Shown: one piece after another, positions 1-64,000 of the stretch | How positions within the stretch are numbered: position 1 is the first letter of the stretch | Layout: each line of letters opens with the position of its first letter | Origin: Tubiluchus corallicola | Taxonomy: Eukaryota > Animalia > Priapulida | Direction of reading: 5' to 3' | Assembly (NCBI GenBank): GCA_030141605.1 | Contig: JAQGDQ010001059.1 | Location: 1-64,000 of the forward strand | Length of the DNA: 64,000 nt | Position numbers and translations under genes: made by a program | Notes under the pieces: model-generated | Database searches by the model: none | What the model was told of the DNA's origin: nothing | Seen by the model: the letters and a program-made list of their open reading frames with translations, nothing else

Positions 1-457
1 AAACGGATCACATTGTCTGTGAAGCAAAATAAAATGAAAATGATATACTTTGACCAAATGTTGGAATCGCCTAAAAACGACTCCCTGCTCGCCGCAACAA
101 GTCACGACATTTCACAAGAGGCGATATCTTCGAACACTTTGTGCTCTGGTTTGCGTTATGCAGATGTTCCACATTGGTCACGTCACAGGTTAAAGATGGA
201 GTACGTACAATTTCTCTTATTTTGGAATTCTGCCTGCCTAATGTCCACAATAGACGCAGTGGGCGTATGGTGATGTTGATGAAGATTTGTGTAAGATAGG
301 TAGGTGCTCGAAATCGGCCGAAAACTTGATATCGTTATATGTGGATGACCCTTTATAACACTCACTGTCTCCCCAACTCCATGGTTGCAAGTGAAATTTG
401 TCTAAACCTTGATGTGACGTTTTTTCCGTACCTTCAATCGTGTTCTTTGCCATACTT

Positions 458-1175
458 GGCGCTATTACACTTTCGCACCGCCTAGCTTTTCCTGGCCTAT
501 TGGTTGTTTTCACGCCTGCAGGCCAGAAAGCAGACCAACAGGCGTAATATACACCATATTCCCATAATATTATTGCGGCGTACGCTTTATAAGTCCAGAT
601 TAAAATCATGCATTACTTACCTACAGCCGCCATTAAAAGCTGCACGTGAATAACCGTGTTTACATCACTGCTGCGCAGTCGCTCTCGCGCATTGACGTGA
701 TGGCCCTTAACCTGTATTTTTAGTTTCTTCGCATAATTTATGATTATTAGGGTTGCATCTACGAGAGTTTGTATCGTATCGCGGGTGGGCCTGGAACGGA
801 ACAGTTATTTATCATTAATTTTATTTATTGCTGTAGTATTATTACTATTAGATTATAAAAAAGTAAAGGTTTTTTCTTTATTTCGTAAATGCGGTGAAGA
901 TGAAAGTGTGTCACGTGCTTTTAAGCTAGGCCCTGATAATGCATAAACTAGTACGAAATTCGTCACGTGACCACACACACAAACAAGATGGCGATACTGT
1001 GTCGAACTGTGAATACAGCGTAATTATTGGTAATTATGCCTAAATAGGATTAAATTACAATTAGATTAGCGGAAACATTCACTGATGACGTAAGAATAAT
1101 AGAATGATGACTTACGAGCCTAAAAACGCGTAATAACCTATAAAAAGCTAGGCGGTGCGAAAGTGTAATAGCGCC
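458..1175. mobile_element. MITE with 33-bp TIRs and a 9-bp TSD (Merlin- or MULE-like)
   Basis: TIR GGCGCTATTACACTTTCGCACCGCCTAGCTTTT at 458-490 with its reverse complement at 1143-1175; perfect TSD GCCATACTT. Confidence 0.88.
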
Positions 1176-1872
1176 GCCATACTTTGTACTCCTTCAAGAA
1201 GCTTAATATCTATCCTATAACGTGGATTGCTTTTATCAGCAAAAAATAAAGTGCCTGCAGCACCTTACACTGGATTATGATTCTTAATTATTCTTTGATT
1301 CTTCAATTTTGTGATGTCATAGCAATTATAGCATTTATTAATGATTATGTTCATATCTAATTTTATGTAACCAGTTTCAGCATGTAACCAGGCAAGTAAG
1401 TAAGTAACTAATTTATTTGTCCCAAAATTTTTACACAATGAAAATAAGCAAAACCAAAAAATATAAAAAAAGACAGAAAGAGGCAGAGTGACAAAAAGCA
1501 CCAATCCTATCCAAATTTAAAGAAAATTAACTAACCAGTCTAGTGGGTATGCAGAAGTAAATAATAATCAACAGTTTGAAGACACAAAAGAAATAAAAAA
1601 GATAAACAACATTTAAATTAGCAAACAAAACAAAAAATGAATTTAAATAAAAAACTCAGTCCAGACCCAAGCCTGTATTTCATACTGGAACTGTAAATGT
1701 AACTTCTATGACTTTCAGTTCTAACACTGGTTTATTGTCCGATATAACATTTGATCTCAGAGTATTGGTAAATAATTGTTTGTGTTTTTTTTTAAATTGC
1801 TTTTCATTTTCATCATTGGTCACAGATAAATTACTTATTTATGTAAATATTCTATTTATTTATTTATTTAAT

Positions 1873-3317
1873 AAGCCTTTTCACAGTTTCATTGTGCACA
1901 CGTGCAGTTGCTGTAGGTCATTGGTTAAGTGTACCATAGCAATGCATTTTAACTGATCCGTGAGGTGATTTATAGGTAAAGCAAAGCCATGTGCTGCATC
2001 TGTTCAGTAACTTCAGTTGTTTTCTGTGGTCTTTACTTAATTGTATATTAATCTGTGCGTAAAGTGATTTACTAGCAGGATTTTGCTTGAGAACAAGAAA
2101 AAATGAACTAAATAAGGTCTTAGTTAACTGTTAAAATGGTTACTATTACAACAGCATGGGCTGCGATGCGTTGTCAAGTGTAGACAAATGCGTTAACCGG
2201 TAGCTTAAGTACCAGTAGCTTAAGCAATTACAGTACGAGATACAATACAGCATGAATGACATTTAGTCAAAAATTACCAGTAGCTTAAGCAATTACAGTA
2301 CGAGATACAATACAGCATGAATGACATTTAGTCAAAAATTACCAGTAGCTTAAGCAATTACAGTACGAGATACAATACAGCATGAATGACATTTAGTCAA
2401 AAATTACCAGTAGCTTAAGCAATTACAGTACGAGATACAATACAGCATGAATGACATTTAGTCAAAAATTACCAGTAGCTTAAGCAATTACAGTACGAGA
2501 TACAATACAGCATGATTGACATTTAGTCAAATATTGCCAGTAGCTTAAGTAATTACTGTACGAGATACAATATAGCATGATTGATATTTAGTCAAAAATT
2601 AACAGTAGCTTAAGCAATTACGGTACGAGATACAATACAGCATGATTGACATTTAGTCAAATATTGCTAGTAGCTTAAACAATTACAGTACGAGATACAA
2701 TACAGCATGAATGAAATTTATTCAAAAATTACCAGTAGCTTAAGCAATTACAGTACGAGATACAATACAGCATGAATGACATTTAGTCAAAAATTACCAG
2801 TAGCTTAAACAATTACAGTAAGAGATACAATACAGCATGAATGACATTTAGTCAAAAATTACCAGTAGCTTAAACAATTACAGTACGAGATACAATACAG
2901 CATGAATGACATTTATTCAAAAATTACCAGTAGCTTAAACAATTACAGTACGAGATACAATACAGCATGAATGACATTTAGTCAAAAATTACCAGTAGCT
3001 TAAGCAATTACAGTACGAGATACAATACAGCATGAATGACATTTAGTCAAAAATTACCAGTAGCTTAAGCAATTATGGTACGAGATACAATACAGCATGA
3101 TTGAAATTTAGTCAAAAATTACCAGTAGCTTAAACAATTACAGTACGAGATACAATACTGCATGATTGAAATTTAGTCTAGTATGCCAGTAGCTTAAACA
3201 ATTACAGTACGAGATACAATACAGCATGAATGAAATTTAGTCTAATATGCCAGTAGCTTAAGCAATTACTGGTAACCTTTGACCTTTTTGCGATCATGTG
3301 GAACTGTGAAAAGGCTT
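1873..3317. mobile_element. Non-autonomous DNA element (TIR AAGCCTTTTCACAGTT) carrying a 65-bp tandem array
   Basis: Terminal inverted repeats; related array-free copies at about 7386-7750 (same orientation) and 18867-19252 (inverted). Confidence 0.7.
2211..3270. repeat. 65-bp tandem repeat, about 16 units
   Basis: Unit ACCAGTAGCTTAAGCAATTACAGTACGAGATACAATACAGCATGAATGACATTTAGTCAAAAATT recurring at 2211, 2276, 2341 and onward. Confidence 0.97.
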
Positions 3318-3409
3318 GTTGTGCTTGAGAAATGAGTGCCTGGCAGCTTCCACTTTTAACGAATTTTCTTTTATTTAGATGCCCGTAGAAGCCGGACATT
3401 TTAGCCACA

Positions 3410-3572
3410 ATGGAAGATTACTGTCGCGCTGTACTAAAGGTGGTAGTTGCTCAAATTTGCCAGAACCTCGGTTGGAACAGCATCCAAACCACGCCGTGTG
3501 ATCTGCTGGTCGATATCTTGCATCGTTACTTAGAAGATGTAGCAAGAACCGCACACCGATATTCAGAGCAGT
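3410..3572 (+). CDS. TAF3: TAF3 coding exon 1 (histone fold)
   Basis: ATG at 3410; donor GTAAGA at 3573; an acceptor TTTAG ending at 3378 lies upstream, implying a 5'-UTR intron or outron. Confidence 0.93.
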
Positions 3573-6500
3573 GTAAGACTACTTGGTTTACTTAAAGCAG
3601 GGGTGTGCAAATTGCGGCCCGCCGAGAGAATTTGTGCAGCCCGCGAAGAGATTTGTCAACCTAATGAAAGTGCGGCCCGGGTGATTAATTAAGTGTATCC
3701 AGCTGAAGTCCGTACCACGATCGCAAAGATAGTGCCGGTAGTTTTTTCTACTAGATCGGATGCCATTAACCCTTACAAGACGGTTGTAGCTTAATGTCGC
3801 TGTACTACACAGACTGTGTGATACACATTTCTAGTATGCAATGTAATGAAATTACCACTATCTATCCTGAAAGTAGAAATATATGGTTTGTAATATAAAT
3901 TTTAATAACTTCTAAAATAGTTTCTTGAGTGTAGTAGTAATGATGTACGCAGGTCGGATGCAAAAAAAAATCGTTATTTGGCCTTTCTGTACTTGGCTCC
4001 TTGATCAAACTGCCTGCGGCACGCAGGAATTGCAGGAAAGTTTAATGTGGCCCGGCTAGTCAGATAATTTGCACACCCCTGATTTAAAGCAAAACAGGAC
4101 GATTTTCGCATCCTACCCGCATCTAGAAGTATGGTAAACTGTATGCCAAAGCACTTCTGATAATTAAATAATAGGCTTAAAACTTAATTAACAGCGGATG
4201 AGCCCAGCTAGTGACGACATCACAAACGAACATTATTTTCAACAGCACAAATGTTCCACGAGTGTGTTGCACATGTTTGCGAAAGCGAAAATTGAAGTAC
4301 AGTGCTACTGAACAACATTTATTGTGTTGCACTAAAACTAGGCAAGTTTTAAAGTATAAAGTTAAATTTCAAATTTACCGTTGTGTTCACGCGTGAGCTG
4401 TCGAACGTATGGAATTTGTCACAGACTAACATTTCTGAACTGAGAGGTACAGCACCTGTTTTTCGTGCAATGCATTTCCAAAATGCAGCCACTAGTGCCC
4501 ATCTAACTAACAAAAGGCGAAATGCATGTAACAGCAAAGAACTAGCCATGCCATTACGAAATTACTTGCGGTAATAATTCTTTCATGTAAGTCATTATTT
4601 AAAAAACAGTATGTTTCCTTTAAATATATTAAAGAGTAGATTCTTTTGACATACAGTTTAAGATTGGCTCCGGTTTTACTTTAAAAATGACAAAAAGATG
4701 TAAAAATGGACAGGACTTATGCGGCGCTTCTGTTCAACTTTAAATGGATGAAATAATAATAATTATTATTAATTAATTAATTAATTATTATTAATAATTA
4801 TCCTAATAATTATTCCGTGAGTGTCTGGTGTTATTACAGATGTACAGTGTTCCCTCACTTACCGCGGGTGTTCCGTTCCAGGCCCACCCGCAATGAGTGA
4901 ATTTCCGCGAAGTAGGGATGCTATACGTATTTAATACTTACACGTTTGGGTGTCAGCGTAGGGCTTGAATAAATTCAGTCTCTAGTGAAAATTTCACAAA
5001 TAGCATACAAGAAAACAAATTGCACGGTACCTGAGCCAATCAGCGACTGGGATATAGAGCAACATTCTCTGATTGGTCGCTTTCCATCAGTCAACCAATC
5101 GTGTGTTGTGTACAATCTCACATCGGTAAGTAGCATCTCAAACAGGCGCAAGTACTACATTTCGTTTTTGGCGTGTATTCATCCGCCGAATAAATACACT
5201 ATTTACTGTAAATGGTAATTTTTTATGATTTATAATATTCTTTGAAAACCCGCGAAACAGCGAGTCCGCGATAAATGAACCGCGAAGTAGCAAGGGAACA
5301 CTAATTGATGAATTTGTCGCATACATACTTTCATTCTAAATGTAAACCTGCACATTAGAAAATTCTTTGCTACTCATATGGAGTGAAAGTTACTTTATTA
5401 TTATGACTTATCACTTTGCGACAATTATAGTAAATGTTGTGTTGAACAACCGAAAAAATTGCTTATAATGATGCATTTGTAAACTGTTTCTGCTCAGGTT
5501 TGATTGCAATGCATCTAGCATGTTTGTTAACCTTGTCTTACTGCACTTATTTCACTTAAAAAGGTAATATATGCTTTTAGGTTCTGTCAGTGGCATCGCT
5601 AGGGAGGTGCAGGGGTGACACCGCATTAAGTGACACCGATCCTAGCAATGCCCCCTGGGTTCTGTACTCTCACCTGTTTGACTGTTATAACTCTCACCTG
5701 TTTTCCCTTCCCCCGCTTTCACTTCTCGAATCTTCTCTTGGCACCTCCTCCTGTTTGACCATCCCCGTTGGTGACACATAATCATCCGGTTTTTCTAAAG
5801 AATTTTAGTGCTGTAGTTTTGTCCAATATGAATCATAATATTTTAATAAAGATTCTTCTTCTTCTTCTTCCCAGTTTTTCCCTATTCGGGGTCGCCGTTG
5901 TGAATGAGTCTTCTCCACGCATTCCTGTTGTTGACCATCTCTTCATTTATGTCTTCCCTTCCCACATGATCTTCACCGACTCTTCTTTTCGGGTGTTCAT
6001 ACCATCGCAATCTTGCGAGGCTTCCACTACTTTTACTGTTCCTCTGATATTATTATTTCTAATTTTATCTCTTCTTGTTATTCCCACCATTCATCTCAAC
6101 ATCCTCATCTCCACCACACCCATTTTCTTCTCTTCCGTCTTCTTTAGAGAAGCTACTTCCAGCCCATAGATCAGAGCATGTCTGACCACTTCTTGTGGAC
6201 TTTCCCTTTAAGTCTCACTGACTGATTCATAGAAGGTTTTGGCGCAGTTTTTACAGGCAGATGCCCTTCCTGACCCTAACCCTCCCTATTTATCCGGGCT
6301 TGGGACCGGCACTGAGTTGGGCTGGCTTGCCCCCCCCCCCAGTGGTTAGGTTAATATTTTAACAAAGATTAATTAATGCATTATCAATCGCTGATTTGCT
6401 CTATGTGATTTGCAGTTGGTCGCACGGACCCCGTGTTGGACGATGTTGGGTTAGCTTTTAGAGATCTTGGCATATCTGTTAGCGAGCTTGAGGACTATGT

Positions 6501-9500
6501 TAGAGAGGTGAGCTGCAGTTGTTAATCTTTTTTACGAACTGGCCTTACTTCAGCTATTTGTTAAAGCACAAGAAAACACTTCATAAACATAAAGCTTAAA
6601 AATTCGTTTTGAAATTTTATATCACTTACATACTGCCTTTATGCATGCAGGACTTTAATCAGCAATCATGCTGTATAAAACGTGTAAATTTAAACTTCCG
6701 TGATGACCGTTAGACGCAGCCATTTTCACGACAGGTCATTTGAAACAAGTTTAGATAACATTTTGTAAAGTTTGAAAAAATAATCAGAGCATTCGTAGCG
6801 CACAAATCACTAACTAAGAAAAATTTTAAATTACTGTATCTTGTCAATAAGATTAAAAATACGTTTTTTAGTTAGTAAGTTTTGCACCCTGGAGGGCGAG
6901 TCAGCGACATTTTACCAATCGGTGAAAACATTTTAAACAATTAATAATTTTCTTTTCTAGTTACATAAGTCTTTCTAGAAGGTAAGCGAAAATCTAAGTA
7001 ATATAGATTTGCACGGAAAGTCTTTTGGGACATAATTTAACATTGCTTTCTCTTCCCTTCATTTACATTTGGTGCATGACGTCATGTAATGGCGACTTCG
7101 GAACAGTATTGCGGGAGATTTAAAATGAAAACAAACTAAAATTCCTTTCAGTGCGAGTAAGATATACGCATAAAATTGCTATAAAGTAATATAATTTTTT
7201 AAGACGATTTTTCTGAAACCTACTTTAGGTGCCCCTTTTCTTGTCCTTTAAGCATTTTTCTTTCTTAGACAATTTTGCTCTTATAAATGTACATCTACAT
7301 TGGTTGGGTACCTAGGAATTCTTTTATTATATTTCGGTGGTAGTGATCTGAGCATTATTTGGTGCTAGGTGACCCTGTTTTGAACAAGTCTTTTCGTAGT
7401 TTCGTAGTGCGCACGTGCACTTGCTGTAGGTCAAAGGTTAATTCTACCACAACAACGCATATTAACTACAACCGTCAAAATTGTTGTGCATGTGCGTGAC
7501 GTGCGTAAAGCAAAATTGTCTGCCGCATCAGTTCAGTCACTTCAGTTTTTTCGCAAATTTTTCTTAATTGCGCATTAGTCTGTGTGCCGAGTAATTTGCT
7601 AGCAAGATCTTTCTGGGGAACAAAAAAATGAAATAGGTAAGGTTCTAGCTAGCTGTCGAAACTGTTACTATTACAAAAGCATGATCTATGAGGTGTTTTA
7701 AAGTGTAATGTTTGACCTTTTCGCGACCATCTGAAAAAGAGAAAAGGCTGACATTTGTAAAGTGGATATAGTAGGTGTGTCACAAATGCTTACGTTTTTT
7801 CATAATTACTTTCTTGGGTTTTTCATTATACAGCCTAGTCTCGTTATCTCGCCACTGTCCGTCTAGGGCAAATTTTTGGCGAGAGGCGAGTATGGCGAGA
7901 TAACGGGAATATAACGAAGTTAGTCTATATGTATACACATAATAGTTGATTAACATAGTGTTCCTCTATGTACATATAAAATATATTTCGCATTATGATA
8001 CCAATCAACATGTAAAGTTGCTCACACTTTGTGGAAACTCAAACTTAAACGCAGCTTTGGTGTTAGAGAGTAAGGATATCGGTGACGCTTTAGTTTCTCT
8101 GCGCATTAACCAACCACAGCACTCCTAATCTAATCCTGGTGAGACACACACTAGATTAATTATGTCTGTCTATCGAGTACAGCAGCATTGTCTACATACC
8201 GCGGTTATATTGATCGACACGCGGTAAATGTATTGATCGATTCACCTCTGAGTTTGTCTGTTTGACGACATAACGAATATAGTTTACATCAGCACTCATC
8301 CTAGCATGACGTGGCGAGGGCGAGAAGCGAGGGTGGCGACTTAACGAGGTAAATATCAAAGCAAGAAATCCGTGCTGGTACTTTCTATGGGAGAGACGAG
8401 TTTGGCGGCATAACGAGGGGCGAGATAACGAGGCTAGACTGTAATAAACTTGATTCTCGTTTTGTAGGTGGAACCGATACCGTTTGCACAAAAAGCGCGA
8501 GCATTTCCGGTTCCCAAGCCAAACAACCTGCATTTCCCGGATCCCAACTGCAAGGAGGTGCGGACACGCCCTGATCACATACCCCGTTATCTACCGCTCA
8601 TGTATCCGGAGGGCAATGGTGAGTGTGTCAGATTTCTTAACAATAGATGGCACCACGTGTTCAACAAAGTTTTAATGCTCGTTATAAGTCTATTGTTTAA
8701 TAATGCATTGCTGTAACCTCGGATTTCCTTGAAATGCAATGCTGTTGTTGTTGTTGTTGTTGATTTTAAAGAAAAACTGGACGATTGTGTAAACATTAGT
8801 TCAAAATAATGTCTGCTGTAAAATATTGGAAACTACAACAGCTTTTTTTAATCAAAGCTTCAGGAATGAGAATTTTCCACGGATACGCTGAATTCCGAGT
8901 TTTTGGAAGACCAGTAGTGCCATTTTTGTAAATCGCGTAAATTCGTTGAGAAAGTTTTTACAGACCCAGTACATTATTTCACAATCTGACCGCTAGGTGG
9001 CAGGCCGTCACTTTGTTTACATCACGTACATCAGTGTAACCACGTGTATATCTCTATGTGTAAAAATATAGAATCAATTGTGCGGAGTTATTTGAGTCAA
9101 TTGCAGACAGTTTTTATATACTTTTGCATAGGAGCGGCCAGTACTTAGGCGTTTTTGAGACAATTAGGTATCATGTATCCTTGATAGTTGGGTATTTTAA
9201 ATTATGCATGAAACAAGGTAATTGATATTTCAAGTCCACTTAGAGGTTCTCTGTGGTCACAAAATTGCGATTTGCCCCCAAACCCTCGGCCTGTTTCAGA
9301 GTTTTTTGCAATTTGTCATTCTCATCCCTGAAGCTTAAATTAAATAATAATTGTCTCGAATGGTTAAGCGTTCGTCTGTGTCGACACTTAGAGCTCATTT
9401 TCGTGATATCGCACAAACATCTTACAGCAATCTTCACTTGCGCACGCTTGTTTGAAGTGCAGGGAAGATGTCTACTATTGCACAAATTGTCTATAGTTTG

Positions 9501-10418
9501 TGGTATGAGCGATAGCTGAGTTTGACATGAAGTTTTAAGATAAAAAGTCAAATTTCAAATTTACCACTGTACTCGCGCATGAGCTGTCGAACGTGTGCAG
9601 TACGTCACAAACGAACACCCATGAGAGGTACAGCACCTGTTTTTTTGTGCAATGGTTTCCCAAAATGCAGGTGCTAATCCCCATTTAACTAGAGAATGGC
9701 GAAATGCATGTACCAGCGAAGAGCTAGCCGCGTGAACCTTAGCTAAGCTAATCTAAGCTAATTAGATTTCTATTAGCTGTCTGAATTGATTGAGACAACT
9801 TTTGCTTTTTGTTGCAATGAAAAATATTTCTATTTCTATCGTTTCTCTAGTTACTTTTTTGTCATTTTTATCTAGAAAAAGAAGAGGCGCCTGCATCTCC
9901 GGCATCTCCTTCTGCCAAATTTTTGGAGGAAATGGTTTCTCCCAGAACAGCTAGCCCAGTTGTGCCTGGAAAACGACCCGTAACGGGCGTCTCCCCGGAG
10001 GACGTCTTCTCTGCTAAGCGGCCAAGGTATCCCCTTGTTTACATTGCGGTGCTGTACATGTGTCAGCTATTACTATATATGTGTTACTATATATATTTGC
10101 AAAGCAAAATCGTTCATAAGTTGGTATAGCTAAATGTCAAATGTCAATTTTTTGTTTTTTATAAAACCAGACAGTTTAGTCTAGTGGTAACGCGTTTGCT
10201 TTCCGTCTGGCAGGTCGTGAGTTCGAACCAGCGGCCGGGTCATAGCAAAGACTTTAAAAATGGTACCTGCTGTTGCCCTGCCTGACGCGTGGTATTTAGG
10301 GTAAAAGTGGGGTAATAATTGTCTCTGTTATGCAGTTGTAGGTTGTTATTTACAGTCGGCGATAATAGCTCTTTGAGCTAATGTTAATTGTTGACCCAAA
10401 AGCCGACTTTAAATAAAG

Positions 10419-10506
<88 letters not shown>

Positions 10507-10512
10507 TTAATA

Positions 10513-10544
<32 letters not shown>

Positions 10545-10555
10545 ATTATTATTAC

Positions 10556-10632
<77 letters not shown>

Positions 10633-11205
10633 ACGCTAAACGTATTGTTCTTTTATATTCTAGTATCAAGTTATCAAGAAAATGTTCGAAAAATACTAAA
10701 AATCTGCCCCTATACTTTCTGGCTAAACTAGTACTACAATTGTAAAAAAATTTGTATTTTCAAACTCCGATTGTAGCTCGTGGAAGCAGTCATTTTGCTT
10801 CGGTTCTGCTAGCAAGCCCAGATGTTCGTCAGAAAGAGCCATCTAGTGGCTTTAAACATAACTTTTATGTTTTCTTGCTGAGTCCATAGCAACCAACATT
10901 TGTACGGTTGCTTAAGTGTTTCATAGAACTGCGACCAAAAAATGGCTGACTTTAACAGCAATTTTCTCAAGATTATGCTTTTCAGTGCGCAGCCTGCACC
11001 TCAACTTTTAACTTTGAAATCGCTTTTTATTATTCGCTTATAACATGAAAATAAAAAGTTCAGTCTTGCTGGTATTTGAACCCAGGGCCCCTGCCAGCTG
11101 AGGGGCCTCCAGAGATTCAGTAAGCAAAATTAATTTAGTGTGAAAAGTTACCACAGAATGAGAGCAGGTGTATGCTGAATTACCTCTTTAAAAAGGCCTC
11201 GGTTA

Positions 11206-11283
<78 letters not shown>

Positions 11284-14200
11284 CTTTATTTAATGTCGGC
11301 TTTTGGGTCAACAATTAACATTAGCTCAAAGAGCTATTATCGCCGACTGTAAATTTCAACCTACAACTACATAACAGAGACTATTATTACCCCACTTATA
11401 CCCTAGATACCGCGCATCAGGCAGGGCAACAGCAGGTACCATTTTTAAAGTCTTTGGTATGACTCGGCCGCTGGTTCGAACTCACGACCTCCCAGACGGA
11501 AAGCAGACGCATTACCACTAGACTAAACTGTCTGGTTAATTAACAGTCTACATAATAATACAGTAGAATTGTTTACTTGCCCATTATTCCAACTTACTGG
11601 TACTGGCACACCGACAATCCTGATTACAATGGAATTGAGGTCATATCTCCTCTGACAAAACTACAATTTATTATAATTTGCAAGTATTATGTTTAATGTT
11701 TCAAAAACTTGTTTTAATTTTGCAAATATCGGAACATCTCCTCCCTTCTTGTTAGAATTGCACTTATCCACCTGGGTCTAATGTTGACATTATACTGAAA
11801 AGTTAAATAAACTTATTTGAATAATCCAACATTCATACTTTTGTTAATTGTTACTGGGGGGCCGGAACGTCACAGTACCTGTAGCGCAGGGGCCTACAAA
11901 ACCCGGCCCTGGGAAAGATGGACAAGTTTATGCGTCCCGCTGAGGAAGAGTTTTATTGTTTGCATTTGTTTTAGGACAATCTCACAGGAAGGTCAGCATT
12001 CCCCGACTCGTGAACCAACCAGTGTGGTAATGACATCTCAGGGGGTGATATCCCCCGTCTGTGCCGGGAAGCTTCCCGAAGCGCGAGCCCCCGTTGGCTC
12101 TGTGCCCGTCCAGGCAGTCGTTCAGGGGTCGGCGGCCGAAGAGAACGCAGCTGAAGTCAAGTCCAAGAGACCCGTTAAGATGACCCCAAAGATGGTCGCC
12201 CTGGCTAAGAAGATATCCCAGCGTGCACCGGCAACAAAGACTCCTTCTAAAGTCTTGAAGAAGAAGTTGGTTGCCAAGCCAAAACGGGCGTCCACGCCCA
12301 AGGCGGCCTTGGCAGTGGCCGCAAAAGCAGCAAAGATACAGAAGCCGGCGGCCGTGGCCGTAGCCTCGAGGAAGTCCAAGTTGGCCATATTTTTGCCCAG
12401 AGCCAAAGCCGTCAAGGCCAAAGAGGAGTTGAAGAAGGTCAAGAAGGTGCGGCGACCTTCGAAGGGAAAACCGCAGCGAACGACGCTGATAGTGGAGACG
12501 GAAAAAGAGGAGACCACGGTTGCCGTGGAAACGCACGAACCGGTCGCGAAACGCGAAGGCAGAACCCGAACCGCGGAAAAAGAAAAAAGAAAAAGCGGCA
12601 AGGAAAGTCGAGAAGCCCGTATTGCGGCGCATCTGGAAGCCGAATTTGACAGAGGTGATTCGGCCGTGACGGCCAGGAAAGAGAAGGACAGACGACAGGC
12701 ATCGTATACAGAATCCATCGACTTGACCTTGAAGACGTTGAGGACGGACCTCGGTAAAGGTTTGGACGAAGGAGACACTAGCACCGAATTTGAGAAAGAC
12801 AAAAACTTGGCGAGTTCTGACGGTGGCAAAAGGACGTCCGATGGCTCTAGCGTGGACGACTCGATCGAGGAAGTCTTACGCCAGATGAAACAGCAGAAGG
12901 AACAGAGCCCGGAACCTTTTGATGAACCAGAGGCTGCCTCTTCTGTAAAAAAGGAGGAAGGAGAGGCGGAAAATTCCCTGAAAGAGAAAATGAAACAAAA
13001 AATATTCAAAGGAAGGAAGATTAGAGGATCTCCTCGTGTAGAAGAGGTGACCAGAGCACAAGTTTCTCCTCTGCATGTCAAGACAGAAAAGGCATCTGAT
13101 GAAGAGCCGTTTCCTTCACCACCCACCAGACAGCAGCACCCACCATTCATGTTTCCGGGTAACCCGTACTTGCACATGCATCCTGGCATGATTTCACCTT
13201 TTTCCGTTTATCCACAATTTCCGGCCCGCTTTCCGGTGCCTCCCGCATTCGGTCAGCTGCCCATCGGTCAGAACCTTCCGCCGCTTCCCGCTCACCTTCC
13301 CATGATTCCTCCGGAACTTCGGACGGTGGGATTTCCTCCCTTTATGTTTCCGCCTCCTCCCGCTCACATGCATCCTCACAGTCAACTGGCGGCGTTTCCT
13401 CCGCCCGCTAGGCTGTCTCAGTCGCCAACGGGGATGGTCAAACACGAGGAGGCGCCGAGAGAGGATTCGAGAAGCGAAAGCGAAGGAAGGGAAAACGACA
13501 TCGATGTTATAACAGTCAAACAGGTAAGAGTACAGAACCCAGGGGCATTGCTAGGATTGGTGTCACTTGTTGCAGCACCCCTGCACCCCCCTAGTGATGC
13601 CACTGAGAGAACCACAGCCTCTTGTCAGTAACAATAGTACAGAACCCAGGGGCATTGCTAGGATCGGTGTCACTTGTTGCGGCACACCTGCACCCCCCTA
13701 GCGATGCCACTGACAGAACCACAAGCCTCTTGTCAGTAACAATAGTACAGAACCCAGGGGCATTGCTAGGATTGGTGTCACTTGTTGCAGCACCCCTGCA
13801 CCCCCCTAGCGATGCCACTGACAGAACCACAGCCTCTTGTCAGTAATAACAGTACAGAACCCAGGGGCATTGCTAGGATTGGTGTCACTTGTTGCAGTGT
13901 CACCCCTGCACCCCCCTAGCGATGCCACTGACAGAACCACAAGCCTCTTGTCAGTAACAACAGTAGAGAACCCAGGGGCATTGCTAGGATTGGTGTCACT
14001 TGTTGCGGCACCCGTGCACCCCCCTGGCGATGCCTCTTGTCAGTAACAACAGTGAGAGTTTGTAGAAATAATTTGTAGTACTTTTAAAGGAAAACAGGAC
14101 GATTGTGTAAACATTAGTTCAGAATAAAGTATGCTCTAAAATATTGAAAACTACAATAGCTTTTTTTTAAATCAGAGCTTAGATTAAGTAACACTTACCT

Positions 14201-17200
14201 CCGATAATTAAATTTCGTTAAACTTTCAAACCTGTTTTTTGTATTTTTCATTATCACATTCTTTCTTCGGGTTTTCCTCGAAATTTTTGAATTCATCAAT
14301 TTTTCGTTGTAGGAAAAGAAAGAGAAGGACAAAGAGCAACTTCGCAAGGAAAAGAAAGAGAGGAAAAAGGAGAAAGAGGCGAGGAAGGAGCAGAAGAAGA
14401 AGGAAAAAGAACGGAAAAAAGCGGAACAGCGGGTATGATGTATTTGTCCTTATTACTTGAAGTGTTTTAGGAAGCATAATTTAAGTACAGTTAGCTCTTA
14501 AATGGAGTTGGATAGAGTGCTTGTTATTTTTTAAATAAAATGTGTTTTTTGTTTGCCTGTCTGTCTGTCTGTTTGTTTGCATGTTTGTCTGTCTGTTTGC
14601 GTGTTTGTCTGTCTGTTTGTATGTTTGTTTGTCCGTCTGTCTGTTTGTTTGTATGTTTGTTTGACTGTTAATTTGTTTGATTTCTTATCGCTACTTAGTT
14701 AGTGGTTTCTCTTTCCTTACTCTTGAAGCCCAACGCAGTTGGTGGTTAGACGCTGCATTGAGACAATGTTGCCTAGATACTCGTTACTATAGCAACGCGT
14801 TGTAGGCAAAATTCCTTTGCATAAAGACTTACTTTGCACCCGGGTGCCTGGAGGCGTATAAAAAACAAAGAAATTCATGATCATTACTTGGGCAAAAGAA
14901 TTCAAAATAAGGTAATTAATTTGATCGGTGATGCCGCCTTGAAAAAAATTATAAATAATGTTCAAAATTGGAAATATTATTCCATCATCTTGGACTGCAC
15001 ACCTGATGCTGGTCACCAACTGGTCACCAAGAGCAAATGACTATGATTATGCAAATATGCAACATTCTGAGTACGCCAGTATGGCTGTCGACGACAGCAC
15101 TGGTTTAGTACTGAATTTTGAACGTTATTTATAATTTTTTTCAAGGCGGCATCTCCGATCACATTAATTACCTCAATTTGAATTCTTTTGCCCGAGTAAT
15201 GATCATGAATTTCTTTGTTTTTTATACGTTGTATACTGTTTTTAGCAGTCGTTTGGGAAGTACAAACGTAAATTATTGTACTATTTTGCTTTACTAGTGC
15301 ATTTTTCAGTAGAATAATGCAAAAATTACTGCTTTTATGTCTCAAATTATGTAAAAAAAAGTTGTCGATTTGGCGAAAGTAAAAAAATTGTCGTTAAAAT
15401 GAAACGTGTGTCATTTATTATGTGGAAAAAGGTGTGGAATGTTCAGCGTCATTAAAACGAAACGTCCTCTAACTGGGAGTCGTTAAGCGAGGACTCACTG
15501 TATTTGAATATTGATCACGAATTTTAAAAAATGTTTATAAAATATATAAAAAAGGATTATTTGAAAGGACGTTTCACTAGAGTTTTTGTTTTGATATTAC
15601 AGATGAGAGAAGAGAGCCCTACCCCTTTGTTGATGCCCAAATTAAAGATCAAGTTTGGAGGTGGAGGAGCGGGCGGCTCCGAGTCTCGCAAATTGTGAGT
15701 AGAACTCCGTTTGTAACATGTTTGAAAATGGTGCGTAAAGGTCAGTGAACACATCTATCTGCTCTCAAGAGTGTGAACTGTCTCTAAGTAAATAGTGTGA
15801 ACCGCAAATGATGGGAGTTAAAGGACCAGAAAATGGCCAACCAAACTAAACCTCAGAAAATTCGCAATAAAAATTCTATCACCTAAGTATGATCTTAAGC
15901 GAATAAAGTACTCACGTTTTCCCATTTACTCCAATTTTTGTAAAATACGTCAGCCGCTGCAGTAAACGTTGGCGCAGACATGTTTCATTTAGTCCGCCAA
16001 TTGAAAAGCCAGCACGTGACTGATCACGTGGCAGGACGTCACTCGACACAGTCGCAGTGAGTTCTGAGCACGTGTACTATAAAGATTTGCGTTGTGGTTC
16101 TGTGACGCCATCTAATATGGCGCCGCAGTGACAGTCTCGCGGGAGGATTTAAAATGAAAACAAACAGGAAATTCTTTTAACGTGAGAATGATAAACGCTT
16201 AAGATTGCTTCTAACCGTTATAATTCTTTAGTGAAAATTTTCTGAGACTTGCTTTAACTAGGCATATTCTTTTGTTGTTTTGGAAAGTTTGTGGAATGAT
16301 ATTTTGATATTCTGTAACAAGTTCTGCTTAACCCAGGGGTGTGCAAATTATCTGACTAGCCGGTCCACATTAAACTTTCCCGCAATTCCTGTGGGCCACA
16401 GGCAGTTTGATCAAAGAGTCAAGTACAGAAAGGCCTAATAACGACTTTTTTGCATCCGACCTGCGTACATCATTACTACTCCACTCAAGAAACGATTTTA
16501 GAAGTTATTAAAATTTATATTACAAACCATATATTTCTACTTTCAGGACAGATAGTGGTAATTTCATTACAATGCATATTAGTAATGTGTATCACACAGT
16601 CTGTGTAGTACAGTGACATTAAGCTACAACCGTCTTGTAAGGGTTAATGGCATCCGATCTAGTAGAAAAAAACTACCTGCACTATCTTTGGGATCGTGGC
16701 ACGGACTTCAGCTGGATACACTCAATTAATCGCCCGGGCCGCACTTTCGTTAGGTTGACAAATCTCTTCGCGGGCGGCACAAATTCTCTCGGCGGGCCGC
16801 AATTTGCACACCCCTGACCTACACATTCCTATATATTTAGCAATATTCGTTTTAACATTAAATCAAACATTTATTGTTATGCGGCATTCAACAAAATTCA
16901 GTTGAAACATCTATATGCACAATATACACGTTTATGTGCACACAGTTCAAACAGGTCCTCTTTACTCAGAGCGCTACTTTTCCTCAAGACGAATGACGTC
17001 ATTAGTGGAAGAATGCGCATCGAAAATGGCAGCGCCCAAGCATGAAGTGATCGCGACTTTAAAGTGATTTTGCTAGTGACACGAGGTGCTTATTGCAGTT
17101 TCATTAGTAAACAAATAAGCAAGCTCATAGAATGCACGAGACGTGTCCAGTGTGGTCTGTTTCAATGGTTTATTAAGCCACTTCTACTGTAATTTAGAAT

Positions 17201-20055
17201 GTTTGTGCTAGCCGGTAAAATGTCGCTGACTCGCCTTCGCAGTGTGTAAGAAAAAATATCGTATCTTTGCAACATTTGAAATCATTTTTAGCATGCAGTA
17301 ATTTGATCGTTTGCAGTTTTAGCAGTAAAAGGAAAAAACGTGTTGAATTGAATGGAGTTTGTGTTGCATTGAGTAGGAAAACTGCCTCCCGATGTATTTA
17401 GCCGTTTTTACAGCTTAGCTTTTACTTGGCACGTTGCCAACTAATTTTGCCATGTTTCAGTAGCGTTGTCAAGGAGATTCTACCGGATTCCGGAGATAAA
17501 GATGAGGATGCGAAACAGATGCCGAAATCATCGCCTCCACGTTCGCCGTCTCCTCTTTCTTCACCTGAGCCATCCAGTTTTAAAAAAGTGTCGCCGTTGC
17601 CGCCGCTACAGATTCCGCCCTCCCTACCGTCTCCTGTCCAGAGTCCACGAACCCGACGGGCTTCCAAACGGGATTCTCTCGACACCAGTCCTCCTCCTCC
17701 ACCCCCTAAACCTCTCGCGTCACCCAAGGTGCCTCCGTTGAAAATGAAAGCTCCGAAGATGCTGTCGTCGCCTCCGCCCACGAAAGCCGCAATGAAGGCC
17801 ACCGTCAGTCCGAAGAAGCCAATCGGTCGACCACCGGGCTCCGGATCTCGTGGAGGTTTGTTCAGGGGTGCCGCCGGCCGAGGGCGCGGTCGGGGCACAG
17901 CAACGAGGGGTGCCGTCGGAAGAGGCGCGGCTCCGAAGACGCCCACCCGTGCTGTCATATCGGAGACTGAAGGAACTATTGTGGTATAATTATTGATTTT
18001 TTGTGTGTGGCATCTTATCATACTGTAATGTGTCATCGTATCATGTTGTATCGTTTGTTTTATCTCTGAATTACTTACATATTTAAAACTTCTACAGTCT
18101 AGCCTCGTTATCTCGCCCCTCGTTATGCCGCCAAACTCATCTCTCGCCATAGAAAGTACCAGCACGGATTTCCTGCTTTGATATTTACCTCGTTAAGTCG
18201 CCACCCTCGCTTCTCGCCCTCGCCACGTCATGCTAGGATGAGTGCTTATGTAAACTATATTCGTTATGTCACCAAACAGACAAACTCAGAGGTGAATCGA
18301 TCAATACATATACCGCGTGTCGATCAATATAACCGCGGTATGTAGACAATGCTGCTGTACTCGATAGACAGACATAATTAATCTAGTGTGTGTCTCACCA
18401 GGATTAGATTAGGAGTGCTGTGGTTGGTTAATGCGCAGAGAAACTAAAGCGTCACCGATATCCTTACTCTATAACACCAAAGCTGCATTTAAGTTTGAGT
18501 TTCCACAAAGTGTGAGCAACTTTACATGATGTCTCTGAAGCGAAAACTGTTTTGTCTTTGTATATAGAGGAACACTATGTTAATCAACTATTATGTACAG
18601 TATGTATATACATATAGACTGACTTCGTTATATTCCCGTTATCTCGCCATACTCGCCTCTCGCCAAAAATTTGACCTAGACAGACAGTGGCGAGATAACG
18701 AGACTAGGCTGTAGGTGTCCCCTACACATGTGTTATGTGTGGCTAGTTTTTCGTTTTCCCGTTTAATTAACGAATCAAAATTATTGCTACTTCTTAACGT
18801 ATGTCGATTTTTTTATAATATTACAGTCCTAAACTTACCATAGTAATCTTGTTGTTTTAAATTAATAAGCCTTTTCTACAGTTCCAGTGATTGATGATGA
18901 TCGTGAAAAGGTCAAAGGTTAAGTGTACCATACAACACATTTGTGTACACTTGACAACGCCTCGCAGTCCATGCTGCTGCAATAGTAACCGTTTTAACAA
19001 CTAAATATAACCTCACCTAGTTTATTTTTTCTTGTTCCCAAGTTAGATCCTGCTAGTAAATGATTCTACACTTAGACTAATGTATAATTAAGTGAAGTCC
19101 ACGTAAAACAACCGAATTTACTGAACCGATGCGGCAGACAGCTTTAACCACACGTCACGCGCTCATTGCAGTTAAGATGCGACGAGGTGGAGCACTTAAC
19201 TTTTGACCTGCAGCAACTGCGCATGCGCACGACGAATCTGCGAAAATGTTTATTTTAGGGATTCCAAAGATAAGCAAGCACAGTTTATGAATTAAACTAA
19301 ACATTTTATCAACTTTGTCTTCTAGGAAATTTGATTATTTTTTGTCGTAGAGTTATCGTGTCAATAACCCTTTTTTATTGTTTTGGCCGTATCATTTTAT
19401 TTCATTTCTTTTTGTTATTATTCTTATTTTTTGTTTTGCTTTGTTTTGTATCTGTTGCTTTACGGTTGCGACCAGAGTTCTTTACCTGGTCATTGTACAT
19501 CGATGCCCGCTGGTCAGTTTGGACGAGGAGAGAGTAGTTTTTCCGGTAATGGTTGTGAACTGAAATTAGTTATCAAGAGATGTAGGAAAGGTTGGAGGTG
19601 ATGTTGCACAAAATTACAGTTGAATTAAATGGTTGAGTTATGGAGTCTGTACGGCTGCTGCTTGCTTTGCTTTCAATTGTGAAATTTTGTTTGTTTTTGT
19701 TTGAAGTAAAGTTATTTTTCCGTTGGAATTTTCCTATATTAACCATCTACTTTTCAGATAACTATTCAACAAGCTCAACTTCGCATGTTGGTCTTGTTTT
19801 TCTTTTAAGTTTAAATTCCATTTTAAATTTATTCAATTATAATTGAAAGAAATACGTTTGTGCCAACTAATAAACAATAATAAACTAATAAAAAATTATT
19901 AGTTCTTGTTGTGGAGATCGCTGGCATCTATTAGAATTAAATAGAACATTGTAGAATGTTCCGTTAAAATAATCGTCTTACCGTGTAGAATGTTCTGGAA
20001 GAAACATCTAGAAGCTTCTCGGGCACCCTATATAAGGCGAAGCAGGCTGCTGAAG

Positions 20056-20110
<55 letters not shown>

Positions 20111-23100
20111 GCCACTTACACATTCTCTTGTATACTTGTATTTTCAGATACACTTAAACATTTTCCAAATTTTCACGTTTACTGTAAACATTTTGCGTTC
20201 CTTCATACTTTTGTGTTGTAGAATTCTCGCTTAATAAACTAGTTTAATTCGACCAAGTGTTTTCTGGTTTTCTCTACGAGCCTTCCGAGAGAAACAAAAC
20301 ACAACAGTTATCAATTACTATTATTTATTATTTATTAGTTGGTACAAATGTGTTACTATCATTTGGCATGCTTCGTAATAACTTCTGTTTCTTTTAACTT
20401 CTTTTGCGAGTTTCGTTTCATTATTTTTTGTTTTTCTTTCTTTACCGTTAACGAATTAAGTTAAATTAGTGAATAGGGGTGAGCATCGAACGTTCGAATT
20501 CGATTCGAACGAGTTTTTTAATTCGAATTCGATTCAAACCTAAAACTATAGATTCGAATAATTCAGCACTTCAATCGCACATGTTCTTTATCATTAAAAC
20601 GATTGAAACATCGTGCAATTAGCATAATTTAGCTGTGATTTCTGCGCACAATTTTAAACAAATTACTAGTCGTTTTATTACAGAACAAAATCTAGTGATA
20701 TGCATGATCTTTGTAAGACTAATTTTTACTGGTGGTTCGATAACTTGTTGGAAAATGTTTCTATCTCAATTCGAATTCGGTTCGAATTCGAAACACTGAA
20801 GTTCGGTTCGATTCGAATTCAAAAGTCACAAATTCGGTTCGATTCGAATTCGCTTTCTGGTAGAGAATGCTCATGTCTACCAATGAACAGTGTAAATTTT
20901 ATTTGTCTTTCCTCCATTTATGATTTCTCACTTTATTTCAGTTTGTTTTATTGCCGACTTGTGCTAAGTTTCTTTATTGAGTCCATATTTTTTGTTTTTG
21001 AACCCGACATTTCACGAGTCCTTTTTCCTTATGTTGGCAGTTCTTACTGTGAGGAAATTACTGCCTAGTGTTATAAAAATGCATGTGCAACTGCCCAACT
21101 GCTAAGCAGAACTGTGATTTCACTAATGGAATCTTATTTTTTCAAGCAAAAACCCCAAAATTTTTTTAAAAACAAGAAGAGGCGAATTTTTGAAATGCTA
21201 TCTTGTAGAAGCTCCATTTTCGCGTACTAAACGTAAACCCTTTTGGAAACTGCTGGGGAGAATTGTTTGTTTTCAGGGAAAACTAATGATACGTTACGTC
21301 ACGACGCCATCTACCTTTTGAATTCTTCTAGCTTCTCCAGACATCTTGATTTTTGTTCAACCTTTAAACGTTTTCCTTGCGTGACATTTTACGTCGTAAT
21401 TTTTGCATTTTTGACAAAGTGGTAGTCTGTAGTATGTACAACAGGGATGAGAATTTTCCGTGGATACGCGTAATTCCGAGTATTTGGAAGACCAGTAGTG
21501 CCATTGTTGTAAATCGCGTAAATTCGTTGAGAAAATTTTTACGGACCCAGTACATTATTTCACAAACTGACCGCTAGTTGGCAGGCCGTCACTTTGTTTA
21601 CATCACGTACATCAGGGTAACCACGTGTATATCTCTATGTATAAAAATATAGAATCAATTGTGCGGAGTTATTTGAGTCAATTGCAGACAGTTTTTATAT
21701 ACTTTTGCATAGGAGCGGCCAGTACTTAGGCGTTTTTGAGACAATTAGGTATCATGTATCCTTGATAGTTGGGTATTTTAAATTATGCATGAAACAAGGT
21801 AATTGATATTTGAAGTCCACTTAGAGGCTCTCTATGGTCACAAAATTGCAATTTGTTTCTGGCTCCAAGGGGGTCTCGCCACCTTTAACCCCCACGGGGG
21901 CTTTGCCTCTCAACTACTCCATTGGGGACCTAGATGGCTCCCAAACCCCCGGCCTGTTTCAGAGTTTTTTGCTATTTGTCATTCTCATTCTTGACGTACA
22001 ATTTTGCTTGTGTTTGCACAACTGTAAAATACTCGTTTTTATATCGTAGGACGATCACGGGCAAAAAATCTGGATCTGTCCGGCGTGCAAAATGCAAGAC
22101 GACGGCTCACCGATGATTGGCTGCGACCGTTGCGATGACTGGTACCACTGGTATGTAAGCTGTTCGATAATAATACTAACTAGCAAAGGCCCCGCAAAAA
22201 ATTTTGCGTTTAGATACACTTATAATCAACAATGCGCGAACATTCTACCTAGTCCTCATTTACAACGCAAAGCCAGCAGCAGCTTTTACTGAATTAAAGC
22301 TATAAGGTTATTGACAGAGTATAATGGATGATGTCAGAACAATGGCTTTGCGTCAGCAGTTTTCCAAGCGAAAATTGCCAAAAATAGAACATCTAATTAA
22401 CTCGTCGTCACTCCTTTTGGTGGACGTGTCCTGAAATATAGCTCACATCATCCTGTGGCCTTGTTCTTGCTCTTTCTAAGGAGCTGTATATCTCCTTCAG
22501 AGAGTCCCAGGAGGCACCGCTAGAACATTTTTTCCGCATGCTGTTTGGTCAAAATTTCGAAAAAATGGCACGACACTAGATTGAGACCTTTCGTTTGATG
22601 TATAGATCGCTGCAAATGGTGCCGTCGTCGAAGCTGTAGCCACGAATCTTATATATATATATTAAGCCCATACCAGTAGGATTAATATATACGATAACTG
22701 TGTTTGTTTAGCTACCACTGCTGTGACCAGACGTTTTTCTTAACATCCCTCCGTTGTGTTGTGTTTCTCTCGGAAGGCTCGTAGAGAAAACCAGAAAACA
22801 CTTCGTCAAATTAAACTAGTTTATTAAGCGAGAATTCTACAACACAAAAGTATGAAGGAACGCGAAATGATTACAGTAAACGTGAAAATCTGGAAAACGT
22901 TTGAGTGTATCTGAAAATACAAGTATACAAGAGAATGTGTAAGTGGCGTTCGTGTGAATCTGTGTGTGTGTGTCTCAGCGGTCTGCTTCGCCTTATATAG
23001 CGTGCCCGAGAAGCTTCTACAAGTTTCTTTTAGAACATTCTACAAAGTAAGACGATTATTCTAACGGAACATTCTACAATGTTCTATGTAATTCTAATAG

Positions 23101-25526
23101 ATGCCAGCGATCTCCGCAACACCCTGCAGGAAACTTTGGACAAATTTTCGCGTGTTGGCTTATTAATATTAGCTGAGAATGAAAACTGAAGTTTTTTTCA
23201 TGTTCCAGTAGCAAACTTGTGGCACCCGGGGGGGAAAATCTTCTGGCACCCCACCCTTTTAATGTTTTGATTATTTGTTTCATGGGTGAAGCCACAATGT
23301 GCACGCTCTTTGCCCCACTTTCCTTTTTGACATGATACAATAAAATAAATGAATTTATTTCATCGATAAATAAATAAATAAATAAAACGATAAATAAATA
23401 AATGAAATAAATAAAAGAATCACCCTGAGTTTGACTTGCAGTACTGCACTAAAGTAACTCTTTTCTTTGCTTTAGTTGCTCGTAACGCGACAACCGTTAA
23501 ACATTCAGCTCCAGCGTTTAAACATGCAAAAATTATGAAAGATACAGAACACTGCAGGTTTTCACAATAATACAATCTGTATCTTCCAAAATTATCGATT
23601 AGAGTAACTCTTTTTTATGCATTAGTTACTCATAACATGACAACCGTTAAACATTCAGCTCCAGCATTAAAACATGGAAATATTATGAAAGATACAGAAC
23701 ACTGCAGGTTTTCACAATAATACAAGCTTATCGATCAGCTAAGCCACGTGACACCCTATGCATGCATTAAGTAACAAAATTAGCCTTTTTTCTTTGCTGT
23801 ACATAGTAATTAAATCGGCTACAATGATCTCTGCCTGGGCAGTTTTGTTGTAGTTTGAAAACTGTTGTGGAGATTACTGACGTCAAGTAGAACTGCATAG
23901 AACATCGTAGAATGTTCCGTCGGAATGACCGCCTTACCGTCTGGATTGTTCTCGAACATTTGTTCAAGAAGTTTCTCCAGCGCGCTATATAAGGCGAAGC
24001 GGCTGCCGACACAGGACGGCACATCGCACACAGATCTAACACGGACTTGTACTTATTCTTGTATACTTACTTAAACATTTTCCAGACTTTCACGTTTAGT
24101 ATAATCATTTCTCGTTCCTTTATACTTGTTTTGTAAGAATTCTCGCTCAATAAAGTAATAACATTTAACGGCGTGTTTTCTGGTTTTCTCTACGAGCCTT
24201 CCGAGAGAAACAAAACACAACAGAAACTTTTGTTAATTGCTAATGTCGGATTAGTAATTAACAATTAACAGTCATTAAACTCTTAGAAGAATTTTCGCGG
24301 CCTCTCACTCTTGCGCCTCGGGAAGATTGCCCCTTTGTTACGCCTCTGATACGAGCTGCTTGCTTTTGTGCTTATCCAGAATGTGTGGATGTTGTTTTAC
24401 CTCTTTTCAGCTTGGCTTCATTTCAACTCGGTTGTGTGATACATGTTATTTGACATTTGTTGATAAGTTTGGATGATGATCTAATCTTTTGCAAATACTG
24501 GAATGTATCATGATAACTGAGTGAAAATTTCTTCGTTCACCTCTTTACTGTTGAATGCTGTTCTAGTGCTGCCAGCTTTGTACTAATCTGTTAATTATTA
24601 CAGTCTAGCCTCGTTATCTAGCCCGTCGTTATGCTGCCAAACTCGCCTCTCGCCATAGAAAGTACCAGGACGGATTTCCTGCTTTGATATTTACCTCGTT
24701 AAGTCGCCACGTCATGCTAGGATGAGTGCTTATGTAAACTACATTCGTTATGTCGCCAAACAGACAAACTCAGAGGTGAATCGATCAATACATATACCGC
24801 GTGTCGATTAATATAACCGCGGTATGTAGACAATGCTGCTGTACTCGATAGACAGACATAATTAATCTAGTGTGTGTCTCTAGAGGGTTAGATTAGGAGT
24901 GCTGTGGTTGGTTAATGCGCAGAGAAACTAAAGTGTCACGTTTATTGCATTTAAGTGTATACTCGAAAAAGGTTTTTTAAATAAAAAAGTAACATTCTAA
25001 GATTATTTTTACATTTTTTCATTTCTGATTTAATGTTGATTGGTATCATAATGCGAAATATATTTTATATGTACATAGAGGAACACTATGTTAATCAACT
25101 ATTATGTATATACATATAGACTAACTTCGTTATATTCCCGTTATCTCGCCATACTCGCCTCTCGCCAAAAATTTGCCCTAGACGGACAGTGGCGAGATAA
25201 CGAGACTAGACTGTATTAATGATGTGTACAAGTGCTAACCTATTTACAAAAGTATTACATAAATTGACTATATGTACATTTTCAGGCAAAGATGGTGGCT
25301 ATTTTGTCAGTGTTCTACCGTCATTTGTAGCGGTTTGCTGCCGTTTATGAATTAGTTTAAAACTTTGCTAACAGATGTCACTAATTTTCACTGTAGGGTG
25401 TGCGTTGGAATAAAATCTGAACCGGGTGACGACGAATGGTTCTGCGAGAAGTGCCGACCGTCGCACAAACCCAGCACTGGAAGGCCCAGGGGCAGGGGGC
25501 GTGGTCGTCGTAAGAAAAAGGTGTAA
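3410..25526 (+). CDS. TAF3: Transcription initiation factor TFIID subunit 3 (10 coding exons, 1023 aa)
   Basis: Manual splicing with GT-AG introns and consistent phases: 3410-3572, 6416-6507, 8468-8618, 9876-10026, 11975-13523, 14313-14432, 15603-15694, 17461-17983, 22050-22150, 25397-25526 (3072 nt = 1024 codons). The N-terminal histone-fold/BTP region (MEDYCRAVLKVVVAQICQNLGW...FGRTDPVLDDVGLAF) and C-terminal PHD finger (IWICPACKMQDDGSPMIGCDRCDDWYHWVCVGI...WFCEKC) match TAF3 as I recall it. Confidence 0.95.
3598..4081. mobile_element. hAT-type MITE family A (TIR CAGGGGTGTGCAAA)
   Basis: TIRs plus 8-bp TSD ACTTAAAG/ATTTAAAG; five copies in the window. Confidence 0.9.
4084..4600. mobile_element. 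TTAA-flanked non-autonomous DNA element (Kolobok/Crypton-like), boundaries approximate
   Basis: Starts TTAAAGCAAAACAGGA; homologous segments at about 8765-9740, 14083-14185 and (inverted) 48790-49225. Confidence 0.55.
4845..5303. mobile_element. Tc1/pogo (Tigger-like) MITE
   Basis: TA|CAGTGTTCCCTC...AGGGAACACT termini; longer inverted copy at 57775-58476. Confidence 0.82.
5580..5776 (-). pseudogene. Inverted partial duplicate of the TAF3 exon 5 3' end, donor site and adjacent mini-MITE
   Basis: The reverse complement aligns to about 13421-13613 (SPTGMVKQEEVPREDSRSESGGREN versus SPTGMVKHEEAPREDSRSESEGREN). Confidence 0.9.
5855..6352 (-). mobile_element. Bipartite non-autonomous RTE-clade retrotransposon (5' UTR fused to ORF C-terminus/3' end)
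   Basis: 18-bp TSD AATATTTTAAYAAAGATT (5837-5854 / 6353-6370); (GAA)n tail; decayed RTE C-terminal peptide (ALIYGLE...EMRMLR*MVGITRRDKIRN); RTE-type 5' UTR motif GGAAGGGCATCYG..TAAAA. Confidence 0.85.
6273..6353 (-). ncRNA. Twister ribozyme core (type P1) at the 5' end of an RTE-derived element
   Basis: Minus strand reads U^AA CCUA ACC ACUG-(P3)-CAGU GCCGGUCCCAAGCCCGG AUAAA UAGG GAGGG. This has the conserved twister core, P2 CCUA/UAGG, T2 ACC/GGU and a P3 hairpin. Confidence 0.85.
6416..6507 (+). CDS. TAF3: TAF3 coding exon 2
   Basis: TGCAG acceptor, GTGAG donor; encodes GRTDPVLDDVGLAFRDLGISVSELEDYVRE. Confidence 0.93.
6561..7110. mobile_element. TTAA-flanked non-autonomous DNA element, right boundary approximate
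   Basis: Starts TTAAAGCACAAG; an inverted homologous copy lies at about 44510-45054. Confidence 0.65.
7831..8441. mobile_element. Tc1/pogo-type MITE family B (TIR CAGYCTAGYCTCGTTATCTCGCC, TA TSD)
   Basis: TIRs and TA flanks; inverted copies at 18095-18711 and 24601-25213. Confidence 0.9.
8468..8618 (+). CDS. TAF3: TAF3 coding exon 3
   Basis: TTTGTAG acceptor, GTGAGT donor; encodes VEPIPFAQKARAFPVPKPNNLHFP...HIPRYLP. Confidence 0.92.
8861..9330. mobile_element. MITE family C (TIR CAGGGATGAGAAT), nested in an older element
   Basis: TIRs; flanked by AAGCTT on both sides; a paralogous empty site lies at about 14171-14190. Confidence 0.88.
9876..10026 (+). CDS. TAF3: TAF3 coding exon 4
   Basis: TCTAG acceptor after a pyrimidine tract, GTATCC donor; phases 1 and 2 fit the neighbouring exons. 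Confidence 0.82.
10166..10629 (+). mobile_element. tRNA-derived SINE (Meta/MESC-like core) with a long (ATT)n tail
   Basis: A box TAGTCTAGTGG, B box GTTCGAACC, core GGGTCATAGCAAAGACTTTAAAAATGGTAC, then AATAAAG and (ATT)n. Confidence 0.85.
11204..11536 (-). mobile_element. tRNA-derived SINE, inverted copy of the same family
   Basis: Reverse complement of 10166-10420, with an (AAT)n tract on the plus strand. Confidence 0.85.
11975..13523 (+). CDS. TAF3: TAF3 coding exon 5 (large Lys/Glu/Pro-rich disordered exon)
   Basis: Lies within ORF 11817-13631; TTTTAG acceptor and CAG|GTAAGA donor. Confidence 0.9.
13529..14052. repeat. About 108-bp tandem array (5 units), each containing a 66-bp hAT-type mini-MITE
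   Basis: Units start at about 13529, 13636, 13744, 13851 and 13962; the inner element CAGGGGCATTGCTAGG...CCTAGCGATGCCACTG is flanked by the 8-bp TSD ACAGAACC. Confidence 0.92.
14313..14432 (+). CDS. TAF3: TAF3 coding exon 6 (EK-rich)
   Basis: 120 nt, phase 0/0; EKKEKDKEQLRKEKKERKKEKE..., similar to the KE-rich tract of TAF3. Confidence 0.87.
14545..14680. repeat. Degenerate (GTTT/GTCT)n microsatellite
   Basis: Direct reading. Confidence 0.85.
14836..15230. mobile_element. hAT transposase fragment (ZMYM1/DUF4371-like) with a local inverted duplication
   Basis: Plus strand encodes HYLGKRIQNKVINLI...YYSIILDCTPDAGH; about 15112-15228 is the reverse complement of about 14855-14970. Confidence 0.75.
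15603..15694 (+). CDS. TAF3: TAF3 coding exon 7
   Basis: TACAG acceptor, GTGAGT donor; encodes MPKLKIKFGGGG. Confidence 0.85.
16334..16816. mobile_element. hAT-type MITE family A (inverted relative to the 3598 copy)
   Basis: Near-identical reverse complement of 3598-4081. Confidence 0.9.
17461..17983 (+). CDS. TAF3: TAF3 coding exon 8 (Pro/Ser-rich, RG-rich)
   Basis: TTTCAG acceptor; within ORF 17426-17989; ends AVISETEGTIV just before the PHD exon. Confidence 0.87.
18095..18711. mobile_element. Tc1/pogo-type MITE family B
   Basis: TA-flanked TIRs; reverse complement of 7831-8441. Confidence 0.9.
19907..20306 (+). mobile_element. Solo LTR (TGTTG...CAACA)
   Basis: TG..CA termini, TATATAAG, AATAAA, internal (AG)n, near-perfect 5-bp TSD GTTCT/GTTAT. 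Confidence 0.8.
20474..20880. mobile_element. hAT-type MITE family D (TIR TAGGGGTGAGCAT, TTCGAA-rich subtermini)
   Basis: TIRs; copies at 26208-26567 and a diverged inverted copy at about 28830-29295. Confidence 0.8.
21442..21993. mobile_element. MITE family C
   Basis: TIRs; flanks ATGTACAA/ACGTACAA. Confidence 0.88.
22050..22150 (+). CDS. TAF3: TAF3 coding exon 9 (PHD finger, first half)
   Basis: Encodes DDHGQKIWICPACKMQDDGSPMIGCDRCDDWYH; GTATGT donor. Confidence 0.94.
22180..22694 (-). mobile_element. Non-autonomous Helitron
   Basis: Minus strand begins TC and ends CTAG between A and T, with a subterminal hairpin CGCAAAATTTTTTGCG; a related 5' end lies at about 28400-28639. Confidence 0.7.
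22757..23121 (-). mobile_element. Solo LTR, inverted copy of the same family
   Basis: Reverse complement of 19907-20306. Confidence 0.8.
23863..24222 (+). mobile_element. Solo LTR, related subfamily
   Basis: TGTTG...CAACA termini; TSD AAAAC/GAAAC. Confidence 0.78.
24601..25213. mobile_element. Tc1/pogo-type MITE family B
   Basis: TA-flanked TIRs; same orientation as the 18095 copy. Confidence 0.9.
25397..25526 (+). CDS. TAF3: TAF3 coding exon 10 (PHD finger second half, stop)
   Basis: CTGTAG acceptor; encodes VCVGIKSEPGDDEWFCEKC...GRPRGRGRGRRKKKV followed by TAA. Confidence 0.93.
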
Positions 25527-25542
25527 GACTGCGTACAAGCTT

Positions 25543-26077
25543 CAGGGATGAGAATTTTCCGCGGATACGCGGAATTCCGGGTTTTTGGAAGACCAGTAGT
25601 GCCATTTTTGTAAATCGCGTAAATTCGTTGAGAAAATTTTTACCGGCCCAGTACATTATTTCACAAGCTGACCGCTAGGTGGCAGGCCGTCACTTTGTTT
25701 ACATCACGTACATCAGTGTAACCACGTGTATATCTCTATGTATAAAAATATAGAATCAATTGTGCGGAGTTATTTGAGTCAATTGCAGACAGTTTTTATA
25801 TACTTTTGCATAGGAGCAGCCAGTACTTAGGCGTTTTTGAGAAAATTAGGTATCATGTATCCTTGATAGTTGGGTATTTTAAATTATGCATGAAACAAGG
25901 TAATTGATATTTTAAGTCCACTTAGAGGCTTTTTGTGGTCACAAAATTGCTATTTGTTGCTTCGCCCCCTTGAACCCTCATGGGGACTTTGCCCCTCAAC
26001 CCCATTAGGGTGCCTAGGCGGCCCCAAAACCCCCAGCCTGTTTCAGAGTTTTTTGCGATTTGTCATTCTCATCCCTG
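25543..26077. mobile_element. MITE family C in the TAF3 3' UTR
   Basis: TIRs; starts 16 nt after the TAF3 stop codon. Confidence 0.88.
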
Positions 26078-26207
26078 CAAGCTGTACTTGTGTTGCATCG
26101 TTGTTTGAGATTATAGTAATTGTGTACTGTGAGGGTAAAGCATTGTACTTGTCTACAGATTAATGTAAATACAGCAGCTAACTGTAACTGTACTCCAGTA
26201 CCTCCGT

Positions 26208-26567
26208 TAGGGGTGAGCATCGAACGCTCGAATTCCATTCGAACGAGTTTTTTTAGTTCGAACTCGATTCGAATCCAAAACTATAGATTCGAATAATTCA
26301 GCACTTCAATCACATATGTTCCTGATCATTAAAACGATTGAAACATCATGCAATTAGCATAATTTAGTTTTTATTTCTGCGCACAACTTTAAGCAAATTA
26401 CTAGTCATTTTATTGCAGAACAAAATCTAGTGATATGCATGATCTTTGTAAGATTAATTTTTACTGGTGGTTCGAAAACTTGTTCGAGAATCTTTCAATC
26501 TCAAGTCGAATTCGAACCAATTCGGTTCGATTCGAATTCGCTTTCTGGTAGAGAATGCTCACCCCTA
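26208..26567. mobile_element. hAT-type MITE family D
   Basis: TAGGGGTGAGCAT...ATGCTCACCCCTA with TSD ACCTCCGT on both sides. Confidence 0.88.
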
Positions 26568-26784
26568 ACCTCCGTGTTTCCATTTTATGTAAATACACTG
26601 ACAGAATTTGTTGTAAATACTCGTAATAAATATTTATTGATTATAGAATATTATTGTTTCAGTTCTTTAGCATTTATCTTGTACCAACGGATGCTGTGCC
26701 CTTAGACATGCTGTTTTTTCATTGCAAAATAGCACAGGACCATACTATGTGTTTAGCAACTAAAGCTGTGCTAGACCAGTTTAA

Positions 26785-27235
26785 CCCTTTCATACCCGTT
26801 GTATCCCGTGGGATACGAGAATATTTTCTGCCTTTAAAATTAATAAAATTTTAAAACTGACAGTTATTTGATCTGTTAATAGTTATTTTGATTTAAACCA
26901 ATAACAATAGACCAAAAATGGTGATAAAATGGCAAACTAGAAAATCTACATAGCATAAAAACTGTGCAAGGTACAGTACTTTAGAGACGACTTTGTACAG
27001 ATCAGCATAGCATGCATACTAAATGTCTTAAATACTTTAAAAAATTATCAGCAGTTGCAAAATGAAGCACATTTTATGCTTCCATTGAATCCCAATGTAT
27101 CCTGTGGGATACAGGCTATATTTAGCACGCGGGCAAAGGCAGAAAAAAATTATTATGTGTAAACAAGATGGACATACTGAACAACCAAGCCAAAAAATTT
27201 TTTCTTATTAAACAAATAATTTGGGACTGAAAGGG
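26785..27235. mobile_element. piggyBac-type MITE
   Basis: TTAA|CCCTTTCA...TGAAAGGG|TTAA. Confidence 0.82.
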
Positions 27236-27929
27236 TTAACAAATGGATGGCTGATCGCCGAACGATCGATTCTGAGCGCTTTAATCTTTCACGCCGTTGC
27301 TAGATTTCAAAAAGCACGAACGCCATCTTTGCTAACCGATGAAAACTGCTTAACACCAACAAAAAAAAGTCAAACATTAATAAACTGTATGTTGTTTTAT
27401 ATTTGGAAAATTAAAGACTTCCATGGTGTATGCTGCAAAATGTGTCTATACAATGTCTGCGACCGAGTAGTCTGTGAAAAACTAGTACAATATTGATACA
27501 ACTTCGTGCAATAACTATACTATGACTATGCAAAAAAAATGGTGGCTCAGTGACTATAGCATACAGTAAACATATAAAGAACCAATGTTTAGCCACAAGT
27601 AGGACAATGTTTACAAGTACGGACTGTTTAACCTATCTACAAGATGTGTGACTGACTACTGATGTTTATTTTTAATGGCATGTTTAAGTTTATGACACAA
27701 AACACAACACCACATAATTTAACATGAACATTTGGGTTAGAAAAGTTTCGCAATGCGGAAAATTTCGCTGCTACCTTAACGCGTTTCAAACGCCATTTAA
27801 ACTCAAGTTAAAATGTATACAACCAAATTCTTTTGACTGCGGTAACAAAGTCGCAAAGTTTCCACTTCATTGCAACATTTGTTTATCTTACACTTTGCGT
27901 ACAAAAGAAACCCTTTTTGGCAGTGTAAT

Positions 27930-28709
27930 TAGGGTTGCCACCTTGACGCGAACCAAAATCGGGAGTCAGGATCCAGTAAGTGGCTGAATCGACACATTTC
28001 TTCTATTTTAAAGGTTTTATAAGACCTTTTTCAGAATCAAAACTCAAGAAACTTTAATCACAAAGTAGCAGGAATTTCTTGATGTTAGACTCTAGTCTCG
28101 AAAGTTTTAAACTTCGCAAAAAAAAGTGCAAACTGTGTACATCGAGTTCAAATCTTTTTAATGCTTCTGGAAATCATTTTATGATTATTAAGCAATTTAT
28201 GCTGTCAATTAAAGTTAATTCTGTAAGTTTGGTTTTATCTTAGCGAAACCGCTGTTTACAGCCTAACTTTATGCAAACTTTCAATAAACTGAAAGTTCTA
28301 TTTCCGTTTTATTCCACTTAAATTTCAATGTGATGCTCGAAATCAGCAGATTTCACAATTCTTCAAACATGCCTACTACAACCACCGCTGAACGGGCTAT
28401 CAATCCATGGCCAGCACCGCCCTCGGCCGGTTCCCGTTCTCCAGATCTCAGGCGTATAACCTTTGCAAAAAATGGCCATTTTTGGAGGAATTTCGCCCCT
28501 CTTTCCTCGCAGTGGGCCTGATTCGAAAAATAAACCCCCAATAGCACGACACTAGATCGAGACCTGTAGCCTCGAATCTTATATATATATATATATATAT
28601 ACACATATTAAGCCCATACCAGTAGAATTAATATATAGATCCTACCAAACTACAGACCTGTGGCTGAATTTCAGGAGACTGGGCCAAATCAGGAGTGGTG
28701 GCAACCCTA
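27930..28709. mobile_element. hAT-type MITE with a nested Helitron fragment
   Basis: TIR TAGGGTTGCCACC/GGTGGCAACCCTA; TSD AGTGTAAT/AGAGTAAT. Confidence 0.82.
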
Positions 28710-29328
28710 AGAGTAATACTTCGTACACAATTTGATTCAACAAGCGGAAAACTCAATCGTGGAGTAAACAGCAAGGTGGTCAAAAACCACTTTTTAACCC
28801 GTTCTTTATCTCAACTGCTTTAAGAACGGTCATTATCAATGTCTAACAGACGCTATGCTGACCGGTTCGCCAAGTTAACGGTACGTACACTTTTGCACTG
28901 TACGAGTTACGTGAACGAAATAGACCATCGATTCGGGGGCGAACGGTCTCTAACAAAAAAACTTTTGACTTTCAAACTCGAATCGAACCGAATTTCAAGA
29001 TTTCCAATCGAATTCAACATTTCTGAATAAGTTTTTGAATCTTTAATAAAAACCCGGTCTTGCAAAGTTACTCATTCTTGTTCATCGGTAAAACCGCTAA
29101 TAATCCGATTACAAACGCCGCGCAGAAATCGCAACTAAAATGTGCCGACTGCAAAAGCTGTTTGAAATGTTTAAATGATAAGGAACGCGTGTAATTGAAG
29201 CGCTGAATTATTCGAAACCATAATTTTGGATTCGAATCGAACGCGAGTAAAAAAACCCATTTGAATCGAATTCGAACTTTTGATGGTTTCCCCTACCATT
29301 GCTACAACCATACATCTTTTCTATAGAT

Positions 29329-29790
29329 CAGGGGTGTGCAAATTATCTGACTAGCCGGGCCACATTAAACTTTCCCGCAATTCCTGCAGGCCACTGACAG
29401 TTTGGTCAAGGAGCCAAGTACAGAAAGGCCTAATAACGGTTTTTTTTTGCATCCGACCTGAGTACATCATTACTACTACACTCAAGAAACTATTTTAGAA
29501 GTTATTAAAATTTATATTACAAACCACATATTTCTACTTTCAGGACAGATAGTGGTAATTTCATTACAATGCATATTAGTAATGTGTATCACACAGTCTG
29601 TGTAGTACAGTGACATTAAGTTACAACCATCTTGTAAGGGTTAATGGCATCCGATCTAGTAGAAAAAACTACCCGCACTATCTTTGGGATCGTGGCACGG
29701 ACTTCAGCTGGATACACTCAATTAATCGCCCGGGCCGCACTTTCATTAGGTTGACAAATCTCTTTGCGGGCCGCAATTTGCACACCCCTG
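29329..29790. mobile_element. hAT-type MITE family A
   Basis: TIRs; TSD CTATAGAT/CTATAGAG. Confidence 0.9.
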
Positions 29791-30616
29791 CTATAGAGCT
29801 TGAGGCACACACACAAACATGAACAAATCTTGTATTACAAGCATCTCTGAGAGTTTACCAAGCACGATGTTGCTAACAAGTGTTAATGACATCTAATAAA
29901 ACAATAACCACTACATTGTCAGCGACTACTAAACTTATCACTGCATCTATTTCTGACGGAATAGTTTTGATTACAATAATTTAATGCATTAAAAAGCGAA
30001 ATAATGATTAGGCTCAACAAAGGCTAAAAGTTGCCCAAAGAAAAAATCATTATACGCATTCTAAAATTGTAACAAAATTTATGTCTAGTTCAAAAAAACA
30101 AGAAACGTGAACCACTCGATGCTTAGGGTTAACAAATGCCGTCCAAAATGATCAAGTGAGGGTTACAGAAGGACAGACAAGCAATTACAGTGCTACAAAC
30201 TAGAAGATTTCACCAAAAACTATACTGACATATGTATATATAGCAATAACGATAACTAAATATGGGGTACAGATAAACGACTTTAACATCATGATTTCGG
30301 AAACATTCTACATAAAATCCAATGACATAATCAATTACCCATTGCGTTTTCATTAAAATAATATATAGGCTTACAACTACTTATGTACAATTCTACAAAC
30401 ATAAGACGTTCGCAGCGGAGAATGCAAGGAGGCCATTTTGAGACAGTGAATGTAATTTTCGGGGGGGGGGGGGTGATACACGTGTAATTCGTGTTTTGTT
30501 TGGAAATAGCGCGCCGAGTTTGCCAGTACCGGATCCGTAACGTTGGAGTTTCAGACACTGATAACAACCTACAAGGTCTTGTGAAATTTACAAATTCTTA
30601 GAAACTGTAATAAATA

Positions 30617-33600
30617 CTACCTCTTGCCTCTACCAAACTCCGCTCCGATCATCTCCCAAATGTTAGCTCTGCCGGAATCGTCTTCGTCCGATTGCTTCTG
30701 GGGACTACTCGTCTCCCTTGAACTTTTGCTCTGCGCTTTGCTGCTTTCGGGGTCAGTTATTTCTGAAGCTTTGCCTGACACCCCCGAGGAATCCGTGTCC
30801 ACCGGAGCTTCTGCTTCGCGTGTGTCAATCGCTTTACATTCAACGGTATTATCGCTAGCTAAGGGTTTTTCCACAGCTGTCTCGCCTTCCATCTTTATTG
30901 GAGACGTGGTCGGTGTGGTACCGCTCATTTCTTTCTGCAGAACGTCCGGAGACGAACGCCGGAAATTGAAGGAAACTTCCTCGTCGACGTCTTGTATGAG
31001 GTCCTCTCCCGATTCGCTCAATGCGGGCATGCTTCCGCTACTGCTGTCACTGTCGCTGACGTGGGTGATGATGCGAAACGTTCCCGTATCTTCTGCAACA
31101 TCTCCCTCTTCGGTGGGTTTCGAGTCGTTTTCTGTTCTGCGCGAATCAGCAAAAGTTGCAGGCGAAATAGATGGTTCTGGCTTCTCGGTGCTTTGGGTGC
31201 CGCTGCTACGTCGATGCCTCAAGGTGAAATCGAGAACAAAGCTATCGTATTCCTCTTCCCGAGGACGTGCGTCTTCATCACCGACATCAAAATCAACGAT
31301 CACATTATGAGATATGAGACTTTTTGGACGCGGTCTGTTTGGAGCAGGCAGTCCTGGCATTTTTGGCTTCTTTTTGCGGCCAGAGTAAGAAACTTTTGGC
31401 GTCTCTTTCATACTTGGGAGCTCATAATCACCGAGTTCAATCTCTTTTTTGGGACGACCCCGCTTCACGCTTGGAGGAGACACATAATCGTCGAGACTAA
31501 TCTCTTTTTTTGGACGACCTCGCTTCCGAATAACTTCTCCAGCCTGCTTTTTCTTACGTGGAGAATAAGAGATCTTTACCTTCTCTTTTAGTCCCGTTTC
31601 CAGGGGGATATGCTGCGGTACGAATTTCTTGGACAGAGTTTTCAGTTTCAATGGAAGTGGTTCTTGGGGAGCTTCCTCCTCCAGAGCTTCCTGAATGAGT
31701 GACTCACGGAATTTTGAAGGAGAGCTGATCCGCTCACCTTGCTCTTCCACACGTAACTTCCGAACAACCTTCTTGCGCCTTCCATTAGGCATGGGCTTTG
31801 ACTGCGGCTCAGTTGCTTCTTCTGTCTCGGATTTCGGTGGTGATTTAAACGCCTCTCCTTCGCCCCGATCAGTAACTCTCTTTAACTGAGCCAGGTATTC
31901 GACTGTCTTAGCTTGTTTCTTTACTGATGTCTTGGTTTTGTATGACGTTATTTTGGCACTTCCAACATTCTCTTGTTTGACTTTCATTGCTGCATCTTTG
32001 GAAGGCTTATTTGGAGAAGGTGTTCTCGGCCTAGTTGCTACTGCCTCTTGAAATCTAACTTTCTTGTCACTAGAAGGTGCTGATTCACTTGATAAGCCTG
32101 GAGATTTTTTAAGAATGCCTCCAACAGGTTTATAAGAAAGTACAGTTCTTTCTCGAAGCTTGGGTTTTTCATAATCATACCCAATTCCCGTGGCCGAATA
32201 GCTCCTTTTATGTATTTCTGGCAGATCTTCCTGAAGAACTTCCTCTGGTAAGCTAAGACGTTTTCTTGGAATATCCTCATCACTCATTCTCTGTGCTGCT
32301 TCTGATTTTATATGTTGCACCGTAGCTTCAGCAGTTCGCTTTTTGCCGCGATTCTTGATTACTGTGGTAGTTTTCTTATCTTCTACTTTAATCTTTTGTC
32401 TTTTGGTTTCTTTTCTCGCTCCCTCCTTGTTCACGTCCGCACTTTCACCTGAAACGCCAGCGTTGTCAACATTTTTCGATGTCCTCCTTTTCTTTGGTGG
32501 TAGTTTTTCGTCACCATCCTTACCTGTCACGTTCGACATTTTAGACGGTCTTTTAGTGGCTGAATTTTCTAAGAGTATAACTTCCTTTCTTCTTTGCCTT
32601 TCTGGAGACGTTATCATAGCTTTTTGCCAACCAGTGGGACGTCGTTTTCCTGGCGTCCCGACTGTTATAAACTGCTCTGTGTGTTCGGGAAGCTCAGTGG
32701 GACTTGGACTATCACCACCAACCCGGCCAAACTTTGCCGGGTCTTTTGGCAACATCAGCTTCAAGCTGCTAGACGCATGAGCAGGCACTGCCTTTGTCTT
32801 AGAGTCTGACATGTATGCAAGACCACCAAGACCAATCTGCTTCGCTTTTGCTTCTGGTATTACTATGAGATTTTGTTGGGAGGTACCAGTCGCAGAAGAC
32901 TCTTCCTGACTCGGACGATCCTTTTCTTTGCTCTTAAATATCTTGTAACGACCACCTGACTGCATTGGCGTGTATCTCATCATCATTCCTTTCATACGCT
33001 GCATTGTGTAGCGAACAGGGGACCCGGTCTCCTCATCAGTTGAAACCTCGTGTAGTACGGCAGCTGCCCCTTGCTCTGTGTCACTTTTTTGCGCACCTTC
33101 ATTTGTTTGAGGTTGCACTTCTGCATCAGTCTCTTTGCCAGATGTATCCGATTCCCCGGAAATCGTTCTAGCAGTAGCTGCCGGTGCCGGTTTCACTGCA
33201 GCTGCTGTGTCACCAGGTACAAGTTTCAGCATACCTGTTTTCGGATCACCTTGTAGAACAATTGCCTTGCTTTTCAGTTTCATGTAATCATCTTTTGACA
33301 GTTTCAGGACAAATGGTTGCTTCCCACCTTGGGGCTTGCTGGATGGAACGCTCTTTCCTAGCAAACGCTCAACAGGTGTCTGAACAGGAGCCTTCTTCTC
33401 TTCCTCAGAACCTTGGGAAGCCCATATAGGTTTCCTACGAACAGTCTGACCTGATCCAGGAAAAATATCCTTTATTTTCGCCGAAGATGCTTCAGCAGGA
33501 GCGCCTTCCTCCTGTATTGCTGTTGCTGTAGCAACACTATCGGCTGTCACAGAAACATCTTCAGAACTAGTTGCTTTGGCCATGGCACTGAGAACAGCCT

Positions 33601-36600
33601 CAGCAGCTGTTATTTTTCCAGGTTCAATTTCGATAGCGGATGGTTTCAGTATTTTTACAGTTCCCCTAGGAGAGGACACAGGCCCGGGTGCATGAAGTCC
33701 CGCTTCGCTGACTTGTATCGAGGCAAATCCAGGCAAAGCTGCTCCCAGATTCTGCCCCTCTTGACAGATAGTCTGTTTAACAAGCTCTGCCAACATATCC
33801 TCCTCGCTTTGTTTAGCTTGGGTAGACTGTACGACCGCTGATTCAACCTGAACATATTCACTCTCTGGAACAGACAGTGCGGAACCAGTTTTTGTACTGA
33901 CTACGGGAACCACAATATCATCGCCAAACTCTGCCTTCATGCGTTCAAACAGTGGAGGAACCGGGCTTATCTTTTCGCCAACCGAAGCGATGCTTTCACT
34001 CTGGGATTCACTTTCCTCTGTGGCATTGGACAGCAATTCCTGTTCCAACATCTGATTTAAGTCTCGTGCATTGTTAGCACTAGCAGTTTGCTGTTCTGAC
34101 TGTTCGGCTTGGCGAAGAATTTGTAGCGGATCACCAACATCAACAATATCTTGAGTAGCAATTTCCTCACGGGTCCATTGGCCCTCCATTGGAATGGTTT
34201 CTCGTTGCCAGTGTGTCATTGGTGGTATGCCAGCTGGCTTATAATCGTTATTTTCATTTTCAGCTTTTACTACTGGAATCTCTTCTTCATTTGCCATAAT
34301 GTTATCTGCAGGTTGTTCTGTGAATAGTTCCTTCAACATAATGTCTTCTCTGTAGCCATGAGGAGCTGACACCTCTACTTCCTGATTATTGTGCACCTCT
34401 TTATCAGAAATTATTGGGCTTTTCTTGCTTTCAGTATGTTCTCCTAGCAGTTCTGTTTCCAATACATCAGGCTGAATGGATACGCATTCACTCTGTTTTT
34501 CTATATCATACTGTCCTACAATATTGTGATCTGGAGATTCTTGCACCGTGGCTTGTTCATCGACTTCTTCATCATTACCATGATCAATATTTTCTGGTTC
34601 GTCACATATTTGTGCGACATGCTCAGCAGCTTCTTGAGACATGTCGTCTTCGAAATCAGATTCATCCTCTGAAGGTTCCTTAAAACTTTCGGAATCTTCA
34701 GAGTTTTCTTCTGCGTCTTTCTGCAAATGCTCAATGATCTCACTGCCGATGTCATGTTCTTGGGAATGAGTCACACCAGTTGCTATTGCCTCATTTCCAC
34801 TTGGAATTTCTGTAATTCTACAAGAAGCCTCAGCAAGATCTGGTCTAGGATTGCCTAGTATATTGCCAGAGTTTTCATCATTGTGTTGATCACCATCTTC
34901 ATTCTCCTGTGAAATGTTGCTGCTTGTTTCTAGCGACTCAGGAATGGTTAGAGATTCGTTATCTGGAACTTCCTCAGTCAACTCTTGCCTCTCTATACTA
35001 TCGGCCTCTTTTTCAACTTCTTGCTGATACTCAGGTTCAGAACTAAGTATCCTAGAATTTGCTGCTTCGAAGTCTTCCGATTCACTATCTCCAGTTGACG
35101 GTTCTTTAAAACTGCCAGAATCACTATCACCTTGATGCTCAGCATAAACTGCATGCTCCTGTTCTGATGTACTTATCGAGGTGTGAATTTCCTCAACTTT
35201 CTCTGCAACATCATTGTCACCAACTGGTTTCTCTTCCGCATCTTTATCATCTTCAAGTTGTTGCTTATGATCAGTAGGCAAACCATCATCCCAGATATGT
35301 TCCACAACTTTAGGATTTTCCTCCTCCAGTTCGCCTGCCTCTTTTAGACCCCCATCTGAGCATTGTTGTTCTACTAATGATGTTGCTGGTGTCCACTTTT
35401 CTGGGACTGATGTGCCTACTTCCTCCCACTCATCTGTCCCTTTTAAACCCTTCTCAGAATGTTCTTCCAATCTTTCTGGGGCTAATGTGTCTAACGTAAC
35501 ACCACTTTGTTTTTCCACTTCTTCCACTTCCTGTCCCTTCTCAATTGTCTCCGATGCCAATTCCGTTGAGGGTGCATCTTTTTCCGCAAACTGCGTATCT
35601 GCAGGAATCTCCTGATCATCAGCTGTCATTGACACTGCTGCCGGTTGCCCGATACGTTGCGCGCGAGATAACGGCATGGAATCGGCACATTTCACTGGTA
35701 ACTGTACATGAAAATCCTGTGCTTCAGACCTAGAGTGCTTATCTGCTAAAACGTTTGTCGGATGATCTATAAGCAGTGTCGAGGGACCCATGGTTGGCAC
35801 GTAGTTTTCCTCTTCAGCAGGCGTTGCAGTTGAATCCTTAGAAATTTCACAAACATTGTTCGCCGAGGACAGACGCGAAGCATTTTTAGAGTCTTCCGTT
35901 ATAAGTTCTGCTTTCCTAAGCGAAAGTACATCTGTCGGATGATCGGTTGACAATGTGTTTTCTGTCATTGTTCGAACTTCGTCCTCTTCGGGAGCTGCCG
36001 TTTCTGCTTCCATTTCATGTCCTGGGGAGGAATATTCCTGAACCCCTGCCAATGCAGGTTTCTCACTAAGTGGCGGCATTTCAGAAACATGTTTTTCCAG
36101 ACTTTCTTCGCAGGTCTTGGTGTTGGCATTGCTGCTCATTTCAATGTCTTGGGTTGCGTTCGGGCTTTCAGCTTCCAAAACTGAGGCGCCTGTATGATGG
36201 TGGCGTTCTGCAAGCTCTACGTTTGGAAGATCTTCGCTGGTCCGAGGTTCCGGAAGAGGTATTTCTCTCACTAACAGAGGAATATCTGTACATTGTTGAC
36301 CATCCGGTTGAATCTGAACAAGTTCCTCAGCTTGTCTGGTATCCGGATTGCCAGGATCGGTATGTGTATCAGTCTTTTCTGTTGGATCAATATGATGATC
36401 TGCATTCTTTTCGTACACGTCCATGTTATTGCCATTCCCTGGAAATACGTCACGAAAGGTTTGCAGTGAACCTTGTTGCTGTGTTTCCAAAACAATGCCA
36501 GCTTGGTTATCCGGATTTGGAAGATCCTGTTCAGCCTTGCGCACTTCGACGTCTGGTCTAATACTCATTTCGCCGTGACGTGTTGTTGGCATGGCTTCGC

Positions 36601-38974
36601 TGCTTTGACCGTCAGAAGATTGTTGCGCTTGCTCAGTACCACTTGGTCCCGGAACCTGCTGTGGATTAGACTGTAATTCGTCGCTCGACACTTTGTACTG
36701 CATCTCCCTAACAACATTCACAACTTGGTTTGTATCTCTTGGCAACAAGCCGTCGTTTTCCACAAAAATGATAGCAGGATCTATCGACATTTTGGTGGTC
36801 ATTACAGCTTGATCTAATAGATCACAAGTGGGTGAGAGATAGTCTTCCGTGACGCTGAGCTTTCCCGACTGACGCGAATAGACGGTTTCCGTTGATTCTC
36901 CAGTAACTTCCGATTCACTAAGGGCAATCATGATGTCATTAACGATGCTTCCGACACACTGCGATATAAATTCGCCTCGCCGCGGTGAGCCGACTATATC
37001 ACTAGCCGGAACGTAGTCACACATGAGACAGGTGCAACCCGGTTTATAGGAATGATTCAGTTTGGCTTGAGTACTAGTCCCACTCTTCCGTGGAGACGGC
37101 TTACGCGATTCTCTGACAGGCCTCTTCTGCTTCTTCTTTGCCGGCGTCTCCTCGACGCTTGACTTCATGATCTGTTCGAACGTGTTTCTATCCTCGATGC
37201 TTAAGACTTGGTCGAGCGGAAAGATCTTGTTCAATGTCTCAAAGATATTCACCGGTAAATTCACCAAGACTTTTTCTGGCGTCTCATTCTCTGAGCCACT
37301 TGGCTTCTTCTTCCTCGGTTGCTTTGGCTTCTTCATCGGCTTCTCCGTCTTGGGAGTCGATTCCTGCTCTCGCAAGACGTTTGCCGAAGAAGAGTTGAAA
37401 ACGTTGCCAACGTGATCCGAATCGCCATTCAACGGCTGGTGATTGGTGAAACCGTTACGACTGCCTTTCTTGTTGGTTTTTGTGTGTCTCGCTTGAGACG
37501 GCCCCGTCTTATTTTGTGACTTTCTCATTACCGGTGGGTTACCGCCACTGAAGGTTCTGCCTGTAGAATCAACCAGATGATTTGACAACATATCGAATAT
37601 GTTACTGTTGTCCTCGCTTCTTGCGTCCAACTGATTAGCTGATGAAACCATTGTCTGCCTACTGTGACTGTTCACGTTTCTCCCGTCATTTCCCGGTCGA
37701 AAAAACAGATCTGCCACGGGCGGCAACTGATTACTAGAAACGGATTGTGAATATACCATGTTTGCCGGACGTGTATAAACGGGTGGAAATGGGGCAGAAC
37801 TTGGGATGCTCTCCTGCTGCTGTTGTTGTTGCTGAAAAACTGCTGCCGCCTCTTGAGTGTGAGGTGACGGGTACAAAGGAGAAGATGACAACACGTTGTT
37901 TGATTGACTCAATGAACTGTTAGGCACAGAAGAGCTAGGTTGCAGATGAAACTGAGTGTTAGCGTCTGGTGCAAAAGTGTGACCATTAGTCCGGTATAAC
38001 AAGTGCTTAGCCAATTGCGAGTCGCCTCTTCCGGTCAATAATGGCTGCCCCGTTGTCGATGATTCCGTAAAAAATCGTGCTCCATCTGCTGCTGTCCGAA
38101 ACTGCTGCTGGCGCTGTTGATGTGCCACACCCTCGGGAATGTGCCTAGTTTGTGTTGGCACAGCTACTGTCACATCAGCACTGGATGTCCCTATCTGTCC
38201 ATTAACGGCATTCGATATCGGCAAGCTAAGTACGAGCACAGGGGAGTTTGTAGCCGCTCTTAGCTGCTCGGGCTGCGTTTCTCCCATGGAAGAATATGCG
38301 TTTAATTGAAATGCGTTATTATTAGGCATGCTTGCAGGTGTCACGACGCGGTTGTTAACAAAATATTCAGAATTGGGTTGTGCGGAGCTGGTAAACGGCA
38401 GATGGACAGACGTCTGCTGTGACCCTGCCTGACCTCGACTGGTGGGATACCGCACACGCTCTTGTCCAGGGATAACATACTGTTGTGCCATCTGGTGTGG
38501 TGCAGGAGAAACATTCTGGTGTGGCGGCTGTAAAACTACTTGATTTGGCCTACAAGAATTCACGGCAGCGGCAGAAATACTGACATTATGAGGAGACAGT
38601 CCATCGGCACTGACTTGTCCTAATTGCCCTCGATTCTTCCGCAGCACGGACTGCATCTGAGGGTTCTTTTCTTGCATCATTTGTTGGTTGAGGGGCGGGG
38701 CGACACTACTCGCAAATGTGTACCTGTTCATCTCAGTCGACCTTGCAGGTATTCTCTTGGGAGTTTCTCTAGCCTGGACGACAGCCTTTGCGGTCATGGC
38801 GTGAATACTGGCAAGATTATCTTTAACCATTTTTTCCTCCGTGTCTTGAACAGCTTCTCGATGCCCGTTTTGGTTGCCGGATGCAGAGGACAATGTGGCG
38901 GCGGAGCTCGGTGCCTTCAAGTGCTTCTTTCTCTGCTTCTCGACTCCATCAATTGATCCTTTGGGTTTCTTGTG
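30617..38974 (-). CDS. Giant (8358 nt) terminal exon of the ZNF292/RLF-like gene
   Basis: 2788-aa ORF; acceptor TTTGTTTCAG ending at 38975; low-complexity acidic, Q-rich and basic blocks with two AT-hooks. Confidence 0.9.
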   Translation of the reverse strand, partial: HKKPKGSIDGVEKQRKKHLKAPSSAATLSSASGNQNGHREAVQDTEEKMVKDNLASIHAMTAKAVVQARETPKRIPARSTEMNRYTFASSVAPPLNQQMMQEKNPQMQSVLRKNRGQLGQVSADGLSPHNVSISAAAVNSCRPNQVVLQPPHQNVSPAPHQMAQQYVIPGQERVRYPTSRGQAGSQQTSVHLPFTSSAQPNSEYFVNNRVVTPASMPNNNAFQLNAYSSMGETQPEQLRAATNSPVLVLSLPISNAVNGQIGTSSADVTVAVPTQTRHIPEGVAHQQRQQQFRTAADGARFFTESSTTGQPLLTGRGDSQLAKHLLYRTNGHTFAPDANTQFHLQPSSSVPNSSLSQSNNVLSSSPLYPSPHTQEAAAVFQQQQQQQESIPSSAPFPPVYTRPANMVYSQSVSSNQLPPVADLFFRPGNDGRNVNSHSRQTMVSSANQLDARSEDNSNIFDMLSNHLVDSTGRTFSGGNPPVMRKSQNKTGPSQARHTKTNKKGSRNGFTNHQPLNGDSDHVGNVFNSSSANVLREQESTPKTEKPMKKPKQPRKKKPSGSENETPEKVLVNLPVNIFETLNKIFPLDQVLSIEDRNTFEQIMKSSVEETPAKKKQKRPVRESRKPSPRKSGTSTQAKLNHSYKPGCTCLMCDYVPASDIVGSPRRGEFISQCVGSIVNDIMIALSESEVTGESTETVYSRQSGKLSVTEDYLSPTCDLLDQAVMTTKMSIDPAIIFVENDGLLPRDTNQVVNVVREMQYKVSSDELQSNPQQVPGPSGTEQAQQSSDGQSSEAMPTTRHGEMSIRPDVEVRKAEQDLPNPDNQAGIVLETQQQGSLQTFRDVFPGNGNNMDVYEKNADHHIDPTEKTDTHTDPGNPDTRQAEELVQIQPDGQQCTDIPLLVREIPLPEPRTSEDLPNVELAERHHHTGASVLEAESPNATQDIEMSSNANTKTCEESLEKHVSEMPPLSEKPALAGVQEYSSPGHEMEAETAAPEEDEVRTMTENTLSTDHPTDVLSLRKAELITEDSKNASRLSSANNVCEISKDSTATPAEEENYVPTMGPSTLLIDHPTNVLADKHSRSEAQDFHVQLPVKCADSMPLSRAQRIGQPAAVSMTADDQEIPADTQFAEKDAPSTELASETIEKGQEVEEVEKQSGVTLDTLAPERLEEHSEKGLKGTDEWEEVGTSVPEKWTPATSLVEQQCSDGGLKEAGELEEENPKVVEHIWDDGLPTDHKQQLEDDKDAEEKPVGDNDVAEKVEEIHTSISTSEQEHAVYAEHQGDSDSGSFKEPSTGDSESEDFEAANSRILSSEPEYQQEVEKEADSIERQELTEEVPDNESLTIPESLETSSNISQENEDGDQHNDENSGNILGNPRPDLAEASCRITEIPSGNEAIATGVTHSQEHDIGSEIIEHLQKDAEENSEDSESFKEPSEDESDFEDDMSQEAAEHVAQICDEPENIDHGNDEEVDEQATVQESPDHNIVGQYDIEKQSECVSIQPDVLETELLGEHTESKKSPIISDKEVHNNQEVEVSAPHGYREDIMLKELFTEQPADNIMANEEEIPVVKAENENNDYKPAGIPPMTHWQRETIPMEGQWTREEIATQDIVDVGDPLQILRQAEQSEQQTASANNARDLNQMLEQELLSNATEESESQSESIASVGEKISPVPPLFERMKAEFGDDIVVPVVSTKTGSALSVPESEYVQVESAVVQSTQAKQSEEDMLAELVKQTICQEGQNLGAALPGFASIQVSEAGLHAPGPVSSPRGTVKILKPSAIEIEPGKITAAEAVLSAMAKATSSEDVSVTADSVATATAIQEEGAPAEASSAKIKDIFPGSGQTVRRKPIWASQGSEEEKKAPVQTPVERLLGKSVPSSKPQGGKQPFVLKLSKDDYMKLKSKAIVLQGDPKTGMLKLVPGDTAAAVKPAPAATARTISGESDTSGKETDAEVQPQTNEGAQKSDTEQGAAAVLHEVSTDEETGSPVRYTMQRMKGMMMRYTPMQSGGRYKIFKSKEKDRPSQEESSATGTSQQNLIVIPEAKAKQIGLGGLAYMSDSKTKAVPAHASSSLKLMLPKDPAKFGRVGGDSPSPTELPEHTEQFITVGTPGKRRPTGWQKAMITSPERQRRKEVILLENSATKRPSKMSNVTGKDGDEKLPPKKRRTSKNVDNAGVSGESADVNKEGARKETKRQKIKVEDKKTTTVIKNRGKKRTAEATVQHIKSEAAQRMSDEDIPRKRLSLPEEVLQEDLPEIHKRSYSATGIGYDYEKPKLRERTVLSYKPVGGILKKSPGLSSESAPSSDKKVRFQEAVATRPRTPSPNKPSKDAAMKVKQENVGSAKITSYKTKTSVKKQAKTVEYLAQLKRVTDRGEGEAFKSPPKSETEEATEPQSKPMPNGRRKKVVRKLRVEEQGERISSPSKFRESLIQEALEEEAPQEPLPLKLKTLSKKFVPQHIPLETGLKEKVKISYSPRKKKQAGEVIRKRGRPKKEISLDDYVSPPSVKRGRPKKEIELGDYELPSMKETPKVSYSGRKKKPKMPGLPAPNRPRPKSLISHNVIVDFDVGDEDARPREEEYDSFVLDFTLRHRRSSGTQSTEKPEPSISPATFADSRRTENDSKPTEEGDVAEDTGTFRIITHVSDSDSSSGSMPALSESGEDLIQDVDEEVSFNFRRSSPDVLQKEMSGTTPTTSPIKMEGETAVEKPLASDNTVECKAIDTREAEAPVDTDSSGVSGKASEITDPESSKAQSKSSRETSSPQKQSDEDDSGRANIWEMIGAEFGRGKR

Positions 38975-41900
38975 CTGAAACAAAAAAGAAACTTTATTCC
39001 AAAGTACAGGACATATTTATATTTCTACAAACTAAAACTGCAAAAAAAAGAACATGGCATGACTCTATAATAAAATGCACTGCCATGCGCTATATACAGT
39101 CGACCCTCGTTAAACCGGACCCCGTTAGCCCGGATATCGGATAAGACGGACGTCATCCGTGGTAAAGGAAACTGACCGATTTCCGCCAGAGCCGGAGTGC
39201 TAAACACAACACGGCCTACCAACTGTACAATAATTTCTTTATCCTCACAGGTTAACTATTTTAAAGTAATATACAGTATAGTATATAGTACAATGTATAT
39301 AGACCTTATTAAGGTGATTATTCCTGTATAATATAGACCATATATAGGCATATCGGATAAATCGGACCACCCACCCCCCCTAATTAGTCCGGTTTAACGA
39401 AGGTTGACTGTACTGTCTATAAATAATTAACAATACAGTAACAAAAACTTGAATCGATGACACTATAAAATGTGCGCAACAATCATTAATACACGGGTTT
39501 GCGCAATAAACTTCCTTTTCAGACATCAGAAAATTCTCCCAGTTATATGTTTAACATATACTTGCATAAAGACATCCCAGACACTTGAGGCAATACACTT
39601 TTACCTACTCTAGTACAGTACTCTGATCACCGAAGTTAAGCAACGTAGAGCCTGGTTAGTACTTGGATGGGTGACCGCCTAGGAATACCAGGTGCTGTAG
39701 GCTTGCGGGATGCCCACACTGTATCTTGACACTAGGCGGAAGAGCTGCACAAGCAGCCAACGGCTAAGGGGCGGAGGAGGTCAAGTGACCCAACAGCCAT
39801 GTGTAGAGAAATAAACCTTCCAAATCAGGAGTGGAGCCCCGAAGGCGGACCAGTGCAGCATGTTCACTGACTCCGGCAGCTCCTGCAGCCAACCTGGTGC
39901 CAAACGCATCGCTCCGCTTTACTTTGGACTACACCAGGGAGGAAGAGAGGGGGTTCCTGTTGTCTGTGCAACTCAGGATCTCCATACACCTTGCCCAGGC
40001 GTGCGCCCTGGAGATGTTCAAGGAGCGGACTGCTCAGCCACAGTCGACGCTGCAGCTCCATCAATGTGATCAATAACTGACTCTCTTGGCGCACACTCCA
40101 TTGTCTTCCGAGACAGAAGGATGCCAACAGCGCACTTCAAACAGTTACGAAATAAGTGGTTTCTGCTCTGTAAGAAAATTTGTTAGAAAAAATCCAAAAT
40201 GCTGCCATCTAGCGGACAAAAAGATGACAACCAGCGATTAAACAATGGCCGACAGAAGGGGACTACAATGCTAACCTTCTTCGGATGCTGCTTCCTAGCT
40301 GCAACAATGCTCATTGCTAGCTGACGTTGTATATCATCGGGCAGGATGTCATGCCAACCCTGCTGCTGCTGCTGCTGCCGTTCTGCATTACCTGCAAAAA
40401 AGGAAAATTCATAAAAACGTGAGATGAAATGCAGAACGTATACAGCGAAAATAGCAAGTCAGTTAGAAATACTGTACATAGTACGCTAAACACCAAAATA
40501 AATCTGCAAACGAACAAAAACTCGTTCCAGTATTTATTACTGCTAATTTTAGTCATAGATACAATGAGAAACATATTAACTACGATAGTAAACTACACTA
40601 AATAAACTAAAAGTAATATTGAACAACAAAAAATCAGTGCAATAATCACAGTGAAGAAGATAGTTCAAAGCAAATGCTGATCTAGCAAACCAGAAACAAA
40701 ACTGACTGAAAATTACTCTGAAGTATATACTTTAGCATCGTAGTTGTATAACAGAAACAAAACGGAACGAACTAGTCATGCAAAGTGCGTGTCTAAACAT
40801 GACAGTATTTGAGAATTGTGCAAGTTACAAGTAGCTACCATCCAGAAAAGAAAAATTAACTGGGAAGTCTTCTACCAACACTCTGCTAAGTTACTAACTA
40901 TGAATGTTAAGTTATTAACTATGACTGCTAAGTTACTAACTATGACTGCTATAGTTATTAACTATAACTGCTAAGTTATTAACTATGACTGCTATAGTTA
41001 TTAGCTATGACTGCTAAGTTACTAACTATGACTGCTATAGTTATTAACTATAACTGCTAAGTTGTTAATAATGACTGCTATAGTCATTAACTATAACTGC
41101 TAAGTTATTAAATATAACTGCTAAGTTATTAACTATAACTGCTAAGTTACTAACTATGACTGCTATAGTTATTAACTATAACTGCTACGTTATTAACTAT
41201 AACTCCCAAGTTACCAACTATAACTGCTGAGTTATTACTATAACTGCTATGGTACTAACTATAACTGTTAAGTTATTAACTATAACTGCTAAGTTATTAA
41301 CTATGACTGCTGTAGTTATTAACTATACCTGCTAAGTTATTAACTATGACTGCTATAGTTATTAACTATGACTGCTAAGTTATTAACCTGCTAAACATAT
41401 TAACTATGATAGTAAACTATACTAAATAAAGTAAAAGTAACAGTTAACAGCAGAAATTAACTGCATTAACATCAAGCAGAAATTAACTGCATTAACGGCA
41501 AAGAATAAATTTCTAAGAACATGCTGATCCAGCAAGCCAAAAAGGAAATAGACAGAGAATTACTAAGAAGTGCGTTCACTTTAACATCATGCTTGTATAA
41601 TGGAAAACAAAACAGCATGAACTAACCACGCACAGTAACACGACCAAGCTACTAAATTTTGATTAAACAATTTAAACGTCATGATACAATGCAATTTGAA
41701 CATCACGATACAAAGCAATTTGAACATCAGGGACTGGGAAAATATTTCCCGGGAAAGCGATCATTACGAGCAGGATCGTGTTAACTGTAAAATGGTTTCA
41801 AATGCAAAGTCTCGCGAAATTTGTAAGAAAAGAATTCAGTAAGAGAAAAACCACAATCCAACTTTGCTCATTCTTGGATCATGTCACAAATCTGTCGATC

Positions 41901-44900
41901 AAAATTACAAATAAACTACAACACACTTTAGTACAATTACTTGTAGGAACCCATTAAAACTAATATCGACAATTATTATACATTTGTCACAAAACTTCAG
42001 AACAGACTTAGAACTGAGCTGTCAAAATTGATCTGAGTTACGTTATTTCACAAAATGGAGATTCCCGTAGGGATAGAGTTCATCAGCATTACGCTTGCTT
42101 TACATTATTACGGGTTACACTCATATCTCGGTTTGCCGGACGTCGCTTTTACGGATTTCGGAAGAATCGAACAAAATCTGGTCCGTAATAAAGTCCCACA
42201 TACCATGGACCGCAAGTTGACAGCTAGTTGGCGGGCCTTCACTTTGTTTACATCACGTACATCAGTGTAACCACGTGTATATCTCTGTGTATAGAAATAT
42301 AGAATCAATTGTACGGAGTTATTTGAGTCAATTGCCGACAGTTTTTATATACTTTTGCATAGGAGGGGCCCGTACTAGACGTTTTTGCGACAATTAGGCA
42401 ATTGATTCAACATTATCGTGAGTCTCATACACGACGCCTACTGTATTAGCTTAGTGTCGGTAAATGCAGATGATCGCCAAAATCGGACCGGTACCCCCCC
42501 CCCCGCTTTTGTCCAGCAAACCGAAATATGAAAGTATTTTGCGAAACAATAATATGCAATTGAATTATAATGAATCCTGATCTTAAGACTCTGAAACTGA
42601 GTAAAATGGTTAGGAAGGTCTTGGTTGCCTACAGTCCGTGTATCTCGTAACTCAGATACATTTTTAAACAACTAAGCCACCTGTCGAAAGTCTGAGGTGG
42701 GGAGAATGATTAGGAAACGTTTCCCGGAGCAGGGCTATTACCTGATGCAGAAGATGCGTTTGCAATGGCTTCGCTTCGTAGCTCCACCTCTACTTTCATT
42801 TTCGCAACTTGGCTTCTAATGTGAGGTGCAAGATGGGCCGGAAACGTCTGAATCTTGACCTTGGTGGTTATGGCCGGGTTTGGGTCGACGGAGGTGGGCT
42901 TCACGGCATTCTTTGCCTCCTCCTCAGCCGCCTCCTTCTCCTGCTTCTCCGCAACAGCCAGATATTGGTAACATACGTCCTTCAGCTCCGACCACGGCAA
43001 CAGCGGATCGACCACGCTAGGTCGCAGGCTGTAAAAGAGGGTCACCAAATCGTTGATCACCGTCTCGGTCAGCCTGGGGTGAGAAAGGCGCGGCACCTTC
43101 GGAAACTTCGGCGGCTTATACGACGGGTCCCCTTTGTTCACGTAAACTTCCTTGTCGACTTCCACCCAAACTTGTTCCTTCTTGACCTTGGTGGATTTCT
43201 GTCGCGACCTTGCCAAATTCTTCAGGCCGACTTCTTCGTTCGATTCTTCGGAATCTGAAGGTTCCTTGAACCAACCGGACCTGACCGAGCCCTTCTGTCT
43301 CAACTTGCTAGAATAACACTCCTCCTCTACGCCGCTATCAGAATCCGGAAGCTTCTCGATCCGTTCCTTTCGCGGGCGCCCCCTGGGTCTCTTCCTCTTC
43401 TTTTTCGGCGATCCAGACAGGAACTCGTTGAACGCATCTTCAAGTTCAGGGTCGTCCTTATGAGATGGGGAACCGTCCTGCCTGCTCTTCTCGACGCTGC
43501 TGCGCGTCACTCGACGAACCACGGAGCCCATGTCCTTCAGCGATTCTGTCGAAGCCTTCTTGCAGTTGGCTCCCATGCAAGCGGGCTTCTTAAGGGTGGC
43601 GTTCTTGTTGCCTTCATCGTCTTTCTGACCGGAACTAGCTGGCTTCGCCGGAACATCCGGAGAAGCCTCCACACTTTCGCTCTGCTCGGACGCTTCCACT
43701 TTGATCTCGATGTCCGCATTTTCGTACAGCGCCTTTATGGTCTCGATGCGCGACCTCGACGGACTGACGAAGAACGCGGTGAGAGCGCACTGCCGGGCGA
43801 GAGCCGGGTTATCGGAAAACAAGTTGGCTAAAAAGTTGAAGACGAACGAAATGCGATCTTGCAGGTCGCGGATGTCTCTCCTGTTGTTTTCGCTGCGAGC
43901 GGTATTGTAAGCATTCATGTCCATGGTAAGCCCTCGAATACATAACTCCAGCAGTAAGTTCAGAGTGTCCTTGTGTCCAAACTGAAAAAAAGAGGCAGAT
44001 AAAATATTAACATCTAATTCAATTAAAAAAGTATCAAAATGGGTAATAAAAACTGTAGTGTGAGATTATAAATACAGAATGTAATTAAATTTTGATATCA
44101 AACTTGCATGTGCAAAACTTGGAATGCACACTGGATTTGAACCAGCGACCTTCTATTTATATTAGGCCACTAGGCCACCACATATTCCAGTGGTCAAGGT
44201 AGTCTAAAGTTCACCCCTCATAGCAGGCTAACTAACAGTGATTTTCTCAAGATTATGTTTCTCAGTACGCAGCCTGCACCTCAACTTCAACGTGGATTAT
44301 CTCAGCTTAGAAATAACATAGAGCGATGAACTTGGGTATCAAAATGATCCTGATGAAATGGAGATTCAGGATATGCGAATAGCTAGAAAAACTTAATTGC
44401 CGACTTATGGATGATTTTGCTACGCAAGCACACACATGTTCAACTAAGAATGAATGAAAAGACACTATGGAAGTAACTATGCAAGCATGCAAGCACAATA
44501 TAGCAGCGCACATCCGAAGTCGCCATTACATGACGTCATGTACAAAACGTAAATGAAGGAAGAGAAAGCCAATGTTAAATTATGTCTCAAAAAACTTTCC
44601 GTGCAAATCTATGTTACTTAGATTTTCGCTTCCTACTAGAAAGACTTAGGTAACTAGAAAAGAAAATTATTAATTATTTAAAATGTTTTCACCAATTGGT
44701 AAAATGCCACTGAGTCACCTCCAGGGGGCACCACTCACTAACCAAAAAACGTATTTTTAATCTTATTGGCAAGATACAGTACTTTTAAATTTTATTTAGC
44801 TAGTGACTTGTGCACTACGAATGCTCTGATTATTTTTTCAAACTTTACAAAATGTTATCAAAACTTATTTCAAATGACCTGTCGTGAAAATGGCTGCGTC

Positions 44901-47176
44901 TAACGGTCATCGCTGGAGTTTAAATTTACATGTTTTATACAGCGTGACTGCCGATTGAAATCCTGCACGTAAAAAGGCAGTATGTAAGCGATATAAAATT
45001 TCAAAACGAATTTTTCAAGCTTTATGCAAGTGGAGGGTTTTCTTGTACTTTAAGGCAAAGAGAAAAAGTTTGATTAGTGCCAGTATTTCTTTATTTTTTT
45101 TAACATTCATGTAAAACCTGCACGAATCTAACTAAATTCACAGTAATGAGCATGGGCACAAATATTTAGGAGAACAGATTTAGGTGTTCCGGCACTGTAT
45201 CTCATCAACGTATCTGAAAACAAGAGGCAGTTACTTTAGAAAACCTGAAAATTCTGGATCGTTCCGAGAGCAAACACTCACCCGTCTGTATATGACGTCC
45301 GTGAAATGATAAAGATGCATGCTGCATTGGGAGGGCATGCTCATCTTTGTCACACTCATGATGAACTTCTCCAAACTCCCGTCCACCTGATGCTGTATAT
45401 GGCACCATAGCTCTATTAACCCCTGCAAAGTTAGAAATTATCAAATGCACCTGCAGATGGCAGCAGCATAGCTGTGCTAAGAAGGACACCAGAACTGCAT
45501 CAACCAATGTAAAGTTTGTGCAGAATTAAACATTAATTCAAAATCACTTGTAAATAAGCTGAGAAAATTTATTAAATATGTAGACAGATGGCAGCAGCTT
45601 AGCTGTGCTAAGAAGGACACCACAACTGCATCAACCAATGTAAAAGTTGATGGAGAATTAAACACTAATTCAAATTCACTTGTAAATAACCTGACAAAAT
45701 TTATTAAATATGCAGACAGATGGCAGCAGCATAGCTGTGCTAAGAAGGACACCACAACTGCATCAATGTAAAGTTTACGGAGAATTAAACACTAATTCAA
45801 AATCACTTGTAAATAACTTAATATGCAGACAGATGGCAGCAGCATAGCTGTGCTAACAAGGACACCACAACTGCATCAATGTAAAGTTTATGGAGAATTA
45901 AACACTAATTCAAAATCACTTGTAAATAAGCTGACAAATTTTATTAAATATGTAGATAGATGGCAGCAGCTTAGCTGTGCTAAGAAAGGCACCGTAACTG
46001 CATCAATGTAAAGTTTACGGAGAATTAAACACTAATTCAAAATCACTTGTAAATAACCTGACAGAACTCATTAAATATGCAGACAGATGGCAGCAGCATA
46101 GCTGTGCTAAGAAGGACACCACAACTGCATCAATGTAAAGTTTACGGAGAATTAAACACTAATTCAAAATCACTTGTAAATAACTTAATATGCAGACAGA
46201 TGGCAGCAGCATAGCTGTGCTAACAAGGACACCACAACTGCATCAATGTAAAGTTTATGGAGAATTAAACACTAATTCAAAATCACTTGTAAATAAGCTG
46301 ACAAATTTTATTAAATATGTAGATAGATGGCAGCAGCTTAGCTGTGCTAAGAAAGGCACCGTAACTGCATCAATGTAAAGTTTACGGAGAATTAAACACT
46401 AATTCAAAATCACTTGTAAATAACCTGACAGAACTCATTAAATATGCAGACAGATGGCAGCAGCATAGCTGTGCTAAGAAGGACACCACAACTGCATCAA
46501 TGTAAAGTTTACGGAGAATTAAACACTAATTCAAAATCACTTGTAAATAAGCTGACGAAACTTATCAAATATGTAGACAGATGGCAGCAGCTTAGCTATA
46601 ATATAACAAACGGCGAATGCAAATATTCGCTTAACGATTTATAAGGAAAAAATCTTTTCGCTTGCTCTTTTTACATTTTTTAATATTTATTTTTTATAAA
46701 TACCATTAATTAAAGTTTTTGAATGAATTTAAAATTTCCCACGGAATTTAAATACACTAATCATAACCCCTATCCTTAATCCAGAAGAAACCCTAACCCA
46801 AATCTGCTTCATAAACTGATTTCTTGCGTGTGGACAGCCGTAAATTTTAGCCGTAAGTTTTTAGCATAAGCAGAAAGTTTTACTAAAAAAATAACACATA
46901 TTTAACAAGAGGAAAAACATGGAACTGAGGAAATCGTATACTTCTTAGCCCGAAAGTATATATGAAACACATTTGCAGGTTTAGCAAAAAATTTATCAAA
47001 TGCACCTGCAGATGGCAGCAGCATACCTTTGTACAACACGTCGGCTCGCGTAGTAAAATGTTCTTAGCAAGAAACAGCTGTGCGAGTGTAGTGACTTTAC
47101 TCGAGTAACTCTCCCGTGATTCGCTCAGCAAATTGTACAACAACTGCACGGCGTCGTGGCATTTGATATCCGCAGT
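30617..47176 (-). CDS. ZNF292/RLF/ZNF654-family N-terminal-domain protein, >3300 aa, 5'-incomplete
   Basis: Exons 47176-47027, 45422-45282, 43981-42742, 40391-40276 and 38974-30617 splice in frame with GT-AG introns (10005 nt). The segment DIKCHDAVQLLYNL...ELWCHIQHQVDGSLEKF...LLELCIRGL...LARQCALTAFFVSPS...IKALYE is colinear with the helical N-terminal domain of ZNF292/RLF (recognised from memory). AT-hook motifs RPRGRPRK and KRGRPKK (twice) are present. Upstream exons were not found. Confidence 0.8.
39097..39410. mobile_element. Tc1/pogo (Tigger-like) MITE
   Basis: TA|CAGTCGACCCTCGTTAAACCGGAC...GTCCGGTTTAACGAAGGTTGACTG|TA. Confidence 0.85.
39622..40129 (+). mobile_element. 5S rRNA-derived SINE (SINE3-type) with an RTE-like body and tail
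   Basis: 39622-39704 is the 3' two-thirds of 5S rRNA (...CCTGGTTAGTACTTGGATGGGTGACCGCC...GTGCTGTAGGCTT) fused to a ~425-bp body ending CCATTGTCTTCCGAGACAGAAGGATGCCAACA; a second partial copy lies at 60476-60681. Confidence 0.8.
40276..40391 (-). CDS. Internal exon of the ZNF292/RLF-like gene
   Basis: TTTTGCAG acceptor, GTTAGC donor; phase 1/0 bridges the neighbours; encodes NAERQQQQQGWHDILPDDIQRQLAMS. Confidence 0.78.
40884..41410. repeat. 20-22-bp minisatellite (TAACTATRACTGCTAAGTTAT)
   Basis: About 25 degenerate tandem units. Confidence 0.92.
42118..42534. mobile_element. MITE family E (TIR CACTCATATCTCGGTTTG) sharing its core with family C
   Basis: Imperfect TIRs with TA flanks; inverted copy at about 59494-59921. 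Confidence 0.72.
42742..43981 (-). CDS. Internal exon of the ZNF292/RLF-like gene
   Basis: Overlaps ORF 42710-43924; TTTTTTCAG acceptor, G|GTAATA donor. Confidence 0.88.
45282..45422 (-). CDS. Internal exon of the ZNF292/RLF-like gene
   Basis: 141 nt, phase 0/0, GTGAGT donor; encodes GLIELWCHIQHQVDGSLEKF. Confidence 0.85.
45436..46597. repeat. About 113-130-bp tandem array (about 9 units) with a 367-bp higher-order period
   Basis: Unit contains CAGATGGCAGCAGCWTAGCTGTGCTAAG...GAATTAAACACTAATTCAAAATCAC; identical ORFs at 45823 and 46190 show the 367-bp period. Confidence 0.93.
47027..47176 (-). CDS. Most upstream identified exon of the ZNF292/RLF-like gene
   Basis: 150 nt, TTTTTTAG acceptor, GTATGC donor; encodes TADIKCHDAVQLLYNLLSES. 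Confidence 0.83.
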
Positions 47177-47354
47177 CTAAAAAAACAATGCAGAAATTAC
47201 CTGCGTGAGCACACTGATTTCTCAAAATACCAGCCTACATCCACTCCAATGAAAGCAAGAAACTAAAAAGGAACGCAGTCAAACCTCTTCGTATTTCCCG
47301 GTTTGGGAAAGCAAAAAATTGGCACTGAAATGAATCTGACGAGATGCATTAATA

Positions 47355-47749
47355 CAGGGGTGTGCAAATTATCTGACTAGCCGGGCCACATGCAGTTTGA
47401 TCAAGGAGCCAAGTACAGTAGGACCTAATAAAGATTTTTTTTGCATCCGATTTGCATATATCATTACTACTACACTCAAGAAACTATTTTAGAAGTTATT
47501 AAAATTTAAATTAAAAACCATATATTTCGTCATGTCCAGCAGTGACATTAAGTGACAACGGTCTTGTGCGGGTTAATGCCATCCGATCTAGAGGAAAAAA
47601 CTACCCGCACTATCTTTGCGATATTGGCACAGACTTCAGCTGGATCACATGGGCCGCACTTTCGTTACGTTGACAAACCTCTTCGCGGGCCGCACAAGAT
47701 CTCTCGGAGGGCCGCAAGTGGCCCACGGGCCGCAGTTTGCACACCCCTG
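47355..47749. mobile_element. hAT-type MITE family A (shorter variant)
   Basis: TIRs; TSD CATTAATA/TATTAATA. Confidence 0.88.
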
Positions 47750-50700
47750 TATTAATACATTTGAGTGTATTTAAGTACAGCCATTCTGTTCACGGCCATT
47801 TTGTAGATGGTAAAAGAATTTGGCATTATTCAAAATGGAGGGAGTGGCGTATGAAAGCTTGATAGTATAGTAATTAATTTAGATTGGTCACCATCTATTT
47901 GTGCGGCGACAACGAGGTGCCATGTTTAGTTAACAACAGGTGTAAGTAATTATAACATTAATGATGAATGTACACTAAATCAATATTACAGTCAAACAGT
48001 ACAACGCCAGGTTTGGGACACCACTGATTATGGCATTATGGCAAGGCTGGTGTTATTTCGGGGGCGACATAACAAGGTCCGACTGTATTATATTCTGTAC
48101 ACAGGATACACCTTCACCACAGCATTATATCCAATAAATCACTCCACAGAAGAGAATTTCACATATAAATTACACGAAAAGTGATACAATACACTACTGG
48201 GCAACTTTGCTCGACGATAGCCCGCGTAAATTTGCCAAAATTGAAAAATCAGCCGCGCACGAGAAGCCATTACCAGGAGAGGTACACTCAGTAAAAAAGA
48301 GGTCGATGGACATGGACGGCGAGCCTGCCACGGACAAAGAACCTCATCACAAATGTTTAAATGTCATTTATAAAAAGCTGAACTGATTAGAGAGTCTTAG
48401 TCGTAGTTGTATCATCAAATAAGACATTAGTATGTCTGTCAGGAGCAATATATCTGCACACATTAAACTGCAGTGCATGTTAGTGAAATAAGAAATATAT
48501 GATGCTTTAAAGCACAAGGAAAACCCTCTACTTAAGATAGAGCATAAAAAATTCGTCTCGAAATATTATACCACTTACCCTACTACCTTTTCGTACGCGT
48601 GGCTTGCATAGGTTGTAAAGTGTATAAAACACGTAAATTTAAACTTTAAATTTAAAGCAAACCTGGATCCATTTAAAACAAATATTGACAGGAAACATTC
48701 CATTTTTTCAAAAATGACTAACGTGAAAGAAAAATTACCACACAAACACAATTTCACGTTCGCGCCACTTGTTCGTCGCTGTTACATCCATCGCCATTCA
48801 CTAGTTAGACGGGCACAAGCACCTGCATTTCGGAAATGTATTACACAAAAAAACAGATGCTGTACCTCTCGGTTCAGATTTGTTTGCTTGTGACTGACTA
48901 TGCACATTCGACAGCTCATGCATGAGCACAGCGGTAACTTTGAAATTTGCATTTTTATCTTAAAACTTGCCTAGTTTTAGTACAACAGAATGAATCTCTT
49001 ACAGTAGCACTGTACCTCAATTTTCGCTTTCGCAAACACATGCAACATGCTCGTGGAATACTTTTGCTATTGAAAATTATGTTAGTTTGTGATGTCATCA
49101 ATAGCTGGGCTCACAGGCCGTTAATTAAGTTTTTAATCTATTCTTTAATTATTAGAAACGCTTTTGAAGTATCAGTTGTGTTAAAATGTATACTTTTTAT
49201 CGTATATGAAAAATCATCCTGTTTTTATTTAACAAAATTTTCACCAATAATAGGTTAGATAATATATCTCCTATTTTTGCAGCCTAAGCCAGAGCAAAAC
49301 AGAGTATGGTTCGTTCAAACAAACATTAATAGAGCTACCATTTCTATACAACCTGTAGTTAATGCATATCTTTCAACATATTTACGGCTGCCTGTACACA
49401 GCAACATATATGCAAGCAGCTTCTTTCTCAGAGCCAGAGGGTGCGGGTTGCCGCTATCTGTGTGAAACGTACACTGCCGTTTGTAAGACCTACTATAACT
49501 TTGCATGCACTCACAATGCGGATTAAATGTTCAATAATTTATGTAATAATAATTAGGATTAAATGTTCAATAATTCATGTAATAATAATTAGTTTGCTCG
49601 TAAAAATTAACAATGTCATGCAACTTAATGCGAAAATGAAATGATATTGCATAATCATGGGGTTCCGTAATTTGAAAGAACAAAAACCAATTTGAAAAAC
49701 TTAATTTCCACTGTTTAACATGATAAAATTTAAAGCTTGAACATTTCAGACAACAGTGCAGGGCTTTTGCACACCACGCTGTGTCCAAAAAAAATTACAT
49801 CAAATTAATTTAAATTTATTCAATTTAAATGACCATTAATTACCAAGATTCTGTATTGCCCCGAAACTCAACAAATTCATTAAAAACAGCACTAAATATT
49901 GTCTGCAGGCCACTCCTAAAAGCAAAACTTTACTGCCCAATCTTATCTTAAAAAGATTACATGTGACACCTTCCACTGCGACAATGGCAATATTGCAATC
50001 CATTAATGATTATTCAATGCCATTTTTATGCTAAAAAGCTTTCTTTATTCTCACAGTTATGCGTACATATCATAAATATTAGAATTAGAAAGAATTAGTG
50101 AGTACCGGCAACCTCGCATACTTTAAATATGCATTATTCTAAACAGCACCTGGATTATAAGTAACACTGGCAACACGTCATGGACGAAGTCGCTTCCTTT
50201 CGTGGTCGGACGTACAAGCAACAAAGTTCGGTTAAATTTAGGCAAAATAAGCGAATTTTCACAAAAATAACATGAACACACTTATCTTGGACGTCTCTGA
50301 CAAACATACGTCTTACAATGCAAAAAATAAATTTAATAAAACAGCTTCAAAAGCCTTACCAAATATCGGCAAAATTCTTGTTCTGTCAACGCCATCTTTG
50401 TAGGATTCGTTCTCTGAAAATTTTTGCAGAGAGCTGCATGCTGCTGCCATCTATAAACCATAAACAACACTATGAGACACTCCCATGTTACACGTTGACT
50501 AAATTTTCCGCTAGATGACACTAAAACATATTTTCTCAATTTGTCGTTTATTAAAGCTTTCGTTAGATGACGCCAATTGACAGTTAGAAACTACGGCATT
50601 ATAATATTGCTCTAAATCCATCCCCACACTCTCTCAATCACAGTAAGCAAAAAATAGTCTGTTCTGAAATGCTTTTGTCTGGCCCCATGACACAGCTGAC

Positions 50701-51417
50701 ATATAAAACACCACGTAAAAGAAAATATTATCACAGTCTACGTAGCTAATATATTTTTCATTAAAAAAAATAAATACACTGCTAGCATTGATGTTTTATT
50801 TATTTATTTTTTATTTATTATTATTATGTTGTCAGCAGACTGCAGTTTGCTTTTAAATATAGTTACTGGCGCACCTTCTATTGGTAGAAGGAGCAAGCAT
50901 ATAACTTGCTCACTTTAAAATTTAGTTACTTACATATATTTAAGAATTTTAGAAAGAATAAAATAATATGTTTGCTTACCTACAATATTTAACAAAATTT
51001 AAAGAAGTGTGGGATGGCGAAAAACCAAAATGGTGTTCTAGTCTGCATTATCTAAATAGCAAAACTGCCAATCTCTTTCAACAAGGTTAATTACATATAA
51101 AGTTTTAGTTGTTCACATAGGTCATAGGTGACATTTAAAAGATTAAAGTAATAATATTAGCCAAAAGGACAGATTAATAACTTTCATGTTTTTTTGAGAT
51201 TTGGTCATAAGGGCAGAAGAAAACAGTGAATTATTGACAAAAAATTTCTCATTTTTAGGAATACTTTGTGGAGAAGGCAGGGTCCGTCAGTCTGCTCTCC
51301 TTGGTCAAAAATCAGAGAAAGAATATTACTAGATATTAAGAAAAGCAAAATATATGTATATTACGATATTATAATATACAGTATAAAATCAATGTGCGTG
51401 AGCAAGACAAAATGTAA

Positions 51418-51418
<1 letters not shown>

Positions 51419-51508
<90 letters not shown>

Positions 51509-51560
51509 TATTATTATTATTATCGTTATCGATATCATTATCAATTATTATTATTATTAC

Positions 51561-51606
<46 letters not shown>
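51419..51606. repeat. (ATT)n microsatellite
   Basis: Direct reading. Confidence 0.95.
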
Positions 51607-52204
51607 GTACAACTGTGCCTGTCATATTTTAATAAATTTAACTTCAGTCAAAGACTTAATTATAATCAGATTGGGTCTGAGAATTGAAAGTAAGACAATC
51701 TGAACAAAACTCGGACATGTAGAGCAAAATATACTCATTGTGTTATGTTGTTTGTTTTTTAATATCCTTATTATGTCCATGGTACAGGTTGTAAATTTGA
51801 GCAGTCTAAAGTTTCGTCAATTGTTGCTGACTGTTGTGCTCTGTACATTCTTTTCTCATTAATTGTGAATGATGCCAATGGGTAATCTGATAATATTAGC
51901 TTAACTAAAACCACGGTAACTACAAAGCACAATAAAATTTGTTCTTAAGCTTTTCATTATAAAGATTTTATAAAGACTTTGTTAGACAATGCCTAAGCAT
52001 ATCATGTGCAAACATTATTCTGGAAAACCTTGGTAGGAAATAAATGAATTAGAAGTTGCAGATGATTTACTTTACTTTACTTTATACTACTTTTCTTTTC
52101 TTTGCTTTGCTTTGCTTTACTTTATTAAAACAGTGATAGAAGCTTTAGATACATATTAAACTATAAACTTATTGCAAGAATTCTATTTGTAGCACAACTG
52201 GCAG

Positions 52205-52900
52205 TATTATTTTTAGGCATTACTGTCGACAATAAACTCACTTGGGATGAATAGTTTCATTAAATATACAACAAAATGGCTTTAAGCACGGCATTCTTAC
52301 ACCAAGCCAGAGGCCATTTAACCAAGAAAACAAAAATTCTCATCTACAAAAGTCTAATATTACCACAGTATCTGAATGGTTGCACTTTGCTTCAAAACGT
52401 TAAAAATGAAAACTTTAGAAAACTAAATACAATGCAAAACTACGCACTTAGATTAATTCATGGCTACTCTCACAAAACTTCTAAACAACATGCTGCCTCT
52501 GCAACAAGCTTAAGAACGTCCACAAAAATACCAATATTAGAAGCCTATCGAGATTGCAAAACACTGATATTTCTTTATAAATATATCAATAAACTGGGCA
52601 TTCAGTTTGTCATTCATTCCCTATACCACTTTAAACAGTAGAATACAGAATTACGATAAATTTGGAAATAACTCTATATCAAAACAAGCCATACATTTAT
52701 GGAACTTACTACCCAGTGAAATAAAACAAATAGAATCTCTCCACCAGTTTACAAAGAAATTCAAAGAATATCAATATAACAGGTTTCAACTTCCAAATTA
52801 TGCATCTGATACTAATTACACAGACTTAACTTCCATCTACCCCCGCCCTAGACTCCATAAAACGATTGAAAATGAATTTTTAAGAAAAAGTATGTAATGT
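52205..52900 (+). mobile_element. Decayed 3' fragment of a CR1/L2-group LINE ORF2
   Basis: FLGITVDNKLTW...YKSLILP...MQNYALRLI...LWNLLP with stops and frameshifts; paralogous to 55040-55732. Confidence 0.85.
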
Positions 52901-53319
52901 AATACGTGTTATGCTAGTTTTGTAATGTCAAATGTAAAAATAGTGTAAATGTAATGAGTGAAATTTATGCAATGTAAAGCATGTTTCTGTTAATTGTGTT
53001 ATGTTAAATGTATATATAGTGCAAGATGTGTACGCAAAATTTAATGTATTTTTTGTAATATTGTTTTGTAAAAATATTTTAATATGGTGTTTGTAAATAT
53101 TTCCATTTATTGTATATAATTAGACCTTAGTTTTGCAAGAAAAAAATATCACAGTTTTCATGTTTCATTTTAAAAATGCCAAATTTCTCATTCACCAAAT
53201 ATTTAATGGGAGTCGCAGTGAGATTTGAATTAATCAACATGCTCAGTCATTTACAAATAGTTAAAAAAATAGTTATCTACTTTTTCAAATAATTAAAGTG
53301 AAAATTCCTGTTATAAGCC

Positions 53320-55935
53320 TCAGATTCCTCAGCCACAGTAATCGACCATTTCATTTCGAATAGTAACAATAATTTCGTAGCATATGATACTTTCCCGTGT
53401 GATTATTCAGATCATCATTTCACAATATTAGTAGATAAAATGACCCCACAGCATAATAATAACCAAAATTCAGTCTGGCATTTAATGAGAGACTACGCCC
53501 AATACAACAAACATTCATACTTAATCGACTTAGCAAAAATGAACTGGACCTCCATATATATGACTGATAAAATAGATACACAAGTTAATATTCTGACATA
53601 TAATGTCGAATATTGCCTTAATGTACATGCACCATATAAAAACGTAAAGCAAATCCCACAACAAAGCAAACTCAATAACGAAAGTACCTGGACAACACCT
53701 GAACTTGACAAACTAAGAATAGCGAAAAACAGAATGTATAATATATGGGAAAAGAACAAAACTAAAAACAATCATAACAATTATAAAAAAAAAGAGAAAT
53801 CAATTTAATAATCTTAATAAATGCTTGAAAAATAAACATATACAACAACAATGTAAAAACGCAACAAATACCAAAGAAAAATGGAAAATTATTAACAATG
53901 TAATAAATAAATGCCGTAACAAACTAACGCGTGTTGACGAAATTAAGATCAACAACACTGTTATTACAAAACCCAAAGATATTGCCAACGCGCTAAATGC
54001 AATATTCCTGAATCTTGGAAATTTTAAGGGAGTGGCTTCTCATATTAGCAATAATATAATTAATAAATTAAAAAACAAATCGTCTAACACAGTATTCTCA
54101 TTCAAAAGCGTCACAGTAGGAGAAATTAATGACATATTAAATAACCTAAGTTCCAACAAAGGGAGTGGACCATCAGATATTCCTATCAAAATTCTAAAAG
54201 ATAGCGCATCTGTAATAGCCCCGCATATGACTTACATTGCTAATCAGATAATTATGAGAGGCGAATTTCCAACGGTATGTAAAATGGCAAACGTGACTCC
54301 AATCCATAAAAAAGATCCAAAATGTGATCCCATGAATTATCGCCCAATTTCCGTAATCCATTGTTTCGGCAAAGTTTGGGAAAGGGTAATTTATGATCAG
54401 ATAAATTCATATGTAAATAAACATGAACTTTTATCAAAACATCAGTTTGGCTTCCGTAAACACCATTCAACCATTGACGCCCTAATACGCACAACAGAAA
54501 ATTGGAGACATAGTTTAGACAACAAGCAATACATTTTAGCAGCATTTTTGGATTTAAGTAAAGCTTTCGATAGCATTAATCACGAACTACTTTACGATAA
54601 TTTAAAACAAATCGGATTAGATTCGATATCGTTAAAACTGATACAAAATTCTCTCAAAGATAGACAACAACGAGTAAAGTTAGATACAACCAACTTTTCT
54701 GACTGGGCCACGTTAAACAGAAATATACCGCAAGGAACACTACTAGGTCCGTTATTATTTTGCCTATATATAAACAACATATCCAGTGTATTAAAACACT
54801 CACAAATAACGCAATACGCTGATGACACTACAATCTACATAGCCCATGAAAATGTCCAAACTGCAAAAAATTATTTAGAAGAAGATATAAAAAATATAAA
54901 TATGGCATTTAGTCATTACAAGCTAAAAATGAATAATGACAAAACAGAATTCACGATACTGTCACCCTCATTAAATACTAATGATGCATCATCAACCACT
55001 TTGACAATAGATAATGCTGTAATCAAACAAACTAACAATGTTAAATTCCTGGGCATACAAGTAGACAATAATCTTTCATGGGATGATCACTTTAATAACA
55101 TATACACAAAAATGGCATCTAGCACATCATATCTCCGACAAGTTGAAGGGCAACTAACAAAGGAAACTAAAACACTAATATATAAAACTTTAGTTCTACC
55201 ACACTTCTTATATGGATGTACGCTACTTCAAAAAACCAAAAGAGAAAATTACTTAAAATTAAATCTCCTTCAAAACTATGCGTTGAGATTGATAGCTGGG
55301 TACTCATACAAACACAAGGCAGGTAGACAAAAATTCAAAGCTTCAACAACTAACCTGAGAAAAACTTTAAAATTCCCAATCATTGAAGCACACAAAGAAT
55401 ATTTTACTCTGCTTTTTATATTTAAATACATTAACAACATCAGCAAACCATTCCAGAATAACAGATTTATCTTTTTTCCAAATCCTATCGTTAATTCCAG
55501 AACAAGCAATCTAAAACAAATTAGGACAAATACCCACTATGGAACGAACTCTGTAATCAAACAAGCAATTTTACTTTGGAATTCTCTACCATTACAGGTT
55601 AAACAAATCAAGTCCCTATCAGCATTTAAAACAAAATTAAAATCACTAATATTAACCAGATATGAAATACCATCACACCAGTACGACAACATACACACTA
55701 ATTCCGAATTCATATACCCACGGCCATATTAATTAAATTATAGTTTTTTTTTATATTTTTTTGTGTATAGTTGTAAATATGTTTGATTTTATTCGTCATT
55801 ACTGCACAGTAGTTTAGATTGCACTGACGCATTTGCCTTCAGCAGTGTAAGTTTTTATTAACTAACACTGATTGATTATCTCTATAAAGTTTTTATCAGT
55901 GATTATCAATGTTTTTAATGGCAAATAAAGATTAT

Positions 55936-55968
<33 letters not shown>
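53320..55968 (+). mobile_element. 5'-truncated CR1/L2-group LINE (endonuclease end + reverse transcriptase)
   Basis: APE C-terminal motifs TVIDHF..SDH at about 53335-53420; frameshift near 53800; ORF 53825-55732 has NYRPIS, QFGFR, FLDLSKAFD, PQGTLLGPLLF, YADD and KFLG; 3' AATAAAGATTATT/(TA)n tail. Confidence 0.93.
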
Positions 55969-56097
55969 ACTGCCTTGGCTTAACTTGACCACAGTATAAT
56001 TATATTTCGTGTGTACAAAACGTAGAAAGAAACAAAACCTGGAGGTTTGTAAACGGTGCGTTAAAAAATTGCAGAAATCGAAGGATCGCGGTCATAG

Positions 56098-56172
56098 TTT
56101 CGCGGGTTTTTGAATACTGTTTCTTTGAAAATTGTGTTCCGTAGATTGGTCTTCAAAAAGTTATAGGTAAGT
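56098..56172 (+). promoter_or_regulatory. Putative cell-cycle promoter (E2F/CDE + CHR) and non-coding first-exon donor of SPC24
   Basis: TTTCGCGG (56098-56105) closely followed by TTTGAA (56109-56114), a second TTTGAA (56124-56129), then a strong donor AG|GTAAGT at 56167. Confidence 0.55.
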
Positions 56173-56734
56173 TCACCAGGTTCATGAGTATTTGTGAATT
56201 GCAACCGACGAGAACTGGTGTTTTTTCAATGTGGCATGGCCAAAGGTAGTATGCTGCTCCTGGGCTGAACAGTGAAATATTACTGTGACAGTTTAGTCGT
56301 GTGTGATAAAACGTACTTGCATATGTGTACACCTTGATAGAGACTCAGCATAATATAAAGCCTACTGTAAAGAGACTAGACGACGAAAGAATTCACATTA
56401 AAATTATATGTCAACGAAAACACAAAAGAAACAGTACTGTTTCTTGTTTAATATGGAAGACATGGGTTTTTTATTTTTGCATGCGTTCTTGACATGAATT
56501 TAAGTAAAAATCTGTTCTCTTTTTTTTGGTACATACTTTTTTGGTCTCACGTATTTTACATGATTATGATTTCTTATTGTTGCGGTGGTAAAGCAAGGTT
56601 TTGGAACTGGAGTCAGTAAATATCTGGCCACCTGTTTTTGCAGTGACTAGTAGAGGTACAGATCTATACAGTTATTTAAGTTAACCAATCTCTTGGACCA
56701 CTTTTTTGTTTCTTTTTTTATAAAATTCAGTATG

Positions 56735-56894
56735 CAGGGATGAGAATTTTCTGCAGATACGCAGAATTCCGAGTTTTTGGAAGGCCAGTAGTGCCATTTG
56801 TGTAAATCGCGTAAATTTGTTGAGAAAATTTTTACGGACCCAAAACCCCCGACCTGTTTCAGAGTTTTTTTGCAATTTGTCATTCTCATCCCTG
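56735..56894. mobile_element. MITE family C, internally deleted
   Basis: Both TIRs retained; TSD AGTATG/AGTATG. Confidence 0.85.
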
Positions 56895-56976
56895 AGTATG
56901 CTGTGTAGTTTTATGAGCACCTATTTGAAGAGTGTCACATATTATAGGATACTTGCACTGCCGAAGTTTGAGAACC

Positions 56977-57630
56977 ATGTCAGATGAGGAATTCGAAAGT
57001 GTCGTACGGCAATTTCTGCAACATTTGGAACCTGAGAACTCACCTGTGATAAAACAATGTGATTGGTCGCTTGTAAATTCTGAAAATGAGTACAGACAGC
57101 GATTGGACGAATTGGAGGCGCTTAAAAAGGAGAAGGAAAATCTGTCGGAGAAATACGAAGCGTTTCTGGTGAAAAAAACGAGACAAGAAGAACTGAGAGA
57201 AGAGCAGCAGGAAGGGTTGGACGAGAAAAGGGCAGAATTGGAGACACTGCGAAAGAGAATAACCGAAGTTAAAGAAGAAAACAACTTGCTGATTGGCGAA
57301 CTAAAAAAATGCGAAGAAATGGCGGAGAAAACGAACGAGGCGCTGGCTTGTCTAGATGTCCAGTCCGTGAACCACGTGAGCCGTGAGTTGGCGCTGTACA
57401 AGAAGCTCACACACGTGCGCTGGCACGAAGACCCGGAGCCGGGCAAAGTGAAGGGCGTGGTGAGCGAGAAGACGGACGCGAAGGTGTTCGACTTGGACAA
57501 GAATAAGTATTCTCAGTTTTTTATAACAAACTACGTCTGGAATCTGATGACACCTGCAGACGAGGATGAAACGGATGATTGTAACAACCTGCATCAGGGC
57601 ATAGGAAACTTGAATTTAGATACCAACTAA
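56977..57630 (+). CDS. SPC24: Kinetochore protein Spc24 (Ndc80 complex), single coding exon
   Basis: Long coiled coil followed by an RWD-type C-terminus LYKKLTHVRW-EDPEPGKVKGV...FDLD...SQFFITNYVWNLM typical of Spc24. ATG at 56977 follows an acceptor ending at 56947; AATAAA at about 57705. Confidence 0.88.
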   Translation: MSDEEFESVVRQFLQHLEPENSPVIKQCDWSLVNSENEYRQRLDELEALKKEKENLSEKYEAFLVKKTRQEELREEQQEGLDEKRAELETLRKRITEVKEENNLLIGELKKCEEMAEKTNEALACLDVQSVNHVSRELALYKKLTHVRWHEDPEPGKVKGVVSEKTDAKVFDLDKNKYSQFFITNYVWNLMTPADEDETDDCNNLHQGIGNLNLDTN

Positions 57631-57774
57631 ACTTTAGGCCACGTTATAAAAGCTTTATTTATTCACTTTTTTGATATTAACCGTTGGTTAAACCCTGCAA
57701 AGGTAATAAAAAATGTAATTTTGTTACATTCTTGAAAGTTGTATAGAAATATCTTAGCATACATTTGATCATTA

Positions 57775-58476
57775 CAGTGTTCCCTCGCTACTTTGCGGTT
57801 CATTTATTGCGGGTTTTCAAAAATATTAATGCAAAATATTTATCGCGGTATTTTCGCTGTTTCGTGGGTTTTCAAAGTATTTTTGCACATGCGTAGTACG
57901 GTGATGTATAGATTTGATGAATATTGCATAAAAATGAAAAAATGTATAAAAATATATTAGAAATATTAACTCTGATATTAAAAGAATATTATAAATCATA
58001 AAAAAATTATCATTTACATAAATAGTGTATTTATTCGGCGGATGAATACACACCAAAAACGAAATGTAGTACTTGCGCCCGAAATGTGATGCTACTTGCT
58101 GACCTGAGATTGTACACAACGCACGATTGGTTGATTGTGAACATTTAAGTAAAGTTTTTTAAAAGGGACATGTCCAGTATGGGAAAAGTTATTAAGGGAA
58201 TGGGAAATTGTAATGTATAAGAGTGTGGGGAGGGTTTATAAAGACACAACACACGATTGGTTGATTGATGGAAAGCTTTTTAAAAGGTACATGTACAGTA
58301 TGGGAAAAGTTATTAAGGGAATTGGAAAGGGTTATGTATAAGAGTGTGGGGAGGGTTTATAAAGACTTAAAATAATGTATAACTACTAAAATAAGTATAG
58401 CGTCCCTACTTCGTGGAAATTCACTTATCACGTGTGGGCCTGGAACGGAACACCCGCGATAAGTGAGGGAACACTG
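57775..58476. mobile_element. Tc1/pogo (Tigger-like) MITE with an internal ~130-bp duplication
   Basis: TA-flanked CAGTGTTCCCTC/GAGGGAACACTG TIRs; homologous to 4845-5303. Confidence 0.85.
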
Positions 58477-59493
58477 TATTCAAATTTTGTGTTGTATCAG
58501 TAAAAGTTATTTTCACTTCAGATTGTTATTTGTGAATGTATTCGCAACGTAGCTGCATTTTGGAATTGTTAATGCATTCTTGATGTATTAAAAGTTCTTG
58601 GAACATTAAACAAACTTGTAACGCAATAAATGTAATTTAAGATTTCTTCATATTCAGTTTCTGTCTGTGCATGTCATTCAAATTGTGTCAATGTTTTAAA
58701 TTTTTGTATAAAGATAACTAAAAATGGATACATATAAAGTTATGTAGAAACTGTAAAAACAGTCCGTACTTCAGATAAAGTGTTGTACAAATGTCTTTAT
58801 CTAAAATCTAGAAGCAACATAGGCTGGAGCATTGTAACACTGTCATTTTTTATTTTATATTACAAGAAGTATACTATGTATTAACTCAATGCTATGCAAA
58901 AAAATTTTTATAGTAGTTTTTTAAATACATCTTGGTGACTATGGAAGTCATAAACCTGTGCTCAGTAACAAGACCTGCTCGTTGTAGTTGTTTGTGGCAA
59001 GACGGCACCTGGCTCATTATTAAGATGAGGCACTGAAACAACAGAGGTGTCCAAGTGGCATTCGGATGTGGATATACACTTCCTATATTAGGTAAACAAT
59101 CAGAAAAATATAGCGTATGAAACAGCCCCAAGCAAGTATTGAACCCAGCGATCGCTTAGAAAGATGTAAGACGGCACAGAAATTTTATTCATAAAACTTG
59201 AACGGAACAGTTAACAATTAACACATTTCATTAACACATTTGCTTTATGTTCGTCCTAGTTAATCTATCTATTAGGAATTACACGAAAACTGAAGACACC
59301 ATGTGATCTTATATAACTGAGCTGATTATTAACTGATTGTGCAACAATATGAAAATGCAATAAATATATCTATGACCTGTTATGGCCAAATATAAAACAT
59401 CTTCTTTTCATAGAAAAACAGAAAACTCAGAGCATCACATTTTTATATTGTTGTTCGATCAATTAATAATCAGTTCAGTTATATCAGACCACT

Positions 59494-59921
59494 GCACTCA
59501 TATTTCGGTTTGCCTGACAAAAGCGGTTAGATGTCGGTCTGAGTTTGCCGATTGTCCGTATTTTCTGATACTAAACTAATACAGTGGGCGCCGTGCATTA
59601 GATTCACTGTAATGTATCATCAATCGTCTAATTGTCTCAAAAAACGTCTAGTACAAGTCGCTCCTGTTCAGAAGTATATAAAAACTGTCCGCAATTGACT
59701 CAAATAACTCCACATAATTGATTCTATATTTTCATTCATAGAGATATACGCGTGGTTACACTGATGTAATGATGTAAACAAAGTGACATCCCGCCAACTA
59801 GTGGTCAGCTTGCGAAATAGCGGACTGTGTCCGTAGTATGCGGGACTTTAATCCAGACCAGATTTTGTCCGAATTTTCCAATATCTGTAGAATCGAGATC
59901 AGACAAACCGAGATATGAGTA
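59494..59921. mobile_element. MITE family E, inverted copy
   Basis: CACTCATATTTCGGTTTG...CAAACCGAGATATGAGT. Confidence 0.72.
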
Positions 59922-60475
59922 TATTTGTGTATATTTCTGCTAGATAGAAATTATAATATCGATGACATAATTGTCCTAAATGACGAAAAACTTCGAAATA
60001 AATTTGATACCTTGATGCCAGCTTAATCTAAGGCACATTTGCAAACCTAGATAACTTGGCAAACTTTGATTTGAAATAGTGTTAAACTGTTAGAATAATA
60101 TAGTCAAACCTCGTTACAACGCCAGGTCTGGAACACCGCTAAATATGAGTGGGGGGCGGGGGTGGGCGGTAAGGCGAGGTTCATTAAATATCAAAGCCAT
60201 TCCAGCCTGTAACCTCTATTTTGTTTCGTAGTTAATTTTAATATGTCATAAATAGTACAATATTGTTATACCTTCAACAATACATGTGTTATACTGTACA
60301 TTTTTGCTGCATTAACAAAATTAATGCAGGTGGTAGTTCTACGGCGGCGCGTTGCGTAACTTTTAGGTAAAACATTGTGGAGTAGCAATCTTGTGAAATA
60401 CTGCTATCTCCCAATAAAAGAAATATGCAGCCACACAGCCCACCCACGCTCCCACCGTAACATTACTAGATAACT

Positions 60476-60681
60476 TGTTGGCATCCTTCTGTCTGGAAGA
60501 CAATGGAGTGTGCGCCAAGAGAGTCAGTTATTGATCACATTGATGGAGCTGCAGCGTCGACTGTGGCTGAGCAGTCTGATCCTTGAACCACTGGAGTAGC
60601 TTCTCCAGGGCACACGCCTGAGCAATGTGTATGGAGATCCTGAGTTGCCTAGACAACAGGAACCCCCTCTCTTCCTCCCTG
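60476..60681 (-). mobile_element. 5'-truncated copy of the 5S-SINE tail
   Basis: Reverse complement of about 39934-40129. Confidence 0.82.
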
Positions 60682-61003
60682 TTATAAACTCAACAGAAAT
60701 CGAGGTTCGGTATAACATAGCAGCCAGGAACCAGGTCTATATGAGTGATGCATTTATATTAACTTGTTATAAATACAATTTTAGGTTAAATATTTATCTA
60801 CTTTTTATGTCAAATATTATTAATTTTCCTTTTAAATAACATTTCATGCATGTTGATCACACAAATTAAAGAAATGTTAATGTACTTGATCTTCTGAAAC
60901 ACGTTGACTTTTCCTTTAATTTTGCATTTTTTAGGTGAAATTGGTAGGATCTGGCGCTTGACCTCGAGCAGGTAACTTCGCAAACACCTTTATACGGAGG
61001 AAA

Positions 61004-61582
61004 ATGGACAAAGTAGCTCTGAGATTCTCAAAGCTTACCGAGCATGCATTCGCTCCCACGAAGGGCTCGAAACTCGCGGCTGGCTATGATTTGTACAGTG
61101 CGTATGACTACAAAATACCTTCCAAGGGTCAAGTGATGGCAAAGACGGACATTAACGTGGCCGTACCAGAGGGAAGTTACGGGCGAGTAGCTCCTCGCTC
61201 GGGACTCGCGCTGAAGCACAGTATCGACGTGGGAGCCGGAGTCGTCGACGCCGATTACCGCGGCAACCTGGGCGTCATCTTGTTCAACTTCGGCGACAGC
61301 GAGTTCGTCGTGAAAAGAGGCGACAGAATTGCCCAGCTCATTTGCGAGAAGATCTTCCTGCCGGAGCTGAAGGAGATGGAGCAACTCGACGACACCGCTC
61401 GCGGCGAGGGCGGATTTGGCTCGACTGGGGTGTCACATGTTGACCAAAATGGAAGCGTCGATGCAGAGGCAACGGCAAATGATGTTACTGAACAGAACGG
61501 GGAAGAAACTAAGCCTAATAGGGCAGAAGCCAAGAAGCCTCGCCTAGAGGTGGAGCAAGATCGTGGTGATGAGAAGGCGTGA
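61004..61582 (+). CDS. DUT: Trimeric dUTP diphosphatase (dUTPase), single coding exon
   Basis: All five motifs present: [37 protein letters not shown]. An in-frame stop lies upstream of the ATG; acceptor ends at 60934; AATAAA at about 61626. Confidence 0.97.
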
Positions 61583-61734
61583 CCGGACATGAAGCCACAA
61601 ACTTATTTGTGACCCGGTTATCAGAAATAAAACATTGTGTCAAGTGTATTGGATGTTACGCTGCTTTTACGTTTTTTTGCAACCGAAAGATTTGTTTTTG
61701 AAAAAAGAAATATAAGCTCCCTGCGGTATGAGTC

Positions 61735-62268
61735 CAGGGATGAGAATTTTCCGCGGATACGCAGAGTTCCGAGTTTTTGGAAGACCAGTAGTGCCATTTT
61801 TGTAAATCTCGTGAATTCGTTGAGAAAATTTTTACAGACCCAGTACATTATTTCACAAACTGACCGCTAGGTGGCAGGCCGTCACTTTGTTTACATCACG
61901 TACATCAGTGTAACCACGTGTATATCTCTATGTATAAAAATATAGAATCAATTGTGCTGAGTTATTTGAGTCAATTACAGACAGTCTTTATATACTTTTG
62001 CATAGGAACGGCCAGTACTTAGGCGTTTTTGAGACAATTAAGTATCATGTATCCTTGATAGTTGGGTATTTTAAATTATGGATGAAACAAGGTGATCGAT
62101 ATTTTAAGTCCACTTAGAGGCTCTCTATGGTCACAAAATTGTAATTTGTTGCTTTGCCCCCTTGAACCCCCATGAGTGCTTTGCTCCTCAACCCCATTAG
62201 GGGCTTAGGCAGCTGCAAAACCCCCGGCCTGTTTCAGAGTTTTTTGCAATTTGTCATTCTCATTCCTG
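61735..62268. mobile_element. MITE family C downstream of DUT
   Basis: TIRs; flanks TATGAGTC/CATGAATC. Confidence 0.88.
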
Positions 62269-62857
62269 CATGAATCCCGAATGTACTGATAAATCGTCAT
62301 TGTCGTCGTCATCTTCATCAACCAACTGTCTCTTTTGACAGCTGTGTGTCAACTAAAACATTCAAAATTCTTTGACAGAAGTCTGAATCAATATATATTA
62401 TGAATATATATGATTTGGAGTATATCATATTTATTCATGTTCGGAACTGGTGCTGAAGTGGCAAAACATTGTTAAATGTTGACTGATTGACTGAAATGAC
62501 CGTACGTTATTATTAATTACGAATTTCCTATTAACCTTGTACTGATCTGTCTCTTGCAATGTAAAAATCAATGAACAATTTACTTGAAGTATTTCATTCA
62601 AATTCCAAGTACATGCAGTTATCACCTGTCTGTGGAATGTAATTAATGCAGAAATAATTGTTGAATTCAGCGCTAAGAATTGGTACAATTAATGAACAAT
62701 TGTGCAACAGAGAAGAAAAGTCGCAACGTTTTAGTCGATCAACTGTGAATTATCACCGGGTTCAAACCTGGACCGAAACTTTGTCTTTTCTTTTCTGTAT
62801 CAAGGGATTTTTTATCATAGCATGAGTAAAATTAATCTCGTTGTATAGTGGATAATG

Positions 62858-63128
62858 CGTTGTATTGGTCGTGTGTAGCTGCTTGAGGAATGGTAAAGCT
62901 ATGAAGAGTCTGATTATAAAATGACACGTTTATTAAACATCAACACAATAAGTATAATAGATGGCAATGCCAAAAGCCCCTGATCTGACGGTTTGTACGC
63001 TCCGGCTCCTAGACTTAATCTGAGACTAATTCCTTGAGCTGCAGGCCCCGCACGCCTTATATATCGTGCGCGGTGTCCCGACGCCGCAATTCCTGGATCA
63101 CGTAATCACGTGACACCACTCCTTAACA
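62858..63128 (-). mobile_element. Possible solo LTR
   Basis: Minus strand starts TGTTAAGG and contains TATATAAG followed by AATAAA; no clear TSD, single copy. Confidence 0.4.
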
Positions 63129-63860
63129 GCTTTCATCATGCCAGCATCTATCAACATAGTTATTTATCATAATCTACTCCTTTTAACATAATTTAACAGG
63201 TTCTCTTTACTGCATATTTTGTTTGTGGTGACATGTAACAATACAGTGTCACAACGGCGAAATAATTGGCCCAACACCACATACTGTAGTGCAAGGGAAA
63301 AGGTGTGTTGCATTTATAGAGTCTTAAAATGCCAAAAAATGTCAAAAAAACGTATAAGCACTTTGGCATTAGCAGTCCGGTTTGATTACATGAAACTTTT
63401 TGTCCGTGTTTGTTTATCGTGTTATTACAATAACCAAGTCGTTATATTTATTTTAGATTCAAGTTGTACTGCTGTAGTTGACTTTCAGTTTTGTCCTATT
63501 AATTTTTCATGTTATTAATTTTGTTGATTATTATTTTGTATCTAGTATTTAATGTGCCAATTTCTCTCATTCAGTAAAAAGAATACTTGTTTTACTAATA
63601 TAACAAACTTATGCACTGTAGTTTTAGATAAATGCACTGCAGTTTCTAATTTGTAAATTTCTAAAAAAAATTTGCACTACTGCTAAGATTTGTTGCACTG
63701 TACATTGTGCAGGTATAGTATAAGAATAAAAAGCGTAACAACAATAAATTTCTGTATCTTATTTATTCCTGGTTTTTACTTGATAAATATTTGTCATTCG
63801 GATGTAATGGCATTACTGTACTTAGTTGTACATAAAGTTGTACATAGCTGTACCATAAAG

Positions 63861-64000
63861 CAGGGATGTGCAAACTGCGGCCCGCGGGCACTTGCGGCCC
63901 ACTGAGAGATCTTATGCGAAGAGGTTTGTCAATGTAATGAAAGTGCGGCCCATGCAATCCAGCTGAAGTCTGCACCAATATCGCAAAGATAGTGCGGGTA
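63861..64000. mobile_element. hAT-type MITE family A, cut by the window end
   Basis: Starts CAGGGATGTGCAAAC and continues with the family's internal sequence. Confidence 0.8.

Follow-up and report, generated by a model that had tools for sequence, protein, structure and literature searches.

An abundant short RTE derivative with a twister ribozyme head in Tubiluchus corallicola, and a copy within TAF3 whose ribozyme is probably impaired

An insertion of 498 bp in the first intron of the TAF3 gene of Tubiluchus corallicola raises the question of how a short, non-coding retroelement obtains its 5' end and its copying enzyme, and whether the copy at this locus could itself give rise to others. 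The whole stretch of DNA that was analysed, here called the window, comprises 64 000 nt (contig JAQGDQ010001059.1, positions 1 to 64 000), and the element occupies 5855..6352 on its minus strand, reading from A6352 to G5855. It is bounded by a target site duplication (TSD) of 18 nt with one mismatch, i.e. 6353..6370 (minus strand; 5' copy) against 5837..5854 (minus strand; 3' copy), or of 19 nt if A6352 and A5836 are included; when the downstream flank was shuffled 2000 times, a repeat of 19 nt never appeared, the longest being 14 nt. The 5' copy provides the U before the predicted ribozyme cut as well as a weak 5' strand of P1, with an ambiguity of 1 nt at A6352, and the first AA of the 3' copy is common to the tail. 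This tail, (GAA)n at 5855..5870 (minus strand), consists of six GAA units, the final AA being shared with the TSD, and is also found on the RTE of contig L003. For the window copy, in which it was examined, the duplication is as from target-primed insertion. The original prediction of an insertion with an 18-bp TSD and a (GAA)n tail is therefore confirmed, apart from the mismatch, which it did not mention; of its span, 5855..6353, the end at 5855 holds, while 6353 is the U of the host flank and the element ends at 6352.

The surrounding gene was identified as TAF3 by its Bromo_TP exon (E 9e-15 against human TAF3) and a PHD exon at 22050+. Exon 1 lies at 3410-3572 and exon 2 at 6416..6507 (plus strand), which places the element antisense within intron 1, in the predicted orientation, with 63 nt separating it from exon 2 downstream. 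Because of this antisense position, TAF3 transcription cannot supply the RNA of the window copy, nor can the copy cut the pre-mRNA; this is one locus, and a single locus shows no bias.

The window holds several other features. Another high-copy repeat begins in TAF3 intron 2 from 6561 onward, with a summed depth of 2.4e5 in run X1 (see below) and 146 loose contig ends at 6561. The plus strand carries a sequence at 39583-39703 that resembles 5S rRNA but is degenerate in its 5' half (50.7 bits), which may be a pseudogene or a 5S-headed SINE, open frames of another non-LTR retrotransposon at 53317-55732 (RVT_1, E 5.5e-37), and apparently intronless open frames for Spc24 and dUTPase at 56929-57630 and 60962-61582, respectively. 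On the minus strand, a single low-complexity open frame of 2799 codons at 30617-39016 is probably one large exon.

The 5' end of the element matches the type-P1 twister ribozyme (RF03160) over the full length of the model (6276..6357, minus strand; model positions 1-68 of 68, 59.3 bits, E 1.5e-12 by cmscan of 5500-6700), as had been predicted from its architecture. The match is significant, though its score is below the Rfam gathering score of 67.2, and in a scan of the whole window at the gathering score the twister was absent from the output, which reported only the 5S-like match. The related heads in contigs L001-L006 likewise score below the gathering score, at 45.3-61.3 in 8/8 cases. By comparison with the Perere-3 retrotransposon (PMC8501958), the cut is predicted between U6353 and A6352. 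All four pairs of P2 form between CCUA (6350-6347) and UAGG (6288-6285), in line with the perfect stem claimed before, and P4, a three-pair pseudoknot CCC/GGG, the UAA at the cut and the GAGGG motif are also present. Among relatives, which were chosen by a twister-core pattern and whose pairs were read by script, P2 varies yet stays paired, i.e. CCUA/UAGG here and CCCA/UGGG, CUCA/UGAG or CUCC/GGAG elsewhere. P1, for which weak pairing with the host flank had been foreseen, has two of four canonical pairs; this stem is reported to be dispensable for twister (PMC5113685; PMC11662667). P3 (6310..6344, minus strand) is a stem-loop with a stem of 7 bp (6344-6338/6316-6310) in the fold and a G run whose length varies among copies, other copies having indels at 6329-6330. 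A minimum-energy fold recovered P3 and not the pseudoknotted core (z -0.66), which is expected for such folds and carries no evidential weight.

Both ends of the element resemble those of an autonomous RTE. The head measures around 134 nt, the ribozyme being followed by the rest of an RTE 5' UTR (6219..6275, minus strand) that aligns with the heads of L003, L011 and L014; overall, the head matches that of L003 at 78 % over 117 nt (positions 1-117) and that of L011 at 76 % over 125 nt (positions 1-125). The junction between head and tail probably lies at 6219/6218, a position inferred from two contigs. L003, which may be a tandem or collapsed repeat, has the same head followed by endonuclease (EN) and reverse transcriptase (RT) frames, and also an RTE-type 3' end with a GAA tail. 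The remainder of the element (5871..6218, minus strand) is a decayed RTE C-terminal coding remnant with a short 3' UTR, as originally noted: in tblastn, the C-terminal ORF of the twister-headed EN-RT of L003 aligned in two frames with the element, at positions 164-496 (E 3e-13) and at 340-465 (E 1e-4). The DNA alignment with L003 reaches a shared terminal motif and the tail, and besides the main deletion it shows two smaller internal ones, in the vicinity of 6017 and of 5953. At both extremities, the element thus corresponds to an autonomous EN-RT element, its head to the 5' end and its 3' part to the 3' end with the tail.

Among the relatives of the L003 C-terminal frame are many fish proteins, as well as EN-RT proteins encoded singly on contigs of 3.2 kb and measuring 990-1000 aa, so that by architecture (one EN-RT frame of around 1000 aa on 3.2-kb contigs) and by similarity the putative partner fits the RTE type; the single-frame layout is also stated for Perere-3 (PMC8501958). 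The endonucleases of L003 and L008 share 30 % identity, a comparison that does not discriminate between clades. A protein search with the RTE remnant recovered no autonomous partner, none of its nine candidates having E 0.001 or better, which is weak evidence. The twister-core pattern occurred at six loci in metagenome contigs and at nine in genome contigs, but at none in viral contigs, and none of these 6 and 9 loci is a copy of the window element's family. The nine genome contigs, L007-L015, are bacterial genomes or MAGs that carry twister cores of the eukaryotic-retrotransposon type, six of them with endonuclease-like coding sequence downstream, and these cores are likely assembly contamination. 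The twisters of L008 and L010 closely match, from P3 to L1, a Schistosoma sequence given in Table 1 of PMC8501958, and no TSD was found at L011.

For the question of a family, assembled contigs of public runs were aligned to the locus, with X1, X2 and X4 representing one sample and X3 a second study; the window itself may derive from X1. Summed contig depth, which is not copy number, reached 2.7e5-1.2e6 in X1 in bins over the element compared with 154-933 in the unique flanks, i.e. it rises around 1000-fold over the TSD-bounded span, and X2, X3 and X4 show the same depth shape over the element. Relative to the family majority, the window copy has 11 listed substitutions and one 1-nt deletion, i.e. 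12 differences in around 440 assessable positions. This divergence of around 2.7 % suggests that the family is fairly young.

Taken together, we consider it likely that the element is an abundant combination of an RTE head and an RTE 3' end, probably freed by twister self-cleavage and copied by the enzyme of a partner LINE, with an impaired ribozyme in the window copy. According to this scheme, a transcript started at a host promoter would enter a copy in the sense direction by read-through, and the twister, needing the flanking base before AA and little or no P1, would then cut to leave a 5' end at AA. An RTE EN-RT protein would bind the 3' end of this RNA and insert it by target-primed reverse transcription, giving a TSD that adjoins the AA, and each new copy would thus lack anything 5' of the cut and rely on its new flank.

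The window copy deviates from an intact twister at one base of the core, a point absent from the original prediction. The 5' strand of the two-pair pseudoknot (6345..6346, minus strand) reads AC in place of GC: C6345 pairs with G6299, and A6346 faces C6298, so that this A-C mismatch leaves the pseudoknot not fully paired. Counting from the cut (A7, A8 and four P2 bases), A6346 corresponds to G13 and C6345 to C14 of the rice twister Osa-1-4, and L4 maps base for base, rice C25-C31 being 6304-6298 according to mutant labels in the supplement. In the relative heads with an intact 5' strand of P2, the equivalent of 6346 is G in 12/12, representing around seven distinct types, all GC; eleven of these were counted by script and L015 was read separately, and L007, L008, L009, L010 and L012, which are without such a strand, were excluded. 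The consensus of loose contig ends from sister copies also has G at 6346 (8 contigs in X1, 7 in X3), a biased sample, since clipping favours contigs with a G-run indel plus a mismatch, and head consensus rows from runs X5 and X10 likewise carry G at this position. The substitution tables appear to omit sites less than around 30 letters from an alignment end, every listed row having a contig at least 31 letters away, so that 6346 itself probably falls outside them.

In the rice Osa-1-4 twister, Kobori and Yokobayashi found G13 to be among four positions at which any change gave a relative activity below 0.20, a measure that is not linear in rate, so that the real loss of rate is larger (PMC5113685). 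Among 2625 natural twisters, one imperfection in the two-pair pseudoknot, wobbles included, was reported to lower mean cleavage from 0.76 to 0.53, most non-wobble mismatches being strongly reduced (CHiTA study; PMC11662667). Because A6346 breaks a pseudoknot pair whose loss cuts the activity of the rice twister to less than 20 %, the ribozyme of the window copy is probably impaired, and the intact ribozyme of the original prediction is not borne out, the equivalent of rice G13 being A. Considering the 12 differences in around 440 positions, the A in the pseudoknot and the antisense orientation to the surrounding gene, the window copy is probably a dead end.

It would be compatible with the same family and mechanism that the window copy still cleaves usefully, or that A6346 marks a sizeable subfamily which spread with the mismatch stabilised by the long P3, and we regard either as rather unlikely. 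The readout at 6346 covers clipped contigs, and the 14 (X1) and 9 (X3) contigs aligned through 6352 fall outside it. Furthermore, the loss due to pseudoknot imperfections is two-peaked rather than absolute in the CHiTA data, whose authors suggested stacking of a long P3 as a stabiliser of the pseudoknot (PMC11662667), the window copy has a P3 of 7 bp, and the single mutant G13A appears to retain 0.17 rather than zero, its column position being inferred from the PDF text of the supplement (PMC5113685). Against this stand the G in all 12 intact relative heads and in the readable sister copies, and the drop of the X1 summed depth across the terminal 10 nt to around 4 % of the interior, as would be the case if most copies differed there from the window copy, but G-run indels and truncation explain it too.

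The 5' ends of other copies were also examined. At least 14 contigs in X1 and at least 9 in X3 leave the locus at 6352 (among 24 of 323 loose-end rows), and their agreement of 0.48 and 0.53, i.e. around 0.5, beyond this position indicates unrelated flanks; in X1, depth beyond 6360 comes from the window locus only. The contigs clipped at the variable G run (X1 at 6337, n=8; X3 at 6340, n=7) have a consensus that runs through the AA and is incoherent thereafter. Contrary rows also exist, i.e. 16 contigs at 6340 in X1 that read differently, 11 mixed contigs at 6339 and one X3 contig that starts at 6302. Hence, the predicted start at the AA just 3' of the scissile bond is found in the window copy, where the TSD adjoins it, and the expected pile-up of 5' ends at AA is seen in part of the contigs, the rows at 6340 and 6339 and the start at 6302 departing from it.

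Alternatively, the RTE head might contain an RNA polymerase II promoter, the 5' end being where transcription from it begins and the twister an inherited passenger. No listed site of the twister core varies by more than 1.6 % in X1, and such low variation may reflect youth and not selection, which would suit a passenger. However, the 5' end coincides with the scissile bond in the window copy, in the sister contigs, in one of the two copies in L005 (see below) and in Perere-3, and a ribozyme that cleaves needs no second cause for this coincidence; we therefore think a promoter-set end improbable.

The element could be a one-off, internally deleted full-length RTE LINE without a family, considering that no second copy was found in the 64-kb window and that the same runs contain longer forms with loose ends at 5952 (6, 4, 10 and 2 contigs in X1, X2, X3 and X4, respectively), at 5955 (4 contigs in X1) and at 6219, where two X3 contigs diverge into different sequence. 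The forms with loose ends at 5952 and 5955 lack the second deletion, and longer or autonomous relatives exist as a minority, seen as loose ends. At least four contig pieces from two studies (among 64 listed of around 24 400), however, span 6219/6218 by at least 31 letters on each side, and since they differ from the window by 5-14 letters each, they represent other copies. In addition, the X1 depth is flat across the junction, i.e. 7.0e5-7.5e5 over 6216-6242 without a dip. Bridging contigs and undiminished depth thus bear out the predicted family with a recurring deletion junction and largely refute a one-off deleted LINE, which is very improbable. The small size and non-coding character might suggest a canonical SINE that is transcribed by polymerase III and carries an RTE tail. 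This reading retains hardly any probability, since there is no tRNA gene in 5400-6800, no sense-strand B box within one mismatch of the consensus, and no Rfam tRNA, 5S or 7SL match in 5500-6700 at E up to 10, and since alignment of the head with LINE 5' ends starts at base 1.

The preferred reading, i.e. release by twister cleavage and copying by an RTE enzyme, involves no new 5'-end mechanism, since this has been published for Perere-3, including the P1 strand supplied by the flank (PMC8501958). Liu et al. (2021) reported that each of the 113 full-length Perere-3 copies of Schistosoma mansoni carries a twister variant at its 5' end, with TSDs that adjoin the AA and a flank that forms the 5' strand of P1, described cleavage in vitro and in reporters, and proposed transcription from host promoters (PMC8501958). 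Perere-3, which belongs to the RTE clade and has T-variant heads, shares with the window element the type-P1 twister at the 5' end, the start at AA, the adjoining TSD, the flank-supplied P1 strand and a short-repeat tail. In contrast, it is an autonomous element whose EN-RT frame is intact and whose repeats are GTAA, whereas the window element is a non-coding 498 bp with a GAA tail from another animal, its cleavage being predicted.

Non-autonomous RTEs with internal deletions have likewise been recognised as a class. Kojima (2018) described bipartite RTEs without an ORF, e.g. RTE-N2_Lch, RTESINE1/2, WALLSI3, MAR4_MD and Bov-A, and tied their intact 5' ends to ribozymes, citing HDV-like work in a passage that does not name the twister (PMC5786205). 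Like these, the window element joins RTE 5' and 3' ends by internal deletion, has no small-RNA head and preserves the outermost 5' end of the LINE, but it differs in retaining around 350 bp of decayed coding sequence. The R2 SIDEs and R2/R1 hybrid SIDEs of Drosophila also combine a 5'-terminal self-cleaving ribozyme with a LINE 3' end, and the RNA of R2 SIDEs is reported to come from the processing of a co-transcript with the host (Eickbush and Eickbush 2012, PMC3414825); their ribozyme is HDV-like (PMC3774820), and they are rare and site-specific to 28S rDNA, whereas the window element is twister-headed, dispersed and abundant. De la Pena (2020) stated in one sentence, as work in preparation, that truncated but competent twisters are conserved at the 5' ends of the RTE superfamily, and non-autonomous derivatives go unmentioned in that passage (PMC7761336). 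A further source covers ribozymes in RTEs and SINEs, the twister-headed non-autonomous RTE being absent from the passages concerned (PMC6765202). No paper on a twister-headed non-autonomous RTE was found in the open literature, although the supplements of Liu et al. and of the CHiTA study may list such loci. All component parts being known, the combination will seem neat rather than surprising to specialists.

Other twister-headed sequences were encountered along the way. Two elements of around 305 and 387 bp lie at L005:805-1110 and L005:2063-2450 (the same loci occurring in L002, L004 and L006), with TSDs of 17-18 nt and tails of (GTT)n or (GTTT)n; their head is RTE-like and their tail is unlike that of the window element, resembling what we take to be a CR1/L2-type end. 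One of the two starts at AA, and in the other the TSD and the AA are separated by 13 additional bases. In X1 and X3, loose ends at 6278-6280 (4 and 2 contigs, respectively) show the same twister followed by other downstream sequence, which suggests a second twister-headed family in these runs. X5 and X10 derive from two other organisms, in which 8735 and 1102 contigs, respectively, match the head (6234-6352), with almost no depth below 6234; two large loose-end rows of X5 (380 and 151 contigs) end in different 5' sequence without AA before P2.

It is tempting to speculate, although we hold this to be doubtful, that the RTE twister head is a portable substitute for the polymerase III head of SINEs, defining a promoter-less, high-copy class of animal elements with exchangeable tails. 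If true, the window family would be one member, the 300-390-bp elements in L002, L004, L005 and L006 would represent a member with a swapped tail, and further members may be found in the abundant heads of X5 and X10; lacking the tail of the window element, these heads could equally be 5' ends of autonomous RTEs. The flank and sense read-through would then decide which copies act as masters.

The finding would extend twister processing of 5' ends from an autonomous LINE of a flatworm to an abundant non-autonomous derivative in another animal, and make the window element's family the RTE counterpart of the R2 SIDEs. Since every copy has its own flank and most of the ribozyme is internal, the effects of flank, orientation and pseudoknot on the seeding of new copies are testable in an assembled genome.
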